Shown here one piece after another: positions 1 through 64,000 of a DNA stretch of 64,000 bases; positions within the stretch are counted from its first letter, which is position 1; the number at the start of each line of letters is the position of its first letter. The notes beneath the pieces were generated by a model, which was not told where the DNA came from, did not search any database, and saw only the letters and a list, made by a program, of their open reading frames with translations. The DNA lies in assembly GCA_003139795.1 (NCBI GenBank), contig PLGM01000350.1:10160-74159 (forward strand), given 5' to 3'. A program made the translations under genes and the position numbers. The DNA is from Acidobacteriaceae bacterium (GTDB lineage Bacteria > Acidobacteriota > Terriglobia > Terriglobales > Acidobacteriaceae).

Positions 1-1
1 G

Positions 2-349
2 GTTCAAGCGGCAATGTATGGTCCCCTTGTGCTCGCAGCGCGGCTCGGCACCGAAGGCTTGACCACCTCCATGATTTACGGCGGCAATGGCCCGCGAGGG
101 TATGACGACGGCTATCCCATGCCCATCGTGGACACTCGCCCACACATGCGCCGCGGCGCGAATGGCGAGCCCACCATACCTGCGCCTGCTCCCGCAGACA
201 GTGTGTGGTTCGAACAGGCAGAGGCCTCGCCGCTTTACCCTCTTCAATTCCACACCAAAGGACGAGGCCCAATCCACACTCTGGTCCCGCTCAATCAGAT
301 CATGGACGAGCGTTACTCTGTGTATCTGCGCAATATCGACACCGATTAG
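2..349 (+). CDS. 3' end of a CDS entering from upstream of the window; product unassigned
   Basis: The frame is open from the window edge to TAG 347-349. The tail reads ...HTLVPLNQIMDERYSVYLRNIDTD. No catalytic motif is visible, so no family call. Confidence 0.4.
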   Translation, partial: VQAAMYGPLVLAARLGTEGLTTSMIYGGNGPRGYDDGYPMPIVDTRPHMRRGANGEPTIPAPAPADSVWFEQAEASPLYPLQFHTKGRGPIHTLVPLNQIMDERYSVYLRNIDTD

Positions 350-423
350 AGCATTTTCACCGATAATGTAAGGCCATTGGCGCCCCACGAAGGTCTGCGC
401 TGCAGTGTGAGTCTTCGGCAAGG

Positions 424-1011
424 ATGCGTAAATCAAAAGGTGTACCCTTGGGTTTGATTCGCCTGGTGCGTCCGCCTCTATCGAAACTGCCCCGGCCGAG
501 AAAAACTCGGCTCAATCTTGCCTCGTCTGCCGGGGCAGTCCCGATAGGGATCCGCAGCTACCTAGAGATCACCGACGGGATTCAGCGATATGGAGCGGCT
601 CCGACAGAAGACCTGCACGAACTGTGGCGGAGAATCGTCTTCTCCGTTCTGATCTCGAATACCGACGACCACTTGCGCAATCATGGCTTCCTCTATGAAG
701 GCAATCAGGGTTGGCGGTTGTCGCCGGCCTACGATCTGAACCCGGTCCCGGTGCAATTTCGACCACGCATTTTATCCACGCTCATTGATGAGCAGAGCGG
801 CGATGCGTCGATTGAACTGGCGCTGAGCGTCGCCGAATATTTCCGCCTCACTCCACCTCAGGCGCGGCAATCGGCCCGCGACGTGGCCAAGGCGGTTTCA
901 CGATGGAGACGGGAAGCTGCTGCTCTGGGAATCCCGGCGGCGGAGACGGAGATTGTGGCCTCGGCCTTCGAGCACGAGGACTTGGCGCAAGCAAAGAAAC
1001 TGCGAACTTGA
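424..1011 (+). pseudogene. HipA-family kinase toxin, C-terminal fragment only
   Basis: The 195-aa ORF carries HipA C-domain motifs ISNTDDHLRNHGFLY and WRLSPAYDLNP. It lacks the N-terminal ~250 aa of a full-length (~440 aa) HipA, and no HipB-like HTH gene lies upstream. Confidence 0.6.
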
Positions 1012-1199
1012 ATTAGCCGATCCTGGATTCGGTCGTGGAATTCCTGTTGCGATACCGACTTTTCGAGACCGATTTGCTATCAATAAGTATATTGGCGATG
1101 TTGCGTCAGGCGAGAGCCTTTTTTGAGCGCCGGTCCTCGTGATACGATCTCGCCAGCGGCTGTTCCCCACAGCCGTCCAGCCCAGCCCAGGAGGTCATC

Positions 1200-2081
1200 A
1201 TGAGTCCATTTTCCCGTCGCCAATTCCTCAAAGCCTCGGTTGCCGTTGGAACTGTAAGCAGTTTCGGCGCTCTTCCTTTGCACGCTACGTCCCGCAAAGC
1301 CACCGACGCAGTCACTCTTGGCAAATCGGGGATGCAGGTCACGCGCCTCGCATTCGGTACCGGCAGCAACAATGGCTACGTGCAGGCCGCGCTCGGCCAG
1401 CAGGAGTTCACCCGCCTCGTTCATTACGCTTACGACCGCGGCATCCGCTTTTTCGAGACCGCTGAGGCCTATGCCACCCCGGCCATGCTCGGCGAAGCGC
1501 TCAAAGGCATCCCGCGTGAAAGCTATCAACTCATGACCAAGGTGACCACCAACAAGGGCGTCGATCCGCAGAAGCGTTTCGACGAATTGCGCCGCACGTC
1601 GCAGACCGAGTACTTCGACATTATGCTTCTCCACTGGCAGCACACGCCCGACTGGGTTGCCGCAACGGGCCGCTGGCAAGACGGCATCCTCGAAGCGCAA
1701 TCGAAAAAGATCATTCGCGCGCGTGGCGCATCGGTCCATGGCCTGCCCGCGCTCCGCCAGATGCCGGGCAACAAATGGCTCGAAGTCGCAATGATCCGCA
1801 TGAACCACAACGGCACGGTCATGGACGGCCCGGTACCGGATGACGGCAACCGCGGCAACGTGCCTGAAGTGGTGGAGCACGTGAAGCAGGTGAAGAAAGA
1901 CGGCATGGGTGTGATCAGCATGAAGCTCGTTGGCGACGGCGCCTTCACGCGCCACGAAGACCGCCAGGCCGCCATGCGTTTCGCTTTCAAGGACGCCGGG
2001 ATCGATTGCGCCACCGTAGGCTTCAAGAACACGCAGGAAATCGACGAAGCGATCGACAACATGAATCTTGCGCTGGCCTAG
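1200..2081 (+). CDS. aldo/keto reductase-like oxidoreductase with twin-arginine (Tat) signal peptide
   Basis: ATG follows a GGAGG RBS (1189-1193). The N-terminus MSPFSRRQFLKASVAVG matches the Tat motif S-R-R-x-F-L-K. AKR landmarks are FFETAEAY (Tyr), LMTKV (Lys) and LLHW (His). Confidence 0.8.
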   Translation: MSPFSRRQFLKASVAVGTVSSFGALPLHATSRKATDAVTLGKSGMQVTRLAFGTGSNNGYVQAALGQQEFTRLVHYAYDRGIRFFETAEAYATPAMLGEALKGIPRESYQLMTKVTTNKGVDPQKRFDELRRTSQTEYFDIMLLHWQHTPDWVAATGRWQDGILEAQSKKIIRARGASVHGLPALRQMPGNKWLEVAMIRMNHNGTVMDGPVPDDGNRGNVPEVVEHVKQVKKDGMGVISMKLVGDGAFTRHEDRQAAMRFAFKDAGIDCATVGFKNTQEIDEAIDNMNLALA

Positions 2082-2292
2082 GCGGGAAACGCTCAATGCT
2101 GAATAAGCTGGAGCCTCAAGGACGGTCCGGCCTCACGGCTCGAACTTGACTGGGACGAAGACCTCGTACCCGTCCCGCTTGAGCTGGCCGGCAGCTTGGC
2201 CACGTCATTCGCAACCGGATTCAGTAGTTGAGGCGCTCCTTGCGAGGACTTGAGCGCCAATGTCTTTGCCCTTGAAACGAATGCAAAAAAGA

Positions 2293-2320
2293 TTGCGAGC
2301 CGGGCAATCTGGGGTATATT
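2293..2320 (+). promoter_or_regulatory. candidate sigma70-type promoter of the tricorn-like gene
   Basis: TTGCGA (2293-2298), 16-nt spacer, TATATT (2315-2320). It lies ~113 nt upstream of the GTG at 2433. Confidence 0.3.
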
Positions 2321-2432
2321 CTCTCTTGACCGGGAAAGCAGAATGGGAACTCCGGGTTAGACCGAGTGCGCGCCTCGCTCCATTTTCTCTCCCTTCCCGT
2401 TTCAGAATCTCATTGGGTGAAAGGAAGAACCT

Positions 2433-5400
2433 GTGCTAAGGCTAAAACCTCGGATTGTCCTTCTTTGGCTTCTCGCCTCTCTGTTCTTTGTTTGCTCGGC
2501 CATCGCTCAAACCAAGCTTCTTCGCTTTCCTGACATCCATGGCGACAAAGTCGTTTTCACCTATGCGGGGGACCTCTGGATTGCCTCCACATCGGGTGGA
2601 TTGGCCGCCCGCCTGACTGCTCATCCGGGCGTCGAGCTCTTTGCCAAGTTCTCCCCCGACGGCAAATGGATCGCCTTCACGGGCCAATACGACGGCGACG
2701 AGCAGGTTTACGTGATTCCGGCGACCGGCGGGGTTCCCAAGCAGCTTACGTTTTATCCTTCGCACGGCCCGCTTCCTGCCCGCTGGGGCTATGACAATCA
2801 GGTTTACGGCTGGACTCCCGACGGCAAATCGGTGGTCTTCCGGTCTCTGCGCGAATACTTCGACCTCGGCGACTCCCGCCTGTACACCGTTTCGATGGAT
2901 GGTGGTCTGCCACAGGCTCTGCCCATGCCCAAATCGGGCGCGGGGGATTTTTCGCCGGACGGCAAGCAGATGGTCTACTCGCCCCTGTTTCGCGACTTCC
3001 GCACCTGGAAGCGCTACTCCGGAGGGTGGGCTCAGCAGCTTTATGTCTTCGACCTCAAATCGCACGCCGTGGAAAAGATCACCGCCGATCCCCGCTGTCA
3101 TCGCGACCCCATGTGGATCGGTGACAAGATCTACTATTCCTCCGACAAGGACGACACGCTCAATCTGTACTCGTACGATCCCAAAACAAAAATCACTGCG
3201 CAGCTGACCCACAGCGCGAAATGGGATCTTCGCTGGCCCAGCACCGATCATCAAGGCCGGATCGTTTACGAATCGGAGGGCGAGTTGAACATCTTCGACA
3301 TCGCTGCCGGCGCTTCGACGCATCTGTCGATCGAAGTTCCCACCGATGCGCTGGCCATGCGCCCCTCGCGAGTCTCGGCCGGCGGCCAGATCGAGTGGAC
3401 AGAGCTGAGCCCCAAGGGCGAACGCGCGCTGATGGTGGCGCGCGGCGACGTGTTTACCGTTCCCATCGAGAAAGGCGCTACGCGCAATCTGACCGACTCC
3501 TCGAACGCTCACGACAGGTTTGCGGAGTGGTCGCCGGACGGGGCCACCATCGCCTTCATCTCCGACGTGGATGGCGAGGACGAAGTGTACCGCATCAGCC
3601 AGGACGGGCTGGGCAAGCCGGAGCAGTTGACGCACGGCTATCACGCCATGCTGTACCAGCCCAGTTGGGCGCCGGACGGCAAGCGGATTGCCTTCAGCGA
3701 CAAGGACGGAAAGCTCTACGTATTGACTCTCGACGACAAAAAAGTAATCCAGATCGCCCAAAATCCACGCGGACAAATCCCTTCATATCCATGGTCGGCG
3801 GACGGAGGCCATCTCGCCTTCACGATGTATGAACCCACCGGCTTCTCCTGCGTTTATATCTGGAGCGTTGCCGACGGGCAAGTCCATCGCGTCACCGACC
3901 CGATGTACGACTCCGGCGGGCCGGCCTGGGATACGGAGGGCAATTATCTCTACTTCATCGCCACGCACGGATACCAGCCGCAGATCAGCGAGATCGAGTT
4001 CAACTTCGCCACCAATCGCGGGGGCTCTCTGCTGGCTCTCGCTCTCCGCAAGGATGTCAAGAACCCATTCCCGCCCCAAAGCGACGAGGTGACCCTCGCC
4101 AAGCCGGGCGAGGACGCGGCCGACAAGAGCAAGCCCGAAGACAAGGCCGGCGACAAGAAGGATGAGAAGAAGGAAGAGAAAAAGAAGGAACCCATCCGCA
4201 TCGATTTCGACGGCCTTCAGGATCGAGTCAGCCGCGTACCGCTCGAGGCCGACAACTACTCCGATCTGACGGTGACCAGGGACTATCTCGTTTACACGCG
4301 GGGCGGCGCGTACTACTACGGCCGCGAGTCCTATCCGCCGGCCGCATTGGTTCTCTATTCGCTCAAAGACCGCAAGGAAACCACCCTGGCGGAGAAGGTC
4401 GAGGAATTCGCTGTCTCGCGGGACGGCAGCAAGGTGCTGGTGCGCGAAGGCAAAACTTACAAGCTCTACGACGTGAAGCCGGAAGGCAAAGCGACCGCAA
4501 AGACCGTTTCCACGGATAACCTGATGGTGGACCGGATTCCACAGCAGGAGTGGGCGGAGATATTCAACGAGGTGTACCGCCGCTACCGCGACTTCTTCTA
4601 CGTCGAAAACATGAACGGCTACAACTGGAATGCGTTGCGCGACCAGTACCGTCCGCTGGTGGACTATGTGGCCAACCGCTCCGATCTGAATTATGTACTC
4701 GGCGAGATGGTGGCCGAACTCAGTAACTCCCACACCTACATCACCGGCGGCGATTTCGAGATTCCCAAACGCACCCCGGTGGCGCTGATGGGCGCGCGCA
4801 TCGAGCTGGACGCGTCCGCGGGCCGCTACCGCATTGCAAAGATTTACCGCGGCCAGAACGAAGAGGAGCTTTATCGCTCTCCGCTCACCGAAGTAGGCAT
4901 CGACGCGAAGGAAGGCGATTACATCCTGGCCATCGACGGCCGCGAACTGACGGCCAAGGACAATCTCTACGAGTTTTTGCGCGGCAAGGCCGACCATCCC
5001 GTGCAATTGAGGGTCAACGCGAAGCCTGTCCTCGACGGTTCCCGCACGATTTCCTATAGCCCCATCGCCAGCGAGACCAATCTGATCTATCTCGACTGGG
5101 TTACCCACAACCGCGAGGCCGTGGACAAGGCCACCGGCGGCAAGGTCGGCTATATTCACCTTCCGGACATGGGCGAAAATGGGATTCGCGAATTCATCAA
5201 GTATTACTACCCGCAGATTCGCAAGCAGGCATTGATTGTGGACGATCGCGGCAATGGGGGCGGCAATATCTCGCAGATGATCATCGCACGGCTGAGCCAG
5301 CAGTTGCTCGGCGCCGACTTCGATCGCATCGACCGGGAAACCACCACGTATCCCTACACGGTCTTCTACGGCCCGAAGGTCTGCCTGATCAACGAAACCT

Positions 5401-5753
5401 CCGCATCCGACGGTGATGTTTTTCCCTACATGTTCCGCCAGGCGGGGCTCGGCCCTCTCATCGGCAAGCGCACCTGGGGCGGAACGGTGGGCATTTCGGA
5501 CCGTGGGCCGCTGTTGGACGGCGGCGAGGTTTTCGTGCCCGAATTTGCCCTGGCCAACACCGAAGGCAAGTATGTAATCGAAGGCCACGGCGTCGATCCC
5601 GACATCGAGGTGGAAAACGATCCGGCAGCGGTGATCGAGGGGCGTGACCCGCAACTGGAACGGGCCATTGCGGAGATCGAGAAAGCCCTTCAGGCGAACC
5701 CGAAGATTCTGCCGCAGCGCCCTCCGGACCCGGATAAGACGCCGAAGCGCTGA
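2433..5753 (+). CDS. tricorn protease homologue (S41-type; beta-propellers + PDZ + peptidase), exported
   Basis: 1106 aa with a signal peptide. The N-terminus LLRFPDIHGDKVVFTYAGDLWI and repeated SPDGK beta-propeller motifs are typical of tricorn homologues. The C-terminal region reads SASDGDVFPYMF...GKRTWGG. RBS AAAGGAAG precedes the GTG. Confidence 0.9.
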   Translation: MLRLKPRIVLLWLLASLFFVCSAIAQTKLLRFPDIHGDKVVFTYAGDLWIASTSGGLAARLTAHPGVELFAKFSPDGKWIAFTGQYDGDEQVYVIPATGGVPKQLTFYPSHGPLPARWGYDNQVYGWTPDGKSVVFRSLREYFDLGDSRLYTVSMDGGLPQALPMPKSGAGDFSPDGKQMVYSPLFRDFRTWKRYSGGWAQQLYVFDLKSHAVEKITADPRCHRDPMWIGDKIYYSSDKDDTLNLYSYDPKTKITAQLTHSAKWDLRWPSTDHQGRIVYESEGELNIFDIAAGASTHLSIEVPTDALAMRPSRVSAGGQIEWTELSPKGERALMVARGDVFTVPIEKGATRNLTDSSNAHDRFAEWSPDGATIAFISDVDGEDEVYRISQDGLGKPEQLTHGYHAMLYQPSWAPDGKRIAFSDKDGKLYVLTLDDKKVIQIAQNPRGQIPSYPWSADGGHLAFTMYEPTGFSCVYIWSVADGQVHRVTDPMYDSGGPAWDTEGNYLYFIATHGYQPQISEIEFNFATNRGGSLLALALRKDVKNPFPPQSDEVTLAKPGEDAADKSKPEDKAGDKKDEKKEEKKKEPIRIDFDGLQDRVSRVPLEADNYSDLTVTRDYLVYTRGGAYYYGRESYPPAALVLYSLKDRKETTLAEKVEEFAVSRDGSKVLVREGKTYKLYDVKPEGKATAKTVSTDNLMVDRIPQQEWAEIFNEVYRRYRDFFYVENMNGYNWNALRDQYRPLVDYVANRSDLNYVLGEMVAELSNSHTYITGGDFEIPKRTPVALMGARIELDASAGRYRIAKIYRGQNEEELYRSPLTEVGIDAKEGDYILAIDGRELTAKDNLYEFLRGKADHPVQLRVNAKPVLDGSRTISYSPIASETNLIYLDWVTHNREAVDKATGGKVGYIHLPDMGENGIREFIKYYYPQIRKQALIVDDRGNGGGNISQMIIARLSQQLLGADFDRIDRETTTYPYTVFYGPKVCLINETSASDGDVFPYMFRQAGLGPLIGKRTWGGTVGISDRGPLLDGGEVFVPEFALANTEGKYVIEGHGVDPDIEVENDPAAVIEGRDPQLERAIAEIEKALQANPKILPQRPPDPDKTPKR

Positions 5754-5972
5754 TGCAATTTGCGCCAGACAGAAACGGTTGAGAAAGGCGGGCTGTCAAG
5801 CACCTCGACCGCTCGCGGGAAAACGATCTCCTCTTCCACCTGGATGTGCTCTTCATAGAGATGCTTGAGCCGCGGTTGCTGTTGGAGTAAACTTCGGCGG
5901 ACTTCCGTTTTGAACTTCCGGCAAGCTGAAACCGTATCCACTCAAACTGCAAGGAGAAAGGACCCGTTGTTT

Positions 5973-8651
5973 ATGAAGAAGTTCCTGTATGGCTTATTGT
6001 GCGTTTTGATGCTTGTGCCGGCGGCTGGGGCGCAGGAGAAGAAAGCTGGCGGCTTGCCGCCGCTGATCGATCGCGAACTGATCTTCGGCAATCCCGAGAT
6101 TGCGGCGGCGGAGCTTTCTCCGAATGGCCAGTACATTGCATTCCTGAAACCGTGGAAGGATACGCGCAATGTGTACGTGAAGGCGGTTGGGGAGCCGTTC
6201 ACCGCGGCACGGCTGCTGACGACGGAAAACAAGCGGCCGGTTCCCGGATTTCTCTGGTCGCGGGACAGCAAGTACATCCTTTACGTGAAGGACCACGATG
6301 GAGACGAGAACTACAACGTGTATGCGGTCGACCCCGCGGCCAAGCCCGAGGCGGGCGCGGATGCGCCGGTCTCGCGCGACCTGACCGGGCTGAAAGGCGT
6401 GCGGGTGTTGCTGTACGAGGTCCCGAAGAGCGACCCGGATATTGTGTACATCGGCCTGAACGACCGGGACAAGGCCTGGCACGATCTTTACAAGCTGCGC
6501 ATCTCGACGGGCGAAAAGACGCTGTTGCGCAAGAATACTGATCGAGTTACCGGCTGGAGTTTCGATCTGAAGGGCCAGTTGCGGCTGGCTACGCGCAATG
6601 CGGAAAACGGCGACACGGAGGTTCTGCGCGTGGATGCCGACAAGCTTACAGAGATCTATTCCTGCACGGTGTTCGAGACCTGCGACCCGCTGCACTTCCT
6701 TCCCGACGGCAGCCGGGTGTACATGGAGACCAACAAGGACGCGAACCTGATCTCGCTGGTGCTGTTCGATCCGGCGACGGGCAAGACGGAGGCGGTGGAA
6801 TCGGATCCGCTGGGAAAGGTGGATTTTGGCGGAGCGCTGTTCTCCGAGGCGACCGATGAACTGGTGGAGACCTGGTATTACCACGACCGCGTAAAGACCT
6901 ACTTCAAAGACAAGGCGTTCGGCGCTGACAACCACTGGCTTGAGCAGCATTTCCCTGGCCAGGAGATCAGGGTGGTTTCGCGCACGCGGGACGAGAAAAC
7001 CTGGCTAGTGACGGCGGCAAGCGACCGGGAGCCGGGGCAGACGGTGCTGTTCGACCGCAAGACCCACACGGTGACGCCGCAATACTCGATTTGGGAGAAG
7101 TTGCCGCGCCAGGACCTGGCGGAGATGAAGTCAGTGACCTACAAGTCGTCCGACGGGCTGGAGATTCCGGCCTATCTGACGCTGCCCAAGGGCGTTGAGG
7201 CGAAGAATCTGCCCACCCTGATCATTCCTCACGGCGGACCGTGGGGACGCGACAACTGGGGGTATCACCCGCTGGCGCAGTTCTTTGCCAATCGCGGCTA
7301 TGCCGTCTTGCAGCCAAACTTCCGCGGCTCGACGGGGTATGGACGGAAGTTTCTGGATGCGGGCAACCTGGAGTGGGGCCGCAAGATGCAGGACGACGTG
7401 ACCTGGGGCGTGAAGTACCTGGTTGCCGAGGGGATTGCCGATCCGAAGCGCGTGGGGATTCTGGGCGGGTCCTATGGCGGCTACGCAACGCTTGCCGGGG
7501 TTGCCTTTACTCCCGACCTGTATGCGGCGGCAGTGGACATTGTGGGGCCTTCGAATCTGATCACGCTGATGGAGTCGATTCCTCCTTACTGGGAAGCGGC
7601 CCGCAAGACGTTTGCCGTGCGCATGGGCGACGTGAGCACAGCGGAAGGGAAAGCGCTACTGGCAGAGCGGTCGCCGCTGCACTCCGCCGACAAGATCAAG
7701 ACGCCTCTGCTGGTGGCGCAGGGAGCCAACGACCCGCGGGTGAACCGGCGCGAGGCCGAGCAGATTGTGATCGCGTTGCGGGACCGGGGATTTCCGGTGG
7801 AGTATCTGCTGGCGCCGGATGAGGGCCACGGATTTGCCCGGCCGGTCAACAACCTGGCGCTGTACATGGAGTCGGAGAAGTTTCTGGCGCAGTACCTGGG
7901 AGGACGATTCCAGGAGGGCGGATCGGCGGAGTCCGTGGCTCGGTTGAAGGAAATTACGGTCGATCCCAAGACCGTGGTGCTGGCCAAGAAGGTGGATGCC
8001 GGAGCCGTGGGGCTGCCCAAGCCGGCCACCGATCTGCAGCCGGGGACTTACCATTACCAGGTGACGATCGAGATGGGCGCGCAGAAGATGAATCTCAAGG
8101 TTTCAACGGCCATTGCGGATGGCGGAGCTTCGTGGACGGCGATCGACACGATGGAAACGCCGCAGGGCACGGCGACGGACACAGCGACCATCGCCAAGTC
8201 GAGCCTGATTCTCGAGAAGCGGAGCCTGAAGCAAGGCCCTGTCGACATCGAGGTGGATTATGCGGGCGACAAAGCGGCGGGCAAGATGAGCATGAACGGA
8301 CAGGACCATCCGATCGCGGCCGACCTGGGTGGGCCGCTGTTTGCGGATGGAGCCGGCGGGGATCAGGTCATGGCAAGCCTGCCGCTTGCGGTGGGGTACA
8401 GCACCACCTTCCGCAACTTCGATGTCCAGACGCAGAAGGTGAAGCTGCTGCAGTTAAGCGTTGCCGGCATCGAAACGGTGACCGTGCCCGCGGGGACATT
8501 TGAGGTTTACCGGGTCGAAATCTCTTCCGCGGATGGAGGGGCGGACAAGAAGACGCTGTGGATAGCGAAGGATTCCCACAAAGTGGTGAAAGGCTCCGCG
8601 GTACTGGCGGCGATGGGAGGCGCCGTCATGACCCAGGAACTGACCGAGTAA
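5973..8651 (+). CDS. S9 family serine peptidase (prolyl oligopeptidase/dipeptidyl aminopeptidase-like) with extra C-terminal domain
   Basis: ATG 5973 follows AAGGAG (5951-5956). Signal peptide MKKFLYGLLCVLMLVPAAGAQ. Catalytic landmarks GGSYGG (Ser), QGANDPRV (Asp) and DEGHGF (His). About 240 aa follow the peptidase domain. Confidence 0.85.
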   Translation: MKKFLYGLLCVLMLVPAAGAQEKKAGGLPPLIDRELIFGNPEIAAAELSPNGQYIAFLKPWKDTRNVYVKAVGEPFTAARLLTTENKRPVPGFLWSRDSKYILYVKDHDGDENYNVYAVDPAAKPEAGADAPVSRDLTGLKGVRVLLYEVPKSDPDIVYIGLNDRDKAWHDLYKLRISTGEKTLLRKNTDRVTGWSFDLKGQLRLATRNAENGDTEVLRVDADKLTEIYSCTVFETCDPLHFLPDGSRVYMETNKDANLISLVLFDPATGKTEAVESDPLGKVDFGGALFSEATDELVETWYYHDRVKTYFKDKAFGADNHWLEQHFPGQEIRVVSRTRDEKTWLVTAASDREPGQTVLFDRKTHTVTPQYSIWEKLPRQDLAEMKSVTYKSSDGLEIPAYLTLPKGVEAKNLPTLIIPHGGPWGRDNWGYHPLAQFFANRGYAVLQPNFRGSTGYGRKFLDAGNLEWGRKMQDDVTWGVKYLVAEGIADPKRVGILGGSYGGYATLAGVAFTPDLYAAAVDIVGPSNLITLMESIPPYWEAARKTFAVRMGDVSTAEGKALLAERSPLHSADKIKTPLLVAQGANDPRVNRREAEQIVIALRDRGFPVEYLLAPDEGHGFARPVNNLALYMESEKFLAQYLGGRFQEGGSAESVARLKEITVDPKTVVLAKKVDAGAVGLPKPATDLQPGTYHYQVTIEMGAQKMNLKVSTAIADGGASWTAIDTMETPQGTATDTATIAKSSLILEKRSLKQGPVDIEVDYAGDKAAGKMSMNGQDHPIAADLGGPLFADGAGGDQVMASLPLAVGYSTTFRNFDVQTQKVKLLQLSVAGIETVTVPAGTFEVYRVEISSADGGADKKTLWIAKDSHKVVKGSAVLAAMGGAVMTQELTE

Positions 8652-8665
8652 GCCGGCATCCACTT

Positions 8666-8698
8666 GGCGGCTGCCTCTCTTTGCGGAAAGGCGGCCGC
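8666..8698. terminator. hairpin between convergent S9 peptidase and SSF transporter genes
   Basis: GGCGGCTGCC (8666-8675) pairs with GGCGGCCGC (8690-8698) with one mismatch; 14-nt loop. Confidence 0.4.
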
Positions 8699-8735
8699 TA
8701 AGTCGAGATATTTGGCCTGGACGCCGCCCTATCGC

Positions 8736-10607
8736 CTACTTGTCGCCGGCGGCAGCTTTGTCTGTCTCAACCTCGCGCACGGCCAGATGATCGAACCAGG
8801 TGAATTTGAGAATGGCCGACGTTCCCAGGATGATTCCGAGGGTGATGGCGGCGCGGCGGTATTCCTGGAGGACGATGTAAAGCGGCAAGGCCACCAGGCT
8901 CACCTGCCAGACGATGCCCACCGCAATGTTGAACATATCGCGGAAGAAGTCCTTGTTGCGCTTGAAGCCGGGGTCCTCGGCAAGCACCTTCTTCAGGATC
9001 GGTCCCCAGAAGCCCCACGGCCGCACGCGGCGGTAGAAGTCCTTGAGGACCGCTTCGTCTTCCGGTTTGGTGAGCAGGGTGCCGAGCAGGCAGCCGATCA
9101 ACGAGATCCCCACTACCAGCGGGAAGATAATGACTATGTCCATGTTGATGGAAAAGGTTGCCAGCAGGTGTTTGACGAAGGGAACTTGCGCGACGATCGG
9201 CGGCAACCCCAGCGCGGAAGCTATGCCGATGATCATGCCCCAGAAGTAGCCATAGCCGTTGAAGCGCCACCAGTACCATTTCAAAACATTGGATGCCGTG
9301 TAGCCGCCCCACAATCCGGAGACGATCCATACTACGACCGCGTTCACGGAGGTGACTTTCCAGCCGATGGCCACGCCGATCACGACCACGGCGAATGAGG
9401 CCAGATAGCTGAGGCGGACGTAGGTTTTGGGCGATGCATAGGGATTGATGAAGCGCTTGTAAATGTCGTTAACGAAGTACGGCGGGGCCGCGTTCACTGT
9501 GGCCGCAAAGTTCGACATGAAGGCCGCCAGCAGGCCGGCGATCAAAAATCCCAGCAGGCCAACCGGAACGAAGCGCCCCAGCGCGTAAGGCAGCACCAGC
9601 TCGAAGTCCATGTTGGTTCCCATGGCGCGGAGGTTGGGGCCATAAAAGGCGGCTGCCAGCACCGTGAGTCCGATGACGAGAAAGTAGCGCGGAGGGGTGA
9701 GCACGATGTTGACCCAGGCACTCATCATCGAGGCTTCACGCGGGTCTTTGGCTGAAAGCACGCGCTGCATATCGTAGTTGGGCGCGGGTCCGGCGGCGGA
9801 GATGGGTATGCCCTTGAAGAGCAGCATGATGACGAAGAAGCCGAACAGCCCGTAGCCGTCCTGGGCAATCTTGGTGTTGGCCGCCGGAAGCAGCGTGGAC
9901 CAGTCCAGGTTCAAATGCCAGCCGAAGAAGATGTTGTCCCACCCCGCAGGCACCACCCTGTGCAGCATATCCGGCGCCACCTTGGCCATGGCGATGATGC
10001 CCACGGCAAACGAAGCGATCGACAGGATGAAGAACTGCACGACCTCTGTAATCACGACGCTGATCATGCCGCCCTTGATCACGTAGATGGCTGTAATGCC
10101 GATCAGAATCAGGGCATACTCGTTGGCCGACAGATGCCAGGGCAGGAACGTCTGCGCAAACTTGCCGATGCCCTTGAATGCGTAACTGAAGAAGCCGATG
10201 ATGCTGACGAAGGCGTAGATAACGACAATAAGGTGCGATAACTGCGCGCCGCGGCCGGTGCCGAAGCGGGTCTTGATCCACTCCGCTCCAGTCATTACTT
10301 TGGACCGGCGCAGCCATGCGGACAGGTAGACCATGAGAAATATCTGGTTGAAGGTGGGCCAGAGCCAGGGGATCCACACGCTCTTCAGGCCGTAGACGAA
10401 CATCCAGTAGACCAGCAGCATGGTGCCGCTGATGTCGAACATTCCCGATGCGTTGGAGATGCCGAGCATATACCAGGGCATGGTATTGCCGCCGAGAAAG
10501 TAGTTCTGCATGCTCTGCGAAGCGCGGTGCGAAACCCAGTAGCCGATGACCACCGTGCTGACCAGGTAAGCCACGATGATGGCGATGTCGATTGCGTGAA
10601 GGTGCAT
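8736..10607 (-). CDS. sodium:solute symporter (SSF) family transporter
   Basis: 623 aa and polytopic. The N-terminus IAIIVAYLVSTVVIGYWVSHR...NYFLGGNTMPWYMLGIS is typical of the SSF family. It lies 101 nt downstream of the GH9 gene on the same strand. Confidence 0.85.
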   Translation of the reverse strand: MHLHAIDIAIIVAYLVSTVVIGYWVSHRASQSMQNYFLGGNTMPWYMLGISNASGMFDISGTMLLVYWMFVYGLKSVWIPWLWPTFNQIFLMVYLSAWLRRSKVMTGAEWIKTRFGTGRGAQLSHLIVVIYAFVSIIGFFSYAFKGIGKFAQTFLPWHLSANEYALILIGITAIYVIKGGMISVVITEVVQFFILSIASFAVGIIAMAKVAPDMLHRVVPAGWDNIFFGWHLNLDWSTLLPAANTKIAQDGYGLFGFFVIMLLFKGIPISAAGPAPNYDMQRVLSAKDPREASMMSAWVNIVLTPPRYFLVIGLTVLAAAFYGPNLRAMGTNMDFELVLPYALGRFVPVGLLGFLIAGLLAAFMSNFAATVNAAPPYFVNDIYKRFINPYASPKTYVRLSYLASFAVVVIGVAIGWKVTSVNAVVVWIVSGLWGGYTASNVLKWYWWRFNGYGYFWGMIIGIASALGLPPIVAQVPFVKHLLATFSINMDIVIIFPLVVGISLIGCLLGTLLTKPEDEAVLKDFYRRVRPWGFWGPILKKVLAEDPGFKRNKDFFRDMFNIAVGIVWQVSLVALPLYIVLQEYRRAAITLGIILGTSAILKFTWFDHLAVREVETDKAAAGDK

Positions 10608-10708
10608 TCAATCCCTCGATTCCGGCAGGAAGTGCATGCTTTCCGCGCGCGGCGGAGAGCTGCATGCCTGCTCTTTGGCCGATATGTTCCTAAATCTTTC
10701 GCGGCTCT

Positions 10709-12469
10709 TTAATGCAGTTCTCCGGCCAACAAAAACACCAGCGACGCCTGCCAGTTGATGCAAATCTCATTGCTTGCATAGGAGGCCAACTGATCGGCAT
10801 AGACCTTCGCCGGCGGTAAATCCCTGGGTAACGCTGCCAACACCGCGTCCTGGCGGCCCGCATTGGGCCCTCCGGAAAGCAATCCCGGCCAGGGCGCGCC
10901 CTGCTTTGACCCGCTGGGGCGGTGATGCGGATGCTGGAAGGGATTCTCGCCCACCTGAGTGACCCAGGAGAGCGAAAAGGTGTTGCGCCCCAGCAGATAG
11001 TGCAGATTGTCGCGCGCCGCATCGATGAAACTCGCATCGGGCGAGAACACGTTGGCGATGAGCAGATACATGCCATAGCCCGCTGCGACGCCATTTGAAC
11101 CCCACACATAATCCTTCGCCTGCATGCTGATGCGATAGGGATTGGCGCGCGTGCGCTCGACCACCGCGTGCGCCGCGGCCAGGGTCCGCTGGCGGATGGC
11201 GTCGACGGCTTTGGGGTCAGTTCCCTTTTGATTGGAGAGCGCGTAGGTCCAGAGAGCCATGGGAGCTACCTGGCTCCAGCTCTCCGCCGGCGGCGAGTCG
11301 AGGGTGGGCAGGAACCGGGCGTAGTTCTTGAGGAAGAAGTCGTTGAAAGCCGGTTCGCCGGTGGTGCGGCCGAGCTCGGCTGCGGCCCAGAGGCGTTCGT
11401 CGCTGCAGTTCGAGTCGCCGTACTCGCCGGTCGAAACGCCAGGAGGATTTCTGAATGTGACGTTGGGATTTTTCTCGGTCCAGCCCCAGGCGCGGCGCCC
11501 CGCCTGCAGGGCACGGGCGGCGAAATTCGGGTCAAAGGGCCTGTAGACGCGGGCAGCGATGGCGGCCACGGCGGCCAGATCCGCGGTGGCGCAGGTGCTC
11601 TTGTATGGAGCCGAGCCGGTGCCGATCACCTCGCTGGGGAGGGTGTCGTCCTGGGGCGCCACAAAAGCCGAAAAATGTTCGCTGGTCTGCTTGTGCCAGG
11701 CGCCACCGTCGTCGTCCTGCATTTTGAGCATCCACTCAAGGTTCCAGCGCGCCTCATTCAAAATGTCCGGAGTCCCGTTGCCGGACTCGGGAATCTTGAG
11801 CTGAATGCTCTTGAGCTTCTGGCCGTAGGTCTCCCAGGCCCAGAGCAAGGTTCCCGTGGTGATGCCGGAGTTGACCATGTAGCGGCCGTAGTCGCCGGCG
11901 TCGTGCCAGCCCCCGATGTTGTCGCGCTCACCCTTTGCGCCCGAGGAGGGGTGAAACTCGCCGTGGGTGTGGCAGGCGGGGTGGGAGAAACCGGGAAACT
12001 CCGGGCCCAGTTCGACCGCGGTCCCGCAGCGCTGGCCGTAGAAGCCGCGCATGGCGAGATAGTAGGTGTGCTCGAAGGGGTTCTTGCCCACGGCAAAGTT
12101 CCAACTGCGGCCCACGCCGGGAACCTCGATGTAGTAGGTTCCCGCCTTCTGAAAGCCGGAAAAATCCGCGGCCTGCACCTGGTCGCCGGTGTTTGGGTCA
12201 GCCTGAGCAGGCGCCAGATTGCCGTGAAAGACCAGGGCGCCGTCGCTGGAGCGTTTGATTGCAAAGGATTGAGCCGGGGCGCTGACGAACGCGACCTTGG
12301 GACCGTCGAGCGGATAGCCCACCTGATCGACTTTGATGGCCAGGGTTGGGTTTTCGGCCCCATGGGCCAAAACGAGCGGGCAGATGAAAAGGGCGGCAAG
12401 GTCGGCCAGAAGCAGCAACTCCCGGCTGGGCCGTAGACTCAAAGAGGGCAGGAACAAGGAACTTGCCAT
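10709..12469 (-). CDS. GH9 endo-beta-1,4-glucanase with N-terminal Ig-like domain, exported
   Basis: GH9 signatures GGWHDAGDYGRY and ...YASNEICINWQ. The N-terminal region KVDQVGYPLDGPK resembles CelD_N. I prefer ATG 12469 (MASSLFLP...) over the TTG at 12511. Confidence 0.85.
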   Translation of the reverse strand: MASSLFLPSLSLRPSRELLLLADLAALFICPLVLAHGAENPTLAIKVDQVGYPLDGPKVAFVSAPAQSFAIKRSSDGALVFHGNLAPAQADPNTGDQVQAADFSGFQKAGTYYIEVPGVGRSWNFAVGKNPFEHTYYLAMRGFYGQRCGTAVELGPEFPGFSHPACHTHGEFHPSSGAKGERDNIGGWHDAGDYGRYMVNSGITTGTLLWAWETYGQKLKSIQLKIPESGNGTPDILNEARWNLEWMLKMQDDDGGAWHKQTSEHFSAFVAPQDDTLPSEVIGTGSAPYKSTCATADLAAVAAIAARVYRPFDPNFAARALQAGRRAWGWTEKNPNVTFRNPPGVSTGEYGDSNCSDERLWAAAELGRTTGEPAFNDFFLKNYARFLPTLDSPPAESWSQVAPMALWTYALSNQKGTDPKAVDAIRQRTLAAAHAVVERTRANPYRISMQAKDYVWGSNGVAAGYGMYLLIANVFSPDASFIDAARDNLHYLLGRNTFSLSWVTQVGENPFQHPHHRPSGSKQGAPWPGLLSGGPNAGRQDAVLAALPRDLPPAKVYADQLASYASNEICINWQASLVFLLAGELH

Positions 12470-12680
12470 GTCTGCTGTTTCGCCTCGCGCAAGCGCCCAG
12501 GATAAGTGCAAAAACGGGCAAGTGTCTCACATTTGCCTGAAATCTGGCAACGATGCGGGACACATTTCGGGACACACCTCGGGATTGCCCGATTTCGCTT
12601 GCGCAGATACTTTTTCACACTCGCGCGGCAATGCGCAAATGGAATCTTCGTTTTTGAAAGGTCCGCGAAGGGTTCTACAA

Positions 12681-12688
12681 AAACGTTT
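12681..12688. promoter_or_regulatory. AAACGTTT palindrome (LacI-type operator core) upstream of the GH94 gene
   Basis: Perfect 8-bp palindrome 60 nt upstream of ATG 12748, in the divergent GH9/GH94 intergenic region. No LacI-family gene is present in the window. Confidence 0.25.
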
Positions 12689-12747
12689 GATTAGATTTTG
12701 GGCGGGGACTATACTGGCGGCGGTCTTCAATCGAGGGAGCACGCGTC

Positions 12748-15258
12748 ATGAAGTTCGGATATTTTGACGATCGCAATCGCGAGTACGTGATCACGCAACC
12801 GGACACCCCGTTGCCGTGGATCAATTACCTGGGCTGCCAGGCATATTTCGGAATCATTTCCAATACTGCGGGGGGTTACTCGTTCTATCGCGACGCGCGG
12901 CTGCGGCGGCTGACCCGCTACCGGTACAACAACGTGCCGCTGGATTTGGGCGGGAGGTATGTTTACCTGCGCGACGACGAATCGAAGGAGTTCTGGTCGC
13001 CATCGTGGCAACCGACGCGGCACGACCTGAAGGATTACACCTGCCGCCACGGGATGGGCTACACGGTGATCGGGTCCACGTACAGCGGGATCGAGGCGCA
13101 CACGCGGTACTTTGTACCGCTGGACGACAACCTGGAAATCTGGCAGGTGACGGTGACGAACCGGCGAACGACCAGGGCAACGCTGTCCGGGTTCGCGAGC
13201 ATCGAATTTTGCCTGTGGGATGCGCAGGACGACGCCACCAACTTCCAGCGCAACTTCAATACGGGCCAGGTGGAGGTGGAAGACGGCGTCATCTATCACA
13301 AGACGGAGTACCGGGAGCGGCGCAATCATTTCGCCTACTTTGCCAGTTCGCAGCCGGGCGGGTTTGACACGCAACGGGAAGCGTTTCTGGGCCGGTACCG
13401 CGGCTGGGACAAGCCGGCAACCGTGGAAGCCGGTGAACTGACCAACTCGATTGCGCATGGGTGGTCGCCGGTGGGGGCGCACCAAGTAAAGCTGGAACTG
13501 GAACCGGGTGAGACGCGGCAGGTGGTGTTTGTGCTGGGCTACCACGAGAATCCGGTGGACCAGAAGTTCGATCCGGCGGGCTCCCAGACGATCAACAAGA
13601 GGCGGGTGAAGCCGGTGATCGCGAAGTACCTGGACAGCAAGGAGGCCGATGCGGCCTTCGAGCGGCTGCGCGAGTATTGGGACGGCCTGCTGGGCATCTT
13701 CCAGGTCGATACGCCGGACATTCACACCAACCGGATGGTGAATATCTGGAACGCGTATCAGTGCATGGCGACGTTCAACATGTCGCGGTCGGCGTCGTTC
13801 TATGAATCGGGAATCGGGCGGGGGTTGGGGTTCCGCGACTCGAACCAGGATTTGCTGGGATTTGTGCACATGGTGCCTTCGCGGGCGCGGGAGCGGATTC
13901 TGGACCTGGCGGCGACGCAACTGCCAACCGGCGGGGCGTACCACCAGTATCAGCCGCTGACCAAGCGGGGCAACAACGACATTGGCGGCGGATTCAACGA
14001 CGATCCGCTCTGGCTGATCGTGGGCGTGTCGGCGTATCTGAAGGAGGCGGGCGACTGGAGCATTCTCGACGAGCCGGTCCAGTATGACAACGAGCCCGGC
14101 TCGGAGCAGCCGCTCTATGAACACTTGCAGCGAAGCTTCCGCTACACGCTGGCCCGGCTTGGACCGCACGGGTTGCCGCTGATCGGCCGCGCGGACTGGA
14201 ACGACTGCCTGAACCTGAACTGCTTCTCGGACACGCCGGGGCAGAGCTTCCAAACGACGACCAGCAAGGACGGCAAGGTGGCCGAGTCAGTGTTCATTGC
14301 CGGGCTGTTTGTGTATGCCGGGCGGGAACTGGCGGCGATTGCGAAGCACCGCGGGCTGGACGGCGAGGCTGGCGCCTATTTGGCTGAGGCGGCCAAGATG
14401 GAAGAGGTCGTCCGGCAGCATGGGTGGGACGGGGAGTGGTTTCTGCGCGCCTACGACGACTTCGGCGCCAAGATCGGCTCGAAGGAGTGCGAGGAAGGCA
14501 AGATCTTCATCGAGTCCAACGGCTTTTGCGTGCTGGCGGGGATTGGGCTGGAGGACGGCAACGCTGAAAAGGCGATGGATGCGACGCGCAAGCACCTGGC
14601 CACCAGGCATGGCATCGTGCTGCAGCAGCCGGCGTATTCAAAGTACTACCTGCAACTGGGCGAGATTTCGTCGTATCCGCCGGGGTACAAGGAGAATGCG
14701 GGAGTCTTCTGCCACGTGAATCCGTGGGTGATGATCGGGGAGACGCGGCTGGGGCGGGGCGACGCGGCGCACGACTACTACAGCCGCATCAACCCATCGG
14801 CGCGCGAAGAGATCAGCGATCTGCACCGCTGCGAGCCGTATGTTTACGCGCAGATGATTGCGGGCAAGGATGCGCCCACATTCGGCGAGGCCAAGAACTC
14901 GTGGCTCACAGGGACGGCGGCGTGGAACTATTACGCCATTGTGCAGTGGATTCTGGGCGTGCGGACTTCGCTCGACGGCTTGGAGATAGCGCCGGTCATT
15001 CCGAAGAGCTGGCCGGGATTCACGGCGACCCGCATCTTCCGCGGGGTGGTGTACAAGATCTCCATCGAGCGGAAGGGCGAGGGGAATACTATTGCCCTTA
15101 TGGTGGACGGCGAGCCGATCGAGGGGAATGTTGTGCCTGCGCCGGCGGATGGGCGGAAGGAAGTTTTGGTGAGGGGTATTCTGGGCGAAGGATCTGGGGA
15201 GCCGACCGCCGCGCCCCTGCTTTCGAATGAGGAGGTGCAATTTGTACCTGGCAAGTGA
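12748..15258 (+). CDS. GH94 cellobiose phosphorylase (cellobiose/chitobiose phosphorylase family)
   Basis: 836 aa. The N-terminus MKFGYFDDRNREYVITQPDTPLPWINYLG closely resembles characterised cellobiose phosphorylases. RBS GAGGGAG. Confidence 0.9.
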   Translation: MKFGYFDDRNREYVITQPDTPLPWINYLGCQAYFGIISNTAGGYSFYRDARLRRLTRYRYNNVPLDLGGRYVYLRDDESKEFWSPSWQPTRHDLKDYTCRHGMGYTVIGSTYSGIEAHTRYFVPLDDNLEIWQVTVTNRRTTRATLSGFASIEFCLWDAQDDATNFQRNFNTGQVEVEDGVIYHKTEYRERRNHFAYFASSQPGGFDTQREAFLGRYRGWDKPATVEAGELTNSIAHGWSPVGAHQVKLELEPGETRQVVFVLGYHENPVDQKFDPAGSQTINKRRVKPVIAKYLDSKEADAAFERLREYWDGLLGIFQVDTPDIHTNRMVNIWNAYQCMATFNMSRSASFYESGIGRGLGFRDSNQDLLGFVHMVPSRARERILDLAATQLPTGGAYHQYQPLTKRGNNDIGGGFNDDPLWLIVGVSAYLKEAGDWSILDEPVQYDNEPGSEQPLYEHLQRSFRYTLARLGPHGLPLIGRADWNDCLNLNCFSDTPGQSFQTTTSKDGKVAESVFIAGLFVYAGRELAAIAKHRGLDGEAGAYLAEAAKMEEVVRQHGWDGEWFLRAYDDFGAKIGSKECEEGKIFIESNGFCVLAGIGLEDGNAEKAMDATRKHLATRHGIVLQQPAYSKYYLQLGEISSYPPGYKENAGVFCHVNPWVMIGETRLGRGDAAHDYYSRINPSAREEISDLHRCEPYVYAQMIAGKDAPTFGEAKNSWLTGTAAWNYYAIVQWILGVRTSLDGLEIAPVIPKSWPGFTATRIFRGVVYKISIERKGEGNTIALMVDGEPIEGNVVPAPADGRKEVLVRGILGEGSGEPTAAPLLSNEEVQFVPGK

Positions 15259-15274
15259 ACAGCGCTACGACACA

Positions 15275-16237
15275 ATGCAGTACCGCCGCTCAGGCAAGAG
15301 CGGCGTGCGGCTGCCGGCCATCTCCCTCGGACTGTGGCACAACTTCGGAGGGGTGGATGTTTTTGAGAATAGCCGGGCGATGGTGCGGCGGGCATTCGAT
15401 CTGGGCATTACGCACTTCGACCTGGCCAACAATTATGGGCCGCCGCCGGGAAGCGCGGAGAGCAACTTCGGGGAGATTCTGCGGCTCGACCTGGCGCCGC
15501 ATCGCGACGAGTTGATCATCAGCTCGAAGGCCGGATGGGATATGTGGCCGGGGCCGTACGGGAACTGGGGATCGAGGAAGTATCTGCTGGCCAGCCTGGA
15601 TCAGAGTCTGAAGCGAATGGGCCTGGAGTATGTGGACATCTTCTACTCGCATCGGCCCGATCCGGAGACGCCGGTCGAGGAGACGATGGGGGCTCTGGAT
15701 CAGGCGGTTCGCTCAGGGAAGGCGCTCTATGCCGGCATCTCCAGCTACGACGCCAAACAGACCGCCGCGGCAGCGAAGATTCTGCGTGAGCTGGGCACGC
15801 CGTGCCTGATTCATCAGCCGAAGTACTCGATGTTCGAGCGTTGGGTTGAGGATGGACTGCTGGATGTGCTGGGCGAAGAGGGCATCGGCGGCATCGCCTT
15901 CTGCCCGCTGGCGCAGGGATTGCTGACCGACCGCTATTTGCAGGGGATTCCCGCGGACTCGCGGGCGAGCAAGCCGCACGGATTCCTGAAGAAGAGCGAC
16001 ATCGATGAGCACCGGCTGGGGCAGGTGCGCGCCCTGGACGGATTGGCCGGCGAGCGGGGGCAGTCGCTGGCGCAGATGGCGCTGGCGTGGGTGCTGCGCG
16101 AGGGGCGCATGACTTCGGCGCTGATTGGAGCCAGCCGGGTGGAGCAGATTGAACAGAACGTGGCGGCGCTCGGGAATCTTGCCTTCTCCGCAGACGAGCT
16201 GGCGAAGATCGACGCGGCGCTGGGGCAGCCTGCCTGA
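15275..16237 (+). CDS. aldo/keto reductase (YghZ / L-glyceraldehyde-3-phosphate reductase-like)
   Basis: MQYRRSGKSGVRLPAISLGLWHNFGG... and ITHFDLANNYG are AKR landmarks. The gene starts 17 nt after the GH94 stop. Confidence 0.85.
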   Translation: MQYRRSGKSGVRLPAISLGLWHNFGGVDVFENSRAMVRRAFDLGITHFDLANNYGPPPGSAESNFGEILRLDLAPHRDELIISSKAGWDMWPGPYGNWGSRKYLLASLDQSLKRMGLEYVDIFYSHRPDPETPVEETMGALDQAVRSGKALYAGISSYDAKQTAAAAKILRELGTPCLIHQPKYSMFERWVEDGLLDVLGEEGIGGIAFCPLAQGLLTDRYLQGIPADSRASKPHGFLKKSDIDEHRLGQVRALDGLAGERGQSLAQMALAWVLREGRMTSALIGASRVEQIEQNVAALGNLAFSADELAKIDAALGQPA

Positions 16238-16258
16238 CCTGGATGCAGCAGGGTTGGA

Positions 16259-17506
16259 ATGGCGCTGCGAACGGCACGCTTGGAGGCGCTGGCGATGCAG
16301 GACTTACGGCAGGGGGTGGAGGCGGAGTTGCGCTCCGATATTCTGCCCTTCTGGCTCAAGTACACCATCGACGACGAGTACGGCGGGTTTCGCGGGCAGA
16401 TTGCGAACGACCTGACCGTCGATCCACACGCCGCCAAGGGATTGATTTTGAACGCGCGCATTCTGTGGACGTTCTCAAAGGCCTATGGCGTCTATCGGGA
16501 CCCGCTCAATCTCGGCGCCGCCCGGCGCGCGTATGAATACCTGTCGCGTTTCTTCTGGGACCAGGAGTTTGGCGGGGTGTACTGGATGGTCGATTACCAG
16601 GGCCGCCCGATGGACACGAAGAAGCGCATCTATGGGCAGGCGTTTACCGTGTACGCGCTGGCGGAGTATTCCCATGCCAGCGGCGACAGCGAAGCGATGG
16701 CCAGGGCCATGCGTCTGGTGGAACAGATTGAATCCTCGAGCCACGATGAGGCGCACGGCGGCTACTTTGAGACCTATGAGCGGGACTGGACGCTGGCCGC
16801 GGACCAGCGCCTGAGCGATGTGGACCTGGACGAGAAGAAGTCCATGAACACGCACCTGCACCTGCTGGAGGCCTACGCCACGCTGCTGCGTCACCACGAG
16901 GACCCGACGGTCCGCTTCCGGCTGCGGCAACTGATCGAAATCTTTCTCCGCTTCATCATCGATCCCACCAACCACCACTTCATTCTGTTCTTCGACGAGG
17001 AGTGGCGGCCGCGATCGGAGAAGATCTCGTTTGGGCACGACATTGAGGGCAGTTGGCTGCTGTGCGAAGCAGCGGAGGTTCTTGGCGACACGGACGTTCT
17101 GGAGCGCGTGCGGGCTGTGGCGGTGAAGATGGCGCAGGCGGTCTGCGAGCAGGGGATCGATGCCGATGGAGGACTGATGTACGAGGCTGGACCGGCGGGG
17201 GTTCTCGATACCGACAGGCATTGGTGGCCGCAGGCGGAGGCGGTGGTCGGCTTCCTGAACGCTTACCAGCTTTCGGGGCGGCGGCACTTTCTGGATGCGG
17301 CCGAGCGGAGCTGGGCGTTCATCGAAAAATACATTGTCGATCGCAAGCATGGCGAATGGTTCTGGCTGGTATCGCAGGCGGGCGTGCCGGACGCGGCACA
17401 GGATAAAGTGGGGCCGTGGAAGTGCCCTTACCACAACAGCCGCACGTGCTTTGAAGTGATGGAGCGGCTGGACGGCCTTGGCCGCCGAGGCGCGGACCAG
17501 GCATAG
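16259..17506 (+). CDS. N-acylglucosamine 2-epimerase superfamily protein, cellobiose 2-epimerase-like
   Basis: 415 aa. [17 protein letters not shown] and later WWPQAEA..., KCPYHNSR are typical of AGE/cellobiose 2-epimerase (alpha/alpha)6 enzymes. It sits directly before the GH130 gene. The start could be 16295. Confidence 0.8.
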
Positions 17507-17525
17507 AAAGACCGGAGAGAGCAGG

Positions 17526-18770
17526 ATGAATCAGGCAGCCTTCAGGAAGAGCGTTCAGGAGTTATTCAAGCAGCAGGAGAAGCTGCTGGCGCGGCGCAAT
17601 CGCAAATCGCCCGGCGGCAATGGGGTCTTTGACCGCTACGAGTTTCCGGTGCTGACCGCCGCGCACGCGCCGATCACCTGGCGCTACGACCTGGACCGGA
17701 AGACGAATCCCTTGCTGCTCGAGCGCATGGGGGTGAACGCCACGTTCAACGCGGGCGCGCTGCTCGACGAGGGGAAGTTCCTGGTGGTGGCGCGCGTGGA
17801 AGGCGCAGACCGCAAATCGTTCTTTGCCGTCGCCGAGAGCCCGAATGGCGTGGATAACTTTCGCTTTTGGGAGTATCCGATCCTGATGCCGGAGACCGGC
17901 GACCCGGATACCAATGTATACGATATGCGGGTGGTCAAGCACGAAGACGGCTGGATCTACGGGCTGTTCTGCACAGAGCGGAAGGACCCGAAGACGCCGG
18001 AGTGGGACACATCGTCTGCCGTGGCTCAATGCGGCATTGCGCGGACCAGGGACCTGAAGACGTGGGAGCGGCTCAAGGACCTGAAATCGAAGTCTCCGCA
18101 GCAGCGGAATGTGGTGCTGCATCCGAAGTTTGTGGATGGGAAGTACGCCTTCTATACGCGGCCGCAGGACGATTTTATCCAGGCCGGCAAGGGCGGCGGG
18201 ATCGGGTGGGGACTGGCGCCGAGCATCGAGAATGCGGTGATCGACGAGGAGATCATCGTCGACAACCGCGAGTACCACACCATTCAGGAGGTGAAGAACG
18301 GCCTGGGGCCGGCGCCAATCAAGACGCCGAAGGGCTGGCTGCACCTGGCGCACGGGGTGCGCAACACCGCTGCCGGGCTGCGCTACGTGCTGTATTTGTT
18401 CCTGGCCGAGCTGGAACGGCCATGGGTTATAACCCACAAGCCAGCGGGGTATTTCATCGCGCCTGAAGGCTGGGAGCGGGTGGGCGATGTTTCAAACGTC
18501 GTCTTCAGCAATGGCTGGATTGAACGCAAGAATGGCGAAGTCTTCATCTACTATGCGTCGTCGGACACGCGTCTGCACGTGGCTGCGAGCAGCGTCGAGC
18601 GGCTGCTGGATTACGTGCTGCATACGCCCGCGGATCCGCTGCGCAGCCGCGCCTGCGTGGAGCAGCGATGCGCTCTGATCGAGAAGAATCTGGCCGTGCT
18701 GCGCGCGCTGAGGCTGCCCGGCACCAAGCGCGCGAGCAAAAAGGCAGCCGGAACGGCGAAGAAGCGGTAG
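17526..18770 (+). CDS. GH130 4-O-beta-D-mannosyl-D-glucose phosphorylase-like
   Basis: Strong resemblance to characterised mannosylglucose phosphorylases: [80 protein letters not shown]. Confidence 0.9.
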
Positions 18771-18801
18771 AGCCCATCGATTGGGCCTGAATGCTTCGGC
18801 G

Positions 18802-19824
18802 TTATTTCTGATTCTGTTTGGTTTCTTCCTTGGCTTTTTGTGCGGCTAGCTTTTCTTGTGCGTCCAGGGCGCGGGCCTGGGCGTCGAGGCCGTTGGTCGG
18901 GTCCCGATGGAAGAACTTCCGCGAGATGTCGGGCCAGAACTCCTGGAAAAGTGAGCCCGCGCCGCCCTCGGCGGTGACGGTCAATCCGTTGGTGATGGTC
19001 TGACCAAAGCCGGAGGTGCCGGAGGGATAGTAGAGATTGGAGATGGCGCCGGAGATGATGTTGCCGGCAACGTTGGAGTAGTTGGGCTCCCACCTGTGTG
19101 TGTTGTCGTGTTTACAGATGACATTGGTGGCCAGGGCATAGAGCAGGCGGTGGGTTTTGGCTCCATGGCCGAGGCGGAAGTAGCGAGGGTCCTGGTGCAG
19201 GATCGCGGGCAGGATGCCATTGCCGATGATGGCGCCGTCGAAGGCGTCAAGATAAGCCGCCCCCGACCTTTTTCCGAAACCCTCGGCGCCCCAACCGAAT
19301 CCGGTATCGTCGTCAAGGGCCTCGTGGTAGCCGGCGACCAGAACCGCGGCGCCAAAGGCGACCGGATCGGTCGCGGAACGGAAAGCGAGCTTCATTTTCT
19401 GGCTTGCCGTCAATGAGACGGCGTCGCTGCGGTACGAGGTATTGAAGGCGGGCACAATCCCCAAGACCCGCTGTTTCTCCTCCTCCTTGATCTGCTCGTC
19501 GGCTTTTTGGTGCTGGCTTTCTTCCGCGCCGGGCTGCTGAGCGGCGCTTTGGGAGCTGGAACTGCCCTGGGCTGCGGGGCTCTGTGCCGGCGTGGAACTC
19601 GGGGCCGGCTGTGGGGTGGTCTGGCTTTGCGTGGCTGGGTTCTGTTGATCGGGGGACTGGTCAGCGGCAGGCGCGGACTGCGGCTGGGGAGCGTCAGGAA
19701 GCTCTGCAGCGGCAGTAACGACGGGGGCGGAGCGCGGTTCCTGCGAAAAAAGAGCACATGGCAGCGCCAAAAGGGCGACGCCGGTGAAAAATGTTGCAGA
19801 AAGAAGACGAGAGGCCAAACGCAT
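18802..19824 (-). CDS. exported hypothetical protein with P/Q/S-rich linker
   Basis: ATG 19824 gives signal peptide MRLASRLLSATFFTGVALLALPCALFSQ. A ~90-aa low-complexity P/Q/S/A tract follows, then a globular C-terminal domain. No recognisable motif. Confidence 0.6.
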   Translation of the reverse strand: MRLASRLLSATFFTGVALLALPCALFSQEPRSAPVVTAAAELPDAPQPQSAPAADQSPDQQNPATQSQTTPQPAPSSTPAQSPAAQGSSSSQSAAQQPGAEESQHQKADEQIKEEEKQRVLGIVPAFNTSYRSDAVSLTASQKMKLAFRSATDPVAFGAAVLVAGYHEALDDDTGFGWGAEGFGKRSGAAYLDAFDGAIIGNGILPAILHQDPRYFRLGHGAKTHRLLYALATNVICKHDNTHRWEPNYSNVAGNIISGAISNLYYPSGTSGFGQTITNGLTVTAEGGAGSLFQEFWPDISRKFFHRDPTNGLDAQARALDAQEKLAAQKAKEETKQNQK

Positions 19825-20067
19825 CCATTCACCAGTTGTGGAGTCGGCGCCCGCCTGGGTAGGTCCGCCTGGAAAGGCGAATCGAATCGGATCGGGCCGG
19901 ACCGAGCTCAAGGGGGCTATCTTGACGATAAATCACCCCCTTGGCGCAGTTGCTGTTGGGCGCGTCCAGCAGGGCTCCGTTTCATTGCGGGTACACGATC
20001 CCCTTCTGTTAGACGCAATTGAGCGCTCCGCGGACACAGAGATTTGCGCTGGGCAGCTCTGGGCAAA

Positions 20068-20088
20068 CCCAACGCCGGTCGGGTTGGG
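20068..20088 (-). terminator. candidate terminator of the pspA operon
   Basis: CCCAAC...GTTGGG stem just past the pspA stop. On the minus strand it is followed by TTTGCCC. Confidence 0.4.
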
Positions 20089-20091
20089 CCT

Positions 20092-20754
20092 CTATTGGGC
20101 CGTCTGGCGGCTCTTGATCTCCTTCAAGAGCAGTTCGACCTTGTCTTCGCTCTCCAGGGCCTGAAAGCGATCTTCGAGCGTCTCGGGGGACAGGACTTCG
20201 CAGGCGGCGGCATTTTCGGCGGCTTTGATGCGGACGCGGCTCTTCAACCGGCCCATGGCGTGATCCTGGTCAACGCCGACGACCTGGCGGGCCTGGGTGG
20301 CGCGGCCTACGACCTTGGCGCGGCGGTGCTCGGCCACCAGCATCTCGCAGTGGGCACGGGTCTCGTTCAGCTTCTGGTCCAGCTTGTGCAGGGCCTGGCG
20401 CAGATTGTCGGCCTCGTGCTTCTGGTCTTCGGCCTGTTCGGTAAAGCCCTGGACCAACTGGTCGTTGCTCAGGGCGCGTTCGAGGGCGGCGCGGGCCAGG
20501 TCGTCGTGACCCTTCTGCACCGCCAACTCGGCCTTGCGGCGCCATTCCGCGGCCTGCTCCAGGTGCTCGGTACGCTTTCTTTCCAGCAGGTGCTCGTCGG
20601 CAATGGCGATGGCGACCTGGGTCTTTACCTGGAGCAACTGGTTCTCCATGTCCAGGACGATCTGTTTCAACAGCCGCTCGGGATCCTCGGCCTTTTCCAC
20701 CAGGTCGTTGAGATTCGCGCGGAGCAGGGTGCTTACTCTCTCCAGCAGTGCCAT
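20092..20754 (-). CDS. pspA: PspA/IM30 family protein
   Basis: 220 aa, coiled-coil. MALLERVSTLLRANLNDLVEKAEDPERLLKQIVLDMENQL is the canonical PspA N-terminus. Confidence 0.9.
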   Translation of the reverse strand: MALLERVSTLLRANLNDLVEKAEDPERLLKQIVLDMENQLLQVKTQVAIAIADEHLLERKRTEHLEQAAEWRRKAELAVQKGHDDLARAALERALSNDQLVQGFTEQAEDQKHEADNLRQALHKLDQKLNETRAHCEMLVAEHRRAKVVGRATQARQVVGVDQDHAMGRLKSRVRIKAAENAAACEVLSPETLEDRFQALESEDKVELLLKEIKSRQTAQ

Positions 20755-20770
20755 GGGGTTCTCTCCTTTT

Positions 20771-20804
20771 CAGCCTTCAGCTTCTAGCCTCCAGCTCCTA
20801 GCTC
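20771..20804 (-). repeat. short-period repeat; on the mRNA strand a purine-rich run of SD-like units upstream of pspA
   Basis: The minus strand reads GAGCTAGGAGCTGGAGGCTAGAAGCTGAAGGCTG, followed by AAAAGGAGAGAACCCC-ATG. Confidence 0.6.
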
Positions 20805-20852
20805 TTTTTGTTGACAACCGGCAGTTGTGCTTCCTTTGTTCATTCAGCCACT

Positions 20853-20894
20853 CAGCCTCCGGCTCCCACTCGACCGGCTGGGAGCCAGAGGCTG
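20853..20894. repeat. 16-bp-stem hairpin between flotillin stop and pspA start
   Basis: CAGCCTCCGGCTCCCA (20853-20868) pairs with TGGGAGCCAGAGGCTG (20879-20894), 15/16 bp, 10-nt loop. No U-run follows on the minus strand. Confidence 0.6.
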
Positions 20895-20911
20895 AAGGCT
20901 GGCGGCTATTT

Positions 20912-22318
20912 CTATTTCTCTTGCGGTTTCTCCTTCATGGCCTTGACGTTGGACATTAGTTGCTTGATGTCCATGCCGCTGAGGGCCTCAAACAGCGCCG
21001 GGACCTGGGCGGCGATGCGGGTCATGTCGCCGGTGATCTTGTGGACGCCGGCAGCGTCGTCGTTGCCGGTGGAGACGATGGTGATCTTGTCCACCTTGCT
21101 GAGCGGCTCGGCCATGGCGCGGACGACGTCGGCCATGTTGGTGAGCAGCTTGTCGACCACCGCGGCCTGGTTCCACTGCTGGTAGGCTTCGGCCTTGACG
21201 CTCATGGCCTTGGCTTCGGCTTCGCCTTTCTGGAAGATGATGCTGGCCTCGGCTTCGCCCTGGGCGCGGATGGCGGATGCGCGGCCCTCGGCTTCGACGG
21301 TCAGGCGCGACTTCTCTGCATTGGCCAGGTTCTCAATGCGCTGGCGCTCGATTTCGGCGGCCTTGAGGACGGTGGCGATGAGCTGCTTTTCGTTGCGCAG
21401 GATTTCCGCTTCCTGAACCTTGATCTGGCCCTCCTTTTCCACCTGCTGCACCTTCACCTGCTCGGCGGTGACCTGCTGCAACATGACGTTGGTCTGCAAC
21501 TCGTAAGCCTTGTCGGCCGTGGCCTGCTGGCGACGGCTCTGCTCGGAGTATTGCGCCTTCTTGATCTCCAGATCGCGCTGCGCCTCTGCCTGGCGGGTTT
21601 GCGAGGCGGTCTCGGCGATGACCCGCTCCTGGTCAGCCTGGGCTTTGGCCACCGCGGACTCGCGGAGGGCAGTTGCGCGGCGGATGGCGGTGTCGCGCTC
21701 GGCCTCGGCCGTGGCCATTTCCGCGTCGCGCTTGATGCGGGCCACGTCGGGGCGGCCCATGTTGGAGATGTACTCGTTCTTGTCGCGGACTTCCTTGATG
21801 GTGAAGGAGATGACCTCCAGGCCCATCTTGCTCATGTCTTCCGCGCAGGTGGCGCGCATCCGTTCGCCCACCATCTCCGGCTCCTTGACGATCTGCTCCA
21901 CGGTCAACTGGCCGATGATTCCGCGCAGGTGGCCTTCCATCACCAGGCGGATGAGGCCCTCGCGCTGGGGCGGCGCCTTGGTGAGGAACTGCTCGGCCGC
22001 GGTGAGGATGGAGGCCTGGTCGCTGCGCACCTTGATCTGCGCAACTGCCTCGACGGTTACGGCGACGCCCTGCTTGGTATAGAGGTCCTGCTGCGGGGCG
22101 ACGTCGAAGCTCATCAGCTCCAGGCTCAGCTCGCGGCAGTTCTCCACCATGGGAAAGATCACTGTGCCGTGGCCCTTGATAACGCGGGGGCCGCGGAATC
22201 CGTAGACAATCAAGGCCTCGTTGGGTCCGGCCTTGCGGTACATCCTGGCCACCAGGCCGAGGATCATGATCAGCGCCAGTATGCCTAGTCCGACAATCAG
22301 AACAATTTCATTGGTCAT
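20912..22318 (-). CDS. flotillin / SPFH (band 7) family protein
   Basis: 468 aa. An N-terminal TM helix is followed by the SPFH domain (GPNEALIVYG...VIFPMVE...) and a long A/E/Q-rich coiled coil, as in FloT/YqiK. Confidence 0.9.
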   Translation of the reverse strand: MTNEIVLIVGLGILALIMILGLVARMYRKAGPNEALIVYGFRGPRVIKGHGTVIFPMVENCRELSLELMSFDVAPQQDLYTKQGVAVTVEAVAQIKVRSDQASILTAAEQFLTKAPPQREGLIRLVMEGHLRGIIGQLTVEQIVKEPEMVGERMRATCAEDMSKMGLEVISFTIKEVRDKNEYISNMGRPDVARIKRDAEMATAEAERDTAIRRATALRESAVAKAQADQERVIAETASQTRQAEAQRDLEIKKAQYSEQSRRQQATADKAYELQTNVMLQQVTAEQVKVQQVEKEGQIKVQEAEILRNEKQLIATVLKAAEIERQRIENLANAEKSRLTVEAEGRASAIRAQGEAEASIIFQKGEAEAKAMSVKAEAYQQWNQAAVVDKLLTNMADVVRAMAEPLSKVDKITIVSTGNDDAAGVHKITGDMTRIAAQVPALFEALSGMDIKQLMSNVKAMKEKPQEK

Positions 22319-22364
22319 TGCAATCCCGGCCCTTTCGCCCGGGAGGTGAGCGGTGGATGGTTAA

Positions 22365-22433
22365 GTGCCAGTCATCAGTTGTCAGTTGCCAGTTGCCAGT
22401 CATCCGTTGTCAGTCTTCAGTTGTCAGTTGCCG
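22365..22433 (-). repeat. short-period CTGACAAC/CTGGCAAC repeat tract upstream of the flotillin gene
   Basis: The minus strand reads GGCAACTGACAACTGAAGACTGACAACGGATGACTGGCAACTGGCAACTGACAACTGATGACTGGCAC. It contains a 22-mer identical to 23954-23975. Confidence 0.8.
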
Positions 22434-22475
22434 GCTATTGCAGCCTGTAACCGATCACTGATCGCCGACTCCCGA

Positions 22476-22595
22476 TCACTGCCTGGAGCCGGCGTTGCGG
22501 CCGGTCCTGGGAAAGACTTTGGCCAGCAATCCCAGCAAAAAGATGCCTACCAGGATGGCCATGTCTGCTATCAGCACGGTGGTGTCGGTGGTCAT
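22476..22595 (-). CDS. unlisted 39-aa single-TM micropeptide between NfeD and flotillin
   Basis: My own translation is MTTDTTVLIADMAILVGIFLLGLLAKVFPRTGRNAGSRQ*. It starts 25 nt after the NfeD stop, has a weak AAAGGA upstream, and combines a hydrophobic core with a basic tail. It is below the ORF-track length cut-off. Confidence 0.4.
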   Translation of the reverse strand: MTTDTTVLIADMAILVGIFLLGLLAKVFPRTGRNAGSRQ

Positions 22596-22619
22596 GAGGC
22601 CCCGGTCCTTTCAGCCGGG

Positions 22620-23369
22620 TCAGGGAACAGGGATTAGGGAACAGGGAACAGAAGTGCGCGTCCTACGCTCTTGGTTGCCAGGGAAACTAGCCGGACCTGT
22701 TCCCTGTTCCCTCGTTCCCTGTTCTTGGCCTATCTCCGGCAGGTCTTCCCAGCGGCGAACATAGGCGATTCCTTTTTCGTAACGGACGACGAAGACCTCT
22801 TCCTGTTTTTGAATGGGTACGCCGTCCTCGGAACGCGCCGGGGCAGAGCGGAGCGCACCGAGTTGTTCGTAGACCATCTCTCCGGTACCGGCGGCCCGGA
22901 TGGGCGCCGAGACGCGGCCCACGACGCCGATGACTGCCGTTTCGTCGGCGGTGAGTTCGCGCTCGTGGGGGAGCAGGACCTTGGCGAGAAAGAAGAAGAC
23001 GATGGCTCCTCCGGCCACGCCGCAGACCAGGGCCAGCACCACGACGACCGCAGCGACAAAGCTGCCGTAGCGCGTGAGCAGGTAGCCGGCGGCGCCAAAC
23101 CAGCAGAGAAAGACCATGATGGAAAAGGCATTCCACCAGGGAACAGTAGCGGTTCCCTGAGCTGATGGCTGGCCGGGCGCGGTCTGCGGGACGTAGGCGG
23201 CGTGCGGGAGTCCGTGCGGAATGTGGGCGACGGTGGGGATGTGGACCGGGTGGGGCATATGCGGCGCGTGGATGTGCCAGCCGATGTGGCCCATGCCGCC
23301 CAGCAGCGAGAGGGCGCTGAGCAGCAGTCCAACGACAAAGCAAACGAGATAGAACAGTTCCCAGGTCAT
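22620..23369 (-). CDS. NfeD-like membrane protein (YqiJ/YuaF-like; TM region + C-terminal OB fold)
   Basis: The N-terminal TM region has a His/Pro-rich loop, followed by further TM helices. The C-terminal region VIGVVGRVSAPIRAAGTGEMVYE...VFVVRYEKGIAYV looks like an NfeD OB fold. ATGA start/stop overlap with the XRE gene. Its position upstream of flotillin is the classical pairing. Confidence 0.8.
   Translation of the reverse strand: MTWELFYLVCFVVGLLLSALSLLGGMGHIGWHIHAPHMPHPVHIPTVAHIPHGLPHAAYVPQTAPGQPSAQGTATVPWWNAFSIMVFLCWFGAAGYLLTRYGSFVAAVVVVLALVCGVAGGAIVFFFLAKVLLPHERELTADETAVIGVVGRVSAPIRAAGTGEMVYEQLGALRSAPARSEDGVPIQKQEEVFVVRYEKGIAYVRRWEDLPEIGQEQGTREQGTGPASFPGNQERRTRTSVPCSLIPVP
22623..22724. 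repeat. GGGAACAG-period inverted repeat (long hairpin) overlapping the NfeD 3' end and stop codon
   Basis: GGAACAGGGAACAG (22638-22651) is the perfect complement of CTGTTCCCTGTTCC (22697-22710). The arms extend imperfectly to ~27 bp, with a 45-nt loop. Confidence 0.85.
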
Positions 23370-23944
23370 TTTTGCGTACCGTGATTTCGTGCTTCGGGCT
23401 TGCGTGCTTCCGGCTTGCGTGATCCAGTCTGCCTTGCGCTGGGTCTCTGCGCCTTCAAGTCCAGGGGTCTGGGTTCAAGTTTGGGGCGCAGCACTTCAGT
23501 GAGGCGCGGCATCAGGCCCGGCGTCTGAAGAATCGCTTCGAGCAGCAGCAGGCATTCGCGGGAGCGCTCGTAGCGGGCCAGGGTGAGCAGGGCGGCCATT
23601 AGCTCGGGGTCGCGGCGGAAGCGCTCGGCGCCGGAGACGAGCCAGAGGTCGAGCTTGTCTTCGAGCGAGCGCAGGTCGCTTTGCAGCTCGGGGTGGTAGC
23701 CTTCGGGGTCGTCGACCAGGTAGCCGGGGTGGACCTTGAAAAATTTGGCCAGAATCTGGCGCGTGGTGTTGGTCAGGTGGGGGCGGGCGCCGCTCTCGAT
23801 CTGCGAGAGGTAGCTCTGGCTGAGCTTGGAGCCGGTTTCGGCTTCGATGGCGCGGACCGTCTCCTGCTGGCTCAGGTCGCGGTCAAGGCCCCGGATGCTG
23901 CCCTCAACTTCGCGCAAGTAACGGATTTTCTCGCCGAGCTTCAT
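23366..23944 (-). CDS. XRE-family HTH transcriptional regulator with C-terminal helical domain
   Basis: MKLGEKIRYLREVEG...LSQSYLSQIESGARPHLTNTTRQILAKFF is an HTH_XRE (Cro/C1-type) domain. First gene of the operon. Confidence 0.85.
   Translation of the reverse strand: MKLGEKIRYLREVEGSIRGLDRDLSQQETVRAIEAETGSKLSQSYLSQIESGARPHLTNTTRQILAKFFKVHPGYLVDDPEGYHPELQSDLRSLEDKLDLWLVSGAERFRRDPELMAALLTLARYERSRECLLLLEAILQTPGLMPRLTEVLRPKLEPRPLDLKAQRPSARQTGSRKPEARKPEARNHGTQK
23388..23421 (-). repeat. 15-nt tandem duplication inside the XRE gene 3' end
   Basis: CGTGCTTCGGGCTTG / CGTGCTTCCGGCTTG (plus strand) encodes the duplicated peptide RKPEA-RKPEA. Confidence 0.85.
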
Positions 23945-23953
23945 GGTTGACCA

Positions 23954-23975
23954 GTTGTCAGTCTTCAGTTGTCAG
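23954..23975 (-). promoter_or_regulatory. 22-nt motif CTGACAACTGAAGACTGACAAC abutting the XRE start codon, identical to 22406-22427
   Basis: Exact 22/22 identity between the two sites. This copy ends 9 nt upstream of ATG 23944, and no SD sequence lies in between. Confidence 0.35.
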
Positions 23976-24032
23976 CCACCAGCGGAAGAACGACTTTCTT
24001 GCCCTGACCCCCCGCTGCCAGCTTCACTTGCC

Positions 24033-24109
24033 TGCAATGGTAGCGCCTTTCGGCCGGCGGTCCATTGCAATATGCAATAGGTATATCGCAATCTGCAATA
24101 AATTGCAAG
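24033..24109. promoter_or_regulatory. array of (T/C)GCAAT hexamers in the AT-rich divergent XRE/VOC intergenic region (candidate operator/promoter)
   Basis: TGCAAT at 24033, 24066, 24073 and 24094; CGCAAT at 24087; TTGCAAG at 24103. ATTGCAAT (24064-24071) is a perfect palindrome. Confidence 0.35.
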
Positions 24110-24211
24110 AGGGTTTGGAAAAATATTTTTGCCGAGGGATTTTGGTTCGAAATTCCGCGGGTTGGGCGTGCAGAGTGGGCTTCACGTCAACTTTGCGAGG
24201 AGAGCGTTTCC

Positions 24212-24562
24212 ATGCCCAATCCGGTTCTGCATTTCGAGATTATCGGGGAGAACCAGCAACTGCTGAACAACTTCTACAGTGGCGTATTCGACTGGCGGAT
24301 CGACCCGATCATGGATGAATATTCGCTGGTCAAAACGGGCTCGGGCAGCGGCGGGGGCATTGGCGCCATGAAGGAAGCCCGGCGTCATGTCACTTTTTAT
24401 GTTGAGGTTGCGGATGTGGCGGCTGCGTTGGCCCTGATCGAGAGCAAGGGCGGAAAGCTCGCGTTCGGGCCGCATCCGGTACCCACCGGCGCCATCATCG
24501 CAGGGTTCACCGATCCCGAAGGTCACCTGGTGGGGCTGGTGCAGCAGCCGGTGAAGCAATAA
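24212..24562 (+). CDS. VOC (glyoxalase/bleomycin-resistance/dioxygenase) family protein
   Basis: ATG 24212 follows GAGGAGAG. MPNPVLHFEIIGEN...FYSGVFDW...GFTDPEGHLVGLV is typical of small VOC proteins. Confidence 0.8.
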   Translation: MPNPVLHFEIIGENQQLLNNFYSGVFDWRIDPIMDEYSLVKTGSGSGGGIGAMKEARRHVTFYVEVADVAAALALIESKGGKLAFGPHPVPTGAIIAGFTDPEGHLVGLVQQPVKQ

Positions 24563-24571
24563 ACCGGCCCT

Positions 24572-26038
24572 TCACGCCGCAAAATCGATAAATCCCCGCT
24601 GGGGGTCGGTGGAGATCAGCTTGACGGTGACCTTGTCGCCTACGTCGAGGCCCTTGCCGCCCTGGACGAGCATTCCATCCACATGGGGGTCAAGAGTCCG
24701 GACGAAGGTGCCGTACTTGTTGACGCCGGTGACGATGGCGGGGAAGCTCTGCCCGATGCGGGGGTGGAGGACGACGGCGGCGATGCGCTTCTGCATCTCG
24801 CGCTCGACCTTGCGGGCGGCGTCTTCCATCAGCGTGCAGCGGACGGCGATGGCGTTGAGGTCGCCTTCGGAGTAAGGCTGCGGCGCTTTCGCGAGCCAGG
24901 CCTTGAGGAGGCGCTCCGCGACCATGTCGGGGAAGCGCCGGTTGGGGGCGGTGGAGTGGGTGTAGTCCTGTACGGCCAGGCCGAAGTGGCCGGGGGAAGG
25001 CTCGTTGGGCTTGACCAGGACGTACTCGCCGGGACCCATGAGCTTGATGACCGTGAGAGACAGATCCGGGAAGTGATCCGGGTCCTTCTGCTTCTGGGCG
25101 AGCAGGAAGTCGTTGAGGGCCTTGGAGTCGGGCTGGGCGGGCAGCGTTGTGCCCAGGCCGGCGGCCACTTCGACGATGCGGTCCCAGCGCTTGGGCGTGC
25201 GGACGATGCGGCGGATGGAGGCTACGCCGGCCTGCTCGAAGGTGCGGGCGATGACGCCGTTGGCCGCCACCATGAACTCCTCGATGAGCGACGTGGCGCG
25301 GTTCTTCTGCAGGCGGGTGATGTCCACCACCTCGCCGGCCAAGGTCACGGGAGTGGTTTCGATGGTTTCAAGATCGAGCGCGCCGTGCTGGAAGCGGCCG
25401 CCCACCATGCGCTGAGCCGCCGCGTCCTGGAGCTTGAGCTGGGCGGCCAGATCGGCGCTGGCGGCTACCTTGGCGGGGGGTGGACCGGAGCCTTCGAGCC
25501 AAGCGCCGACGCCGTTGTAGGCCAGTTGGGCGCGGTTGCGGACCAGGGCGCGGTAGGCTTTGCCATCGGAGGCCGTGCCGGCTTGGTCCACGGCAAACTC
25601 GACGACCAGCGCCACGCGATCTTCGTTCTCGTTAAGCGAGGTAATGCCCTCGGAGAGCTCGGCGGGCAGCATGGGAAAGACTTTGACGCCCGTATAAACT
25701 GAGGTCGTCTCGCCGCGGGCGTGGCTGTCGATGACCGTGCCCAGGCTGACGCGGGCGTCCACGTCGGCGACGGCGATGAGCACGCGGATGCGGCCATCGG
25801 GCAGCGGCTCGGCCCACTCGATCTGGTCCAAATCTTTCGATGTGTCGTTGTCGATGGAGGACCAGAGCAGGCCGCGCAGGTCCTGAATGCCGGGGACGGC
25901 GGGCGGCTCGGGATGGGCCTGAATGGCGGCTAGCTGGGAATCGGTTCCGGCGGGAAAGTCGGGCTGGAAGCCGTGCTCGAGCATGGAGGCGTGGGCGGCG
26001 GCGACAAGATTGAAGTGCAAAGGTTGGCTGGAATGCAT
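24572..26038 (-). CDS. RNB-domain 3'-5' exoribonuclease (RNase II/R family, short form) with C-terminal S1 domain
   Basis: The DNDTSKDLDQIEW region, the RNB core and the C-terminal IVTGVNKYGTFVRTLDPHVDGML (S1) are present. At 488 aa it lacks the N-terminal cold-shock domains. Confidence 0.85.
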   Translation of the reverse strand: MHSSQPLHFNLVAAAHASMLEHGFQPDFPAGTDSQLAAIQAHPEPPAVPGIQDLRGLLWSSIDNDTSKDLDQIEWAEPLPDGRIRVLIAVADVDARVSLGTVIDSHARGETTSVYTGVKVFPMLPAELSEGITSLNENEDRVALVVEFAVDQAGTASDGKAYRALVRNRAQLAYNGVGAWLEGSGPPPAKVAASADLAAQLKLQDAAAQRMVGGRFQHGALDLETIETTPVTLAGEVVDITRLQKNRATSLIEEFMVAANGVIARTFEQAGVASIRRIVRTPKRWDRIVEVAAGLGTTLPAQPDSKALNDFLLAQKQKDPDHFPDLSLTVIKLMGPGEYVLVKPNEPSPGHFGLAVQDYTHSTAPNRRFPDMVAERLLKAWLAKAPQPYSEGDLNAIAVRCTLMEDAARKVEREMQKRIAAVVLHPRIGQSFPAIVTGVNKYGTFVRTLDPHVDGMLVQGGKGLDVGDKVTVKLISTDPQRGFIDFAA

Positions 26039-26158
26039 GAGGAATCGGGCTCCTTGAGTGCGAAAGGCCAGCCTACCACGGCGGAGCTTCCGCGCGATTG
26101 GGAACCGGTTAAGCGTTGCATGCGTACACTGCCTTAGTAACGGCTGTGTGGAGGCGTC

Positions 26159-26755
26159 TTGAGTCTTTTTTACAACTGGTTCTTTCCCGCGCTGTGGGCG
26201 GTTTATCTTCTCTACTGGCAGGTGGCGGCGCGAGGCGCCAAGAGCAACGAACGCCTCGAGCCGCTCGTGTCGAGGGCGGTGCGGTCAGTGGCGTTTCTTC
26301 TGGCGATAGTGCTCCTGATGGGCCACTGGCTACCCATTCCAGCGCTCTACCGGTTTTATCTTCCCGAAAACAACTGGACCGTCTGGTTCTGGATTGGCGC
26401 GGTGGTGAATGTGCTGGGACTTGGCTTCGCGGTCTGGGCGCGTGCGTATCTGGGTAGCAACTGGAGCCGCTCGGTGACCATCAAGCAGGGCCACGAACTG
26501 ATCACCGGCGGGCCGTATGGCCTGGTGCGCCACCCGATTTACACAGGTCTGCTGACCGGCTTTCTGGGGTCGGCGATCGCCATCGCGCAGGTTCGCGGAC
26601 TGGTGGCCTTTTTCCTTATCTTCGCGGTGTTGTGGTTAAAACTGCGGCTGGAGGAACGGTGGATGCGGCTGCAGTTCGGAGGAGTCTACGAGCAGTACGC
26701 GCGCCGGGTGCCTGCGCTTGTGCCGCTGCCGCTGAGCCGGGACAGCGTGTCCTAG
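26159..26755 (+). CDS. isoprenylcysteine carboxyl methyltransferase (ICMT/PEMT-like) family membrane methyltransferase
   Basis: Multi-TM protein. ELITGGPYGLVRHPIYTGLLTGFLG is the family signature. TTG start follows GGAGG. Confidence 0.8.
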   Translation: MSLFYNWFFPALWAVYLLYWQVAARGAKSNERLEPLVSRAVRSVAFLLAIVLLMGHWLPIPALYRFYLPENNWTVWFWIGAVVNVLGLGFAVWARAYLGSNWSRSVTIKQGHELITGGPYGLVRHPIYTGLLTGFLGSAIAIAQVRGLVAFFLIFAVLWLKLRLEERWMRLQFGGVYEQYARRVPALVPLPLSRDSVS

Positions 26756-26865
26756 AGCGGTTCCACAGTCACGCGCCCTGATTGGGCGTGCGAAAGGTGG
26801 CTTTGTCTTGAGGAAAAAGCCACGCGAGAGCAGTGGTTCCGGGGTACGGCGACTGTGGAACCGCT
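26756..26865. other. 110-nt nested-hairpin element at the convergent ICMT / multihaem-cytochrome junction
   Basis: Perfect 15-bp outer stem AGCGGTTCCACAGTC (26756-26770) / GACTGTGGAACCGCT (26851-26865). It encloses two inner hairpins: 26772-26790 with a 7-bp stem, and GTGGCTTT/AAAGCCAC at 26797-26823. Confidence 0.5.
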
Positions 26866-26932
26866 GTGAGGCAGCTGGTTGACCTGCCGGAGCGCGTCGC
26901 CGTTGGCAATGAGCCTTTCCGCCGGCAAAAAG

Positions 26933-26966
26933 GAGAAGCGCTGCCGCCCGAGAAGCGCTGCCGCCC
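26933..26966. repeat. perfect 17-nt tandem duplication
   Basis: GAGAAGCGCTGCCGCCC occurs twice (26933-26949, 26950-26966), 23 nt from the cytochrome gene stop. Confidence 0.9.
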
Positions 26967-26988
26967 ATGACAACCCAACCGAAGAAGA

Positions 26989-28482
26989 CTATTGAATGCC
27001 GAGGTCGGAAAGAACCTTGGGCTTGGCTTCGTCCACGGCCAGCAGGTTGTGGCAGGCGGCGCAGTCCTGGGTGATGCTGGTGCCGTCCTTGGCCACGTGG
27101 TCGCCATCGTGGCAGCGGAAGCAGCCCGGATAGCTCATGTGGCCGATGTGGTTGGGGTGGGTACCCCAGGTCACCTTCATAAAAGGAAACACGTTCTGGG
27201 TATAGAGAGACAGCAACTCATCGCCGGCGGATTTGACAAGCGCGGCTTTGGCGGCCAGGACCTCAGGATGCTGGGAGCGATAGAAGGCTTGAAGCTGCTG
27301 TGGAATCTGCGTGCTCGCTTCGGCCTCGGAGGCGTAGGTGGCATTGAGCAGCTCCAGGCCCTCCTTGTGAACCCAGGGCAGATCCGGACTGACCGCGCCT
27401 TCGGCCATGGCCCGGTTGAGCGCGTCTTCCGCGGTCACAAAGGTGTGCGCGGCGCGGTTGTGGCAATCAATGCAATCCATCACCCGCCGTTCCCCCTGGG
27501 GAACGCCGTTGCCCGCGGCGGCCGTGGCAAACGCGGTCTCCGAGCCATCCGGGTTGCGCTTCTGTACCCAGGGGATGGTGGTGCGGGTTGGGTCGGTGGC
27601 GACGTACTCGATGTGGCCCAGGTGAGTGCCGTGAATCCCGCTCAGTTGGGAGAGCGAATCCCGGCCGCCCAGGTGCAGAACCACCACCGTCTGGGTCTCG
27701 GTGTTCTTCTCATCGTCGGCAAAGCTGGACTTCACCAGGAGCTTTTCGCCGACAAACCGGGCCGGCGTGTGGCAGCCCTCGCAGATATACCGCGCGGGGC
27801 GCAGATTCTCGACCGGCGAAGGAATCGGAGTGGGATAGCGATCGAAGCTGACCTCAAGAAGCTGCCTGGTGCCGTTCACCTTGGCGGCAAAGTAGGATGC
27901 CGCGCCCGATCCGATGTGGCAGGCGACGCAGTCCACATGGGAGTGCGCGGAAATCTTGTAGGCTGTGTACTCCGGATGCATGACGTGGCAGGACTGGCCG
28001 CAAAACTGCGGGGAGTCCATGTAGGCCGAACCGCGATAGCTGGCCATGGCCACGACCAGCAGGTTGACGATAGTGGCCACCAGCACGATATCCAGGCCGT
28101 GGCGAAAGACCCGGTCGTTGAGATCGATCTTGGGGAATTCGGCGGGAATCTGCCCGGCTTTCTGGAGCTTTCTGCGGCGCACAAACACGCCCACCGGGAT
28201 CAGCGCCAATCCGGCTATGAACAGAGCGGGCAGAAGCAGGAAGAAGATGATGCCGAGGTAGGGGTTGTCATTGGGGCGGCCGAAGATCTCGACCAGCCAA
28301 TAGCCGATCATGGTCACGCCAGCGGCGCTGGTGATGGCGCCGCCTGCCAGACTGACAGGGTTGTTGCCGAAGAACAGAGCCGGGCGCACCCAGCTCTCGC
28401 GGAATTTTTGAAGCAATGGCACCTTTGTCCCCCACACTGATTGGATGGCCCGCCAGTGGGAGCGGAAACCCGATTTCGGCAC
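26989..28482 (-). CDS. membrane-anchored multihaem c-type cytochrome, NapC/NirT-like region (ImcH-like architecture)
   Basis: 497 aa with three predicted N-terminal TM helices. One CX3CH site (CGQSCH) and five CXXCH sites (CVACH, CEGCH, CIDCH, CFRCH, CAACH). GTG start. Last gene of the cytochrome cluster. Confidence 0.75.
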   Translation of the reverse strand: MPKSGFRSHWRAIQSVWGTKVPLLQKFRESWVRPALFFGNNPVSLAGGAITSAAGVTMIGYWLVEIFGRPNDNPYLGIIFFLLLPALFIAGLALIPVGVFVRRRKLQKAGQIPAEFPKIDLNDRVFRHGLDIVLVATIVNLLVVAMASYRGSAYMDSPQFCGQSCHVMHPEYTAYKISAHSHVDCVACHIGSGAASYFAAKVNGTRQLLEVSFDRYPTPIPSPVENLRPARYICEGCHTPARFVGEKLLVKSSFADDEKNTETQTVVVLHLGGRDSLSQLSGIHGTHLGHIEYVATDPTRTTIPWVQKRNPDGSETAFATAAAGNGVPQGERRVMDCIDCHNRAAHTFVTAEDALNRAMAEGAVSPDLPWVHKEGLELLNATYASEAEASTQIPQQLQAFYRSQHPEVLAAKAALVKSAGDELLSLYTQNVFPFMKVTWGTHPNHIGHMSYPGCFRCHDGDHVAKDGTSITQDCAACHNLLAVDEAKPKVLSDLGIQ

Positions 28483-28497
28483 ACTAAGGGGCTTTGG

Positions 28498-28517
28498 AGT
28501 GTTGCTAAATCAACACT
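28498..28517. other. intercistronic hairpin upstream of the multihaem cytochrome gene
   Basis: AGTGTTG-ctaaat-CAACACT: perfect 7-bp stem, 16 nt upstream of GTG 28482. Confidence 0.3.
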
Positions 28518-28598
28518 TCAAGGCTGTGATTTCGGGTACACGGATCGCAGCTTCGCTGCAGGCGGGCCTGGTTCGACTTGCCGGACCGACGATTGGGG

Positions 28599-28916
28599 CT
28601 ACTTGAGCCCGCGATAGTAAGCCACCGCGTCCTTGATCTGCTGATCGGTGAGTCCCGCGACCGGCTTCATCTTGTTCTTGCCGTTCTTGACGACGGCAGC
28701 CATCTGGTCGGCGGTAAGCTTCTGGATATCCGGATCGGAAACCGGCTTCACACCCATCATCTTGGCGATCCCCGGACTGGGGGTGCCGGCGGAGCCGTGG
28801 CAACTTTGACACTTGGCCTTGTAAGTCGCTTCGCCGCCGGATTGGGCGAGGCACACGGCGCTGGCCAGAGAAACAACAACGGCCAGGACCACCTGGGATC
28901 GAATCGTCTTTGTCAT
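28599..28916 (-). CDS. monohaem class I c-type cytochrome (copy 2)
   Basis: ATG 28916 follows AAGGAG. Signal peptide MTKTIRSQVVLAVVVSLASAVCLAQ, single CQSCH site, distal Met region GKNKMKP. Confidence 0.85.
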   Translation of the reverse strand: MTKTIRSQVVLAVVVSLASAVCLAQSGGEATYKAKCQSCHGSAGTPSPGIAKMMGVKPVSDPDIQKLTADQMAAVVKNGKNKMKPVAGLTDQQIKDAVAYYRGLK

Positions 28917-29109
28917 TGCGATACTCCTTGAGTATTTCCACGGCCAGCGCGCCTGGGGACGCGCCTGCTGGGTGGAGTTGTTCCTGCTACCCAACCCCAG
29001 GCTACAACTTGTCAGTCGCCCGGAGCAGCAATCAAGATGGCAGCCAAAGCCATCTCAAACAGATCGACGCAATTCCCTTCGCAAATCCGGGAACTGCGCC
29101 AATGGTTCC

Positions 29110-29433
29110 TCACTTGATGAGCGTGCGGAAGTAGGCCACCGCGTCCTTGATCTGCGCGTCGGTGAGTTTGCCCTTGAACGGCTGCATCTTGCCCATGCCG
29201 TTCGTGGTGGCGTCGATCATCCTGTCCTCGGCGAAATTCTTGACGTCCGGATCGGTGACCGGCTTCACCTTCAAGGCTTTGCCTGCGGTCGTGTCGGCGA
29301 GGCCGGTGGCGCCATGACAGCTTTGGCACTTGGCTTTGTAGGTCGCTTCGCCCGGCGACTGGGCAAAGCCCACGGCGCCAGCCAAAGAAACAACCACGGC
29401 CAGCACCACCTGGGATCGAATTGTCTTTGTCAT
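29110..29433 (-). CDS. monohaem class I c-type cytochrome (copy 1)
   Basis: Signal peptide MTKTIRSQVVLAVVVSLAGAVGFAQ, CQSCH, GMGKMQP. The N-terminal ~40 aa are nearly identical to copy 2. Confidence 0.85.
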   Translation of the reverse strand: MTKTIRSQVVLAVVVSLAGAVGFAQSPGEATYKAKCQSCHGATGLADTTAGKALKVKPVTDPDVKNFAEDRMIDATTNGMGKMQPFKGKLTDAQIKDAVAYFRTLIK

Positions 29434-29557
29434 TGGAATACTCCAGAGAAATTACCACGGCCAGTGTACGCTCAGGCGCCGCCGGCCGTGTACGGATTCT
29501 TCAAGAAGAACGTTTTACGCCGGTTGTGCCGGATGGAAATTCCTTGTCCTGCGGCAA

Positions 29558-29587
29558 TTCCGCCCCTCCTTTAAAGAAGGGGCGGAA
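29558..29587. other. 10-bp-stem hairpin between porin gene and first monohaem cytochrome gene
   Basis: TTCCGCCCCT (29558-29567) pairs with AGGGGCGGAA (29578-29587). No U-run follows on the minus strand. Confidence 0.5.
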
Positions 29588-29647
29588 TGGTAACACTCCC
29601 GAATCCCGTCCGCCCCGGCAATCTTCTTCAGGGACGGCGGTTTTCCC

Positions 29648-32242
29648 TCAGAACTCGTAATGCAGTCCAATGGTCACGTTATTCGCATGAAAGTTCCGGG
29701 GTGCGGTCAGACCGGAAGACGATTCGGTTAGACCGGTCTGTTCGGGCAGAGAGGTGCAAGGTACAACCGTTGACGTCAGAGACGTTGAAGTGCTGCAGTC
29801 CTGCGGGCCGGAAGGACCGCCCTCGCCGTAGCCGTAGTAATTGTATTCCGCTTTCCAAATCCATCCAGGATGGATCGTCCACGCAACATTCACAAAGGGA
29901 GACTCATACTTGGAGTCGAGCGAGCCGTTGACCGATCGCGCATCGGTGAAAAACTGATTGCCGCTCACATCGCTCATGCGATAGCCAATATTGGAGTGGA
30001 ACGATTTGACGGGGGACAGCGCGAGAGCCACCGACGCGTACTGCGTAGGAGCATCCATGAAGTCCCTGCCAAACCAGTCCGCGAGTTGGGTCGTCGACCC
30101 CCTGGAGAACACGCCTGGGCATACATTCGGCCCGCCGCTGCTGTTGGTCGAGGCAGTGCCGGGCAAAGTGGCCGAAGCGCCACTGTCAAAACAGATGTTG
30201 GTCGCCGCATACACATCGCTATAGGCGTAATTGAAATCGAACCCATAGCGCTCATTCGGCATCAGCACCGCGCCCAGGCTCACAATCCGGCTGTGATCGA
30301 CATGGTCGATCGGGCCCTCGTACGGATCATCGCCTGCTGCGACGGCGGCCCCGTTGTTGTTGGTGTTGTTGTGCCGTTCCAGGTCGTTCCAGGCGCCCGA
30401 CAGCGTCGCCCAGGGCTTTGGCCTGTACAGGGTATGCACTCTGTAGTGCCTGGTTTGCCGCGGACCGACCGGGGTGAATGCATTGTCGGCGTAGAGCGCC
30501 TCGACCGTGCCATTGACATCCCAATTGGCGGTGGGCCGCACGGCGGCGTTGAAGATTCCACCGTCTTCGTTGATGGTTACGGTTCCGTTTGACGTGGCAC
30601 CCACGGCTAATGGAACGTTATGAGGACTGCCCTGGGCGATGGTGTGCTTGCTGTGGCGATAGGTGAGCGAGAGCGTGGCGCGAGACGCGGCATCCCAGGT
30701 CCCCGTCAAGTTATTGGTCAGGAAGTTCTGGCCAAAGTAGCCCGGCAGGGGGGTGCCGATGACGCCGCTGCCTTCAAAAGTGGAGGCGCCGGCGGCGGCA
30801 GCGGTCGTGGTCAACCCACCTGCGTAGTTGATGGTTTCATTTCCCGCGGTCGCGGGCGTCGACAGAGTGGTCCCACTCGTCATGGTGGTGGTTCCCGGTT
30901 GGTGGACGCTGGAGAAGTCCACCTGTTCGGAGAGACTGAACGTCCTCATAGCCTGCCACACGAACCCATAGTCGGCGGCTACGACCTCGCGCTTTGCGGT
31001 GCCGGTGGCCGTATACGTAAGCGAGCGCGTCGTCCCATTAAGACCCTGGTAGCTGTCGTAGTAGTTGGGCAGGTTCATATTCGCTTTGGTATAGCGCAAA
31101 TCGCCATTCATCGAGACGTTCTTGATGCTGGAGCTTTGCAACCGGAAGATCTCCGTGGGATAGAGAATGCGGGTCGGCTGCGAGCGCAGGTAGTTGGTAA
31201 CCACGGCGCATGCCGCATTGATGACCGGCAGGCCACCGGCGGTTGGCGACGCCGAGAGGATGGGAGTGGCGCCTATGCTGTTTGCATTGCAGGCACTGCT
31301 GGGGTAGGGCGTCCGGCTGTCAAAATCGTCAAGGGCCGCCGGTGTTCCGTCCGCCTCTTGCACGTTGAAGTCGCCGGGGGCCATGGTAAAGTAGGAGTCC
31401 GCCTTGTAGTGGTCGATCTCCTCTTCAAAGGTCAACCTGGTGCCCTGCACGGGCTTCCAGTCGATCCCCCCCGTGAAGTCGTCGGTGCTGTTGCGCTGAT
31501 ACTCCTGGAGCACGGCATCGTACTTGGCGAATTGATAACCGCTTGGGCTCAGGCTCGGTCCCTGGAAGATGTTCTGTGAGTACCCCGCCCGAAACGTCAC
31601 CTTCGAAATCGGAAAGATCGTGAGGTTGGTGTCCGTCATGCGGCGCACCGTGTTGTACTGCACCGGCGATTGTTCCACCTGCGGCCAGGCAAACGAACCG
31701 GTTGGCGCGGCGGAGGGTCCGATGGGAATCGACTGCCCCCCGGGGATATTGGGGTTGCCCAGCAGGTCGTAGTCGAAGTACTGGCGGTCGCGGCGAAACA
31801 TTCCCGAGAACTCGTAGATCTTGCCCTTGGAGAAGTCCAGCTTGGTGAAGCTGTTCGGATCGCCGCCGAACCCGCTGCCGATAGCACTGAGCGAATCGAT
31901 AAGCGTGTTCTTCTTGCCCGGGAGCGCGCGCATTTCAAAGGTCTCGCCAAGCACGCGCGGCCCGGACTGCATATTGACCAGCGTGTCGTACATGGCCCCG
32001 CTGCCCGCGACGCCGGTTATGCGGCCACCCAGATCCACGCTCTGATGGATCGTATACCCATTCGGGGCAGCGATCTGTGCCTCCGGCGTCGGCGATGGGG
32101 TGGCGGGCGTCGGATTTTGAGCGACGGCGATGCCCGCCGTCATCAGTAAAATGACGATTCCAATGCTCCCAGCGGTGCGCTGAATCATTGCGATAGATGG
32201 CTGTTCTTTGGACAGCCGAGAAAACCAGCCTGTCTTCTTCAT
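29648..32242 (-). CDS. large outer-membrane beta-barrel protein, MtrB/MtoB/PioB-like porin partner of the decahaem cytochrome
   Basis: ~865 aa with no haem motifs. Signal peptide ...IGIVILLMTAGIAVAQ (the start may be 32242 or 32188). Amphipathic beta-strand pattern throughout, with an OMP-type C-terminus ...VTIGLHYEF. It lies immediately downstream of the decahaem gene. Confidence 0.7.
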   Translation of the reverse strand: MKKTGWFSRLSKEQPSIAMIQRTAGSIGIVILLMTAGIAVAQNPTPATPSPTPEAQIAAPNGYTIHQSVDLGGRITGVAGSGAMYDTLVNMQSGPRVLGETFEMRALPGKKNTLIDSLSAIGSGFGGDPNSFTKLDFSKGKIYEFSGMFRRDRQYFDYDLLGNPNIPGGQSIPIGPSAAPTGSFAWPQVEQSPVQYNTVRRMTDTNLTIFPISKVTFRAGYSQNIFQGPSLSPSGYQFAKYDAVLQEYQRNSTDDFTGGIDWKPVQGTRLTFEEEIDHYKADSYFTMAPGDFNVQEADGTPAALDDFDSRTPYPSSACNANSIGATPILSASPTAGGLPVINAACAVVTNYLRSQPTRILYPTEIFRLQSSSIKNVSMNGDLRYTKANMNLPNYYDSYQGLNGTTRSLTYTATGTAKREVVAADYGFVWQAMRTFSLSEQVDFSSVHQPGTTTMTSGTTLSTPATAGNETINYAGGLTTTAAAAGASTFEGSGVIGTPLPGYFGQNFLTNNLTGTWDAASRATLSLTYRHSKHTIAQGSPHNVPLAVGATSNGTVTINEDGGIFNAAVRPTANWDVNGTVEALYADNAFTPVGPRQTRHYRVHTLYRPKPWATLSGAWNDLERHNNTNNNGAAVAAGDDPYEGPIDHVDHSRIVSLGAVLMPNERYGFDFNYAYSDVYAATNICFDSGASATLPGTASTNSSGGPNVCPGVFSRGSTTQLADWFGRDFMDAPTQYASVALALSPVKSFHSNIGYRMSDVSGNQFFTDARSVNGSLDSKYESPFVNVAWTIHPGWIWKAEYNYYGYGEGGPSGPQDCSTSTSLTSTVVPCTSLPEQTGLTESSSGLTAPRNFHANNVTIGLHYEF

Positions 32243-32369
32243 ATGAAGCCTCACTTGAAAAAAACCATTGTTGCTCACATCGAAACCTTGAACTCGTGTG
32301 CCCAGTTGGTTCGGGATCCGGGCCGCGCCGTCCGATGGGCCTGGAGGGCGCGGTCGAGCTCCATGACTC

Positions 32370-33344
32370 CTACCTGAGGAACGCCGCATTCACGTTTGAC
32401 CCATGAATATAGGTGTGGCAGCTGATGCATGGCGTGATCTCCGACGATCCTGCGCTCATCGAGTGCACCGTGCCGGCGGCGACCGGGCTATGGCACTGGT
32501 TGCACAACGTGTTGATATTCGGCATGTTCAGCAGCCGGGCGTTCTGAGAACCATGCGGCGTGTGGCACCCCAGGCACCCCTCCGCCTTGACCGCGGCGTG
32601 CTCGTACACATAAGGCCCACGCACCTCCATGTGGCACTTGGTGCAGATCATATTCTGATCGGCCGTGGACTTCAGGTTGTTGTTCCCGAAGGTGCCGTGC
32701 GGGTCGTGGCAATCGGAGCACTGCACCAGGCCCTCGTTGACCTTGTGGTGGAAGGGCATACTGAACGCCGGCTTCACGTCGGTGTGGCACTGATAGCAGA
32801 GCGTCGGCTGAGGAGCCTTGAGGAGAGATTCCTCCTTGCTGCCGTGGATGTCGTGGCAGCCGATGCAGCTGACGCCGCCCTTGGCATGAGGAGAACGATC
32901 GAAGTTCGGATGCGCTCCCGCGTGGCAGCCCAGGCACTTGGCGGTCACGTCTTTGGCCGAAGCCTTGGCGGGATCGAAGATCTTGGTCACGTCCCCGCCG
33001 CCTTCAACGTGTGCGCCGCCCGGACCGTGGCAACCTTCGCAGTTCACGCCGGCCGCGCCGTGCTGTGCTGCAAGCTTGGTGTGCGGATTGTCCGCAAATT
33101 TCTTGCTCACCTCTTCATGGCAGGTAGCGCAAATGTCACCTCCCACATAGGCGCTCGGAGCCGCGTCCTTGGCCTGCGCGGCGGCCGCTTTGGCGCCAGA
33201 TTCGGCTTTGGGCCCCTGAGCGCCAAAAGCAGTGGCGCAGGCTATGCTCGCGCCCAGCATCAACATCAAACAAGCTCGCAGCCCCGGCCGCTTTCCCGGA
33301 GCCGCACCAATCGGCAATCGCGTTACAGGCCCATCACTATGCAT
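32370..33344 (-). CDS. periplasmic decahaem c-type cytochrome, MtrA/MtoA/PioA/DmsE family
   Basis: Ten CXXCH motifs (CATCH, CEGCH, CLGCH, CIGCH, CYQCH, CSDCH, CTKCH, CLGCH, CNQCH, CISCH) in ~324 aa. Signal peptide from ATG 33344. C-terminus CHTYIHGSNVNAAFLR. The size and motif spacing fit the family. Confidence 0.85.
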   Translation of the reverse strand: MHSDGPVTRLPIGAAPGKRPGLRACLMLMLGASIACATAFGAQGPKAESGAKAAAAQAKDAAPSAYVGGDICATCHEEVSKKFADNPHTKLAAQHGAAGVNCEGCHGPGGAHVEGGGDVTKIFDPAKASAKDVTAKCLGCHAGAHPNFDRSPHAKGGVSCIGCHDIHGSKEESLLKAPQPTLCYQCHTDVKPAFSMPFHHKVNEGLVQCSDCHDPHGTFGNNNLKSTADQNMICTKCHMEVRGPYVYEHAAVKAEGCLGCHTPHGSQNARLLNMPNINTLCNQCHSPVAAGTVHSMSAGSSEITPCISCHTYIHGSNVNAAFLR

Positions 33345-33541
33345 GAAAAATACCGCCTTGGATGCTCTTGTTGCATCTTCTGAAAACCACTGGGCCGGCA
33401 ATATGCCGGCCAGATATGGCAACTCCCACCTGGGAAGCGCCGCATCGAGAATCGGTTCTTCGGACCGCAATTTCCAGAAGCTGCTCTTTGTGCGGAGCAT
33501 CACTTCATGCGCGCATCCTACGTTTTATTTGCGCCGCGAAC

Positions 33542-33557
33542 GGTGACGTTCGTCACA
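33542..33557. promoter_or_regulatory. CRP/FNR-type box GGTGA-CGTTCG-TCACA upstream of the decahaem operon
   Basis: 9/10 match to TGTGA-N6-TCACA. On the minus strand a TAGGAT -10-like hexamer (33515-33520) lies 32 nt from the box centre, which is class II (-41.5) geometry. Confidence 0.5.
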
Positions 33558-33922
33558 GATAATGGAGAGACCAACTTACGGCTTCGGTTTCCTGCCCCAA
33601 TGTGACCGGGATTTCCATCGGCGCACAAGTCATTAAACGCGCTCAGGGCGATCCATAACCCTGGCGCACATGCATTTCCCTTGGGTGGGGGCAGGACCGG
33701 CTGAAATGCCGGAAAATCCCCCTTCGCAGTTCAACAGCAAAGTGGCTGTGCCGCTGTATAAGACTGATCACCTTTCTTGAATCAGGCAACGGTTGGCGGA
33801 AGTGTGGGACCTGGTCCGGCTTGGGGAGCTGCAAGCGTACTTTGGCGCTCAATCGAAGCGGGATCCAGCGCAGGCGCTTGACGCTCCACGGGGAAATCCG
33901 CAGCCTGCGTGGATTCAATTAG

Positions 33923-33940
33923 ATGTGAGGCCCATCACAT
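33923..33940. promoter_or_regulatory. perfect CRP/FNR-type palindrome ATGTGA-GGCCCA-TCACAT upstream of the Crp/Fnr gene
   Basis: 10/10 match to TGTGA-N6-TCACA, extended to 6+6. It lies 155 nt upstream of ATG 34095. Confidence 0.5.
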
Positions 33941-34094
33941 CCACGGGGGTAGCTGCTCGGGCAAACTTTGATGGAGCAAGAGCCTCTCTTCCGGGAGACG
34001 CAGGGCATTTTCCTCTCAGCTTGAGCCCTTGCGGCGTCTGCGGGGTTCAGCAGAAGGCGGTGGGGAAGGAGCTCGAACGGGGGTCGGAAGGGGC

Positions 34095-34853
34095 ATGACC
34101 ATGGCAAGCGCTGAGATCACGGCAGGAGCGCACGTGCGGCAGAAGCACCTTATCCGGCAGGTACCTGCGGGTTGTGCGGCCTGCGCCAATCGCCGCCCCG
34201 GCTGGTTCTGCTCCCTGGGCAGCTCGGTACTGGCGGATCTTGAGCTGGCCACCAGCACCATCGCCCTTCCCGCGCAAGCTCCGCTCTTCAATCAGGGCGA
34301 GGATGCGCGCTGCCTGTATCTGATCTGCGACGGCTATCTCAAGCTGACGGCCGGCCGCGTTGAGGATCGGCAGATGATCGTCCGCATCGCCGGACCCGGC
34401 TCCATGCTCGGCCTGTACGCGGTTCTCTCCCATGGTGTGTATGAGGTCTCCGCCGAGTCCTTGACCAGCGCGCAACTGCGGCCCGTGGAGCGGGACCGGT
34501 TCCTCAGCTTCCTGCGCAGCCACAAGGAGGCGCAGATGCGGGCTGTTCAGTGCATCTGTCAGGAGTACCGCTTCGCCCTGCAGGACGCCTGCCGGATCGC
34601 GCTGGCCGAGACCGTGGCCGCGCGGCTGGGAAAGCTGCTTCTGGAGCTGGCCCAACAGATTGGGGAACACCTGAACGGTGGGGACTACCGCTTCCCGCTG
34701 CTTCTGACCCACGAGGAGATGGCCTCCATGACCTGCACCACGCGGGAAACCGTAACCCGCACCCTGGGCCAGTTCCGCAAGGAGGGTTGGATTTCGATCG
34801 AAGACTCCCTGGTGACCCTTCACCAGCCGGAACGGCTGCAAACGCTGCTCTAG
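34095..34853 (+). CDS. Crp/Fnr family transcriptional regulator with N-terminal Cys motif
   Basis: cNMP-binding-like beta-roll (LFNQGEDARCLYLICDGYLKL). C-terminal HTH MTCTTRETVTRTLGQFRKEGWI. N-terminal CAACANRRPGWFC (C-x2-C-x8-C). ATG follows GGAAGGGG. Confidence 0.85.
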   Translation: MTMASAEITAGAHVRQKHLIRQVPAGCAACANRRPGWFCSLGSSVLADLELATSTIALPAQAPLFNQGEDARCLYLICDGYLKLTAGRVEDRQMIVRIAGPGSMLGLYAVLSHGVYEVSAESLTSAQLRPVERDRFLSFLRSHKEAQMRAVQCICQEYRFALQDACRIALAETVAARLGKLLLELAQQIGEHLNGGDYRFPLLLTHEEMASMTCTTRETVTRTLGQFRKEGWISIEDSLVTLHQPERLQTLL

Positions 34854-34886
34854 GGAATCTCTGAATAAGTCGAAGTTTTGAAGGGT

Positions 34887-34940
34887 ACGGGCTTTAGCCT
34901 GTATGTAAATGGAATGGAATCAATGCGGGCTTTAGCCCCT
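34887..34940 (+). repeat. two copies of a REP-like GGGCTTTAGCC hairpin motif
   Basis: ACGGGCTTTAGCC at 34887-34899 and GCGGGCTTTAGCCC at 34925-34938. An inverted copy lies at 35681-35693. Confidence 0.6.
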
Positions 34941-35078
34941 GGGGGAATGTTTGCCTCACCGCAAGACTTCTTCAGAGGTTCCCCCAAGAGCCGATCCTCT
35001 TTTTACTGCTCCCGTTCGGCGCGTTTTCCGAGTCCAACAGCTATCATTTGTAGAGCTATCATTATCAGGTAGGAGTTC

Positions 35079-35660
35079 GTGCTGCGTATGACCCGTATTC
35101 TGGCTTGCTTTTCTGCTTTTCTTCTCTTTTGCTGCGCTTCCGTTGCCCAGGACTCTGCTCCGGCTCCGACGCCTGCCCAGCCCAGCGCCATGTCTTCCGG
35201 GAGCCCGGAGATCCGGGAGTTCCAGAAGATTGAGGATGCCTGGTCGAACGCCGTCAACTTGCGCGACCAGTACGGCCTGGAGCTGGTTTTATCTCCTTTA
35301 TTTGTAGATGTTTCCGCCGCCGGCGACATCACCACGCGCAACCAGCAGGTGGCCTTTGTGATAACGGGCGAGGACAAGACGATCCATCTGGATCAGCGGG
35401 TGATCACGGTGCGCATGCTGGGCGACATCGCCGTGGCCAACGGAACCTATGCGCTGCACCACAAGGTCAATTCGGCCCAATTGGACGAGAAGGGCATCTT
35501 TACGCACGTCTTCGAGCGAGCGCACGGCGGCTGGCTGTGCATCAACTCCCAGCGCACGGTGCTGCGGGAGGACTCGAACGCCAAGCCCAGGAAGCAGTCC
35601 AATGCCGAGCTTCCGTTCCACATTCCGCTGTTCAGTAAGAGCGACAAGAGCAATCAGTGA
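35079..35660 (+). CDS. exported SnoaL-like/DUF4440-like (NTF2 fold) protein
   Basis: Signal peptide MTRILACFSAFLLFCCASVAQ. The core EDAWSNAVNLRD...VANGTYALHH...ERAHGGWLCINSQ resembles DUF4440/NTF2-like domains. Confidence 0.6.
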   Translation: MLRMTRILACFSAFLLFCCASVAQDSAPAPTPAQPSAMSSGSPEIREFQKIEDAWSNAVNLRDQYGLELVLSPLFVDVSAAGDITTRNQQVAFVITGEDKTIHLDQRVITVRMLGDIAVANGTYALHHKVNSAQLDEKGIFTHVFERAHGGWLCINSQRTVLREDSNAKPRKQSNAELPFHIPLFSKSDKSNQ

Positions 35661-35676
35661 GGTTTTGCTAGTCGGG

Positions 35677-35693
35677 GGACCTAAAGCCCGCAT
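35677..35693 (-). repeat. inverted copy of the REP-like motif
   Basis: CTAAAGCCCGCAT (35681-35693) is the reverse complement of ATGCGGGCTTTAG (34923-34935). The two copies flank CDS 35079-35660. Confidence 0.6.
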
Positions 35694-35870
35694 GGCGCAT
35701 CCAGACGTTCAGTGAGCTGCTCGTTCAGTTCCGCCTAATCGGGCCGCCGCAGTCTTTCGCGGCGCGATTCGCAAACATAATGAACGAAGAATGCGTGATA
35801 CGCGGAGTATTGTGGGATAGGCTCTGAAAGGGCTCGGCAATTTGCCGCCGGACAGAAAGCGAGAGCAAGA

Positions 35871-36488
35871 ATGAAAGCGAAGCCCGCAGCACTAGCGTTT
35901 TGCTTTGCCGTTCTGTTAGTCGGGTGCGAAAAGCCCGCCCCCGTCAGCATGAAAGATGCTGAGAATACTCCGGCCCTCAAGCAATTCATCGGCCGCACGG
36001 ATATTGTGAAGATCAAGCACTTCTTTACGCCGGAGGAGCTAATCGCAAAGGGAAAGGGGGAATTCATCAGCCCAGGACGCTTGGAACTAGGCGCGGTCAT
36101 TGCCTACGAACCGGGTAAGGAATCGGACCGCCGCAAGGGTGTTAGGATGGAGGTCGTCTCGACCTACGTTAGAGAAAACGAGTATAGCCGCCCCAACACG
36201 CATGTCTCATTCCTGGATGAAGACGAGGCTAAAGATCTAGCTGCCGCGCTTAGTTATGTGAAACAAGTGAACGGGACTTGGGCAACGGCCCCTCCCAGCG
36301 ATGACGTGGAGGTAATGTTCGCGTCAAAGGACGATTTTGTCCTCAGCCTGCTTCCAGACCAGAAGACGGGGAACACCCTGTTCGTCGAGAGTGGAAACGC
36401 GTCGATTTCATTTCCGGTTATGATGCTTGAGGAATTGCAGCAGAAGTTGGAATCGAATCTGCGAACTCTGAAAAACAACGAAAAATGA
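35871..36488 (+). CDS. lipoprotein of unknown function
   Basis: Lipobox MKAKPAALAFCFAVLLVGC. Visibly lower GC than its surroundings. No recognisable domain. Confidence 0.6.
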   Translation: MKAKPAALAFCFAVLLVGCEKPAPVSMKDAENTPALKQFIGRTDIVKIKHFFTPEELIAKGKGEFISPGRLELGAVIAYEPGKESDRRKGVRMEVVSTYVRENEYSRPNTHVSFLDEDEAKDLAAALSYVKQVNGTWATAPPSDDVEVMFASKDDFVLSLLPDQKTGNTLFVESGNASISFPVMMLEELQQKLESNLRTLKNNEK

Positions 36489-36574
36489 GAATGCGATGGC
36501 TTTCCCAGCGACCGCGGCCGTAGCTCAATCCAAACGGGGTCGGTGCCGCCGCCAATCCCGTGATCGTACTGTCC

Positions 36575-36886
36575 TTACACAGACGGCCTGGGCTTATGCC
36601 TAAGTATGACTTGGCTCTCGCCCAGGCGCTTGAAGAAATCAAGCTCGTGTTCTAGGGTCTCGTTTCCATAATTTCCACGACCAGTGGCGTCAAGATGACG
36701 CCGGGCGCACTCACGCTGTGCCTCCCACGTAATCTCCAGTTCAACTTGTGCCTTTGCCAGCAGCTCCGCCATGACTTTCAGTGATTTGTTAGATTTCTCG
36801 TGGAGGTTTGCGTAACTCCTTCGAATCAGTTCAAGACTCGCCAGACGATCTCCATCGGTCCATTCATCAACTGAGTTGAAATCCAT
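36575..36886 (-). CDS. small helical hypothetical protein
   Basis: ATG 36886 gives a 103-aa protein, MDFNSVDEWTDGDRLASLELIRRSY... The longer ORF to 37105 would overlap the mnmG 3' end, so I rejected it. Confidence 0.45.
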   Translation of the reverse strand: MDFNSVDEWTDGDRLASLELIRRSYANLHEKSNKSLKVMAELLAKAQVELEITWEAQRECARRHLDATGRGNYGNETLEHELDFFKRLGESQVILRHKPRPSV

Positions 36887-36983
36887 CGAAATCTCCCGGA
36901 TGGTCCTAAATATTTCCGATCGGCCACGGCTAGGACCAGCGAATCGAGGACGGCTGCCCCTCCCCTGCAATTTTAGCCTATCG

Positions 36984-39002
<2,019 letters not shown>

Positions 39003-39102
39003 CTTGATGGGGAAAGTACCTACAAAGCTATTCTACGGATTCTCTGGCACCGGCGCTGAGTCGCAATCAGCCGGCCACAGTGAGGGTCGCATCGCACAGG
39101 AA

Positions 39103-40755
39103 TTACGCGTAAGCCAGGCGGACCCTTCGCCAGGAGTAGGCCAGAAGCATCAGCAACACGGCGGCCGCGAGATAAGGGGCTGGCGTGCTGGACGCGGCGG
39201 TAGTTCCCATGAAGTCGAGTCCGCGAATGTGATGAAGCGGGCCGACGTACCACCACGCCGTGTAGAGGGCTTCAAAGAATTTGCGGCTGCCGCTGGCTAC
39301 GCCGAGCACCAGGGCCAGGGCGGGGATGAAGAGCGCTCCTGTTGCCCAGGCTATGAGGCCCGCGAAGTCGCGCTCGTAAAGCAGGTGAAGTCCAAGGCCG
39401 CCGCCGGTGATGGCTGCGACGAGCACTCCTGCCGCGTAAGTGGCCAGAAGCTGGCGCGGGACGGCGTGCGGAGCTGAAAAGATGAGCGGACCGGTAGAGA
39501 ATTGCGCCTCGCGGGTGCCCAACTGCGACCAGATCAGAGCGGGCCACAGCCATGCGGCGACGAGTACGCCGGAACGGGCCGCGTCGAGCGGCGAAAACAG
39601 ACAGGCAATGAAGAGTCCGGCGGCTACGGTCGACCACCACCAGGCGTGGCCTCGGAGCAACAAGCGAAGCTCGGCGGCGACGAGCGCGAAGAAACGTGTG
39701 CGCGAGCCGGCCTGCGATCCGGTTCGCAGCAACGGCGTGAGATGGGCAGCGGATAAGTGCGGCTGGGGCAGATCGAGTACGCTCTGTTCGAAAGACTTTG
39801 CTGGAGCCTGTGTGGGCGCCGGCTCAGGGGCTGCGGATTTCGAAGTTGACCTTTGCCTCTTCGCTGTCAGCCAACCCGCTCGGGCTGGATCGAAGCGGTC
39901 GAAGAAAAGAGCTGCCAGCAGGGCAATCGCGGCGGCAATCGCGAAGAGCATTCCCCGGCTGATGAGCAGCGCCGGAGTCCATTTGAGACCGGTCCAGAGA
40001 AAGGTTTCTGTGGTTGAGTGAAGGCCGCCGAGGCTGAAGGACGCATTCCCGTTGTATTGCGGATCGAGAGCACGGACCTGGGCCTGCATCTGGCCCATGA
40101 GCGAAGCAATGCCGGTAAAATCCCTGAAGCCCGACGAGGCGGGGAACCATGGTCCCTTCCCGAGCGTGATCACGCCGAAGGTGATCAAAGCCGTCCACAG
40201 AAAGAAGTAGATGATATTGCCCACTCCGCCGCGAAGTACGGGAAGGCTCTCAAAGAGCACGGCCAGCGCCGCGGTAACGGCTACTGCGCTGAGCCCAAAA
40301 ATGAGCACCGGGGAAACGAGCGCGAAGAGATCGATGTGCGAATCGGCGCCTTGGGATAACTGGATCACAAGGGCGGCGAGGGCCAGCACGAGAACCATGG
40401 CCCCGAGAACCGCAAAGTTGCTCAGAGCTTTGCTGAGCGTGTAGAAGCTCTTGCTGATGGGTGTGGTGGCCAGAATCTGGCCCACGCGGGTTTGGCGGTC
40501 GCGCTGAATGGCGTTCTTGACAATATAGAAGCCGACCAGGGTGAGCCAGAATGAGGCGACCAGTCCAATGACCGAGCCAAGCCACGCCGAGTTATTGACG
40601 CCGCGATATTTATCCAGTTGAAGAGTGAACTGCCCAGCGTAGACCGCATAACCGAGGTACACCGAGAAGGCCAGCGTGAGCAGGAAGCTATAGCGCCGCA
40701 CACGTTCAAGAAAGTCGGCGCGGACCATATGGTAGAGCGCGCGGGGTCGGCTCAT
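39103..40755 (-). CDS. ABC-2-type transporter permease-like polytopic membrane protein
   Basis: 550 aa with ~10 TM segments. ATGA overlap with the upstream ABC ATPase gene. Confidence 0.65.
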   Translation of the reverse strand: MSRPRALYHMVRADFLERVRRYSFLLTLAFSVYLGYAVYAGQFTLQLDKYRGVNNSAWLGSVIGLVASFWLTLVGFYIVKNAIQRDRQTRVGQILATTPISKSFYTLSKALSNFAVLGAMVLVLALAALVIQLSQGADSHIDLFALVSPVLIFGLSAVAVTAALAVLFESLPVLRGGVGNIIYFFLWTALITFGVITLGKGPWFPASSGFRDFTGIASLMGQMQAQVRALDPQYNGNASFSLGGLHSTTETFLWTGLKWTPALLISRGMLFAIAAAIALLAALFFDRFDPARAGWLTAKRQRSTSKSAAPEPAPTQAPAKSFEQSVLDLPQPHLSAAHLTPLLRTGSQAGSRTRFFALVAAELRLLLRGHAWWWSTVAAGLFIACLFSPLDAARSGVLVAAWLWPALIWSQLGTREAQFSTGPLIFSAPHAVPRQLLATYAAGVLVAAITGGGLGLHLLYERDFAGLIAWATGALFIPALALVLGVASGSRKFFEALYTAWWYVGPLHHIRGLDFMGTTAASSTPAPYLAAAVLLMLLAYSWRRVRLAYA

Positions 40756-41645
40756 TGCTGAACTCCGGGCTGGACTCCGGCGCGATGCTGGGAGAGGCAG
40801 TAGAGGTAAGCGTCTTCAAGGTTGGGCGGCACAGGAACGGCGCCGATGGGCGCTGCCTCGCCCAGGATGCGTACATGGACTCCATCGCTGCGGCGCGTGG
40901 TGCTGCTGACGAGAAACCGGCCCTTGGCGGCATTCAACTCCGCGCTGGGAATGACCCACTCCCATACCTTGCCTTCGACTTGACGGAGGAGCGCTTCAGG
41001 AGCCGCATGGGCCACGAGGGCGCCCTTGGCGATGATCGCAATATCGGTTGCGGTTGCTTCGACGTCGGAGACGATGTGGGTGGAGAGGATGACGATCCGC
41101 TCGCCAGAGAGGTCGGAGAGCAGATTGCGAAAACGAACGCGCTCCTCGGGGTCGAGGCCGGCTGTGGGCTCGTCCACAATCAGCAGTTGCGGATCGTTGA
41201 GCAGCGCCTGCGCGATGCCGACCCGCTGCTTCATGCCGCCGGAGTAGCCGCCCAGCGGGCGTTTGCGCACTTCAGTCAGGTTTACCAGCTCCAGCAACTC
41301 ATCGATGCGGCGGGTTGCGGTTGCGGCGTCCAGACCCTTCACGGCGGCCAGGTACTCAAGAAACTCGACCGCGTTCAGGTTTGGATAGACTCCAAAATCC
41401 TGCGGCAGATAGCCGAGCACGGAACGAAGCGCGTCAGGATCGCGCGCGACATCCGTTCCTTTCCACAGGACCCGGCCTTCGGTGGCCCTGGTAATGGTGG
41501 CCAGAATGGTCATCAACGTGGTCTTGCCCGCGCCGTTAGGCCCGAGCAGGCCAAGGACGCCCGGCTTCAGTTCGAGGCTGAACCTGTTCAGGGCCAGGAC
41601 GCCTCTGCGATATTGCTTGGAGACCTCCTGGATTTCAAGTTTCAC
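40752..41645 (-). CDS. ABC transporter ATP-binding protein
   Basis: Walker A GPNGAGKTT, signature YSGGMKQR, Walker B LLIVDEPTAGLD. Confidence 0.9.
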   Translation of the reverse strand: MKLEIQEVSKQYRRGVLALNRFSLELKPGVLGLLGPNGAGKTTLMTILATITRATEGRVLWKGTDVARDPDALRSVLGYLPQDFGVYPNLNAVEFLEYLAAVKGLDAATATRRIDELLELVNLTEVRKRPLGGYSGGMKQRVGIAQALLNDPQLLIVDEPTAGLDPEERVRFRNLLSDLSGERIVILSTHIVSDVEATATDIAIIAKGALVAHAAPEALLRQVEGKVWEWVIPSAELNAAKGRFLVSSTTRRSDGVHVRILGEAAPIGAVPVPPNLEDAYLYCLSQHRAGVQPGVQQ

Positions 41646-41797
41646 GCGTCCTCCAACCCGATCCCGTCCTGATTGAATCTACGTTTGCCACGCGCGGAAG
41701 TTCCAGAACTTGTGCTGATGAATGGGTGCGAACTGCCTGACTCGGAATGACTCGGTTCAGCATAGCAGCGTCGGGGGGCGGGAGGGTGCGCAGGGCG

Positions 41798-43870
41798 TCA
41801 GGCGGCCTGGAGTTCGAGGAGGATGGCGGCGCCGCGGGGCTCGAGGTTGACGGCGGAGGCGCGGCCGTTGTGGTCGCGGAGAATGGTGGCGCAGAGGCTG
41901 AGGCCGAGGCCGGCTGTCGAGCCGGCGAATTGGGCGGGAACGAAGGGGTCGAAGGCGCGCTCAGGATGAAGAAATCCACGGCCGGAGTGGGCAATGAGAA
42001 TCTGCACCCGGTTTCCCTCTCTGGTTGCCTCCAGCCGGATGGTCCTGGTCTGATCGGTTGCCGAGGCTGGAGCCGAGCCTGGACCCGGATTGGGGCTGTC
42101 GACCGCTTCAATGGCAAACTGCAGGCAGTGGATGACCGCCTGGCGCAGTTGCTGGGCATGGCACAGGACCCCAGGGAGCGCCGGGGCGATGCTGAGGCGG
42201 AACTCAATGGAGCGGTGGAGGAACTCGGAGCGGTAGAGCTGTTCAATGTCGGCCAGCATTTCAGAGACGGAGACGGTGGCGAACTGGCCGCTTGGCGAGC
42301 GCGAGATGCGGGTGAGGCTCTCCAGCGTGGCCTTCATGCGGCGGGCTTCAATGAGAATGGACTCGATGCCTTTGCGCTCCTGGGGGTCGAGCAAGGCAGT
42401 TTCGTCGAGCAGCGAGGCGTAGCCCAGAATCACGGTGAGCGGGTTGTTCAACTGCTGGGTGACGTTGCCGGCCAACTGGCCGAGGCCGGCAAACTTCTCC
42501 GCGTCGATGAGCTTTTCAAGCATCATGGTCTGGCTGCGCGTGGCTTGCAAGCGGGCGGTGAGCGTTTCAATGGGCAGCAGGTCGTCGGCGCGGAGGCGGT
42601 CTTTGCGACTGCCCGGCTGGTAATCTCCTGGGGGATTGTGCATGCCGGCCAGCAGCAGCGCGCCTTCGGTGGCCGAGCGGCCGGCCATGGGGACGGCAAG
42701 GGCGGAAGTGAAGCGCAGGCGCTTGAGGTCGTCGCCGGGGCGGAGCCAGGGCTGAAGGTCGAGTTTGAGGGCTTGGCTGTGCTCGACGGCAGGCGGGGCA
42801 GAACCGGGTGTGAGGAAGCCCTCGACGGGAATGCGGGCGGCCAGTTCGTCGAGGGCAGTGGCGATTGCCGGGTCAAGTCCCGCGGAACCGGCGAGGCGAT
42901 ACCGTCCCGCGGTCTGGAGCAGCAGCGCGGCCTGGGAAAAGCGGCTTTGCGCCACCACGGTCTGGCAGATCTCGGCGCCCTGGTGGTCAAAGTCCTCAAC
43001 CCGGCGGCGGGAGAGGATGAGGTTGGTATAGGCCTCCAGCTCGCGGCGGGCTCTGCGCTCGCGCACCTCGGCGCCCTTGTTGATGGCCAACTGGTCTTCC
43101 AGCGCCAACAGGATCATGCCCAGCGCGGCAACCACCTTGGCCAGGACGATGGCGCGGGTGAGCGCCAGATCAAGCGCCGGCGAGTTGGAAACCAGCGGAA
43201 AGAAGAGCAGAACGGGGGCCGACCAGAGCAGGAAACCCATCACGCTCAGGATCATGCCCGTAGACATGCGCCGGAAGACGAAGATGAGCAGTAAAGTGGT
43301 CAGGATGTGATTGCAGCACTCGACGAAAGTGAGCGGGAAACCGGGTCCCATTGTGAAATAGCTCCAGATACCGGCAATGCCGCCCACGGCGCAGAGGCCC
43401 ACGCCCAGCCAGGTGGGCAAACTGCCTTTCGCCATAGCCCAGAAGAGGCCCGGGATTAGAGAAAGAATCCCTACCGCGGGAATGACCAGAAACAGTGGCC
43501 CCGAGGGCGTTGTGCCGCGGAGAACACCGTAATAGAGGATCGAATAGACAACCAGCGGAATGGTGTAGGGGATCACGTAAAGGACATTGAAACGGCCAAT
43601 GCGAAAGCGCAGCGGGGACAGCGAGGCGAGAAACAGGGCGGAGCTGATCAAAATGGAGGTCTGGCCGGCTGTTGTCATCCAGGGATGAGCGCCATCGGAA
43701 AAATTCCACGGCCCCAGCTTGTAAAGCAGAAGCATGCGGACGATGGCGAACACAAACCCGAGGAACCAGAGCAGGGTGCGGGTGTCGCGGAAGCGCAGAT
43801 AGAGATGCCCGAAGGCAGGCAGCAGGAGCGCAGTCAGGATGAGAGCTGGAATTTGGTAGTAATCGGGCAT
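41798..43870 (-). CDS. membrane sensor histidine-kinase-like protein with degenerate H-box and N-box
   Basis: ~8 N-terminal TM helices, a GAF/PAS-like linker, and HisKA-like and HATPase_c-like domains. The H-box reads LAGNVTQQLNNPLTVILGY (QQ where HE is expected). FDPFV and GLGLS are retained. Confidence 0.75.
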   Translation of the reverse strand: MPDYYQIPALILTALLLPAFGHLYLRFRDTRTLLWFLGFVFAIVRMLLLYKLGPWNFSDGAHPWMTTAGQTSILISSALFLASLSPLRFRIGRFNVLYVIPYTIPLVVYSILYYGVLRGTTPSGPLFLVIPAVGILSLIPGLFWAMAKGSLPTWLGVGLCAVGGIAGIWSYFTMGPGFPLTFVECCNHILTTLLLIFVFRRMSTGMILSVMGFLLWSAPVLLFFPLVSNSPALDLALTRAIVLAKVVAALGMILLALEDQLAINKGAEVRERRARRELEAYTNLILSRRRVEDFDHQGAEICQTVVAQSRFSQAALLLQTAGRYRLAGSAGLDPAIATALDELAARIPVEGFLTPGSAPPAVEHSQALKLDLQPWLRPGDDLKRLRFTSALAVPMAGRSATEGALLLAGMHNPPGDYQPGSRKDRLRADDLLPIETLTARLQATRSQTMMLEKLIDAEKFAGLGQLAGNVTQQLNNPLTVILGYASLLDETALLDPQERKGIESILIEARRMKATLESLTRISRSPSGQFATVSVSEMLADIEQLYRSEFLHRSIEFRLSIAPALPGVLCHAQQLRQAVIHCLQFAIEAVDSPNPGPGSAPASATDQTRTIRLEATREGNRVQILIAHSGRGFLHPERAFDPFVPAQFAGSTAGLGLSLCATILRDHNGRASAVNLEPRGAAILLELQAA

Positions 43871-43919
43871 GAAAGCCGTAAACCTCCTTCAGTGCTCATC
43901 GATGGCAAACGCGGTTGGC

Positions 43920-43950
43920 TTGACTCTTGCGGGTGCGAACCGGGTATATA
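43920..43950 (+). promoter_or_regulatory. candidate promoter TTGACT-N18/19-TATATA
   Basis: TTGACT at 43920-43925 and (G)TATATA at 43944-43950. It would give a ~240-nt leader before GTG 44197. Confidence 0.3.
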
Positions 43951-44196
43951 CCGCAAGCCGCCTGCCGGCCCCCACTGGACGCAAGCAGAACACCGCTGTG
44001 CACATGGAGTCCAGAAAATCGTTTAACCGGCGGGATGGGGACATTTCGCTCCGCTCACGGGTTCCCTGCCCGTTGATTCTGGAGCCATCCGGCCGCCCAG
44101 CCTATGCGTCTAACATTGTAGACGAGCGAGAGATCTGAGGGACCGGGCCGGGCGGGCGCGGGCCATTGACAGAACCGCTGAAGGAGAGAAACCAGA

Positions 44197-45066
44197 GTGC
44201 GGAATCGATGGTGGATGGCGATGGTGGTGGCCGCAGGGTTAGCAATGGCCGCCGGCGGGCAGAATAAAGACAGCTTTACGCCCATGGCGCTGGACGCGGG
44301 ATTCGGTCCCATGGACATTTCCGCGCCCGCAACGGCGCCGGAGGAGATCATCCGCCAGTTTGCCGCCAAGGAGAGCGAGTTCCAGCAGGCGCTGAACCAC
44401 TATACCTACCGGCGCGTTGCCCGGGTGCAGACCGTGGACGACGACAACAAGGTGGATGGGGAGTGGTATCAGGTGGACGACGTGATCTTCGACCTCACCG
44501 GGGCACGCACGGAAAAGGTGGTTTTTGCTCCGGAAAACACGCTGGTGCGAGTGATGATGTCGCCGTCCGATCTGCAGGATATCCAGCGGGGATACCCCTT
44601 TGTGCTGACCGCGGAGGATATCGGCCAGTATGACGTGAAGTACGTGGGCCGGCAGAAGGTGGATGAGTTGGACTGCTACGTTTTCGACGTTAGCCCCAAA
44701 GTCATCGAAAAGAAGAAGCGCTACCTGCTGGGGCGCATCTGGGTGGACGCGACCGACCTGCAGATTGTGGTCACCAACGGCAGAATGGTTCCCGACGATA
44801 CGCGCAAAGGAAGCGAGGATCTGCATCCGCCGTTCATGACCTGGCGGCAGCAGGTGGACGGGCACTACTGGTTTCCGGTGTACACCAAGGGCGAGGGGAT
44901 CCTGCACTTTTCCGGCGGCAGCGGCTACATGGCCCAGGACGTACACATCCGGGACACGGTGAAGTACTCCGACTACAAGCGATTCGGTTCGACAACCAAG
45001 ATTATCTATGAGGGGCAGGACATTACAGCGCCCGCGAAGCAGCCGGAGGGCAAGCCGAAACAGTGA
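44197..45066 (+). CDS. exported hypothetical protein (LolA-like / outer-membrane lipoprotein-sorting-like fold suspected)
   Basis: GTG follows GAAGGAGAG. Signal peptide MRNRWWMAMVVAAGLAMAAG. The fold suggestion is a weak impression only. Confidence 0.55.
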   Translation: MRNRWWMAMVVAAGLAMAAGGQNKDSFTPMALDAGFGPMDISAPATAPEEIIRQFAAKESEFQQALNHYTYRRVARVQTVDDDNKVDGEWYQVDDVIFDLTGARTEKVVFAPENTLVRVMMSPSDLQDIQRGYPFVLTAEDIGQYDVKYVGRQKVDELDCYVFDVSPKVIEKKKRYLLGRIWVDATDLQIVVTNGRMVPDDTRKGSEDLHPPFMTWRQQVDGHYWFPVYTKGEGILHFSGGSGYMAQDVHIRDTVKYSDYKRFGSTTKIIYEGQDITAPAKQPEGKPKQ

Positions 45067-45117
45067 GGGAGGCAGGAGGGAAGAGCTTTCGGCTTCCGGC
45101 TGTTTGTTCGCCATCCA

Positions 45118-45146
45118 TTGACTTTGATCAATAATGTAGATACAAT
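45118..45146 (+). promoter_or_regulatory. near-consensus sigma70 promoter of brnTA
   Basis: TTGACT (45118-45123), 17-nt spacer, TACAAT (45141-45146). The predicted TSS at ~45153/45154 coincides with ATG 45154. Confidence 0.55.
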
Positions 45147-45153
45147 AATGTAT

Positions 45154-45450
45154 ATGCAGAGGGCCGGTTTGCGCTGGACTTGGGACCCTGAGAAGGCGAG
45201 GACGAACCTTGCAAAGCACAAGGTCAGCTTTGAACTTGCCGAACGCGCCCTTGGCGACCCTTTGTGCATTTCGGTCCCTGATCCGTACCCCAACGAGGAA
45301 CGATGGCGGACACTCGGATCGCCAACTGTAAATGGAATCGTTGTCCTCTACGTCGTTCATACCTGGCCTGAGGACGAAGATGGAACTGGAAGAATCATCA
45401 GCGCGCGAAAGGCCAAGGCCCATGAGAAGCGAGACTATGAAGAAAGGTAA
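45154..45450 (+). CDS. brnT: BrnT-family (DUF497) ribonuclease toxin
   Basis: MQRAGLRWTWDPEKARTNLAKHKVSFELAERAL...IISARKA matches the BrnT pattern. The start could be 45148. Confidence 0.8.
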   Translation: MQRAGLRWTWDPEKARTNLAKHKVSFELAERALGDPLCISVPDPYPNEERWRTLGSPTVNGIVVLYVVHTWPEDEDGTGRIISARKAKAHEKRDYEER

Positions 45451-45712
45451 TCCAGAGCCGCTTACGGCGAAGTTGCAGGCCGAGCTGGAGGCCTTGGCTG
45501 CGATGCCGGAGAGCGAGATCGACATCACCGAAATGCCGCCCATCACCGATTGGAGCAATGCGGTGCGCGGAGCGTTTTACCGCCCCATCAAGCGCCCTCT
45601 CTCGCTGCGCGTGGACGCCGACGTGATCGACTGGTTCCAACGCCAGGGGCAGGGCTACCAAACCCGCATGAACGCCGCCCTGCGTGAGTATGTCGAGCGG
45701 CACAGGGAATAG
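45437..45712 (+). CDS. brnA: BrnA-family antitoxin
   Basis: Overlaps the brnT stop by 14 nt. The C-terminus LSLRVDADVIDWFQRQGQGYQTRMNAALREYV is the BrnA signature. Confidence 0.8.
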   Translation: MKKGNPEPLTAKLQAELEALAAMPESEIDITEMPPITDWSNAVRGAFYRPIKRPLSLRVDADVIDWFQRQGQGYQTRMNAALREYVERHRE

Positions 45713-45850
45713 GGCTGAGGGTAAGTTGTGAAGGATGATGCGGATAGCTTTTCTCTTTCAGATCACAGACATCTCGCCAGGCTCTCGGCGTTAAGGATGA
45801 TCGACCGCTCCCTGTTCCCTGTGAGTTCATTCCAATACTCGATTACTCGA

Positions 45851-46135
45851 TCATTCCTTATTGCCAGATTGCGATCGACCGCCCTTCCTTACCTGCTTTC
45901 CAAGCCAAAAAACTCCGTACCCGACAGCACCCAATCCGGCACCAATCACAATGAGAGGCCCCAACGTTATCCCAACTCCAGTACCGACAGCAGTGAGCCC
46001 CACACCTCCAATGACTCCGTAGGTACGAGCGCCTACGGCGCCACCTGCAACAGAACAAGCCGCTGTCTTCAAAAGAGATCTTTCTTTGTCGTTGATGTGG
46101 AATCCCTGTTCGACTTCACACTGTAACAGGGTCAT
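45851..46135 (-). CDS. small glycine-zipper membrane protein
   Basis: 94 aa. GGAVGARTYGVIGGVGLTAVGTGVGITLGPLIVIGAGLGAVGYGVFWLG has GxxxG-type repeats. Lower GC. It starts 11 nt after the HNH stop. Confidence 0.55.
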   Translation of the reverse strand: MTLLQCEVEQGFHINDKERSLLKTAACSVAGGAVGARTYGVIGGVGLTAVGTGVGITLGPLIVIGAGLGAVGYGVFWLGKQVRKGGRSQSGNKE

Positions 46136-46146
46136 TTCGGGTTGTT

Positions 46147-46761
46147 CTAATAGAATAAATACTTCCTCCAGCGGTCGTCCCCCCGGCCCAACATGCGCAT
46201 GATCTGGCGGCTGGTGTGGAGGGAGAAGGGACGAGGGTCGCGCAGGAGGATCATGTCGTCGATCTCGTGGAGCATGAGGTTGCCCTTGTGGCGGTTGCAG
46301 GGGTGGCAGCAGGCTACCAGGTTTTCCCAGGTGGAGTTGCCGCCGCGGGAGCGGGGAACGACGTGGTCGAGCGTCAGTTCAGCGGATGACAGAACCTCGC
46401 CGCAGTACTGGCAGGTGTTGCGGTCGCGCAGCAGGATGTTCTTGCGCGATAGTGCGCGGGTCTGGTGGGGGATGCGGCGGTACTCCAAAAGTCGAATAAC
46501 CGAGGGCATGGCGATGCGGCTGCGCTGGGCATGGAAGATGAGGCCGTGCTCCTCTTCAGTGCGCGCAATGCCCTTGAGCACCAGCACCAGGGCGCGCCGG
46601 GCGCCGCAGATGTTGATGGGCTCATAGGAGGCGTTGAGCACCAGAACCGGCATCTGCAGCATGTGGCTGGGATGCAGGGCGGCGTAATCTCCGTCATAGG
46701 CCGCGGCCTTGGCGATGGACTTTTGCTTGCGGGCATGAATCATGGCTTTTCCCAGCGACAT
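46147..46761 (-). CDS. HNH endonuclease family protein
   Basis: CQYCG...[32 protein letters not shown] is the HNH motif. ATG 46761 follows GAGGGGAAAAGAG. The longer ORF to 47163 overlaps comF out of frame, so I rejected it. Confidence 0.85.
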
Positions 46762-46775
46762 CTCTTTTCCCCTCG

Positions 46776-47651
46776 TCAAAAAGATGGTTGGTCGTGCGAT
46801 GAGTAGATGCTTGTCTGTTGCTCGGCCGCGTCCGGCGAGCTGCCGGACAGCCCGGTAGTGTCCTCTGCGTCTTGAAAGTTGGAGCCCAGATGAAGTTCGT
46901 TGTTCCGGCGGGCCCTGGCCAACGTGGCTACCCACACCGAGGCTGCACCGGCCCGAACCAGGGCCTGTGCGGCGGCGCGGGCGGTTGCGCCGGTGGTCAA
47001 GATGTCGTCGATGACCAGAATGTGTTTTGCGGTGACGGCGGCCGGATCGGAGACCGAGAAGGCGCCGCGGACATTCGAGCGCCGCTGGTGGGAGGTGAGT
47101 CCGGCCTGGCTCTCGGTGGGGCGTAGGCGCATCAGCGTGCTGGAGGCCAGCGTGAGCCGCCACGCCGGATGGGTCTTGCGCAGCGCGTCAAGCGCATGCA
47201 CGGCCAGAGAGCGGGCCTGGTTGAAGCCGCGCTGGGCATGCTTGGAGCGATGCAGAGGAACCGGAACCACCAGCATCTCAGAAGGCGCGTCGGCCGCCAG
47301 TTGGGCGATGGCCTGGGCCAGCATGCGGCCCAGCGCACGAGCCAACGGGTGCAACCGGTCGTACTTGAGGGCGTGGATGGCGGCCCTCATGCGGTCCTGG
47401 TAAGGTCCGTAGGCCACGGCCCGCACAAACGGCGGCGGGGCGAGACGGCAGGGGCGGCAAAGCCCGGAACTCGATGGGACGGCAAGCGCCGGGGCGTCGA
47501 GCAGATCCCCGCAGCGCGCGCACAGGGAGCCGCTCTGGACGGGAAACTCAGTCCAGCAGGCAGCGCAGATTGGCACGGAAGAAAGCTGCGGCAGAGGGGA
47601 GCCGCAGAGAGCACAAAAGGCAGGAAGGAGGGCACAACCCAAAGCATCCAT
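46776..47651 (-). CDS. comF: ComF family protein (phosphoribosyltransferase domain)
   Basis: N-terminal Cys pairs (FCALCG...ICAACW), [13 protein letters not shown], and PRTase motif [13 protein letters not shown]. The start is uncertain: ATG 47651 or GTG 47753. Confidence 0.85.
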
Positions 47652-47871
47652 GGGACTTCGAAGCACACGGGCCACTGCGCGCCACCGGGATGTTTCCGAT
47701 GGTGGAACGTCGAACGTCAGTGAACCGGAGTCCCTATGGAAGACGCACCTCACTTATGGCCGGCCACGCTCAACGCCCGCCTTGCCGACAGTATACCCGG
47801 TGCGGGCGGAAGATTCCATGGCATCTCAAAAAGAGGTAGTGGGCCAAGTGTTTTCCACAAGACAAGACTGG

Positions 47872-48318
47872 TCAGAACGAGAGGGAAAACATGCTAATTG
47901 CGCCATTGTATATAAGAATGCAGCGTTGCAATATATCTCTGCCGATAAGCGCATGAATACCCTGCTTCAGAAAAAGATCGCAGGAGGCAACGCGCAGATT
48001 GGAAATCGATAATGGGATATCGTTTGGTCCTGCTCCAATCTTGAAGTCTACGTCGTATGTATCTGCGGTATGCGTTCCCTGGCCAGTACTCGGAGTCACG
48101 ATGTCAATGGTTCCAGTGGGGGTCAGATTCAGCGCAGCAAGCACTGACGGGTCTACGGATGTGAAAGAGGCTCCAGTGTCGATAAGCGCTCTAATGACCT
48201 GCAGTGGTGGGATAGGTTCATTCGCAGCCGTTAGAGCATGTAGACGACCCTCAGACACGTACACGCCAGCATTTACGACCGGACCCGAAAGATCAAGGTT
48301 CAACGAAAAATGAGGCAT
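47872..48318 (-). CDS. retropepsin-like (clan AA) aspartic protease
   Basis: 148 aa with ALIDTGAS (D-T-G active site) and ALIGRDIL. Lower GC. Confidence 0.7.
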   Translation of the reverse strand: MPHFSLNLDLSGPVVNAGVYVSEGRLHALTAANEPIPPLQVIRALIDTGASFTSVDPSVLAALNLTPTGTIDIVTPSTGQGTHTADTYDVDFKIGAGPNDIPLSISNLRVASCDLFLKQGIHALIGRDILQRCILIYNGAISMFSLSF

Positions 48319-48323
48319 GTAAT

Positions 48324-48566
48324 TTAAGAGGCTCTCCGTACCGGGAAGATCGGCCTCGTGAAGTAGTACACGGGTTCGACCGCGTGTATCTGCTTAACGA
48401 GGAATGGCGTCAAACCAAATCGCTTATACCCCTCTTTGAGCGCATCATCGTATGACGTGAAGTAGTCAAGCACTTCTTCACCTTGAATCAGCACGAATTT
48501 ACCCTCATGCTGTTTTATTTCAGCAAGTTTCGCTTGGTAGGTTGCAATTTCTTTTTCGAGTGCCAT
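48324..48566 (-). CDS. 80-aa hypothetical protein co-transcribed with the aspartic protease
   Basis: ATG 48566: MALEKEIATYQAKLAEIKQHEGKFVLIQGEEVLDYFTSYDDALKEGYKRFGLTPFLVKQI... It stops 5 nt before the protease start. Confidence 0.55.
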   Translation of the reverse strand: MALEKEIATYQAKLAEIKQHEGKFVLIQGEEVLDYFTSYDDALKEGYKRFGLTPFLVKQIHAVEPVYYFTRPIFPVRRAS

Positions 48567-48685
48567 GGGGTCTCCCATAGTATGGCGGGGTTGTCCCGCT
48601 GTCAATAGGCTTTTCAAGTGCAATTATGGCACCACTTCTTGCCTCTCTGAACAAAAAGTTCCTTAAAATGCCATGGAAAGTCCAT

Positions 48686-49338
48686 CTAAAATCGACCGTC
48701 CAGCAACTTCACCATTTCTTCGATGCCCAAAACATGGTTTGAGATGCCAGATTCCATCGCAGGGTGACCCTTAGAGTTTGGTGTACCCGGCAGAAATTAT
48801 AGTAAAGAAAGTAGATAGCCAGCATGTGCTCATGGTTCTCTACTTTTTTGCTGAATCCGTTCGTGAGCCGGGTGAACCGCCGCATGGACATGCGCATGGT
48901 GAGGTTCTGCCGCTCTACGTATGACGTGTTGATGTGCTTAGGTTCCAGGGTTCCCATGACGATATGCGATTTCGCGCCAATGCATACACCGGGGCTGTAG
49001 CGGGTGTCCGGATGTGACGGGGTGCCATAGAGCTTTATGAGCATCGCGGAGTCCACATCCATGCCAAATGCTCCCTCGACGGCTTCTACATAAGCCTTGA
49101 GCCCGTCCGTGGTGATTTGAACGCGAGTGGTCAACCGCGACGCTACATCCTCCATAAACAATTTTGCCCAATCCGCACTCGAAGCAGCCCAACCCGTCGC
49201 TGCGAGTGAAGATACAAATGAACGGATCAAAGGTCTGTCGCGAAATCCCGCCAACTCGCTAACCCGCCATCCCCGCTTGAGCGGGGGCTGACTTGCTGCA
49301 TTGGTTCGAATCCGATCCGAATCCTCCCTTTTGTCCAT
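48686..49338 (-). pseudogene. DDE transposase remnant (IS1-like family), N-terminally truncated and frameshifted
   Basis: Contains TTDGLKAYVEAVEGAFG...SYVERQNLTMRMSMRRFTRLTNGFSKKVENHEHMLAIYFLYYNFCRVHQTLRVT. The expected continuation PAMESGISNHVLGIEEMVKLLDGRF* is present in another frame (to stop 48686-48688). Confidence 0.7.
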
Positions 49339-49368
49339 GAGGAGGGCCAGGCAGGCTGAATGAGCGCT

Positions 49369-49584
49369 CTAGCGGCTCAGTTTGATCCTGAAACAGACCA
49401 GGCCGCCGCCCGTCAGGATGGCTGCGATGCCCAGAAAAGGAGGAATGCGCACCGGATGGTGTTCTGTCGTGTCGACCTGCACCAGCCCCACATCGGAGAC
49501 CCGGTTATGGCTGGTATAGGAGAAACCTCCGTAGAGGATGGCCGCCAATCCGGCCACGATCAAGAGAATTCCGGCAATCTTCAT
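49369..49584 (-). CDS. small 2-TM membrane protein
   Basis: 71 aa. MKIAGILLIVAGLAAILYGG...IPPFLGIAAILTGGGLV gives two hydrophobic helices. Confidence 0.55.
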   Translation of the reverse strand: MKIAGILLIVAGLAAILYGGFSYTSHNRVSDVGLVQVDTTEHHPVRIPPFLGIAAILTGGGLVCFRIKLSR

Positions 49585-49713
49585 TCGTGCTCCTGTTTTT
49601 GGTTGCGGAGCAGGGCGGCGGTTGGCTCATCCCTGGCCTTCGGGGCGCGTCGTCACTGCGGGCGCGGCCGCATCTCCGTCATGAGCCCTTCGCCGGCTTG
49701 ATTCCTGCGTTCG

Positions 49714-49977
49714 CTAAATGATGTTGCGATCCTCCGCGACAATGATTTTGCGATTCTCACGCGCAGCTTCTTCATTCGTTTGGTGCTGCGCCGCGGCGTT
49801 GTCTCTGGCATCGCGGGCAGCATCTTTCACCTTTCCCACGGCCGTCTCAACTTTTCCCTTTATTTGTTGAGCAACACCTTCGACCTGGGTCCTGGTGTCG
49901 CCGGTCAAGTTTCCGACATGACGCTTGGCGCCGCCCACCACATTGTCGATCGCGCCTTTCACTCTTTGCTTGTCCAT
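49714..49977 (-). CDS. CsbD-family stress-response protein
   Basis: MDKQRVKGAIDNVVGGAKRHVGNLTGDTRTQVEGVAQQIKGKVE is a typical CsbD-like sequence. Confidence 0.8.
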   Translation of the reverse strand: MDKQRVKGAIDNVVGGAKRHVGNLTGDTRTQVEGVAQQIKGKVETAVGKVKDAARDARDNAAAQHQTNEEAARENRKIIVAEDRNII

Positions 49978-50140
49978 CTGTGCATGCTCCTAAGGTCCAG
50001 TTGTTCATGAATCGAGGCTGGCGTCCGTACCAAAAGGGACACAGACAACGCGCAGGGCGTGCTTGCGCCCGCAAGGACATCGTTCTTTTTGACCATGTTT
50101 TCCGATTGGGCAATGAGAGCGAATCGGGCTGACACGTCGT

Positions 50141-50617
50141 TCAAGCGCCAGGGGCGTGCGGCGCGGCTCCCGTTCCCTGCTTCACTTCTTCCCCCGGGAC
50201 AGAAGGGGTTGGCGCCTGCCGCTGGGTCCAGGCGGTCTTTACCTTTTCGTATGTTTCCTGCATCGCATCGAGTTCAAGATCGGTCAATCTCTCGATATCG
50301 ATCATTTGATCCCGGGCTTTATCCATGGCCCGGATCAGCTCATTGAGCTTGAGGTTGATGGCGCGCGAATCCCGGTTCTGGGTGTTCTGGATCAGGAAGA
50401 CCATGAGAAAGGTGATGAGGGACGTTCCCATGCTTATGACGATGGCCCACGCGGCGGAAAAATGAAATACCGGGCCCGTGGCGGCCCACAGAACGATCAC
50501 CAGGCCCGCGCCCACAAACGCCCACGTGGATCCCAGCCAGGCGGAGGCCGTTGCGGCGAATCGGCCAAAACGATCGTGCACGGTAGGGATCTGCCCTTCG
50601 GTTGCTCGTCTGGTCAT
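50141..50617 (-). CDS. low-affinity iron permease (Fet4-like) family protein
   Basis: GTSLITFLMVFLIQNTQNRDSRAINLKLNELIRA is the family signature. ATG 50617 follows GGAGG. Confidence 0.8.
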   Translation of the reverse strand: MTRRATEGQIPTVHDRFGRFAATASAWLGSTWAFVGAGLVIVLWAATGPVFHFSAAWAIVISMGTSLITFLMVFLIQNTQNRDSRAINLKLNELIRAMDKARDQMIDIERLTDLELDAMQETYEKVKTAWTQRQAPTPSVPGEEVKQGTGAAPHAPGA

Positions 50618-50756
50618 TCGTCTGGCCTCCGTTGTCTGGCTACTCCCTGAGGATACGATGCAACGGATGGAGGGCGCTGTGCGCAATTGAGCTTACAGCC
50701 GCGGGCAACGGAGGGAGCGCCGCTTACGATACACTTCAGCCTGTGGAGGACTCTCG

Positions 50757-52775
50757 TTGCTGCCTGTCCGCGGACTCTTTTCCGGCGTCCTGATCGGTCT
50801 TCTTTCCGTACCCGGCGATTGCCTGGCGCAAACGGCGCAAACGCCCAGCGGCACACGCGGCAGCGGTCCCGTTGTCACCGTGCTGACGGCCACGGCGGTG
50901 GCGCCTGCCGCTTCTCAGGCTGCATCGGGCATGCAATCGGGGTCCCAGCAACCCCCTCCTCAAAATGGCATGGGCGGCATCGCCGGGGGCATAGGAGCCG
51001 CGCCGGTCTACGACGAACTGAAGCGGCCCATCACGGCGGGCGGATTTGTGGACTCCGGGACAGTGGTTTTTCAGGACATCACCAGGCAGGCTGGCCTCTC
51101 CGGCTGGGTCCACAAGATGGGCGTGCCGGAGAAGCAGTTCATCGTGGAGACCAACGGGTCGGGGGTGGGACTGATCGACTACGACCGCAGCGGCTGGCTA
51201 TCTATCTACCTGGTCAACGGGTCGACCTTTGCAGCGCTGGACGGCAAGGAAGAGCCGCCGCACGCCGCCCTGTTCCGCAATAACCACGACGGAACGTTTA
51301 CCGATGTGGCTGCCCAGGCGGGCGTGACCAATGACCGCTGGGGCTACGGGGTGAGCATCGCCGACTACGACAACGACGGCTGGCCCGACATCTATGTGGG
51401 CAACTACGGCAAAAACCGGCTTTACCACAACAACCACAACGGAACGTTTACCGATATGGCGGAGCAGGCCGGGGTAGCGCTGGGCAACTGGTCGCCCGGC
51501 TCGGCCTGGGGCGACTACGACGGCGACGGGTTGCTGGATCTGTATGTGACCGGCTACGTACACTTCGACCGCGACAGCCTGCCCATTGCCGGCACCAAGG
51601 CGGTGGGCTACGCCTTCTGCCAGTATCGCGGCGCGGCGGTAAACTGCGGGCCGCGCGGGCTTAAGGGCGAGCCCGACCATTTGTTCCACAACAACGGCAA
51701 CGGAACGTTTACCGATGTGACCGTGAAGGCCGGCGTGGAGGACAAGGAACGCTATTACGGGTTCTCCACGATCTTTGTGAGTCTCAACGGCAACGGCAAG
51801 CCGGACCTGGTGGTGGGCAACGACTCGGAGCCGAATTTTCTTTACATCAACAAGGGGGACGGGACCTTCGACGACCAGAGCTACGTGTCGGGATTCGCGC
51901 TGAACAAGGATGGGCGCGAGATTGCCTCCATGGGCATTGCCGCGGGCGACTACGAGAACAACGGGCTGGTGGACTTTTTCGTCACCGACTTCGGGGACGA
52001 CTACAAGGTGCTTTACCACAACGACGGTGATGCAAGCTTTACCGATGTGAGCTACAAGGCCGGGATTGCGCAGACTACGATTCCGTTTGTTGGTTGGGGC
52101 GACGGCTTCATCGACTACGACAACGACGGCTGGCTGGACCTCTTCATGGTGAATGGCCACGTGTATCCGGAGGTGGACCAGCACGACTGGGGGACGACCT
52201 TTGCCGAGCGCCCGCTGCTGTTCCACAACGTACCGGAAGCCAACGGGAAGGGCCGGCGTTTCGAGTATGTGCCGCCGGTGAAGGGATCGGGGCTGGCGGT
52301 GGTGATTCCGGCGCGAGGCGCGGCGTTCGGGGACCTGTTCAACGACGGCAAGATCGATGTCGTCATCAATCCCATCGACGGACCGCCCGTGCTGCTGAGG
52401 AACGTGAATCCGGACCATCATCACTGGGTGGAGTTGGCGCTGGTGGGCGGACCCAAAAGCCCGCGCGACGCCACCTGCGCCACGGTTTACCTGAAGGCCA
52501 ACGGGATGCGCATGCGCCAGGACGTGCTGGCCAGCGGCAGCTATATCTCGTCGAGCGACCGGCGGCTGCACTTCGGGCTGGGCGACGCGACCGACGCCGG
52601 AACCGCGGAGATTCACTGGCCTTCCGGCGCCAGGGAGACGGTGAAGCTGCCCGCGGAGGACCGGATTTTCACCATTACCGAGGGGCAGGGAATTACCGGC
52701 GCGCTCTGCGGGGGCACACCTTGCGCAACTGAGGCTACGCCCAGGGCCGAACACCCGGTCGAGAAAAAGCCATAA
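50757..52775 (+). CDS. CRTAC1-family protein (FG-GAP/VCBS repeats + ASPIC/UnbV domain), exported
   Basis: Repeated N(H)DGTFTDV...DYDNDGW(P/L)D units. C-terminal ...ASGSYISSSDRRLHFGLG resembles UnbV_ASPIC. TTG start follows GGAGGA. Confidence 0.85.
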   Translation: MLPVRGLFSGVLIGLLSVPGDCLAQTAQTPSGTRGSGPVVTVLTATAVAPAASQAASGMQSGSQQPPPQNGMGGIAGGIGAAPVYDELKRPITAGGFVDSGTVVFQDITRQAGLSGWVHKMGVPEKQFIVETNGSGVGLIDYDRSGWLSIYLVNGSTFAALDGKEEPPHAALFRNNHDGTFTDVAAQAGVTNDRWGYGVSIADYDNDGWPDIYVGNYGKNRLYHNNHNGTFTDMAEQAGVALGNWSPGSAWGDYDGDGLLDLYVTGYVHFDRDSLPIAGTKAVGYAFCQYRGAAVNCGPRGLKGEPDHLFHNNGNGTFTDVTVKAGVEDKERYYGFSTIFVSLNGNGKPDLVVGNDSEPNFLYINKGDGTFDDQSYVSGFALNKDGREIASMGIAAGDYENNGLVDFFVTDFGDDYKVLYHNDGDASFTDVSYKAGIAQTTIPFVGWGDGFIDYDNDGWLDLFMVNGHVYPEVDQHDWGTTFAERPLLFHNVPEANGKGRRFEYVPPVKGSGLAVVIPARGAAFGDLFNDGKIDVVINPIDGPPVLLRNVNPDHHHWVELALVGGPKSPRDATCATVYLKANGMRMRQDVLASGSYISSSDRRLHFGLGDATDAGTAEIHWPSGARETVKLPAEDRIFTITEGQGITGALCGGTPCATEATPRAEHPVEKKP

Positions 52776-52789
52776 TTGCCGGATGCGAT

Positions 52790-52820
52790 CACCGGGGTGG
52801 AAAGGAAATCCACCCCGGTG
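52790..52820. terminator. 12-bp-stem hairpin between convergent CRTAC1 and usp genes
   Basis: CACCGGGGTGGA (52790-52801) pairs with TCCACCCCGGTG (52809-52820); 7-nt loop. Confidence 0.55.
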
Positions 52821-52829
52821 GTTGTGATT

Positions 52830-53789
52830 CTAAAAAACGCCGGCCATATAGACTTCAGCCGAACGATGCTTTTCCGCCTTCACGCCGCACTCGGCCAGCA
52901 CTACGGGCGACAATGTGATCACCGGGCAGTGGGTGTGGGCCAGTACCTTGTAGACCACGCCGTGGCGGGTGATGGCGGCAAAGGCCGATGCACCCTGCGC
53001 GCCCAGCACGATCAGATCCGCCTGCTGGGCTCTGCCCTGGTAGAGAAGTTCCTCAGTCGGATCGCCGGGCACCACGATGGTCTGCACGGCAATCTTTCTC
53101 AGCAACTCGGGCGGAATCAGCGCCAGAAGATCGGCCTCAACCTGATCGATCGAGCGGCCGGCGAGGACCTCGGCGCGCTCCTGGGGCCGGATCACATGCT
53201 GCAGGATCAGGCGGGCGTTGTGCTGAGCAGCGAGTTCCGCGGCAAAGGTGGCCACCATATAGCTCGCGTCCTGGAGGCTCACGGCGCACAGGATGGTGCG
53301 GGTGGCAAAGTTGCGGTAGGCGCCCTCGACCACCTCGGGGCCGACGATGTAAACCGGAACTCTGGCGGTGCGGAGCACGGCCTCGGCCACCGAGCCCACC
53401 AGGAGCTTGCCGATGGGACCGGGAGAGTGAGTGCCCATGACCACGCGGTCGATCGCGCGCTCGCGCAGGAAGGCGAGGATCTGGTCCGCGGGCAATCCAG
53501 GCCTGACGACGATTTCGCATCGGATGCCAGCCTCGCGCGCGCGCTGAGCAAAAGGTTCAAGGCCCTGCATTTCGGCATGGGCGGCTGCGGCATAGTCGTA
53601 GTAACGGATACCCGAGGTCTCCGATGCGGCCACTACCAGAGTGTCATAGGCGTGAAAGAGGATGAGATCGGCGCCAAATTCGGCGGCCTGCGCCAGAGCG
53701 AAGGCGAAGGCCTTTTCATTGGCGGGAATCTCGGAGGCGAAGAGGATGGTGGAGGGTTTACTCCAACCTGGCTTGATTACGGCTGCCAT
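52830..53789 (-). CDS. tandem universal stress protein (two Usp domains)
   Basis: 319 aa with two UspA-like halves (ILFASE... / ILCAVS...; GTHSPGPIGKLLVGSVAEAVLRTARVPVYIV). Confidence 0.85.
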   Translation of the reverse strand: MAAVIKPGWSKPSTILFASEIPANEKAFAFALAQAAEFGADLILFHAYDTLVVAASETSGIRYYDYAAAAHAEMQGLEPFAQRAREAGIRCEIVVRPGLPADQILAFLRERAIDRVVMGTHSPGPIGKLLVGSVAEAVLRTARVPVYIVGPEVVEGAYRNFATRTILCAVSLQDASYMVATFAAELAAQHNARLILQHVIRPQERAEVLAGRSIDQVEADLLALIPPELLRKIAVQTIVVPGDPTEELLYQGRAQQADLIVLGAQGASAFAAITRHGVVYKVLAHTHCPVITLSPVVLAECGVKAEKHRSAEVYMAGVF

Positions 53790-53863
53790 GGGAACCTCCT
53801 GGAGGTGCGACAGAATGTTAGAAGGGCCGCCACCGGATTACGGTGCCCGGTGGCACAGGTCGG

Positions 53864-53879
53864 CGTGATCTAAATCACG
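53864..53879. promoter_or_regulatory. CRP/FNR-type box CGTGA-TCTAAA-TCACG upstream of usp
   Basis: 8/10 match to TGTGA-N6-TCACA with perfectly symmetric GTGA/TCAC cores. On the minus strand CGTAAT (53837-53842) lies 32 nt from the box centre, which is class II geometry. Confidence 0.45.
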
Positions 53880-54041
53880 TCTGGAGCGTACGGGGGCCGG
53901 TTTCCGGCGGACCGGGAGCCATGTTTCGATCAGTAAAAACACAGGTTCCAAACTAATCGTTCAATCGCACGGAATGGCGCGCCTTTTGCGGGAAGTGGTC
54001 GAAAGGGAGATAACGGCGAAGCTGTGGATTGAGCGAGATGA

Positions 54042-54057
54042 AGTGATCCCAATCACA
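54042..54057. promoter_or_regulatory. CRP/FNR-type box AGTGA-TCCCAA-TCACA upstream of the radical SAM gene
   Basis: 9/10 match to TGTGA-N6-TCACA. It lies 232 nt upstream of ATG 54282, in a 490-nt non-coding gap. Confidence 0.4.
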
Positions 54058-54281
54058 GCCTGCCCTGCGTCTGGGCTGCTCTTCTGGAGCGGAATCGTGG
54101 CGCTCCAGAGTGGTTTTCCAATTCATGGGGCCCTGCCGGATGGTTGCAAGATGGTAACCCCTCCATGGGGAAATCATCTTATCGGCAGGGTCTTAGCTTT
54201 CTTTAATAATTGGAAAATCGCTCCATCCCCGGCGCAGGACCGGCTTCAGGACCGGCCAGCCGCGATTCACGTGGAGGCCTC

Positions 54282-55502
54282 ATGGAACCGATGCACAATA
54301 TTCCCGCCCGTGGCGGGTTGAACTTCGACGAGACCCCGTTTCTGGCCATCTGGGAGGTCACCCAGTCGTGTGACCTGGCCTGCAAACATTGCCGGGCGGC
54401 CGCCCAACCGATCGCTCATCCCGATGAGTTGACGAACGCGGAGGGGAAGGCGCTGATCGACCAAATCGCCGCGATGCACGTGCCGATTTTCGTGTTTACC
54501 GGCGGGGATCCATTGAAACGAAAGGACGTATTCGAGCTGATCCGCTACGCCGCGGACAAGGGCGTGCAGGTGGCGCTGACGCCGAGCGCAACGCCGCTGC
54601 TGACGCGGGAGGCCATTTTCAAGCTGAAAGAGGCCGGTCTGGTGCGGCTGGGCATCTCGCTGGACGGCTCGACGCCGGAGATTCACGACGCGTTCCGGGG
54701 CCTTCCCGGCGCGTGGGCGCGGACCATCCAGGCCATCGAGTGGGCCAACGAGGCGGGCATTCCGATCCAGGTGCATTCCACCATCAGCCGCCATAACGCG
54801 CACGATCTGGATAACTTATGCGCCTTGTTTGAAAAGCTGGCCATCGTGATGTGGAATGTGTTTTTCCTGGTTCCGGTGGGGCGCGGACAGATCGCCGACC
54901 TGCTTTCAGGCGAGGAATTCGAGCAGGTGTTCGGCAAAATCTATGAGTTGAGCCACCGGGTGAGCTTCCAGATCAAGACCACGGAGGCCATGCACTACCG
55001 GCGTTACCTCCTCCAGCACAACCTTGAAGAGCGGAAGATGGGGCACGGAAGCGGCCACCCTCACGCCGCTGCAGCCGCCCACAAATACGAGCCCGGCGCG
55101 CCCACGGCTGACGCCAAAACGCGCACCGCGAGCTGGGCCACGCGGCGCGTGAACGACGGTAAGGGATTCATGTTCATTTCCCACGTGGGCAACGTGTATC
55201 CGAGCGGGTTTCTGCCCATCCACGCCGGCAACATCCGCGAAACCCCGCTGGCCGAAATCTACCGCGAAGCGCCCATCTTCAAGTCGTTGCGCGATACCAG
55301 CAAGCTCGAAGGCAAGTGCGGCGCCTGCGAGTACAAGGAGATCTGCGGCGGTTCCCGCGCCCGCGCCTATGCCCTCACCGGCGATCCGCTGGCCGAGGAG
55401 CCGTGCTGCATCTATCAGCCGAGGAACTGGGACCCGGAGTTAGAGCAGAAGGCCGACGCCTTCCGCCACCTGGAGCCCTCCCAGACCCTGGTCGCGCTGT
55501 AG
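54282..55502 (+). CDS. radical SAM/SPASM domain protein (AhbD/NirJ-like class)
   Basis: CDLACKHC (CX3CX2C) near the N-terminus. C-terminal SPASM Cys cluster CGACEYKEICGGSRARAY...EPCCIY. ATG follows GGAGG. Confidence 0.85.
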   Translation: MEPMHNIPARGGLNFDETPFLAIWEVTQSCDLACKHCRAAAQPIAHPDELTNAEGKALIDQIAAMHVPIFVFTGGDPLKRKDVFELIRYAADKGVQVALTPSATPLLTREAIFKLKEAGLVRLGISLDGSTPEIHDAFRGLPGAWARTIQAIEWANEAGIPIQVHSTISRHNAHDLDNLCALFEKLAIVMWNVFFLVPVGRGQIADLLSGEEFEQVFGKIYELSHRVSFQIKTTEAMHYRRYLLQHNLEERKMGHGSGHPHAAAAAHKYEPGAPTADAKTRTASWATRRVNDGKGFMFISHVGNVYPSGFLPIHAGNIRETPLAEIYREAPIFKSLRDTSKLEGKCGACEYKEICGGSRARAYALTGDPLAEEPCCIYQPRNWDPELEQKADAFRHLEPSQTLVAL

Positions 55503-55540
55503 GCGCTGGCAGAAGCGGTCGAAAGGCCTGTGAAATGAGA

Positions 55541-55588
55541 GCCGGGCTTGGAAGCCGGGGACTAAAGTCTCGGACTTCCAAGCCCGGT
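55541..55588. terminator. 13-bp-stem hairpin between convergent radical-SAM and cydB genes; the loop carries a REP-like GGGGACTAAAGTC core
   Basis: CCGGGCTTGGAAG (55542-55554) pairs with CTTCCAAGCCCGG (55575-55587). Confidence 0.55.
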
Positions 55589-55618
55589 TCCACTTCAAAT
55601 ACGCTTTCCGGCCGGCTT

Positions 55619-56662
55619 TCAGTGGCTGGTGGAAGTCAGATCGACTTTGCCGCGGAATCTGGTGTAAACGAAGACGACGTAACCGACGGCCAGCGTCATT
55701 CCGAAAGCCCACCACACCAGTCCCACTGCCAGCGTATGCGGCCCGGAAATCGCCTTGGCCATTGTGATGTCGCGCTCAACACCTGTCGAGGCGGGCAGCA
55801 GCGTGGGATAAAGGCCCCAGCAGGCTCCGGCCAGCATGAAGAAGAGATAGAGGCAGGATGAGAGGAAGGCCTTGACGGGCTGGGCGTTTCTGTTGAAGAG
55901 CCAGATGCCGGCCAGGGAGGCGACGACGCCCACGGGAACGACGACTGTAAACGGGTAGTTGAAGTAGTTGTCCAGGCTGGCCGGGCGCACGTGGATGGTG
56001 GCGCCGAGGCTGATGACGGTGAGAACCGCCAACTGGATGCAAACCGGGCCGACGATGCGGCGGGCGCGGTCGGCGAGCTCGCCAGAGGTCTTGATGGTGA
56101 GCCAGAGAGCTCCGTGGAGCGTGAGCGCGACCAGGGCGACGATGCCGCCGATAACCGTGTACCAGTCGAGAATGCCGGGATGGGGACCGGTCTCCCAGTT
56201 GGTCCACAAGGGCAGGAAGAAGTAGCCGTCGGCCTGGAGAGGAACGCCGCGCAGGACGTTGGCGAGGGCGGCTCCGAAGAAGACGGCGAGCAGGGCGCTG
56301 GAGAGGCCGAAGACGCCGTCGAGCAGCGCGCGCCATACGCCTACGTCGATGTGGTTGCGAAGCTCGACGCTGATGCCGCGCAGGACCAGGAGCCAGAGCA
56401 CGATCATGAGAGGCAGATAGAAGCCGCTGAAGGCCGAGGCGTAGAGGAGCGGAAAGGCGAAGTAGAGGGTGCCGCCGCCGGCCAGCAGCCAGACTTCGTT
56501 GCCGTCCCAGACTGGGCCGATGCTGGCGAGGGTAACGCGGCGGTCGGCTTCGGTGCGAACGAGGAAGAGATGGAGTACGCCGACGCCCAGGTCGAAGCCG
56601 TCGAGCACGACGTAGGCGACGATCATTACGGCGACCAGCCAGAACCAGATGAAACCCATCAT
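55619..56662 (-). CDS. cydB: cytochrome bd ubiquinol oxidase subunit II
   Basis: MMGFIWFWLVAVMIVAYVVLDGFDLGVGVLHLF...GPVWDGNEVWLL is canonical CydB. ATG follows AAGGAG. Confidence 0.9.
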   Translation of the reverse strand: MMGFIWFWLVAVMIVAYVVLDGFDLGVGVLHLFLVRTEADRRVTLASIGPVWDGNEVWLLAGGGTLYFAFPLLYASAFSGFYLPLMIVLWLLVLRGISVELRNHIDVGVWRALLDGVFGLSSALLAVFFGAALANVLRGVPLQADGYFFLPLWTNWETGPHPGILDWYTVIGGIVALVALTLHGALWLTIKTSGELADRARRIVGPVCIQLAVLTVISLGATIHVRPASLDNYFNYPFTVVVPVGVVASLAGIWLFNRNAQPVKAFLSSCLYLFFMLAGACWGLYPTLLPASTGVERDITMAKAISGPHTLAVGLVWWAFGMTLAVGYVVFVYTRFRGKVDLTSTSH

Positions 56663-56708
56663 GGGAAACTCCTTTTTCTTCAGGCCTGCAAAGGGAGGGC
56701 GGTGATTG

Positions 56709-58055
<1,347 letters not shown>

Positions 58056-58185
58056 GGAGGAGCTCCTGTTTCAAGCGGCAGCGCAAAAAGTGGAAAAGGC
58101 TGCACTTGCCGGGCGCGCCGCAGGCTTGGAGCGGCGGGAAATCTGCAGGGAAGCGGCGGAAAACCCGGGCTTCACAGTGCTCTTT

Positions 58186-58203
58186 ATGTGATTTAAATCA
58201 CAT
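58186..58203. promoter_or_regulatory. perfect 18-bp palindrome ATGTGATTTAAATCACAT (CRP/FNR-type box) between cydA and hemY
   Basis: 10/10 match to TGTGA-N6-TCACA. ~139 nt from the cydA start and ~134 nt from the hemY start. TATGAT (58222-58227) lies 30 nt from the box centre on the hemY side. Confidence 0.5.
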
Positions 58204-58328
58204 GCAACACAGAGCCATCTCTATGATTCTAATTCTGCAAGGGGCGATTTTTCATTGAATTTGGAAGTTTCCCGCCGATGGACGCGCGTCGAGCTGGGAG
58301 CTGCTGTAATGATGGGGTGGAGTGAGCG

Positions 58329-59819
58329 ATGCGGACGGCGATCATTGGCGGTGGCATAGCGGGCTTGGCGGCTGCCTTTGAGATGGAAAAAGCGCGCGCG
58401 GCGGGCGCGGCAGTGGAGTACACGCTGTTTGAGGCGCGGGACACGCTGGGCGGTTGCTTGAGCTCGGAAGTGGTGGACGGCGCAGTCCTGGAGCGGGGAC
58501 CGGATTCGTTTTTGACCGAGAAACCGGCGGCCACGGAGTTGTGCCGGGAGCTGGGACTCGCGAGCGAACTGCTGCCCTCGAACGATGCGGCGCGCAAGAC
58601 CTATATTTTGGTGAAGAACCGGCTGGTGGCGCTGCCCGACGGGCTGATGTTCCTGGTGCCCACCAAGCTGATTCCGACGGCGCTCACACGGCTGTTCAGC
58701 CTGACCACTAAATTGCGGATGGGGCTGGAACTGCTGCACCCGCCGCGGCCAGGCGGGCAGGCGGACGAGGCGGTGGCGACGCTGGTGGAGCGGCACTTTG
58801 GCGCCGAGGCCGTGGACCGGCTGGCCGATCCGCTGCTGAGCGGGATTTACGGCGGGGATGCGGCGCAACTGAGCGCCCGGATGGTGCTGCCGCGGCTGGT
58901 GGAGATGGAGAGCGAGTACGGTTCGCTGACGCGGGGGATGCTGGCGGCGCATCGCAAGATGCGGGCCAGGGCCAGGGAAGCCGCGAAAAAGCCGGGGACG
59001 GCGAACGGCAAGGTCAATCGGCAGGCTGCCGGGAACGGACGGCCGGCGGCGCGGGCGATCTTTACGGCGCTGCGGGGCGGAATGGCGCAGTTGATCGGGG
59101 CTCTGGAGGCGCGGCTCGACCCGGCCTGGGTGCGGCGTTCGACGCCGGTGAGCGGGCTGGAAAAGGTGGTGGACGGCTGGAGGGTGGAGGCCGACGGAGC
59201 AGCGGAAATTTTCGATGCGGTGATTGTGGCCTCGCCGGCGTGGGCGGCGGGCGTGCTGCTGGGGCCGGTGGACGCGGCGCTGGGCGAGGATCTGAGCTCC
59301 ATTCCCTACTCTTCTTCGATCACGGTGAACTTGATTTATGACGAGGCCAGGCTGGGCCGGCTGCCGGATGGGTTCGGTTTTCTGGTTCCGGCCAGCGAAG
59401 GCCGCGCGATGCTGGCCTGCACGTTTGTGCATCGCAAATTTCTGGGGCGGACTCCGCCGGGGAAAGCGGTGCTGCGGGCCTTCCTGGGCGGGATGAAAAA
59501 CGAGGCCCTGCTGGCGGAGACGGACGCCGCGCTGGTGGCCACCGTGCGGAGGGAGTTGGCTTCCATTCTGGGCGAGGACGTGGTTGGACAGGGGGTCGAG
59601 CCGGAGCATACGCAGGTTTCGCGCTGGCGGCGGGCGATGGCGCAGTACGCCGTGGGCCACCAGGAGCGGGTGCGGCGGATCGCCGCGCGGGTGGCTGCGC
59701 TGCCGGGGCTGCGGCTGGCGGGAAACGCTTACGACGGCATCGGGATTCCCGACTGCATTCGGCTGGGACGGTTGGCGGCGCGGGAGCTGCTGGCAGCAAC
59801 TACCGACGTTAATATTTAG
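58329..59819 (+). CDS. hemY: protoporphyrinogen/coproporphyrinogen III oxidase (HemY/CgoX type, FAD)
   Basis: MRTAIIGGGIAGLAAAF...ARDTLGGCL...GPDSFL, and C-terminal GNAYDGIGIPDCI. Confidence 0.85.
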   Translation: MRTAIIGGGIAGLAAAFEMEKARAAGAAVEYTLFEARDTLGGCLSSEVVDGAVLERGPDSFLTEKPAATELCRELGLASELLPSNDAARKTYILVKNRLVALPDGLMFLVPTKLIPTALTRLFSLTTKLRMGLELLHPPRPGGQADEAVATLVERHFGAEAVDRLADPLLSGIYGGDAAQLSARMVLPRLVEMESEYGSLTRGMLAAHRKMRARAREAAKKPGTANGKVNRQAAGNGRPAARAIFTALRGGMAQLIGALEARLDPAWVRRSTPVSGLEKVVDGWRVEADGAAEIFDAVIVASPAWAAGVLLGPVDAALGEDLSSIPYSSSITVNLIYDEARLGRLPDGFGFLVPASEGRAMLACTFVHRKFLGRTPPGKAVLRAFLGGMKNEALLAETDAALVATVRRELASILGEDVVGQGVEPEHTQVSRWRRAMAQYAVGHQERVRRIAARVAALPGLRLAGNAYDGIGIPDCIRLGRLAARELLAATTDVNI

Positions 59820-59831
59820 TTATAGGGGTAT

Positions 59832-60225
59832 TTACTTCACGCCACCAGACATAACAGGTTGTGGTTTGAGCAAGGTTGCAAACGGGACGGACCCAACCTG
59901 CACGGCTTGTTGAGCCAATCGATAGAACAGTTTGCCGCGAGATTTGGATGTGCGGCGGTGGAATCGAAAGGTGAACTCGTCCAAGTAATGGTCCAGATGC
60001 TCCGGTCCAATCGCGCCCTGTTGAGTGCCCAGCAGCCATCGCTTCAGCATCGACCAGGCATCGGCTCCCGCGCACCGTGGACAGACCCATCCGCCGGGCC
60101 ATTCTTCGTCAGCACCCAATTGACGCCGATCTTGAAGCCCAAACCAGCAAGGTGCTTGAGCAGAAGCTCCTTACCAAAATCGCCAATGTCGCCGACGTAT
60201 TGTTCTTTCAAGTGTGCCTTCCGTT
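59832..60225 (-). mobile_element. decayed IS1595-family transposase remnant
   Basis: The fragment WSMLKRWLLGTQQGAIGPEHLDHYLDEFTFRFHRRTSKSRGKLFYRLAQQAV is a typical IS1595 C-terminus. Upstream pieces (EQYVGD..., GSVHGA) sit in another frame. Lower GC. Wedged between hemY and pyrG. Confidence 0.65.
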
Positions 60226-62525
<2,300 letters not shown>

Positions 62526-63029
62526 ATGGCTTTGCCCGACGATCTGCTGGAGCAAGCCCAGTTTCTGGTGCAGCGGGAGTAGCGGAGGCCGAGGCAGGCG
62601 AGTTTGCGACGAGCTGTCTCGACGTCCTACTACGCCGTGTTCCACCTTCTGTCGGCAAGCTCTGCATCCCAGGCAAGCCCGGCTGTGCCACTTGGGCTAA
62701 GTGAAAGAATTCAAAGATCTCTCGAACATGGTGCAATGAAGCAGGCTGCGAAGAGCTTCGAGTCCAGGCATCTTCCGGACCACATTAGGCCGTTTGTGAC
62801 CGATCCCATGCCCGCTGCCCTCGTTTCCGTCGCACGGAGTTTTGTTCGCTTGCAGGACGAGCGGCACAAAGCAGACTACGATGTCGCGCTCCGCTTTGAC
62901 CGCGCGGCAGCTCAGGATGCGGTTGCGCTCGCAACCCAGCTATTCGCGGATTGGGACGCGATCAAGAACACCGAGGACGCTCACGTCTTCCTCGCATCCC
63001 TGATGTTTTGGAAGCTCTGGTCGAAATAA
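62526..63029 (+). pseudogene. HEPN-like protein gene interrupted by an in-frame TAG (62580-62582)
   Basis: Reading from ATG 62526 gives MALPDDLLEQAQFLVQRE*RRPRQASLRRAVSTSYYAVFHLL...RLQDERHKADYD (R-x5-H HEPN-type motif). The track ORF restarts at TTG 62604 in the same frame. Confidence 0.55.
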
Positions 63030-63122
63030 CTCGTCTCGTTTGTTCGTTCGAGCAATTTCCCCCGGATTGGCTTGCGGCTAATGAATAGCCGCCTTTACGA
63101 TGCTCTACGGAAGGAGCCATTC

Positions 63123-64000
63123 ATGTCCACTGCAATAACTCAATTCCGCAAACTGGGCCGCACCGGCCCCGAGGTCTTTCCCATCGCCCTGGGCTGCATG
63201 GGTATGAGCGGAATGTATGGCGCAACCGACGATGCCGAGTCCATCGCCACCATCCATGCGGCCATCGATGCCGGCGTCAACCTGCTCGATACCGGCGACT
63301 TTTACGGCATGGGCCACAACGAGATACTCATCGGCCGCGCGCTCCGTTTCCAGCGCGATCAGGTGCTGCTCTCGGTCAAATTCGGCGCCCAGCGCGCCCC
63401 CGGCGGCGCCTGGCTCGGCTTTGACGGCCGCCCCGCCGCCGTCAAGACCGCGCTGGCCTATTCGCTCAAGCGCCTCGGCGTCGATTCCATCGACATCTAC
63501 CGCCCCGCGCGCCTCGACCCCACTGTACCCATCGAAGACACCGTCGGCGCCATTGCGGAGATGGTCAAAGCCGGCTACGTGCGCCACATCGGCCTCTCTG
63601 AGGTGGGCCCTGAAACCATTCGCCGCGCCGCCGCCGTGCATCCCATTGTCGACCTGCAGATCGAGTACTCGCTCATCAGCCGCGGTCCGGAAGCAAAAAT
63701 CTTCCCGGTCCTCGACGAACTCGGCATCGGAACCACCGCCTATGGAACGCTCTCGCGCGGTTTGCTCTCCGGCTCGCAGCCCGCCGCGGCGGGAGACTTT
63801 CGCGCCTGGCTGCCGCGCTTCAAGGCAGACAACCTGGTCCGGAATCAGCAGCTTGTCGCCCGGCTTAGCCAGATCGCCCACGGCAAGAGCATCACCCAGG
63901 TGCAGTTGGCCATCGCCTGGGCGCTGGCCAAGCGGAGCTCCATCGTTCCCGTCATCGGCGCCCGCAGGCGCGCGCAACTGGTCGAGAGCCTGGGCGCGCT
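63123..64000 (+). CDS. aldo/keto reductase (5' part; runs off the window end)
   Basis: My own translation from ATG 63123 (after GGAAGGAG): MSTAITQFRKLGRTGPEVFPIALGCMGMSGMYG...LLDTGDFYG...SVKFG...IDIYRPARLD...HIGLSEV. It is absent from the ORF track because there is no stop codon within the window. Confidence 0.85.
   Translation, partial: MSTAITQFRKLGRTGPEVFPIALGCMGMSGMYGATDDAESIATIHAAIDAGVNLLDTGDFYGMGHNEILIGRALRFQRDQVLLSVKFGAQRAPGGAWLGFDGRPAAVKTALAYSLKRLGVDSIDIYRPARLDPTVPIEDTVGAIAEMVKAGYVRHIGLSEVGPETIRRAAAVHPIVDLQIEYSLISRGPEAKIFPVLDELGIGTTAYGTLSRGLLSGSQPAAAGDFRAWLPRFKADNLVRNQQLVARLSQIAHGKSITQVQLAIAWALAKRSSIVPVIGARRRAQLVESLGA

What the first reader, a model, noticed from the sequence alone, without database searches (positions are those of the whole stretch)
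20092..23944. Five-gene membrane-stress operon fusing an XRE regulator, NfeD, a micropeptide, flotillin and PspA
Seen: the co-directional minus-strand genes are XRE (23944-23366), NfeD-like (ATGA overlap), a 39-aa TM ORF, flotillin and PspA. There is a terminator-like hairpin only after pspA. Known: NfeD-flotillin pairs are classical. PspA is linked to a flotillin-like protein in the B. subtilis pspA-ydjGHI operon. An XRE-family regulator (ClgR) heads the M. tuberculosis clgR-pspA operon. Inference: this locus unites all three themes in a single self-regulated unit. That implies physical or functional coupling of membrane-microdomain scaffolding (flotillin) with ESCRT-III-like membrane repair (PspA). 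I am not aware of this exact five-gene combination having been described.
Basis: partly seen in the sequence, partly recalled or inferred. Interest (0 to 1): 0.65.

Follow-up and report, generated by a model that had tools for sequence, protein, structure and literature searches.

The report
Known-type regulator–NfeD–flotillin–PspA membrane-stress operon
The five genes are real and form a widely conserved, probably self-repressed membrane-maintenance operon, but the regulator–NfeD–flotillin–PspA combination was already described in Acidobacteriota in 2022; the new details are its operator sites and a small gene copied from the flotillin membrane anchor.

Summary
All five minus-strand ORFs exist at the stated coordinates. 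Domain and profile searches support an HTH regulator, a YuaF-type NfeD, a FloT-like flotillin and PspA.

- **Gene order:** the regulator–nfeD–flotillin–pspA order is kept in all 74 sufficiently long loci among 80 species-level loci. These include Bryobacteraceae, Thermoanaerobaculia, Binatia and Udaeobacter MAGs, where the genes lie 4–44 nt apart.
- **Regulation:** a sigma-70-like promoter carries two palindromic operators (TATTGCA-N3-TGCAATA, 21–22 bp apart). They occur only upstream of the regulator: 116 sites there against 1 in 856 kb elsewhere. This points to autorepression and a single promoter.
- **The 39-aa ORF:** it is a real gene (pN/pS 0.27 in frame, above 1 in the other frames). It is homologous to the flotillin N-terminal anchor (hhalign 93%) and restricted to Terracidiphilus-like Acidobacteriaceae.
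- **Errors in the finding:** strong hairpins also follow nfeD and flotillin. The regulator's nearest solved relative is EspR; ClgR was not compared. Popp et al. 2022 (PMC9239133) already reported HTH + NfeD + Band7/FloT + PspA operons in Acidobacteriota, and Ravi et al. 2024 reported PspA + flotillin + YuaF/YqiJ.

Verdict: a new member of a known kind, of modest interest.

The parts
24103..24108 (-). -35-like hexamer TTGCAA (TTGACA in many relatives)
   Evidence: Read from the sequence. The position is conserved in the alignment of upstream regions. A sigma-70-like match of at least 9/12 occurs upstream of the regulator in 27/76 loci, against 0/74 upstream of pspA and 2/74 upstream of flotillin.
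24084..24100 (.). Operator O1, a 17-bp palindrome (TATTGCAGATTGCGATA on the coding strand), lying in the -35/-10 spacer and overlapping the -10
   Evidence: One mismatch to TATTGCA-N3-TGCAATA.
24080..24085 (-). -10-like hexamer TATACC, 17 nt after the -35
   Evidence: Read from the sequence. A weak match; its role is inferred.
24063..24079 (.). Operator O2, a second copy of the palindrome 21 bp from O1, just downstream of the -10
   Evidence: 46 of 78 loci have two sites, spaced 21-22 bp apart in 44 of the 46 adjacent pairs.
23952..23975 (-). Heptamer array (CTGACAA/CTGAAGA) in the 5' leader, ending 7 nt before the regulator's ATG
   Evidence: The same 22-mer recurs at 22406-22427. The closest relatives L001 and L002 carry a different heptamer family at this position.
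23366..23944 (-). Cro/C1-type (XRE) HTH regulator, 192 aa: HTH at residues 1-80, a conserved four-helix C-terminal domain at 97-152, and a disordered basic tail
   Evidence: HTH_3 E=5e-5. The family profile hits EspR at E about 1e-6 over residues 25-85. AF2 model. pN/pS 0.11-0.12.
22620..23369 (-). Short YuaF-type NfeD-like membrane protein: TM1, a His-rich loop, TM2, TM3 and a C-terminal OB-like domain. Residues from about 213 to 249 are a non-conserved tail encoded by the heptamer hairpin.
22621..22724 (-). Inverted GGGAACA / TGTTCCC heptamer arrays forming a long hairpin across the nfeD stop codon
   Evidence: I4, I6, I7; -70.9 kcal/mol for the folded segment, z -5.7. No U-tract follows.
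22600..22619 (-). Small hairpin CCCGG-CU-GAAAGGA-CCGGGG, 4 nt before the ATG of the 39-aa gene
   Evidence: The motif GAAAGGRCCGG lies upstream of the small gene in 22/65 loci.
22476..22595 (-). 39-aa single-pass membrane protein gene, a paralogue of the flotillin N-terminal anchor
   Evidence: The ORF is intact in 65 loci. pN/pS is 0.27 in frame against 1.15 and 2.25 out of frame. hhalign against the flotillin N-terminus gives probability 93%, E 4e-8, while controls stay below 0.3%. Public gene calls name it 'hypothetical protein'.
22366..22430 (-). Direct array of about 9 heptamers ([CT]AACTG[AG] type) between the small gene and flotillin
   Evidence: (D1). The near-identical relative L001 has about 26 units at this position.
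22325..22343 (-). Hairpin CCCGGG-CGAAAGG-GCCGGG, 6 nt before the flotillin ATG
   Evidence: Found upstream of flotillin in 57/75 loci. 79 of 82 occurrences across all loci lie before flotillin or the small gene.
20912..22318 (-). FloT-like flotillin, 468 aa: N-terminal anchor, SPFH/Band_7 domain and a coiled-coil Flot domain
   Evidence: NCBIfam FloT E=2.4e-96, score 323.7, below the 700 cut-off. 83-99% identical across Acidobacteriaceae loci and 71-77% in distant phyla.
20845..20901 (-). Long GC-rich hairpin just after the flotillin stop codon, without a U-tract
   Evidence: -65.4 kcal/mol for the folded segment, z -4.5. Only spurious miRNA matches in Rfam.
20769..20802 (-). Direct heptamer array (GCTGRAG type) ending at the pspA Shine-Dalgarno sequence
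20092..20754 (-). PspA/IM30 (ESCRT-III-like) protein, 220 aa, with a canonical AAAGGAG Shine-Dalgarno sequence
   Evidence: PspA_IM30 E=2e-33, 116 bits against a cut-off of 33.9. A Shine-Dalgarno sequence is conserved across loci; the exact heptamer AAGGAGG occurs in 34/74.
20065..20091 (-). Weak terminator-like hairpin after pspA (CCCAACCCGACCGGCGUUGGG + UUUG)
   Evidence: z -1.0. Conserved in L001 and L002.

Best explanation
The locus is a Terracidiphilus-type copy of a widespread four-gene membrane-maintenance cassette: HTH regulator, short NfeD, flotillin, PspA. It is driven from one sigma-70-like promoter upstream of the regulator gene.

Shown here:
- The genes and their families.
- The conserved gene order and the regulator/nfeD translational overlap.
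- Two 17-bp palindromic operators, 21 bp apart, that straddle the -10 and occur nowhere else.
- The absence of conserved promoter-like or operator sequences in the internal spacers.

Inferred:
- The regulator binds the two operators as a pair of dimers and represses its own promoter, and with it the whole operon.
- An unknown membrane-stress signal relieves repression. This may act through the conserved C-terminal helical domain contacting PspA or the membrane proteins, as in the PspA-PspF and PspA-ClgR feedback loops.
- The NfeD-like protein then partners the FloT-like flotillin in the membrane, as YuaF does with FloT.
- The flotillin scaffold recruits or nucleates PspA polymers at damaged membrane, as the SPFH protein YdjI does for PspA in B. 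subtilis.

In the Terracidiphilus lineage the compact operon has been expanded in three ways:
- A 5' piece of flotillin (hairpin, start codon and membrane anchor) was duplicated. It survives as a selected 39-aa membrane protein.
- Hypervariable heptamer arrays and hairpins fill the spacers. They may tune mRNA stability or translation of the individual cistrons.
- In many relatives, extra envelope genes sit between flotillin and pspA.
For: - **Families:**
- **Gene order:** all 74 loci with enough sequence keep regulator-nfeD-flotillin-pspA on one strand. These include MAGs labelled Acidiferrales, Bryobacteraceae, Thermoanaerobaculia, Binatia, Deltaproteobacteria and Verrucomicrobiia. Udaeobacter- and Binatia-named regulators lie in the same context with gaps of -4, 11 and 20 nt.
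- **Overlap:** the regulator and nfeD overlap by 4 nt in 47/74 loci.
- **Operators:** 116 sites lie within 260 nt upstream of the regulator in 78 loci, against 1 site in the other 856 kb. 46 loci have two sites, spaced 21-22 bp apart in 44 of the 46 adjacent pairs. The window has two sites with 1 mismatch each, at 24063-24079 and 24084-24100 only.
- **Promoters:** sigma-70-like matches occur upstream of the regulator in 27/76 loci, upstream of pspA in 0/74 and upstream of flotillin in 2/74.
- **Small gene:**
- **Functional analogies:** YdjI is required for PspA membrane recruitment (PMC8581546). The association of PspA with Band7/FloT, NfeD and HTH in Acidobacteriota was already inferred by Popp et al. 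2022.
Against: - No transcript data exist for this locus.
- In this window two spacers are 157 nt long and hold very stable hairpins. These could terminate or process the transcript.
- By the 150-bp rule of Popp et al. the window's genes would be split into three units.
- 37 of 74 loci carry 0.45-2.9 kb of extra DNA, often with extra genes, between flotillin and pspA. Tight coupling of these two genes is therefore not obligatory.
- Promoters for alternative sigma factors, such as ECF sigmas, were not searched for.
- Repression rather than activation is inferred only from operator position.
- Nothing here shows protein-protein contacts.
Confidence: 0.75

Rival explanations
1. The genes are neighbours but form separate transcription units: regulator-nfeD-small gene, flotillin, and pspA. 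The stable hairpins would act as terminators, and unrecognised internal promoters (for example ECF-sigma type) would drive flotillin and pspA. The regulator would then control only itself and nfeD.
For: - The spacers are 157 nt long and hold hairpins of z -4.5 and -5.7 directly after nfeD and flotillin.
- The flotillin-pspA junction is variable, with inserted genes in half of the loci.
- In B. subtilis, yuaF-floT and pspA-ydjGHI are separate operons (context).
Against: - The hairpins lack U-tracts.
- No operator and no conserved sigma-70-like promoter lies in the internal spacers.
- The only conserved motifs upstream of flotillin and pspA are translation-initiation elements.
- Compact relatives have gaps of 4-44 nt, and gene order is invariant in 74/74 loci.
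Confidence: 0.15
2. The regulator is an activator like ClgR, or a nucleoid-associated protein like EspR, rather than an autorepressor. The paired sites would recruit or stabilise RNA polymerase.
For: - ClgR heads the clgR-pspA operon.
- The nearest solved relative is EspR, which is annotated as a nucleoid-associated regulator.
- The -10 element is weak (TATACC), as is common for activated promoters.
Against: - O1 lies inside the -35/-10 spacer and O2 directly after the -10. This is the classical geometry of repression.
- The sites are confined to this one promoter: 1 site in 856 kb elsewhere. That is unlike a nucleoid-associated protein.
Confidence: 0.2
3. The 39-aa ORF is a decaying remnant of a partial flotillin duplication, not a functional gene.
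For: - It is homologous to the flotillin N-terminus and shares its upstream hairpin.
- It is absent from distant cassettes and from six Acidobacteriaceae loci.
- It has no annotation beyond 'hypothetical protein'.
Against: - The ORF, with an ATG and a length of 36-43 aa, is intact in about 60 species-level genomes.
- pN/pS is 0.27 in frame against 1.15 and 2.25 in the other frames. This equals the value for TM1 of the NfeD-like protein, 0.28.
- The flanking spacers are not alignable even between close relatives.
Confidence: 0.1

Closest known systems
Acidobacteriota PspA network of Popp et al. 2022 (mSystems, PMC9239133): PspA with Band7/FloT, NfeD and an HTH regulator
   Same: The domain set is the same (PspA_IM30, Band_7+Flot, NfeD, HTH), the genes share one orientation, and the phylum is the same. 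The authors also proposed that the HTH protein regulates the operon.
   Different: - That work gives a phylum-level consensus from 19 PspAs, at domain level only. It defines no operator or promoter, no small gene and no spacer repeats.
- The cassette is shown here to extend beyond Acidobacteriota.
- In this window two gaps (157 nt) exceed their 150-bp operon rule.
PspA operons with a TM+band-7+flotillin protein and a YqiJ/YuaF 3TM protein (Ravi et al. 2024, PMC11237479)
   Same: PspA is encoded together with a flotillin and a YuaF-type membrane protein.
   Different: Those operons are built around a CesT/Tir-PspA dyad and often an AAA+ ATPase. No such genes occur here, and an HTH regulator heads the operon instead.
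B. subtilis yuaF-floT(-yuaI) and pspA-ydjGHI operons
   Same: - The NfeD-like C-terminal domain matches the YuaF structure 2K14.
- The flotillin is FloT-like.
- An SPFH protein (YdjI) is needed to bring PspA to the membrane (PMC8581546).
   Different: - In Bacillus the two modules are separate operons, and the SPFH partner of PspA is YdjI, not FloT.
- Both Bacillus operons are under SigW control (my own knowledge, not checked here).
- Here both modules sit in one cassette under an HTH regulator.
M. tuberculosis clgR-pspA-pspM-pspN
   Same: A Cro-like HTH regulator gene heads an operon that contains pspA.
   Different: - ClgR is described as Actinobacteria-specific. It is about 110 aa (my own knowledge, not checked here).
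- This regulator is 162-192 aa, with a conserved helical C-terminal domain.
- Its nearest solved relative is EspR.
- The partners are NfeD and flotillin, not PspM and PspN.
TAACTGA-type intergenic heptamer direct repeats (MacGregor 2015, PMC4679880)
   Same: Tandem heptamers ([CT]AACTG[AG]) lie in intergenic DNA within a few nucleotides of start codons, and their copy number is variable.
   Different: - That paper reports them in Beggiatoaceae, Cyanobacteria and Bacteroidetes, not Acidobacteriota.
- Several unrelated heptamer units coexist here, and some form inverted pairs (hairpins).

Membership tests
Acidobacteriota-type PspA operon (Popp et al. 2022) | PspA_IM30 protein | tested here: met
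   116.3 bits against a cut-off of 33.9.
Acidobacteriota-type PspA operon (Popp et al. 2022) | Band_7 + Flot protein encoded next to pspA on the same strand | tested here: met
   Band_7 4.4e-30 and Flot 1.5e-6. Adjacent, on the same strand.
Acidobacteriota-type PspA operon (Popp et al. 2022) | NfeD partner protein in the neighbourhood | tested here: met
   The family profile hits YuaF 2K14 at E=1.1e-6. PF01957 is hit by 6/13 members. Homologues carry PF25842 NfeD_TM. The window protein alone gives no Pfam hit.
Acidobacteriota-type PspA operon (Popp et al. 2022) | HTH regulator encoded in the operon | tested here: met
   HTH_3 at 23.7 bits against a cut-off of 23. Overlaps nfeD by 4 nt.
Acidobacteriota-type PspA operon (Popp et al. 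2022) | Their operon rule: same orientation and gaps under 150 bp | tested here: not met
   Two gaps are 157 nt each in this window. The rule is met in compact relatives, with gaps of 4-44 nt.
NfeD family, short YuaF/NfeD2 type | C-terminal OB-fold partner-binding domain | tested here: met
   Profile positions 134-207 align to YuaF residues 9-82 at E=1.1e-6.
NfeD family, short YuaF/NfeD2 type | N-terminal multi-pass membrane region and no ClpP-like protease domain | tested here: met
   Alignment A1 shows three hydrophobic segments. Homologues carry NfeD_TM. At 249 aa there is no room for a protease domain.
NfeD family, short YuaF/NfeD2 type | Encoded next to an SPFH gene | tested here: met
   Flotillin lies downstream in 74/74 loci.
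Flotillin FloT (NCBIfam NF058507 equivalog) | Score above the curated equivalog cut-off | tested here: not met
   323.7 bits against a cut-off of 700. The protein is FloT-like but not a FloT equivalog.
PspA sensu stricto (TIGR02977 equivalog, the proteobacterial Psp system) | Score above the equivalog cut-off | tested here: not met
   120.8 bits against a cut-off of 242.95. This is a generic PspA/IM30 family member.
ClgR-type regulator | Orthology to actinobacterial ClgR | not tested
   No ClgR sequence or model was available. Ravi et al. call ClgR unique to Actinobacteria. Only the operon position and the Cro-like HTH class are shared.
EspR-like regulator | Sequence similarity of the HTH domain | tested here: met
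   Profile A3 against EspR chains gives E=9e-7 to 1.4e-6 over residues 25-85.
EspR-like regulator | EspR-type C-terminal dimerisation domain | tested here: inconclusive
   The C-terminal domain is modelled at pLDDT 58-69 only. The top Foldseek hits are EspR but weak: E=6e-3, TM 0.37, rmsd 9 Å.
TAACTGA-type heptamer repeats (MacGregor 2015) | Tandem direct heptamers in intergenic DNA close to start codons | tested here: met
   The units are mostly CAACTGA, AGACTGA and CAACTGG. Exact TAACTGA units occur in L001.

The most novel reading that the evidence does not exclude
The 39-aa protein is a free-standing copy of the flotillin membrane anchor, kept under selection in Terracidiphilus-like Acidobacteriaceae. 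It would insert into, or compete for, the ring of N-terminal anchors of the flotillin/NfeD assembly. In that way it would set the size, the membrane-domain preference or the PspA-recruiting activity of the scaffold. This would be a small-protein regulator of a bacterial SPFH cage, born by partial gene duplication. The slippage-prone heptamer arrays next to it could tune its dose relative to flotillin.
Probability: 0.2. Interest if true: 0.6.

Novelty: new member of a known kind. Interest (0 to 1): 0.35.

Why it matters
It occurs in dominant soil phyla (Acidobacteriota, Binatia, Udaeobacter). It links two membrane-organising systems, an SPFH/flotillin scaffold and the ESCRT-III-like PspA, under a simple, computationally defined repressor-operator switch.

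That makes the flotillin-PspA connection directly testable outside Firmicutes. The operator and promoter defined here give a handle for reporter and EMSA experiments. The flotillin-derived small protein is a concrete candidate modulator of bacterial flotillin assemblies.

The operon architecture itself is not new.

Tried and rejected
- **Direct scans of the 249-aa and 39-aa proteins:** Pfam and NCBIfam gave nothing, even at E=10. NfeD identity had to come from a family profile.
- **Simple promoter/terminator scan:** no sigma-70 site in 19-25 kb, and terminator-like sites at the chance level. The true promoter fails that scan's rule for the last base of the -10.
- **Rfam (evalue mode):** only two sub-threshold miRNA look-alikes, on the hairpin after flotillin.
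- **PADLOC:** no defence-system family for any of the six proteins, so a defence-island reading was dropped.
- **Operator copies in internal spacers or elsewhere in the window:** none, apart from one 3-mismatch half-site at 22436-22452, which is within chance expectation.
- **Conserved internal sigma-70 promoters:** none.
- **Heptamer arrays as an operon-specific element:** rejected as a general statement. (CAACTGA)3 occurs on at least 120 metagenome contigs of very different GC content, and only 1 of them carries the cassette. A 17-fold local enrichment over the immediate flanks remains.
- **Foldseek on the regulator model:** recognised only the HTH domain. The C-terminal domain stayed unassigned.
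- **DNA-level similarity between the small gene and the flotillin 5' end:** none. The relationship is visible only at protein and profile level and in the shared upstream hairpin.

Full report
**Observation**

The ORF list for 17-27 kb contains the five minus-strand ORFs at exactly the coordinates given:
- 23366-23944 (192 aa).
- 22620-23369 (249 aa). Its ATG overlaps the previous stop as ATGA.
- 22476-22595 (39 aa, 24 nt further on).
- 20912-22318 (468 aa, after a 157-nt spacer).
- 20092-20754 (220 aa, after another 157-nt spacer).

Long ORFs on the opposite strand (20044-20787 and 20960-22288) are the usual antisense artefacts of 62% GC DNA.

Pfam assigns HTH_3 to the first protein (E=5e-5, just above the cut-off). 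It assigns Band_7 plus Flot to the fourth and PspA_IM30 to the fifth. NCBIfam calls the last two FloT-like and PspA-like, but below the equivalog cut-offs.

The second protein has no direct hit, even at E=10. Three indirect results support the NfeD label:
- Its homologues carry the precomputed family PF25842, which names NfeD_TM, and some carry the JGI name for COG1585.
- A profile of 13 family members matches the solved soluble domain of B. subtilis YuaF (NfeD2, PDB 2K14) at E=1.1e-6 over the C-terminal 74 residues.
- Six of the 13 members hit PF01957 NfeD.

It is therefore a short, protease-less, YuaF-type NfeD. It has three membrane segments, a conserved His-rich loop and an OB-like C-terminal domain.

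**The hairpin statement is wrong**

Folding the spacers as RNA shows where the stable structures lie. The energies and z-scores are for the whole folded segments.
- The most stable is a long hairpin of inverted GGGAACA heptamers across the nfeD stop codon (segment 22600-22740, -70.9 kcal/mol, z -5.7).
- The second is a GC-rich hairpin right after the flotillin stop (segment 20760-20908, -65.4 kcal/mol, z -4.5).
- The hairpin after pspA is unremarkable (z -1.0) and ends in UUUG.
- None has a real U-tract, and the pattern scan finds terminator-like sites only at the chance rate.

**Conservation**

A scan of one genome per species with the NfeD-like protein returned 80 loci. Most are Terracidiphilus or Acidobacteriaceae MAGs, plus Acidicapsa dinghuensis. 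Others are labelled Acidiferrales, Bryobacteraceae, Thermoanaerobaculia, Binatia, Deltaproteobacteria and Verrucomicrobiia. The nearest, L001 (Terracidiphilus sp. SPRUCE 696), has 90-100% identical proteins, so the window comes from a Terracidiphilus.

tblastn with the window proteins finds regulator, nfeD, flotillin and pspA in that order on one strand in all 74 loci that are long enough. The loci were chosen by the NfeD-like protein. The result therefore says that this NfeD subfamily always lies in the cassette, not that every PspA does.

The regulator stop overlaps the nfeD start by 4 nt in 47 of 74 loci. In the distant taxa the cassette is compact: nfeD-flotillin gaps are mostly -11 to 8 nt and flotillin-pspA gaps 30-44 nt. 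Independent gene calls on Udaeobacter- and Binatia-related contigs give gaps of -4, 11 and 20 nt.

The cassette is thus very common in soil metagenomes.

**Regulation**

Aligning the DNA upstream of the regulator genes reveals a conserved -35 (TTGACA or TTGCAA). It also reveals two copies of a 17-bp palindrome, TATTGCA-N3-TGCRATA.

In the window these elements are:
- -35: 24103-24108.
- O1: 24084-24100, inside the spacer and overlapping the -10.
- O2: 24063-24079, just after the -10.

With up to two mismatches allowed, 116 sites fall within 260 nt upstream of the regulator in 78 loci. Only one falls in the remaining 856 kb. Forty-six loci have two sites, spaced 21-22 bp apart in 44 of the 46 adjacent pairs.

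Sigma-70-like promoter matches occur upstream of the regulator in 27 of 76 loci. They occur upstream of pspA in 0 of 74 and upstream of flotillin in 2 of 74. The only conserved motifs before these two genes are a Shine-Dalgarno sequence and a small hairpin.

This geometry is what one expects of an autorepressor that controls the whole cassette from a single promoter. Repression and co-transcription are still inferences.

The regulator's nearest solved relative is M. tuberculosis EspR (E about 1e-6 over the HTH). The AF2 model gives a confident HTH (residues 1-80), a moderately confident four-helix domain (97-152) and a disordered basic tail. Foldseek adds nothing beyond Cro/C1-type HTH proteins. 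The four-helix domain is as conserved as the HTH (alignment A3). It is the obvious candidate for signal input.

**The 39-aa ORF**

Three results show that it is a real gene:
- An intact ORF of 36-43 aa with an ATG is present in about 60 species-level genomes.
- Across 64 sequences the core 26 codons give pN/pS 0.27 in frame, against 1.15 and 2.25 in the other frames. TM1 of the NfeD-like protein gives 0.28.
- Public gene callers predict it as 'hypothetical protein', and the exact window peptide is on 118 contigs.

Two results show that it derives from flotillin:
- Its profile aligns to the first 38 residues of flotillin with hhalign probability 93% (E 4e-8). Membrane segments of the NfeD-like protein score below 0.3% (single-sequence alignment).
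- The hairpin motif CCCGG-NN-GAAAGGR-CCGGG precedes the flotillin start in 57/75 loci and the small gene's start in 22/65. It precedes pspA in 0/75, and these positions account for 79 of its 82 occurrences.

The gene is absent from the compact distant cassettes and from six Acidobacteriaceae loci, including Acidicapsa. The simplest history is a tandem duplication of the flotillin 5' end in the Terracidiphilus lineage. The copy was then retained as a free-standing membrane anchor.

**Spacer repeats**

Period-7 tandem arrays in the 64-kb window are concentrated in this locus. Across 74 loci they are 17 times denser within the operon span than in the flanks (0.53 against 0.03 per kb).

They sit just upstream of start codons. 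They also run into the 3' ends of the regulator and nfeD ORFs, producing variable tails.

They are hypervariable. The spacer before flotillin has 9 units in the window and about 26 in L001, whose proteins are 90-100% identical. The leader of the regulator carries a different heptamer family in L001 and L002.

The unit [CT]AACTG[AG] resembles the TAACTGA intergenic repeats described in Beggiatoaceae, Cyanobacteria and Bacteroidetes (PMC4679880). Only one of them carries the cassette. These arrays are therefore a general class of simple repeat, not an element of this operon. Their local enrichment remains unexplained.

**Variable content**

In 37 of 74 loci the flotillin-pspA gap is 450 nt or more. 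It usually holds an extra same-strand gene:
- A secreted DUF2059 protein (22 ORFs in one cluster).
- A Band_7 lipoprotein.
- DUF4019.
- A bacterial PH-domain protein.
- A SurA_N-like protein.

One Thermoanaerobaculia locus has DUF4019 between nfeD and flotillin. The window has no such insert.

**Comparison with the literature**

Popp et al. [quoted passage not shown] They add that HTH regulators are encoded in the PspA operons and may regulate them. 11 of their 19 PspAs had a Band7_Flot neighbour.

Ravi et al. 2024 describe PspA operons with a TM+band-7+flotillin protein and a YqiJ/YuaF protein. Scholz et al. 2021 show that the SPFH protein YdjI is needed to bring PspA to the membrane in B. 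subtilis.

A full-text search for Acidobacteria, phage shock protein and flotillin returns only the Popp paper. No experimental work on this cassette was found.

**Verdict**

The functional reading is reasonable, and comparative data now back it better than before. The architecture, however, is a known kind.

The session adds:
- The promoter-operator pair.
- Evidence that the cassette reaches well beyond Acidobacteriota in a compact form.
- The flotillin-derived small gene.
- A description of how the Terracidiphilus version has been expanded.

No defence-system signature and no known RNA family is present.

Noticed in passing
window 20769-20802, 22366-22430, 22621-22724, 23952-23975; loci L001-L070: Hypervariable heptamer tandem arrays ([CT]AACTG[AG], GGGAACA, GCTGRAG) fill the operon's spacers.
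- They are 17-fold denser in the operon than in the ±6 kb flanks over 74 loci.
- Copy number differs between near-identical relatives: 9 units in the window against about 26 in L001.
- (CAACTGA)3 is widespread in metagenomes, and only 1 of 120 hit contigs carries the cassette. This is a general repeat class, like the TAACTGA repeats of MacGregor 2015, with an unexplained local enrichment.
   Followed up: partly
window 22325-22343 and 22600-22619: A small conserved hairpin, CCCGG-NN-GAAAGGR-CCGGG, lies 4-8 nt before the start codons of flotillin (57/75 loci) and of the 39-aa gene (22/65 loci), and almost nowhere else. Its 3' arm may hold the ribosome-binding bases, so it could gate translation. 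It is nearly invariant in sequence, so covariation cannot test it.
   Followed up: partly
related loci, between flotillin and pspA (e.g. L003 3930-4724, L016 6972-7805, L055 8532-8963); L075 6615-7058: A variable gene slot. 37 of 74 loci carry 0.45-2.9 kb of extra DNA between flotillin and pspA, usually with an extra same-strand envelope gene: DUF2059 secreted protein (the commonest), a Band_7 lipoprotein, DUF4019, a bacterial PH domain or a SurA_N-like protein. The window lacks any insert.
   Followed up: partly
window about 23190-23290 (NfeD-like residues about 28-60): The loop between the first and second membrane segments of the NfeD-like protein is rich in histidine (HxH and PH repeats). 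It stays His-rich even in homologues of 42-47% identity from other phyla. It could bind metal or sense pH.
   Followed up: no
window 22620-22730 and 23380-23421: Repeat arrays run into the 3' ends of two ORFs and create non-conserved low-complexity tails. These are residues from about 213 to 249 of the NfeD-like protein (EQGTREQGTG...) and the RKPEARKPEAR tail of the regulator, which is encoded by a 15-nt repeat.
   Followed up: partly
window 24065-24562 (+), likely true start near 24212: A divergently transcribed VOC/glyoxalase-family gene shares the roughly 267-nt operator-bearing spacer with the regulator gene. It is syntenic in about 35 Terracidiphilus-type loci, so it might be co-regulated from the same operators.
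   Followed up: no
window 18802-19911 (-): A 369-aa protein lies 180 nt downstream of pspA on the same strand. It appears from its sequence to have an N-terminal signal or membrane segment and a Pro/Gln/Ser-rich region, and it has no Pfam hit. It is syntenic in many Terracidiphilus-type loci but absent from distant cassettes.
   Followed up: no
L070 6884-7099; L077 6558-7862; L083 4652-6073: In a few related contigs the flotillin gene is split or truncated by a frameshift or stop codon. This could be pseudogenisation or an assembly error.
   Followed up: no

Follow-up and report, generated by a model that had tools for sequence, protein, structure and literature searches.

The window, a stretch of 64 kb of DNA analysed at its full length, contains within positions 26989-33344 five co-directional genes, all on the minus strand, which code in 5' to 3' order for a decahaem cytochrome, an outer-membrane barrel, two monohaem cytochromes c (copy 1 followed by copy 2) and an ImcH-type cytochrome. 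This inventory had been proposed in an earlier note on the same DNA and was borne out gene by gene when open reading frames and motifs were checked. The features of the cluster are:

32370..33344, minus strand: decahaem c-type cytochrome of the MtrA/MtoA/PioA/DmsE family (324 aa; TIGR03508)
29648..32242, minus strand: haem-free outer-membrane beta-barrel of an unannotated family, predicted decahaem sheath (fold model and synteny)
29557..29588, minus strand: near-perfect 16+16 nt hairpin in the gap that separates the barrel gene from monohaem copy 1 (inverted-repeat scan)
29110..29433, minus strand: monohaem class-I cytochrome c, copy 1 (107 aa; PF13442, E 1.5e-14)
28599..28916, minus strand: monohaem class-I cytochrome c, copy 2 (105 aa; tandem duplicate)
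26989..28482, minus strand: ImcH-family hexahaem inner-membrane cytochrome, putative quinol dehydrogenase (motif spacing, NrfH/NapC-like region)
26936..26949, minus strand: terminator-like hairpin with T-run, about 40 nt past the last gene (consensus scan only)

The gaps between the genes measure 100-200 bp, and the five genes are predicted to form one operon. The hairpin at 29557..29588 has no T-run on its 3' side and could possibly act as RNA stabiliser or attenuator. The operon is flanked by genes for a methyltransferase, RNase II, a DUF4440 protein and MnmG, and no other open reading frame of the 64-kb window contains a CXXCH motif. The acidobacterial host that had been read from the sequence, a soil organism, agrees with the 80 best-matching genomes, which all belong to the Acidobacteriaceae and which also constitute the synteny sample.

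Cytochromes of the cluster

The decahaem protein contains exactly ten CXXCH motifs by motif count, as had been claimed for a protein of about 324 residues, together with 24 histidines and an N-terminal hydrophobic signal sequence, and it ends in ...CHTYIHGSNVNAAFLR. Since orthologues have in-frame stops upstream, translation begins at the ATG at 33344. The TIGR03508 search recommended in the earlier note gave 258.6 bits against a cutoff of 192.2 (E 5.9e-77) and covered profile positions 1-257 of 258; this E-value and that of 2e-15 for NrfH (see below) exclude chance. On NF041028 the protein scores 213 bits, and in a sequence search of the PDB its residues 41-292 match MtrA (6r2q_A, E 1.5e-37). 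Judged by its sequence, the protein is an MtrA-family cytochrome.

The two monohaem cytochromes, originally estimated at about 106 residues, are 107 and 105 aa long with a single CXXCH each. They are 64% identical and lie in a tandem DNA duplication with a period of 517 bp; many orthologous clusters hold a single monohaem copy. In the PDB copy 1 is matched best by c-552 Ks_3357 and next by c6 cytochromes. Only one histidine is present in each mature protein, and Met83 is kept by 105 of 105 relatives, an invariance that suggests His/Met ligation; on the same observations an MtoD-type bis-His monohaem cytochrome was rejected. Both proteins presumably serve as periplasmic shuttles. The earlier picture of duplicated, c552-like, Met-ligated shuttles that set this cluster apart from Mto needs one correction. 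Met ligation is not a real difference from Mto, because a His/Met monohaem cytochrome of -143 mV, PmcA, is encoded in the Sideroxydans cluster as well (PMC13390432). It is PmcA rather than MtoD that partners MtoA and ImoA, and it acts as periplasmic carrier between the two (PMC13390432); the resemblance of the monohaem cytochromes to PmcA is one of ligation type.

The last open reading frame codes for 497 aa from a GTG start at its upstream end, which is the length first reported for it; translation probably begins instead at the GTG at 28422 (477 aa), since homologues are 475-482 aa long. Three transmembrane (TM) helices and six haem sites, as described before, were recovered, the first TM segment being weak. 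The six haem sites follow from five CXXCH motifs and one CX3CH motif: in the 497-aa numbering CGQSCH is found at 161 and CXXCH at 185, 234, 337, 454 and 474, a pattern kept in nearly all of 63 orthologues, two of which lack one motif. The hydrophobic segments at about 41-63, 78-100 and 129-151 have Kyte-Doolittle values of 0.97, 2.69 and 1.63, that is, two strong helices preceded by a weaker one; a weak first TM segment was also remarked for Geobacter GSU3259 (PMC4251993). After a 20-residue offset the TM positions match those of A. capsulatum ACP_0476 (Table S3 of PMC6295460). The haem motifs are spaced 24/49/103/117/20 here and 24/49/106/117/20 in GSU3259, the tie to which runs through the published homologue table (Table S3, PMC6295460), motif spacing and positions. 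Members of the ImcH class are delimited by a CX3CH next to TM3 followed by five to nine CXXCH (PMC4251993, PMC6295460). With Geobacter sulfurreducens ImcH (GSU3259) and its six-haem homologues in Anaeromyxobacter, Geothrix and A. capsulatum (ACP_0476), the protein here shares three N-terminal TM segments, the CX3CH by TM3, a NapC/NirT-like region and near-identical motif spacing, whereas the seventh, C-terminal haem of Geobacter ImcH is missing. The NrfH/NapC-like region comprises residues 133-239 (PF03264, E 2e-11; TIGR03153, E 2e-15), to which the resemblance to NrfH is restricted; the alignment with NrfH 2j7a_C (E 4.7e-8) crosses the haem-1 CH-x-M site, and the first haem motif is an NrfH-like CX3CH-x-M beside the third TM helix. 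The structure model of the protein is unreliable (pLDDT 40.2). A tetrahaem protein of the CymA/ImoA/NapC/NirT type (one TM helix, about 190-200 aa) was rejected on the three TM helices, the six haem sites and the length of about 477 aa, and architecture and motif spacing uphold the earlier claim that an ImcH-like cytochrome replaces tetrahaem CymA. The function attributed to ImcH is quinol oxidation, and it is required for acceptors above about -0.1 V (PMC4251993, PMC5322298).

The outer-membrane barrel

How far does the second gene product resemble MtrB? It is 864 aa long if the first ATG is used and 846 aa if the second is, has a hydrophobic N-terminal signal and no CXXCH, in line with the exported, haem-free, barrel-type protein of about 865 aa that had been described, and ends in ...IGLHYEF with a Y-x-F beta-signal. 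The proposed check with TIGR03509 turned out negative, as no model of NCBIfam or Pfam matched the barrel at E<=0.1. Likewise, phmmer found nothing in the PDB at E<=10, and at the same threshold MtrB also escaped a profile built from 67 sequences of the barrel family, which gave no PDB hit; the sequence identity to MtrB is about 10%. The AlphaFold (AF2) model (pLDDT 77.8, pTM 0.73, strands mostly above 90) has about 30 DSSP strand elements, read as about 26-30 barrel strands, and for MtrB/PioB/MtoB barrels 26 strands are reported (PMC10654088). Because the first strand begins at residue 45 of the model, the barrel is predicted to lack a plug. In Foldseek the top match of the model is MtrB (6r2q_B, E 4.3e-15, TMt 0.70), and the next matches are TonB-dependent receptors (E>=8e-10, TMt<=0.46). 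A plugged TonB-dependent receptor, which the earlier note had named as an outcome that would speak against its reading, was rejected because the model is plug-less and such receptors score far under MtrB. The case for a likeness to MtrB is built on the predicted fold and on synteny rather than on belonging to the MtrB/PioB family.

A weak connection exists to NF041027 (GSU2204 family), which gives local matches in 32 of 55 barrel-family members with a best E of 5.1e-10. When ten relatives were scanned one by one, they reached 17-37 bits where the family cutoff is 350; the barrel of the window, which is devoid of CXXCH, is unmatched. GSU2204 is the partner of the decahaem OmcK/GSU2203 and is annotated as an MtrB/PioB-type barrel (PMC13188914). 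The Geobacter pair places a decahaem cytochrome beside a large barrel, as here, but the scores here lie far under the family cutoffs of 325 and 350 bits, and GSU2204-family proteins carry CXXCH and often selenocysteine, whereas the barrel here has no haem site. One member of the barrel family is a natural fusion with cytochrome c.

Distribution and regulation

In the window the decahaem gene lies directly upstream of the barrel gene, and the two adjoin in 77 of the 80 related loci; the monohaem cytochrome follows in the same order in 75 and ImcH in 69 of them. Overall, the gene order is kept in 69-77 of the best 80 genomes. The carriers include the culturable Silvibacterium bohemicum S15. Relatives of the barrel are encoded in at least 577 species genomes, and the family comprises 1038 clusters at 50% identity. 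In four distant loci (28-30% identity) the barrel is paired every time with an MtrA-like multihaem cytochrome, three of the four hold a quinol-dehydrogenase-type cytochrome (NrfH-like, or CbcL-like plus ImcH-like), and the extra genes are all cytochromes or haem-synthesis genes; one distant relative, L081, encodes a 204-aa protein of NrfH/CymA size. MtrA-like genes and ImcH homologues had been reported separately from Acidobacteria before (PMC3669403, PMC5900883, PMC4251993, PMC6295460), which reduces the novelty. Among the Mtr/Mto porin-cytochrome systems the operon counts as a variant: it is divergent, lacks annotation and is very widespread, but it is no new type of machine.

Upstream of the operon and further along the window, the following features bear on its regulation:

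34029..34853, plus strand: divergently transcribed Crp/Fnr-family regulator, candidate low-oxygen sensor (PF00027 cNMP_binding and PF13545/PF00325 HTH)
33925..33939, minus strand: CRP/FNR-type box TGTGATGGGCCTCAC, regulator-proximal (pattern scan, orthologous position)
33543..33557, minus strand: operon-proximal CRP/FNR-type box TGTGACGAACGTCAC, about 200 bp upstream of the decahaem start codon (pattern scan, orthologues)
33489..33504, minus strand: third conserved element AGTGATGCTCCGCACA in the non-coding leader, about 155 bp upstream in most orthologous loci
54043-54057, plus strand: the same box with an AhbD-like radical SAM/SPASM gene (54210-55502), putative regulon member
55619-58055, minus strand: cydAB (Cyt_bd_oxida_I and II), putative regulon member
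58187-58202, no strand assigned: perfect palindrome TGTGATTTAAATCACA between cydAB and the HemY-type oxidase gene
58329-59819, plus strand: HemY-type oxidase (TIGR00562, 289 bits), putative regulon member

The regulator gene adjoins the cluster in 53 of the 80 loci, and its Cys49-x2-Cys52-x8-Cys61 motif and further cysteines are kept in at least 40 of 51 orthologues; the protein may bind a cluster and sense oxygen. The TGTGA-N6-TCAC-type box has five matches in the 64-kb window, where 0.09 would be expected. Among 50 orthologous intergenic regions the regulator-proximal box is found at the corresponding position in almost all, and the operon-proximal box lies about 200-215 bp upstream in most, about 135-150 bp upstream in a few and about 350 bp upstream in one. 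The leader region with AGTGATGCTCCGCACA is non-coding, since orthologues have in-frame stops there. The AhbD-like protein scores 487 bits on TIGR04053 (cutoff 395) and 363 bits on AhbD, and a homologue with 37% identity is encoded directly 3' of the cluster in distant relatives. Because the same box precedes the cytochrome bd, HemY-type and AhbD-like genes, the operon would belong to a low-oxygen regulon, with the Crp/Fnr-type neighbour acting at the TGTGA-N6-TCAC boxes, and this suggests that it is induced at low oxygen.

Function and direction of electron flow

The core of the original reading, an MtrA-family decahaem, a plug-less barrel, periplasmic monohaem cytochromes c and an ImcH-type protein, is supported by homology, fold and synteny, and the odds are roughly three in four that the operon specifies a conduit of the Mtr/Mto/Pio type, by which electrons cross the cell envelope. 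In such a conduit ImcH would exchange electrons with the menaquinone pool, the monohaem cytochromes would ferry them over the periplasm, and the decahaem threaded in the barrel would conduct them through the outer membrane and exchange them with a partner outside the cell. The role of the barrel as sheath is a prediction that rests on the fold of the modelled monomer and on the gene neighbourhood. As the 64-kb window holds no MtrC/OmcA-type cytochrome, the outer-membrane module appears to be two-component like MtoAB and PioAB.

Several known systems share parts of this design. The Mto system of Sideroxydans lithotrophicus ES-1 likewise has an MtrA-family decahaem with an outer-membrane barrel and no surface decahaem, and its cluster also encodes two small monohaem cytochromes, PmcA being His/Met-ligated as is probable here. 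In contrast to Mto, the barrel exceeds its counterpart by about 200 residues and goes unrecognised by MtrB/PioB models, the inner-membrane part is a three-TM hexahaem ImcH-type protein instead of a one-TM tetrahaem protein, neither monohaem cytochrome is bis-His like MtoD, and the host is an organoheterotrophic acidobacterium. To MtrCAB of Shewanella (6R2Q) the operon is linked by the alignment of its decahaem with MtrA and by MtrB as best structural match of the barrel model, whereas the MtrC/OmcA partner is absent from the window and the quinol dehydrogenase is of ImcH type rather than CymA. Geobacter imcH is monocistronic (PMC4251993) and a survey of 2018 recorded no imcH with adjoining mtrAB/mtoAB (PMC6295460), whereas here imcH ends an operon that holds the MtrA-like/barrel pair. 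For peat Acidobacteriota, syntenic porin and multihaem cytochrome clusters of Terriglobales and Bryobacterales, named EET1 and EET2, are described in the main text of a recent preprint as having low identity to Mtr/Omc proteins, being modelled as Mtr-like conduits and being expressed at depth in peat (Fiorito et al. 2026, bioRxiv 10.64898/2026.05.27.727921). The likeness to the operon here is one of description, as that main text has no gene-level composition to match with it and makes no mention of ImcH, monohaem shuttles or FNR-type boxes.

In which direction would the electrons flow? That the sequence does not fix this, as the earlier note held, is agreed: the gene content mirrors the Fe(II)-oxidising mto cluster. 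If the operon does encode a conduit, outward flow is slightly favoured, and respiratory electrons would be dumped on Fe(III), Mn(IV) or humic quinones in oxygen-short acidic soil or peat. It is unlikely that the same hardware runs inward for electron uptake like MtoAB-PmcA-ImoA or PioAB, with Fe(II) or reduced humics being oxidised at the surface and electrons passing via decahaem, monohaem cytochrome and ImcH to the quinone pool or a terminal oxidase. Uptake would suit the two-component outer-membrane module, the mto-like content of decahaem, barrel, monohaem c and NapC/NirT-related cytochrome, and the NrfH/CymA-sized protein of L081; low oxygen also suits microaerobic Fe(II) oxidisers, and low-oxygen induction fits microaerobic electron uptake too. 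The reduction of menaquinone by Fe(II) is energetically uphill, however, and the co-regulated oxidase is a cytochrome bd, fed by quinol rather than by cytochrome c. The Mto uptake pathway does employ His/Met monohaem partners (PMC13390432), but ImcH homologues are so far found only in Fe(III) reducers, with only quinol oxidation implicated (PMC6295460, PMC4251993), and the carriers are organoheterotrophic Acidobacteriaceae, some relatives of which are cited as Fe(III) reducers (PMC6295460).

It could also be imagined that the decahaem-barrel pair feeds a non-cytochrome reductase at the surface or outside the cell, comparable to DmsEF feeding DmsAB in Shewanella, or reduces a soluble substrate in the periplasm or near the outer membrane. 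TIGR03508, named for DmsE, spans conduits with differing terminal partners, and a surface cytochrome gene is absent nearby, but neither a molybdoenzyme nor any other reductase gene is found inside or adjoining the operon, in the 80 syntenic loci or in the four distant clusters, which makes this very improbable. In the least probable alternative, the 864-aa protein would be either an ordinary porin for transport or an outer-membrane protein unrelated to the cytochromes beside it, and there would be no wire across the outer membrane. While the barrel has no MtrB/PioB HMM match or PDB sequence match and fold searches tend to pair large barrels with one another, the E-value of MtrB is five orders of magnitude better than that of any other barrel in the PDB, the pairing with a decahaem recurs in 77 of 80 close and all four distant loci, a cytochrome c domain is part of one family member, and the link to the GSU2204 family, weak as it is, is recurrent.

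Returning to the outward conduit, it may be proposed, tentatively and at less than even odds, that the operon is the principal low-oxygen respiratory outlet of Acidobacteriaceae, controlled by FNR and leading from ImcH via the monohaem cytochromes to an MtrA-like wire in a new barrel family. If this is true, the redox partners of ImcH, long sought, would for the first time be identified by a natural linkage of genes, and some of the most abundant bacteria of soil and peat would be able to use Fe(III), Mn(IV) or humic matter for respiration at acidic pH.

Decahaem cytochrome and barrel protein

The cytochrome and barrel genes lie in a probable operon with the following features.

26989-33344, minus strand: operon of five co-directional genes
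32370-33344, minus strand: gene 1, decahaem cytochrome, 324 aa, with exactly ten CXXCH motifs and a signal sequence
29648-32242, minus strand: gene 2, barrel protein, 864 aa, with a signal sequence, no haem site and the C-terminus IGLHYEF
minus strand: genes 3 and 4, monohaem cytochromes of 107 and 105 aa, each with one CXXCH
26989-28482, minus strand: gene 5, inner-membrane cytochrome with five CXXCH and one CX3CH
28604-28947 and 29118-29464: tandem repeat units carrying the monohaem genes, 71-84% identical at the DNA level

This bears out the five-gene cytochrome and barrel set described in the earlier note, including the ten CXXCH motifs of the 324-aa protein and the IGLHYEF end of the haem-free one. 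No further open reading frame within the 64-kb window contains a CXXCH motif. At the level of sequence the decahaem cytochrome is established as a member of the MtrA family: TIGR03508, the DmsE/MtrA family model proposed earlier for this check, rates it at 258.6 bits against a cutoff of 192.2, and MtrA of Shewanella baltica (6r2q chain A) aligns to its residues 41-292 with an E-value of 1.5e-37. The GSU2203/OmcK model gives 213 bits, under its own cutoff of 325. A longer reading frame of 377 aa, starting at GTG 33503 and providing a PioA-like N-terminal extension, was rejected, as orthologues carry in-frame stops in the stretch upstream of ATG 33344, which is therefore not coding.

What is the protein encoded next to the decahaem cytochrome? 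The proposed comparison with TIGR03509 (MtrB/PioB family) failed, as did all other Pfam and NCBIfam models, none of which matched the barrel protein at E<=0.1. A phmmer search against PDB sequences gave no match at E<=10, and a 67-sequence profile of diverse relatives did not find MtrB in the PDB even at that threshold, leaving no sequence bridge between this barrel and MtrB. An AlphaFold2 model from a 55-sequence alignment (mean pLDDT 77.8, pTM 0.73, most strand blocks above 90, the low-confidence parts being long loops) consists nearly entirely of long antiparallel strands, the first of which begins at residue 45, and has no N-terminal plug domain; DSSP assigns about 30 strand elements, read as 26-30 barrel strands. 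Foldseek against the PDB places MtrB (6r2q_B) on top with an E-value of 4.3e-15 and a TM-score of 0.70 (normalised to MtrB), followed by TonB-dependent receptors at E-values of 8e-10 or worse and TM-scores of at most 0.46. A plugged TonB-dependent receptor, an identity that would have undone the earlier interpretation, was rejected on the Pfam search, the plug-less model and the order of the Foldseek matches. Predicted fold and gene context thus argue for an MtrB-like role of the barrel, which nevertheless should not be filed under TIGR03509.

The barrel family is large, with more than 2051 close relatives, and comprises 1038 clusters at 50% identity (E<=1e-3), 255 of them at E<=1e-30. All source names listed for the close relatives read "hypothetical protein", and the cluster names of ten distant relatives offer just this or an opacity-protein-like label. 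Weak, local matches to NF041027 (GSU2204 family) were found for 32 of 55 diverse members, and ten relatives scanned singly scored 17-37 bits over profile positions of about 497-575, in one case reaching back to about 361. In Geobacter, GSU2204 adjoins the decahaem cytochrome OmcK/GSU2203, and iron oxides induced the two genes (PMC4070692); the GSU2204 family has also been annotated as an MtrB/PioB-type barrel (PMC13188914).

Among 55-67 diverse members, two cysteines of the barrel are invariant (C666 and C690) and two nearly so (C300 and C327; numbering of the 846-aa form, 29648-32188). All four lie within or beside long low-confidence loops and may form disulfides or a metal site, and the second pair is located near the segment in which relatives weakly match the GSU2204 family. 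One aligned family member (P0308, 894 aa) ends in a monohaem cytochrome c domain (CARCH ... MPAHG); barrel and shuttle may be truly fused in this protein, or the gene call may have read through from one gene into the next.

Monohaem cytochromes and the ImcH-type protein

The monohaem cytochromes belong to class I (PF13442), and the solved structures closest to them are those of Kuenenia c-552 and of cytochromes c6. Since Met83 is, like the CXXCH motif, invariant in 105 relatives, and the mature part has a single histidine in 84 of them, His/Met ligation of the haem is likely. The earlier note took Met ligation as a difference from the Mto system of Sideroxydans, which holds in comparison with the bis-His cytochrome MtoD but not with PmcA, the second monohaem cytochrome of the mto cluster, which is His/Met-ligated. 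PmcA, whose potential is -143 mV, has been shown to partner MtoA as well as the inner-membrane protein ImoA (PMC13390432). His/Met ligation as a sign of a high-potential inward shuttle was accordingly rejected, and the ligation is uninformative on potential or direction. The two cytochromes are 64% identical to each other, and their genes arose by tandem DNA duplication with a period of 517 bp, which is lineage-specific, as many orthologous loci hold one copy. A near-perfect 16+16-nt inverted repeat without spacer (29557-29588) lies past the barrel stop codon and ahead of the first monohaem gene; no T-run follows, and the repeat may set unequal expression of the two halves of the operon.

For gene 5 the earlier count of six haem sites stands, though probably not the length of 497 aa: homologues have 475-482 aa, so that translation probably starts at 28422 and yields 477 aa. 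Likeness to NrfH/NapC is confined to residues 133-239 (TIGR03153, E 2e-15; PF03264, E 2e-11; NrfH 2j7a_C, E 4.7e-8), and the NrfH alignment spans the haem-1 site, which reads CGQSCHVM in the window protein and CTSCHIM in NrfH. The ImcH family is defined by three N-terminal transmembrane segments and a CX3CH motif beside the membrane domain, followed by five to nine CXXCH motifs (PMC6295460, PMC4251993). Published motif positions (Table S3, PMC6295460) are 132/156/205/311/428/448/486 for Geobacter ImcH (GSU3259) and 142/166/214/317/434/454 for ACP_0476 of Acidobacterium capsulatum. In the window protein the motifs are found at 161/185/234/337/454/474, which corresponds to 141/165/214/317/434/454 from the probable start, and most of the 63 extracted orthologues have their motifs at the same places; about one third have an insertion of some 10 residues between haems 2 and 3. 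As this spacing is that of ImcH without the seventh haem, the protein is placed by its motif pattern in the six-haem ImcH subgroup, together with those of Anaeromyxobacter and Geothrix. An AlphaFold2 model from a shallow alignment (86-93% identical) reached a pLDDT of 40.2, too low for a fold search.

Conservation, exchange of modules and regulation

A relative of the barrel was found in at least 577 genomes, counting one per GTDB species. The best 80 of these, whose loci were compared, are all Acidobacteriaceae (Terracidiphilus, Granulicella, Silvibacterium bohemicum S15 and Bryocella elongata), and because the top loci share 85% barrel identity with the window, the latter appears to be Terracidiphilus-like. 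Gene order is constant in these 80 loci, with the decahaem gene in 77, a monohaem cytochrome in 75, imcH in 69 and a divergent Crp/Fnr gene in 53; genes are missing mostly at contig ends. The operon is present in the culturable S. bohemicum S15, and the decahaem-barrel pair in B. elongata.

In a subgroup of the Acidobacteriaceae, comprising one locus (L017, 10674-15838) and at least ten more (L032, L036, L044, L045, L049, L050, L052, L055, L065 and L068), an insert of about 5 kb separates the monohaem gene from imcH. Its products are a CbcL-like protein, in which a multihaem domain is joined to a cytochrome b561/HydC domain, one more monohaem cytochrome c, a multihaem cytochrome of 396 aa and a cytochrome b of 299 aa. 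With a CbcL-like insert beside imcH, such operons hold both Geobacter-type quinol oxidase families. Directly upstream of the L017 cluster lies a gene for a HycI-type hydrogenase maturation protease (6019-6564), which hints at a hydrogenase neighbouring the conduit in that genome.

Distant relatives (28-30% barrel identity) differ on the quinone side. One locus (L081) combines a decahaem-like protein, barrel and monohaem cytochrome c with a 204-aa NrfH-type protein; a second (L082, with a second contig) contains Crp, a cNMP-binding protein, decahaem-like protein, barrel, CbcL-like and ImcH-like proteins and an AhbD-like radical SAM enzyme; in a third (L083, 1-2728) the decahaem-like and barrel genes stand beside a Rieske/cytochrome b complex and a 446-aa multihaem cytochrome, another route to the quinone pool in place of an NrfH- or ImcH-type protein. 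From these gene contents in close and distant loci, decahaem cytochrome and barrel are the invariant core and the quinone-side module (NrfH-, CbcL- or ImcH-type) is interchangeable, as expected of an envelope-spanning electron conduit.

How might such an operon be controlled? The window holds five matches, at four sites, to the CRP/FNR-type box TGTGAY-N5-TCAC, where 0.09 would be expected.

33543-33557 and 33925-33939: boxes in the intergenic region from the Crp/Fnr gene to the decahaem gene, position kept in about 50 species
54043-54057: box upstream of a TIGR04053/AhbD-like radical SAM gene (54210-55502)
58187-58202: box, a perfect palindrome, in the interval that separates cydAB (55619-58055) from a HemY-type oxidase gene (58329-59819)

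A third element is conserved alongside the two intergenic boxes in these species. The shared box suggests an FNR-like low-oxygen regulon that would bring together the conduit, the high-affinity bd oxidase and the supply of haem, with one step that needs no oxygen. The Crp/Fnr regulator (34029-34853), a possible Fe-S or redox sensor, retains an N-terminal C-x2-C-x8-C motif and further cysteines (Cys95/100, 175, 177, 188 and 236) in at least 40 of 51 orthologues; its cysteine arrangement is unlike that of E. coli FNR. An AhbD-like radical SAM/SPASM gene is also found directly 3' of imcH in two distant clusters (L082, 12909-14177, and the contig of the barrel protein P0372); it matches the haem b synthase model with 472 bits and shares 37% identity with the gene at 54210-55502 in the window. 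Oxygen-independent haem synthesis seems to accompany the conduit. An Rfam scan of the whole window matched no family, a sigma-70 promoter scan of 26500-34500 returned nothing, and a terminator scan was near background (9 found, 6.6 expected).

Direction of electron flow and significance

The analysis establishes which protein families are present, the fold predicted for the barrel and the conservation of the gene linkage. As to mechanism, we infer that ImcH would trade electrons with the quinone pool, that they would be carried over the periplasm by the monohaem cytochromes, and that the decahaem cytochrome within the barrel would take them through the outer membrane. Outward flow, in which the cell would respire Fe(III), Mn(IV) or humic quinones under oxygen shortage, is favoured, since ImcH has been implicated solely in quinol oxidation and some relatives pair it with CbcL, a quinol-oxidase family proposed for outward transfer in Geobacter. 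Apparent co-regulation with cytochrome bd points the same way, as do the hosts, which are organoheterotrophs, and the citation of A. capsulatum as an Fe(III) reducer (PMC6295460). The same conduit running inward for electron uptake is nonetheless a serious rival, supported by an outer-membrane module of two components and by a gene content like that of Mto.

Parts of this system are on record. MtrA-like genes of Acidobacteria were reported in 2013 (PMC3669403) and 2018 (PMC5900883), the latter study listing S. bohemicum among the carriers, and ImcH homologues of Acidobacteriaceae in 2014 (PMC4251993) and 2018 (PMC6295460). A 2026 preprint (Fiorito et al., bioRxiv 10.64898/2026.05.27.727921) reports porin-cytochrome clusters of peat Acidobacteriota, named EET1 and EET2, together with their expression; going by the preprint's text, they may or may not include the present operon. 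In the literature examined, four aspects appear to be undescribed: the barrel as a distinct, unannotated family missed by family HMMs, the physical linkage of imcH to an Mtr-type module, the swapping of the quinone-side module across the barrel family, and the FNR-type box regulon. The linkage contradicts the 2018 survey, which stated that imcH is not adjacent to an Mtr-type module (PMC6295460), and it bears on the partners of ImcH, called key missing information by its discoverers (PMC4251993). As family HMMs miss the barrel wholly, HMM-based surveys of iron genes may undercount such systems.

Acidobacteriaceae dominate acidic soils and peat. The means by which they withstand anoxia, and the identity of the iron and humic reducers in these habitats, are questions that bear on the CO2:CH4 ratios of peat. 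The main value of the system is that it is both widespread and testable: kept in hundreds of species, and present in culturable strains, the operon is a concrete candidate.

Follow-up and report, generated by a model that had tools for sequence, protein, structure and literature searches.

A Conserved Four-Cysteine Crp/Fnr-Type Regulator and Its Putative Operators beside a Putative Electron-Export Operon of Acidobacteriaceae

Between the gene for a Crp/Fnr-family regulator and a divergent operon for a decahaem cytochrome and its partners lie two boxes of the type GTGA-N6-TCAC. Both boxes are conserved across related loci, each keeps a nearly constant distance to a predicted -10 element, and both are linked to a regulator whose four cysteines and recognition helix are themselves conserved. 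We hold it to be somewhat more probable than the contrary that the regulator is a class II activator with a four-cysteine, probably Fe-S, sensor, which drives the electron-export operon and its own gene at low oxygen. From the patterns described below we infer which protein binds the boxes, whether it activates or represses, and which cofactor and signal it uses.

Introduction

Peat and acidic soils harbour Terracidiphilus and related Acidobacteriaceae among their most abundant bacteria. MAGs of this group have already been counted as carriers of genes for extracellular electron transfer (EET) (PMC12285243, PMC3669403), and a survey of the open literature (open-access papers and bioRxiv preprints) returned nothing on how or when acidobacterial EET clusters are expressed. 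The conserved regulator-operator-promoter unit described here would represent a first testable model of an extracellular-respiration switch in this abundant soil group. It offers as handles one purifiable protein, two putative operators, a predicted start site and a position weight matrix (PWM) with which to define a regulon. FNR-like control of anaerobic respiration would not deeply surprise specialists.

Results

A Decahaem Cytochrome Operon Diverges from the Regulator Gene

The window, i.e., the whole stretch of 64,000 nucleotides that was analyzed, comes from a Terracidiphilus acidobacterium of peat soil and was compared with about 75 other Terracidiphilus/Acidobacteriaceae genomes. The operon on one side of the divergent region consists of the following genes:

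32370..33344, minus strand: decahaem c-type cytochrome of the DmsE/MtrA family, encoded at the head of the operon (TIGR03508, 258 bits against a cut-off of 192)
29648..32242, minus strand: 864-residue protein in the porin-partner position, present in most loci
29110-29433 and 28599-28916, minus strand: monohaem c cytochromes (Pfam match, Cytochrome_CBB3/Cytochrom_NNT set; synteny conserved)
26989-28482, minus strand: NapC/NirT-like multihaem quinol dehydrogenase (Pfam match, same set; synteny conserved)

No Pfam or NCBIfam model, MtrB_PioB included, matched the 864-residue protein, and its position and C-terminal sequence (...HYEF) suggest an outer-membrane barrel. About 75 of 80 loci keep the decahaem gene beside the regulator gene. 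Judging from the alignment, the most likely start of the decahaem gene is 33344: a longer reading frame from a GTG at 33503 was rejected, since the segment 33345-33480 is poorly conserved and contains indels. With this start, the divergent region measures 756 bp rather than the 590 bp given by an earlier, sequence-only reading of the window.

The Regulator Has a CRP/GlxR-like Body

The features of the regulator that the analysis relies on are these:

34101..34853, plus strand: Crp/Fnr-family regulator, 250 residues (Pfam cNMP_binding, HTH_Crp_2 and Crp)
34173..34211, plus strand: N-terminal cysteine triad C25-x2-C28-x8-C37 (CAACANRRPGWFC), invariant in 120/120 close homologues
34326..34328, plus strand: Cys76 (ICDGY, in the beta-roll), candidate fourth ligand, present in 120/120 close and 98/112 distant homologues
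34743..34760, plus strand: core of the recognition helix, R215-E216-T-V-T-R220, with RE...R invariant in relatives

The sequence-only reading had reported an N-terminal C-x2-C-x8-C motif (GCAACANRRPGWFC) and a recognition helix, TTRETVTRTL, and both are indeed found in the reading frame ending at 34853. For the regulator, the second ATG, at 34101, is the most likely start: its homologues are mostly 250 residues long, and the alternative ATG at 34095 is not conserved, the other genomes having AAG there as their consensus. Matches to PF00027, PF13545 and PF00325 all exceed their cut-offs and give the protein the domain layout of the Crp/Fnr superfamily. The AF2 model (pLDDT 88.6, falling to 66-75 in the N-terminal arm) shows a cNMP-binding-like beta-roll at the N-terminus, then a long dimerisation helix and, at the C-terminus, a Crp-type helix-turn-helix, and a fold search matched it to CRP-family structures with TM scores of up to 0.89.

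Assignment to a named family failed, with no NCBIfam equivalog model reaching its cut-off; the Fnr model NF008365 scored 27 bits (cut-off 228) and the CRP model 42.6 bits (cut-off 266). The best solved matches are Mycobacterium tuberculosis CRP (Rv3676) and Corynebacterium GlxR (E 1e-21, TM 0.78-0.89), whereas FNR is a distant PDB match (E ~1e-6) that falls outside the top 50 fold matches. By these comparisons the body of the regulator is nearer to actinobacterial CRP/GlxR than to FNR, a point that the earlier reading had missed.

The regulator shares with M. tuberculosis CRP and GlxR an RE...R-type helix and a box of the TGTGA-N6-TCACA type, and mycobacterial Crp also induces cydAB (PMC7739888). 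Both of those proteins bind cAMP, and both lack the N-terminal cysteine arm and Cys76. Of the residues with which CRP contacts cAMP, E72 and R82-S83 (the RS signature) have no counterpart here; in the alignment to M. tuberculosis CRP, FGE...PRTSSA is replaced by LGL...VYEVSA, so that Glu becomes Leu, Arg-Thr becomes Tyr-Glu, and the signature GE...RT(S) reads GL...YE. Loss of this phosphate-binding signature led us to reject a cAMP-CRP identity. Nor is the regulator FNR proper, since the spacing of its cysteines and its candidate fourth ligand differ and its putative boxes are not FNR boxes. On sequence criteria it belongs instead to a large, unnamed four-cysteine subfamily, of which we found no characterised member in open-access papers and bioRxiv preprints.

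For the recognition helix, the rule established for CRP is that R180-E181-x3-R185 (RETVGR) reads the TGTGA-N6-TCACA palindrome (PMC10187061). By this rule R215-E216-x3-R220 of the regulator, which does not vary among 40 aligned relatives with identities as low as 30%, would fit the GTGA core of the boxes. The helix of FNR is different (V-E-T-I-S-R, i.e., ETISR, in place of R-E-T-V-T-R), and through Glu209, Ser212 and Arg213 it reads TTGAT-N4-ATCAA rather than GTGA-N6-TCAC.

Four Conserved Cysteines Form a Candidate Sensor Site

Cys76 had gone unnoticed in the sequence-only reading. Among the best 150 50%-identity representatives listed, 68 of 111 full-length sequences contain C-x2-C-x(5-10)-C, and the spacing is x8 in 65 of those 68. 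All four cysteines occur together in 73 of 112 distant homologues, and Cys76 accompanies the triad closely, being present in 73 of the 74 proteins with a complete triad and in 25 of the 38 without one (Fisher p 1.7e-6).

The cluster of E. coli FNR is held by Cys20, Cys23, Cys29 and Cys122, i.e., by C-x2-C-x5-C plus a beta-roll cysteine near helix B (PMC4672761). When the regulator was aligned with E. coli FNR by hhalign, C25 and C28 paired with Cys20 and Cys23, C37 fell three residues past Cys29, Cys122 paired with a Leu, and Cys76 paired with Arg72 of FNR; the FNR sequence used matches the residue numbering of PMC4672761. The description of the motif as FNR-like thus holds for the C-x2-C pair but not for the third cysteine, which is shifted, nor for the position of Cys122. 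In FNR the third cysteine follows the second by five residues and in the regulator by eight, and the fourth ligand is Cys122 in the one and the candidate C76 in the other. With x8 in place of x5 and no cysteine at position 122 of FNR, the pattern as read from the alignments is unlike that of every characterised Fe-S Crp/Fnr protein. The two proteins do share the superfamily fold, an N-terminal arm with C-x2-C and four conserved cysteines, and this likeness extends to Aliivibrio fischeri FNR.

Four cysteines could equally well bind Zn or form disulfides. An alternative reading, unlikely in our judgement but deserving serious attention, therefore keeps the same DNA architecture and the activator role and assigns the cysteines to structural Zn, to a thiol-disulfide switch (as in CprK and FLP), or to a cluster that responds to NO or to iron/Fe-S status. 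C-x2-C with two further cysteines is also a typical Zn pattern. The x8 spacing and C76 resemble neither FNR nor the C-terminal site of Bacillus Fnr, and the 38 of 112 relatives without a complete triad retain the fold and the helix. Iron status would also be a sensible signal, as the target operon probably handles iron/humic redox chemistry. Against this alternative, an N-terminal C-x2-C aligned with Cys20/Cys23 of FNR has a precedent as an Fe-S site (PMC4672761), and the other genes with boxes in the window (see below) are classic low-oxygen targets, namely a bd oxidase and a radical-SAM haem enzyme that needs no oxygen. The strict co-variation of the four cysteines fits a tetra-coordinated centre, be it Fe-S or Zn. 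We favour an Fe-S cluster with oxygen as its signal, for which the content of the putative regulon provides indirect support.

Two Boxes Are Conserved in Sequence and Position

The divergent region contains two boxes, listed without strand:

33542..33557: box 1, GGTGACGTTCGTCACA, putative operator in the promoter of the cytochrome operon, conserved in 71 loci
33923..33940: box 2, ATGTGAGGCCCATCACAT, putative operator in the regulator's own promoter, conserved in 76 loci

Both had been recognized previously, box 1 as GGTGA-N6-TCACA and box 2 as a perfect ATGTGA-N6-TCACAT, and their sequences and positions proved correct. The 18-bp ATGTGA-N6-TCACAT occurs twice in the window (0.00 expected), and TGTGA-N6-TCACA with at most one mismatch occurs four times (1.02 expected). 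The core GTGA-N6-TCAC was found six times against 0.52 expected, a number reached in 0/100 shuffles. The boxes are real and far beyond chance. A core match at 29255, located within a cytochrome gene where it codes for VKPVT, was set aside as a coding coincidence.

We examined their conservation in 77 intergenic regions, i.e., those of 76 related loci and of the window. The distance from box 1 to the decahaem ATG is about 205 nt in 71 of the 77, with computed values of 92-129 nt in a few loci; box 2 precedes the regulator ATG by about 167 nt in 76. Both hold their core and position across different species while their flanks are about 40%-60% identical. The half-sites are fixed in both; the spacer is free in box 1 and partly fixed in box 2, where it is GGCCCA in most loci. 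Beyond these two positions, only three PWM sites of at least 12 bits were found in 911 kb of related loci. Both boxes are also kept in loci that lack the decahaem and barrel genes. In one locus (L163), a regulator homologue of 65% identity with unrelated neighbours is preceded, at 171 nt, by a perfect box. Since box 2 stays with the regulator gene where the neighbours differ, the earlier suggestion that the regulator controls its own gene through the perfect box gains support from these alignments.

A quite improbable alternative is that the boxes serve another CRP-type protein of the genome, e.g., a true cAMP receptor, and that the regulator lies beside them by coincidence and has different targets. 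Helices of the type [ST]RETVTR are widespread across the superfamily, and some or even all of the boxes, in particular those upstream of cydA, could therefore belong to a paralogue. Elsewhere in Acidobacteria, GTGA-N6-TCAC boxes upstream of cydA occupy other positions, 41-46 nt from the ATG, and more than one such factor may therefore exist. Three observations argue for the neighbouring regulator instead. The distance from box 2 to the regulator ATG is kept in 76 loci and in the homologue with unrelated neighbours, the 64-kb window contains no second Crp/Fnr gene, and no gene of the locus is better conserved than the regulator (84%-92%, compared with 27%-86% for the decahaem and barrel genes).

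Box Spacing Predicts Class II Promoters

Three further elements were identified in the divergent region:

33515..33520, minus strand: predicted -10 hexamer of the cytochrome operon promoter, TAGGAT, with T, A and the last T above 95% in the alignment
33489..33504, minus strand: asymmetric 16-mer AGTGATGCTCCGCACA, at about +4..+19 of the predicted transcript, identical in 53/77 loci
33962..33967, plus strand: candidate -10 of the regulator promoter, CAAACT, within a conserved block with A2, A4 and T6 above 95%

The TAGGAT hexamer noted previously on the cytochrome side of box 1 is present on the minus strand (33520..33515), its first base 29.5 bp from the box centre. TAnnnT occurs 29.5 or 30.5 bp from the centre of box 1 in 69 of 71 loci, its inner bases being variable. 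Because this spacing varies by no more than 1 bp although the DNA in between drifts, box 1 looks like a site whose occupant contacts RNA polymerase. If transcription starts about 7 nt past the hexamer, i.e., near 33508 as predicted, box 1 has class II geometry, at -41.5/-42.5.

At the regulator's own promoter, a CAnACT block lies 29.5-31.5 bp (mostly 30.5 bp) from the centre of box 2, a spacing like that of box 1 which suggests positive autoregulation. CAAACT is a weak candidate for a -10 element; if it acts as one, the start site is predicted near 33973-33974.

The 16-mer just downstream of the predicted cytochrome start had been overlooked in the sequence-only reading. It occurs once in the window, is found within two mismatches in 71 of 77 loci, and is more conserved than either box, so the promoter is more than a case of activation from a single site, and repression or a second factor is possible. 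At the level of sequence comparison, the proposal of a class II promoter for the decahaem operon gains support from the spacing and the missing -35 element, but not in its simple one-site form. RNAalifold revealed no RNA structure in the 16-mer, which had no Rfam match. A mini-ORF (ATG AAG TGA) across it was discarded, its ATG not being conserved (e.g., in L009, L010 and L011).

With the 16-mer in mind, the regulator might instead be mainly a repressor, its dimers on box 1 and on this third element (GTGA-N6-GCAC), five helical turns apart, bracketing the -10 and the start, and loss of the cofactor relieving repression. We regard this as improbable. The third element does have seven of the eight core bases of a box and is very strongly conserved; its centre lies 53-55 bp from that of box 1, with the -10 between them, and CRP bound downstream of a promoter can repress (PMC10187061). 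However, no self-sufficient -35/-10 promoter, able to fire without an activator, was found in the intergenic region, and the spacing from box 1 to the -10 is kept as described. The third element scores just 4.2 bits with the box PWM. Its asymmetry and fixed spacer set it apart from a dimer site and point to a different factor. In addition, the regulator's own promoter has the same box spacing without a third element. Activation from box 1 remains the reading that we prefer.

In both leaders, RNAalifold on 67 and 77 sequences found essentially no conserved structure, and Rfam searches gave no match with E <0.4. A terminator-like hairpin in the operon leader (33411..33393) was dismissed as a conserved feature; it is present in the window and in L001 only, the remaining loci conserving neither its position nor its sequence, and from the alignment it is a chance or strain-specific structure.

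Other Boxes in the Window Fit a Low-Oxygen Regulon

Three other boxes lie elsewhere in the window:

58186..58203, no strand: perfect box ATGTGATTTAAATCACAT, flanked by cydAB on the minus strand and by a protoporphyrinogen-oxidase-like gene on the plus strand
53864..54057, no strand: two boxes, 53864-53879 and 54042-54057 (PWM 14.1 and 13.4 bits), upstream of a radical-SAM/SPASM gene

The radical-SAM/SPASM gene is related to AhbD (TIGR04053, 487 bits against a cut-off of 395). By position, the boxes at cydAB/protoporphyrinogen-oxidase-like and AhbD-like genes fit a low-oxygen regulon. Among 73 metagenome loci, 33 have the same core upstream of cydA. For the boxes at the radical-SAM/SPASM gene, L042 has the same box, with an identical spacer, after its homologue of orf365.

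Discussion

In the mechanism that we propose, a dimer of the Crp/Fnr-type factor encoded at 34101-34853 would read GTGA-N6-TCAC through R215, E216 and R220. Bound at box 1, about 41.5-42.5 bp upstream of the start of the operon for the decahaem, the putative porin and the other cytochromes, it would replace the missing -35 element and recruit RNA polymerase (class II activation). Bound at box 2, equally far from the promoter of its own gene, it would exert positive feedback. The cysteines of the N-terminal arm (C25, C28 and C37) together with C76 of the beta-roll would probably hold the cofactor that sets its activity, most likely an Fe-S cluster labile to oxygen or NO. A fall in oxygen would then switch on the electron-export operon, probably together with cydAB, the protoporphyrinogen-oxidase-like gene and the AhbD-like oxygen-independent haem enzyme. 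A predicted class II site and low-oxygen targets such as cydAB and an oxygen-independent haem enzyme would also liken the system to FNR of E. coli and A. fischeri.

Bacillus subtilis Fnr provides a precedent for an Fe-S oxygen sensor that reads TGTGA-N6-TCACA, but its cluster is held by the C-terminal Cys227/230/235 and Asp141, whereas the conserved cysteines here are in the N-terminal arm and the beta-roll. The regulator, with its C-terminal sequence ...PERLQTLL, contains no cysteine beyond C212. In Shewanella oneidensis, CRP acts at CRP-type sites to activate directly the omcA-mtrCAB promoter, whose operon includes MtrA; that CRP is cAMP-dependent, and its sites have class I positions, -61.5 and -60.5 (PMC4417206). 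Here, by contrast, in a different phylum, the regulator is dedicated, adjacent and cysteine-bearing, with a predicted class II position. HcpR1 of Desulfovibrio, a Crp/Fnr protein, resembles the regulator as we see it in that it recognises TGTGA-N6-TCACA and controls its own gene, with further sites predicted before respiratory (nap) genes, but it is tied to the nitrosative-stress response (PMC5701242).

If the proposed mechanism is correct, the regulator would represent a third arrangement of cysteine ligands among Crp/Fnr sensors, and CRP-type DNA reading would have been combined with cluster-type sensing more than once. More tentatively, and with rather less than even confidence, we suggest that the regulator typifies a large clade of Crp/Fnr sensors, mainly from Acidobacteriota, that carry a redox-labile metal centre (C-x2-C-x8-C plus a cysteine in beta-strand 3), with ligands unlike those of the two known Fe-S solutions of the superfamily, on a CRP/GlxR-like body with CRP-type DNA specificity. 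In Terracidiphilus it might be the master switch for extracellular electron transfer, bd oxidase and anaerobic haem synthesis in peat, with a second factor or an RNA-level signal acting at the 16-mer.

The gene neighbourhoods of distant homologues were also considered as a clue to the signal and were abandoned as too few and too mixed. Among them, P0148 sits among sugar and amino-acid genes, P0127 adjoins NrfD and Fer4 genes, and P0141 lies near a NiFe hydrogenase.

The Regulator and Its Two Boxes Are Strongly Conserved

The gene for the Crp/Fnr-family regulator (250 aa) and a five-gene cytochrome operon to its left are divergently oriented, with the features listed below.

Features of the regulator and cytochrome locus
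34101-34853, plus strand: regulator gene (Pfam cNMP_binding, HTH_Crp_2 and Crp)
756 bp divergent region: cytochrome operon to the left, regulator gene to the right
33923-33940: box 2, regulator side, ATGTGAGGCCCATCACAT
33542-33557: box 1, cytochrome-operon side, GGTGACGTTCGTCACA
33520..33515, minus strand: TAGGAT, -10-like hexamer
33504..33489, minus strand: third element, AGTGATGCTCCGCACA in transcript sense, at about +4 to +19 of the predicted transcript, 10-11 nt past the -10
From 33344 (most likely start), minus strand: DmsE/MtrA-family decahaem cytochrome (TIGR03508, 258 bits versus a cut-off of 192)
29648-32242, minus strand: 864-aa protein in the porin-partner position, C-terminus ...HYEF
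28599-29433, minus strand: two monohaem c cytochromes of the operon
Minus strand: NapC/NirT-like multihaem protein, fifth gene of the operon

The sequence-only reading had reported both boxes, the hexamer, a cysteine motif (CAACANRRPGWFC) and a recognition helix (TTRETVTRTL) in the regulator, and all of these sequence statements proved correct. Two coordinates were revised, i.e., the start of the decahaem gene and that of the regulator, the latter most likely at 34101, given that homologues mostly have 250 aa and that the consensus has AAG at 34095. The window contains six matches to the core GTGA-N6-TCAC (0.52 expected), of which five are intergenic and correspond to the five boxes originally counted, and two matches to the 18-bp pattern ATGTGA-N6-TCACAT (0.00 expected). 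The boxes are not a product of chance.

A Terracidiphilus MAG of the SPRUCE peat experiment encodes an identical regulator (100%), and about 80 further Terracidiphilus/Acidobacteriaceae genomes have orthologues at 84-92% identity. MAGs of Terracidiphilus have already been listed as carrying EET genes (PMC12285243). Across 80 orthologue loci (one genome per species), no other gene was as conserved as the regulator, the decahaem cytochrome showing 44-96% and the 864-aa protein 27-85%, and about 75 of the 80 kept the divergent layout. Of 77 intergenic regions, 71 had box 1, roughly 205 nt before the decahaem ATG (a few loci had 92-129 nt), and 76 had box 2, roughly 167 nt before the regulator ATG. 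The eight core bases of both boxes showed no variation at all; the box 1 spacer was free to vary, that of box 2 only in part, and the surrounding DNA was only about 40-60% conserved. The motif across loci was nGTGAnGnnCnTCACn, so a box can do without the T/A at either end of the CRP consensus. Outside the two conserved positions, only three sites of at least 12 bits occurred in 911 kb of related loci. The observation of a regulator with its boxes is thus confirmed and strongly conserved.

Loci lacking the decahaem and barrel genes retained both boxes. A 65%-identical homologue, whose neighbours are an Rrf2 regulator and a response regulator with no cytochrome operon, still had, 171 nt before its start, a perfect ATGTGAGACAAATCACAT. 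Because box 2 is kept next to a homologue with different neighbours, we assign it, on comparative grounds, to the regulator gene and not to the cytochrome operon.

Promoter Geometry Would Fit Class II Activation

In 69 of 71 loci, a TAnnnT hexamer followed the centre of box 1 on the operon side, at 30.5 bp in 53 of them and at 29.5 bp in 16. Only the T, the A and the last T were constant (variants include TAATCT, TAGGAT and TACGAT), a pattern of conservation that is that of a putative -10 element, and the approximately 20 bases separating it from box 1 were not conserved. The whole intergenic region contained no -35/-10 pair. With a transcription start about 7 nt past the hexamer, as predicted, box 1 would be centred at -41.5 or -42.5, a class II position. 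On the regulator side, a conserved CAnACT block (33962-33967) lay 29.5-31.5 bp, mostly 30.5 bp, from the centre of box 2. Because this spacing matches that of box 1, it suggests class II positive autoregulation, although CAnACT is a weaker -10 candidate than the cytochrome-side hexamer. The class II arrangement and autoregulation proposed earlier are, as a predicted architecture, supported by comparison across loci.

Among the non-coding sequences of the region, the asymmetric third element was conserved best, better than both palindromic boxes. Of 77 loci, 53 had it unchanged and 71 had it with at most two mismatches, spacer included; it occurs once in the window. Its core, GTGA-N6-GCAC, shares seven of the eight box-core bases, and its centre lies 53-55 bp, or five helical turns, from that of box 1; against the box PWM it scored only 4.2 bits. 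A search of Rfam gave no match, and the element took no part in any conserved RNA structure. The element may serve a second factor as operator, mark a site at which the same regulator represses, or act as a signal at the RNA level. The cytochrome promoter therefore exceeds the case of one-site activation.

The operon leader also holds a terminator-like hairpin with a U-tract (33393-33411, minus strand), seen in the window and its closest relative alone; the other loci do not conserve it.

Further Boxes Flank Low-Oxygen Genes

Further boxes in the window
58186-58203: perfect box between cydAB and a protoporphyrinogen-oxidase-like gene
53864 and 54042: two boxes upstream of a TIGR04053 radical-SAM/SPASM gene

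The TIGR04053 gene is related to AhbD, the oxygen-independent haem b synthase, and cydAB encodes cytochrome bd oxidase. Such typical low-oxygen genes indirectly support the original idea of an O2/redox regulator. The box lies 139 nt upstream of the cydA start in the window, and usually about 125-170 nt from the cydA ATG in closer relatives (83-94% identical in cydA). An exact core was present within 400 nt upstream of cydA in 33 of 73 metagenomic loci, with chance estimated at about 1% per locus. In more distant Acidobacteria (about 73% identity in cydA), TGTGA-N6-TCACA mostly lay 41-46 nt before the start codon, a different promoter layout from that of the window. The cydAB and radical-SAM sites could be the targets of a paralogue that shares this helix.

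These boxes belong to a compact cluster (52776-59819), comprising orf365, two boxes, the TIGR04053 gene, cydB and cydA (minus strand, convergent to the TIGR04053 gene), the perfect box and the protoporphyrinogen-oxidase-like gene, apparently an island for low-oxygen respiration and haem. Elsewhere, the locus of P0141, a 38%-identical four-cysteine homologue, has a neighbouring box, TGTGACACGTATCACA (7188-7203 of that locus), between genes for a fatty-acid desaturase and a NiFe-hydrogenase small subunit; the upstream region of P0141 itself contains no box.

The Regulator Combines a CRP-Type Helix with Four Conserved Cysteines

In CRP, R180, E181 and R185 read TGTGA (PMC10187061). The corresponding R215, E216 and R220 did not vary across 40 aligned sequences with identities as low as 30%, and an [ST]RETVTR helix was typical of the 150 best 50%-identity representatives; by analogy with the CRP rule, the helix would fit the boxes. 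The closest solved structures by both sequence and fold were M. tuberculosis CRP and Corynebacterium GlxR (E 1e-21, TM 0.78-0.89); FNR was remote (E about 1e-6) and was not in the top 50 by fold. The signature that binds the cAMP phosphate is lost, GE...RT(S) of M. tuberculosis CRP aligning with GL...YE. Scores against NCBIfam equivalogs all fell far below cut-off (PtrA 59/300, CRP 43/266, Fnr 27/228 bits).

The triad C25-x2-C28-x8-C37 was invariant in 120 close homologues, and the x8 spacing was kept in 65 of 68 motif-carrying distant representatives. C76 (ICDGY, in the beta-roll) was as conserved as the triad, accompanying 73 of 74 complete triads versus 25 of 38 incomplete triads (Fisher p 1.7e-6, uncorrected for phylogeny). 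E. coli FNR was compared by profile alignment, using a sequence that agrees with the numbering in PMC4672761. C25 and C28 aligned with Cys20 and Cys23, C37 fell three residues past Cys29, a Leu stood at Cys122, and C76 aligned with Arg72. The regulator therefore has four co-conserved cysteines, like FNR, arranged differently. In the AF2 model, pLDDT was 88.6 overall and only 66-75 in residues 21-40.

The regulator resembles FNR in its cysteine-bearing N-terminal arm, predicted class II site and low-oxygen targets, but differs in ligand set, box and curated model. The earlier label "FNR-like" applies only in a loose sense. By sequence comparison, helix and boxes are of the CRP type, whereas the cAMP contacts and curated model of cAMP-CRP are not matched. 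Bacillus Fnr provides a precedent for Fe-S sensing combined with a TGTGA-N6-TCACA box, but its cluster is C-terminal and the regulator has no C-terminal cysteines. In Shewanella, the Mtr cluster is likewise under direct CRP-type activation, although by cAMP-CRP at class I positions (PMC4417206). Because it departs from FNR, cAMP-CRP and Bacillus Fnr in these defining features, we file the regulator as an uncharacterised four-cysteine subfamily within the Crp/Fnr superfamily. Searches of open-access papers and bioRxiv preprints turned up nothing on this subfamily, nor on how acidobacterial EET clusters are regulated.

The proposal of an Fe-S/O2 sensor is plausible, and the fourth cysteine and the regulon content lend it some further weight. 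In the combined model, the regulator would act at box 1 for class II activation of the cytochrome operon and at box 2 for positive autoregulation of its own gene, its four cysteines would confer Fe-S/O2 sensing, and its low-oxygen targets would probably include cydAB, the protoporphyrinogen-oxidase-like gene and the AhbD-like gene; we rate this model as a whole at slightly better than even.

Variation within the Cytochrome Operon

The 864-aa protein, which matched no Pfam or NCBIfam family, was far more variable than the products of neighbouring genes across the 80 loci, and may be a fast-evolving, surface-exposed porin. Between the window and locus L001, identity was 100% for the regulator, 96% for the decahaem cytochrome and 81% for the 864-aa protein. 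The two monohaem cytochrome c genes (28599-29433) are paralogues, 61-64% identical, and several related loci have apparently a single detectable copy at the same place.
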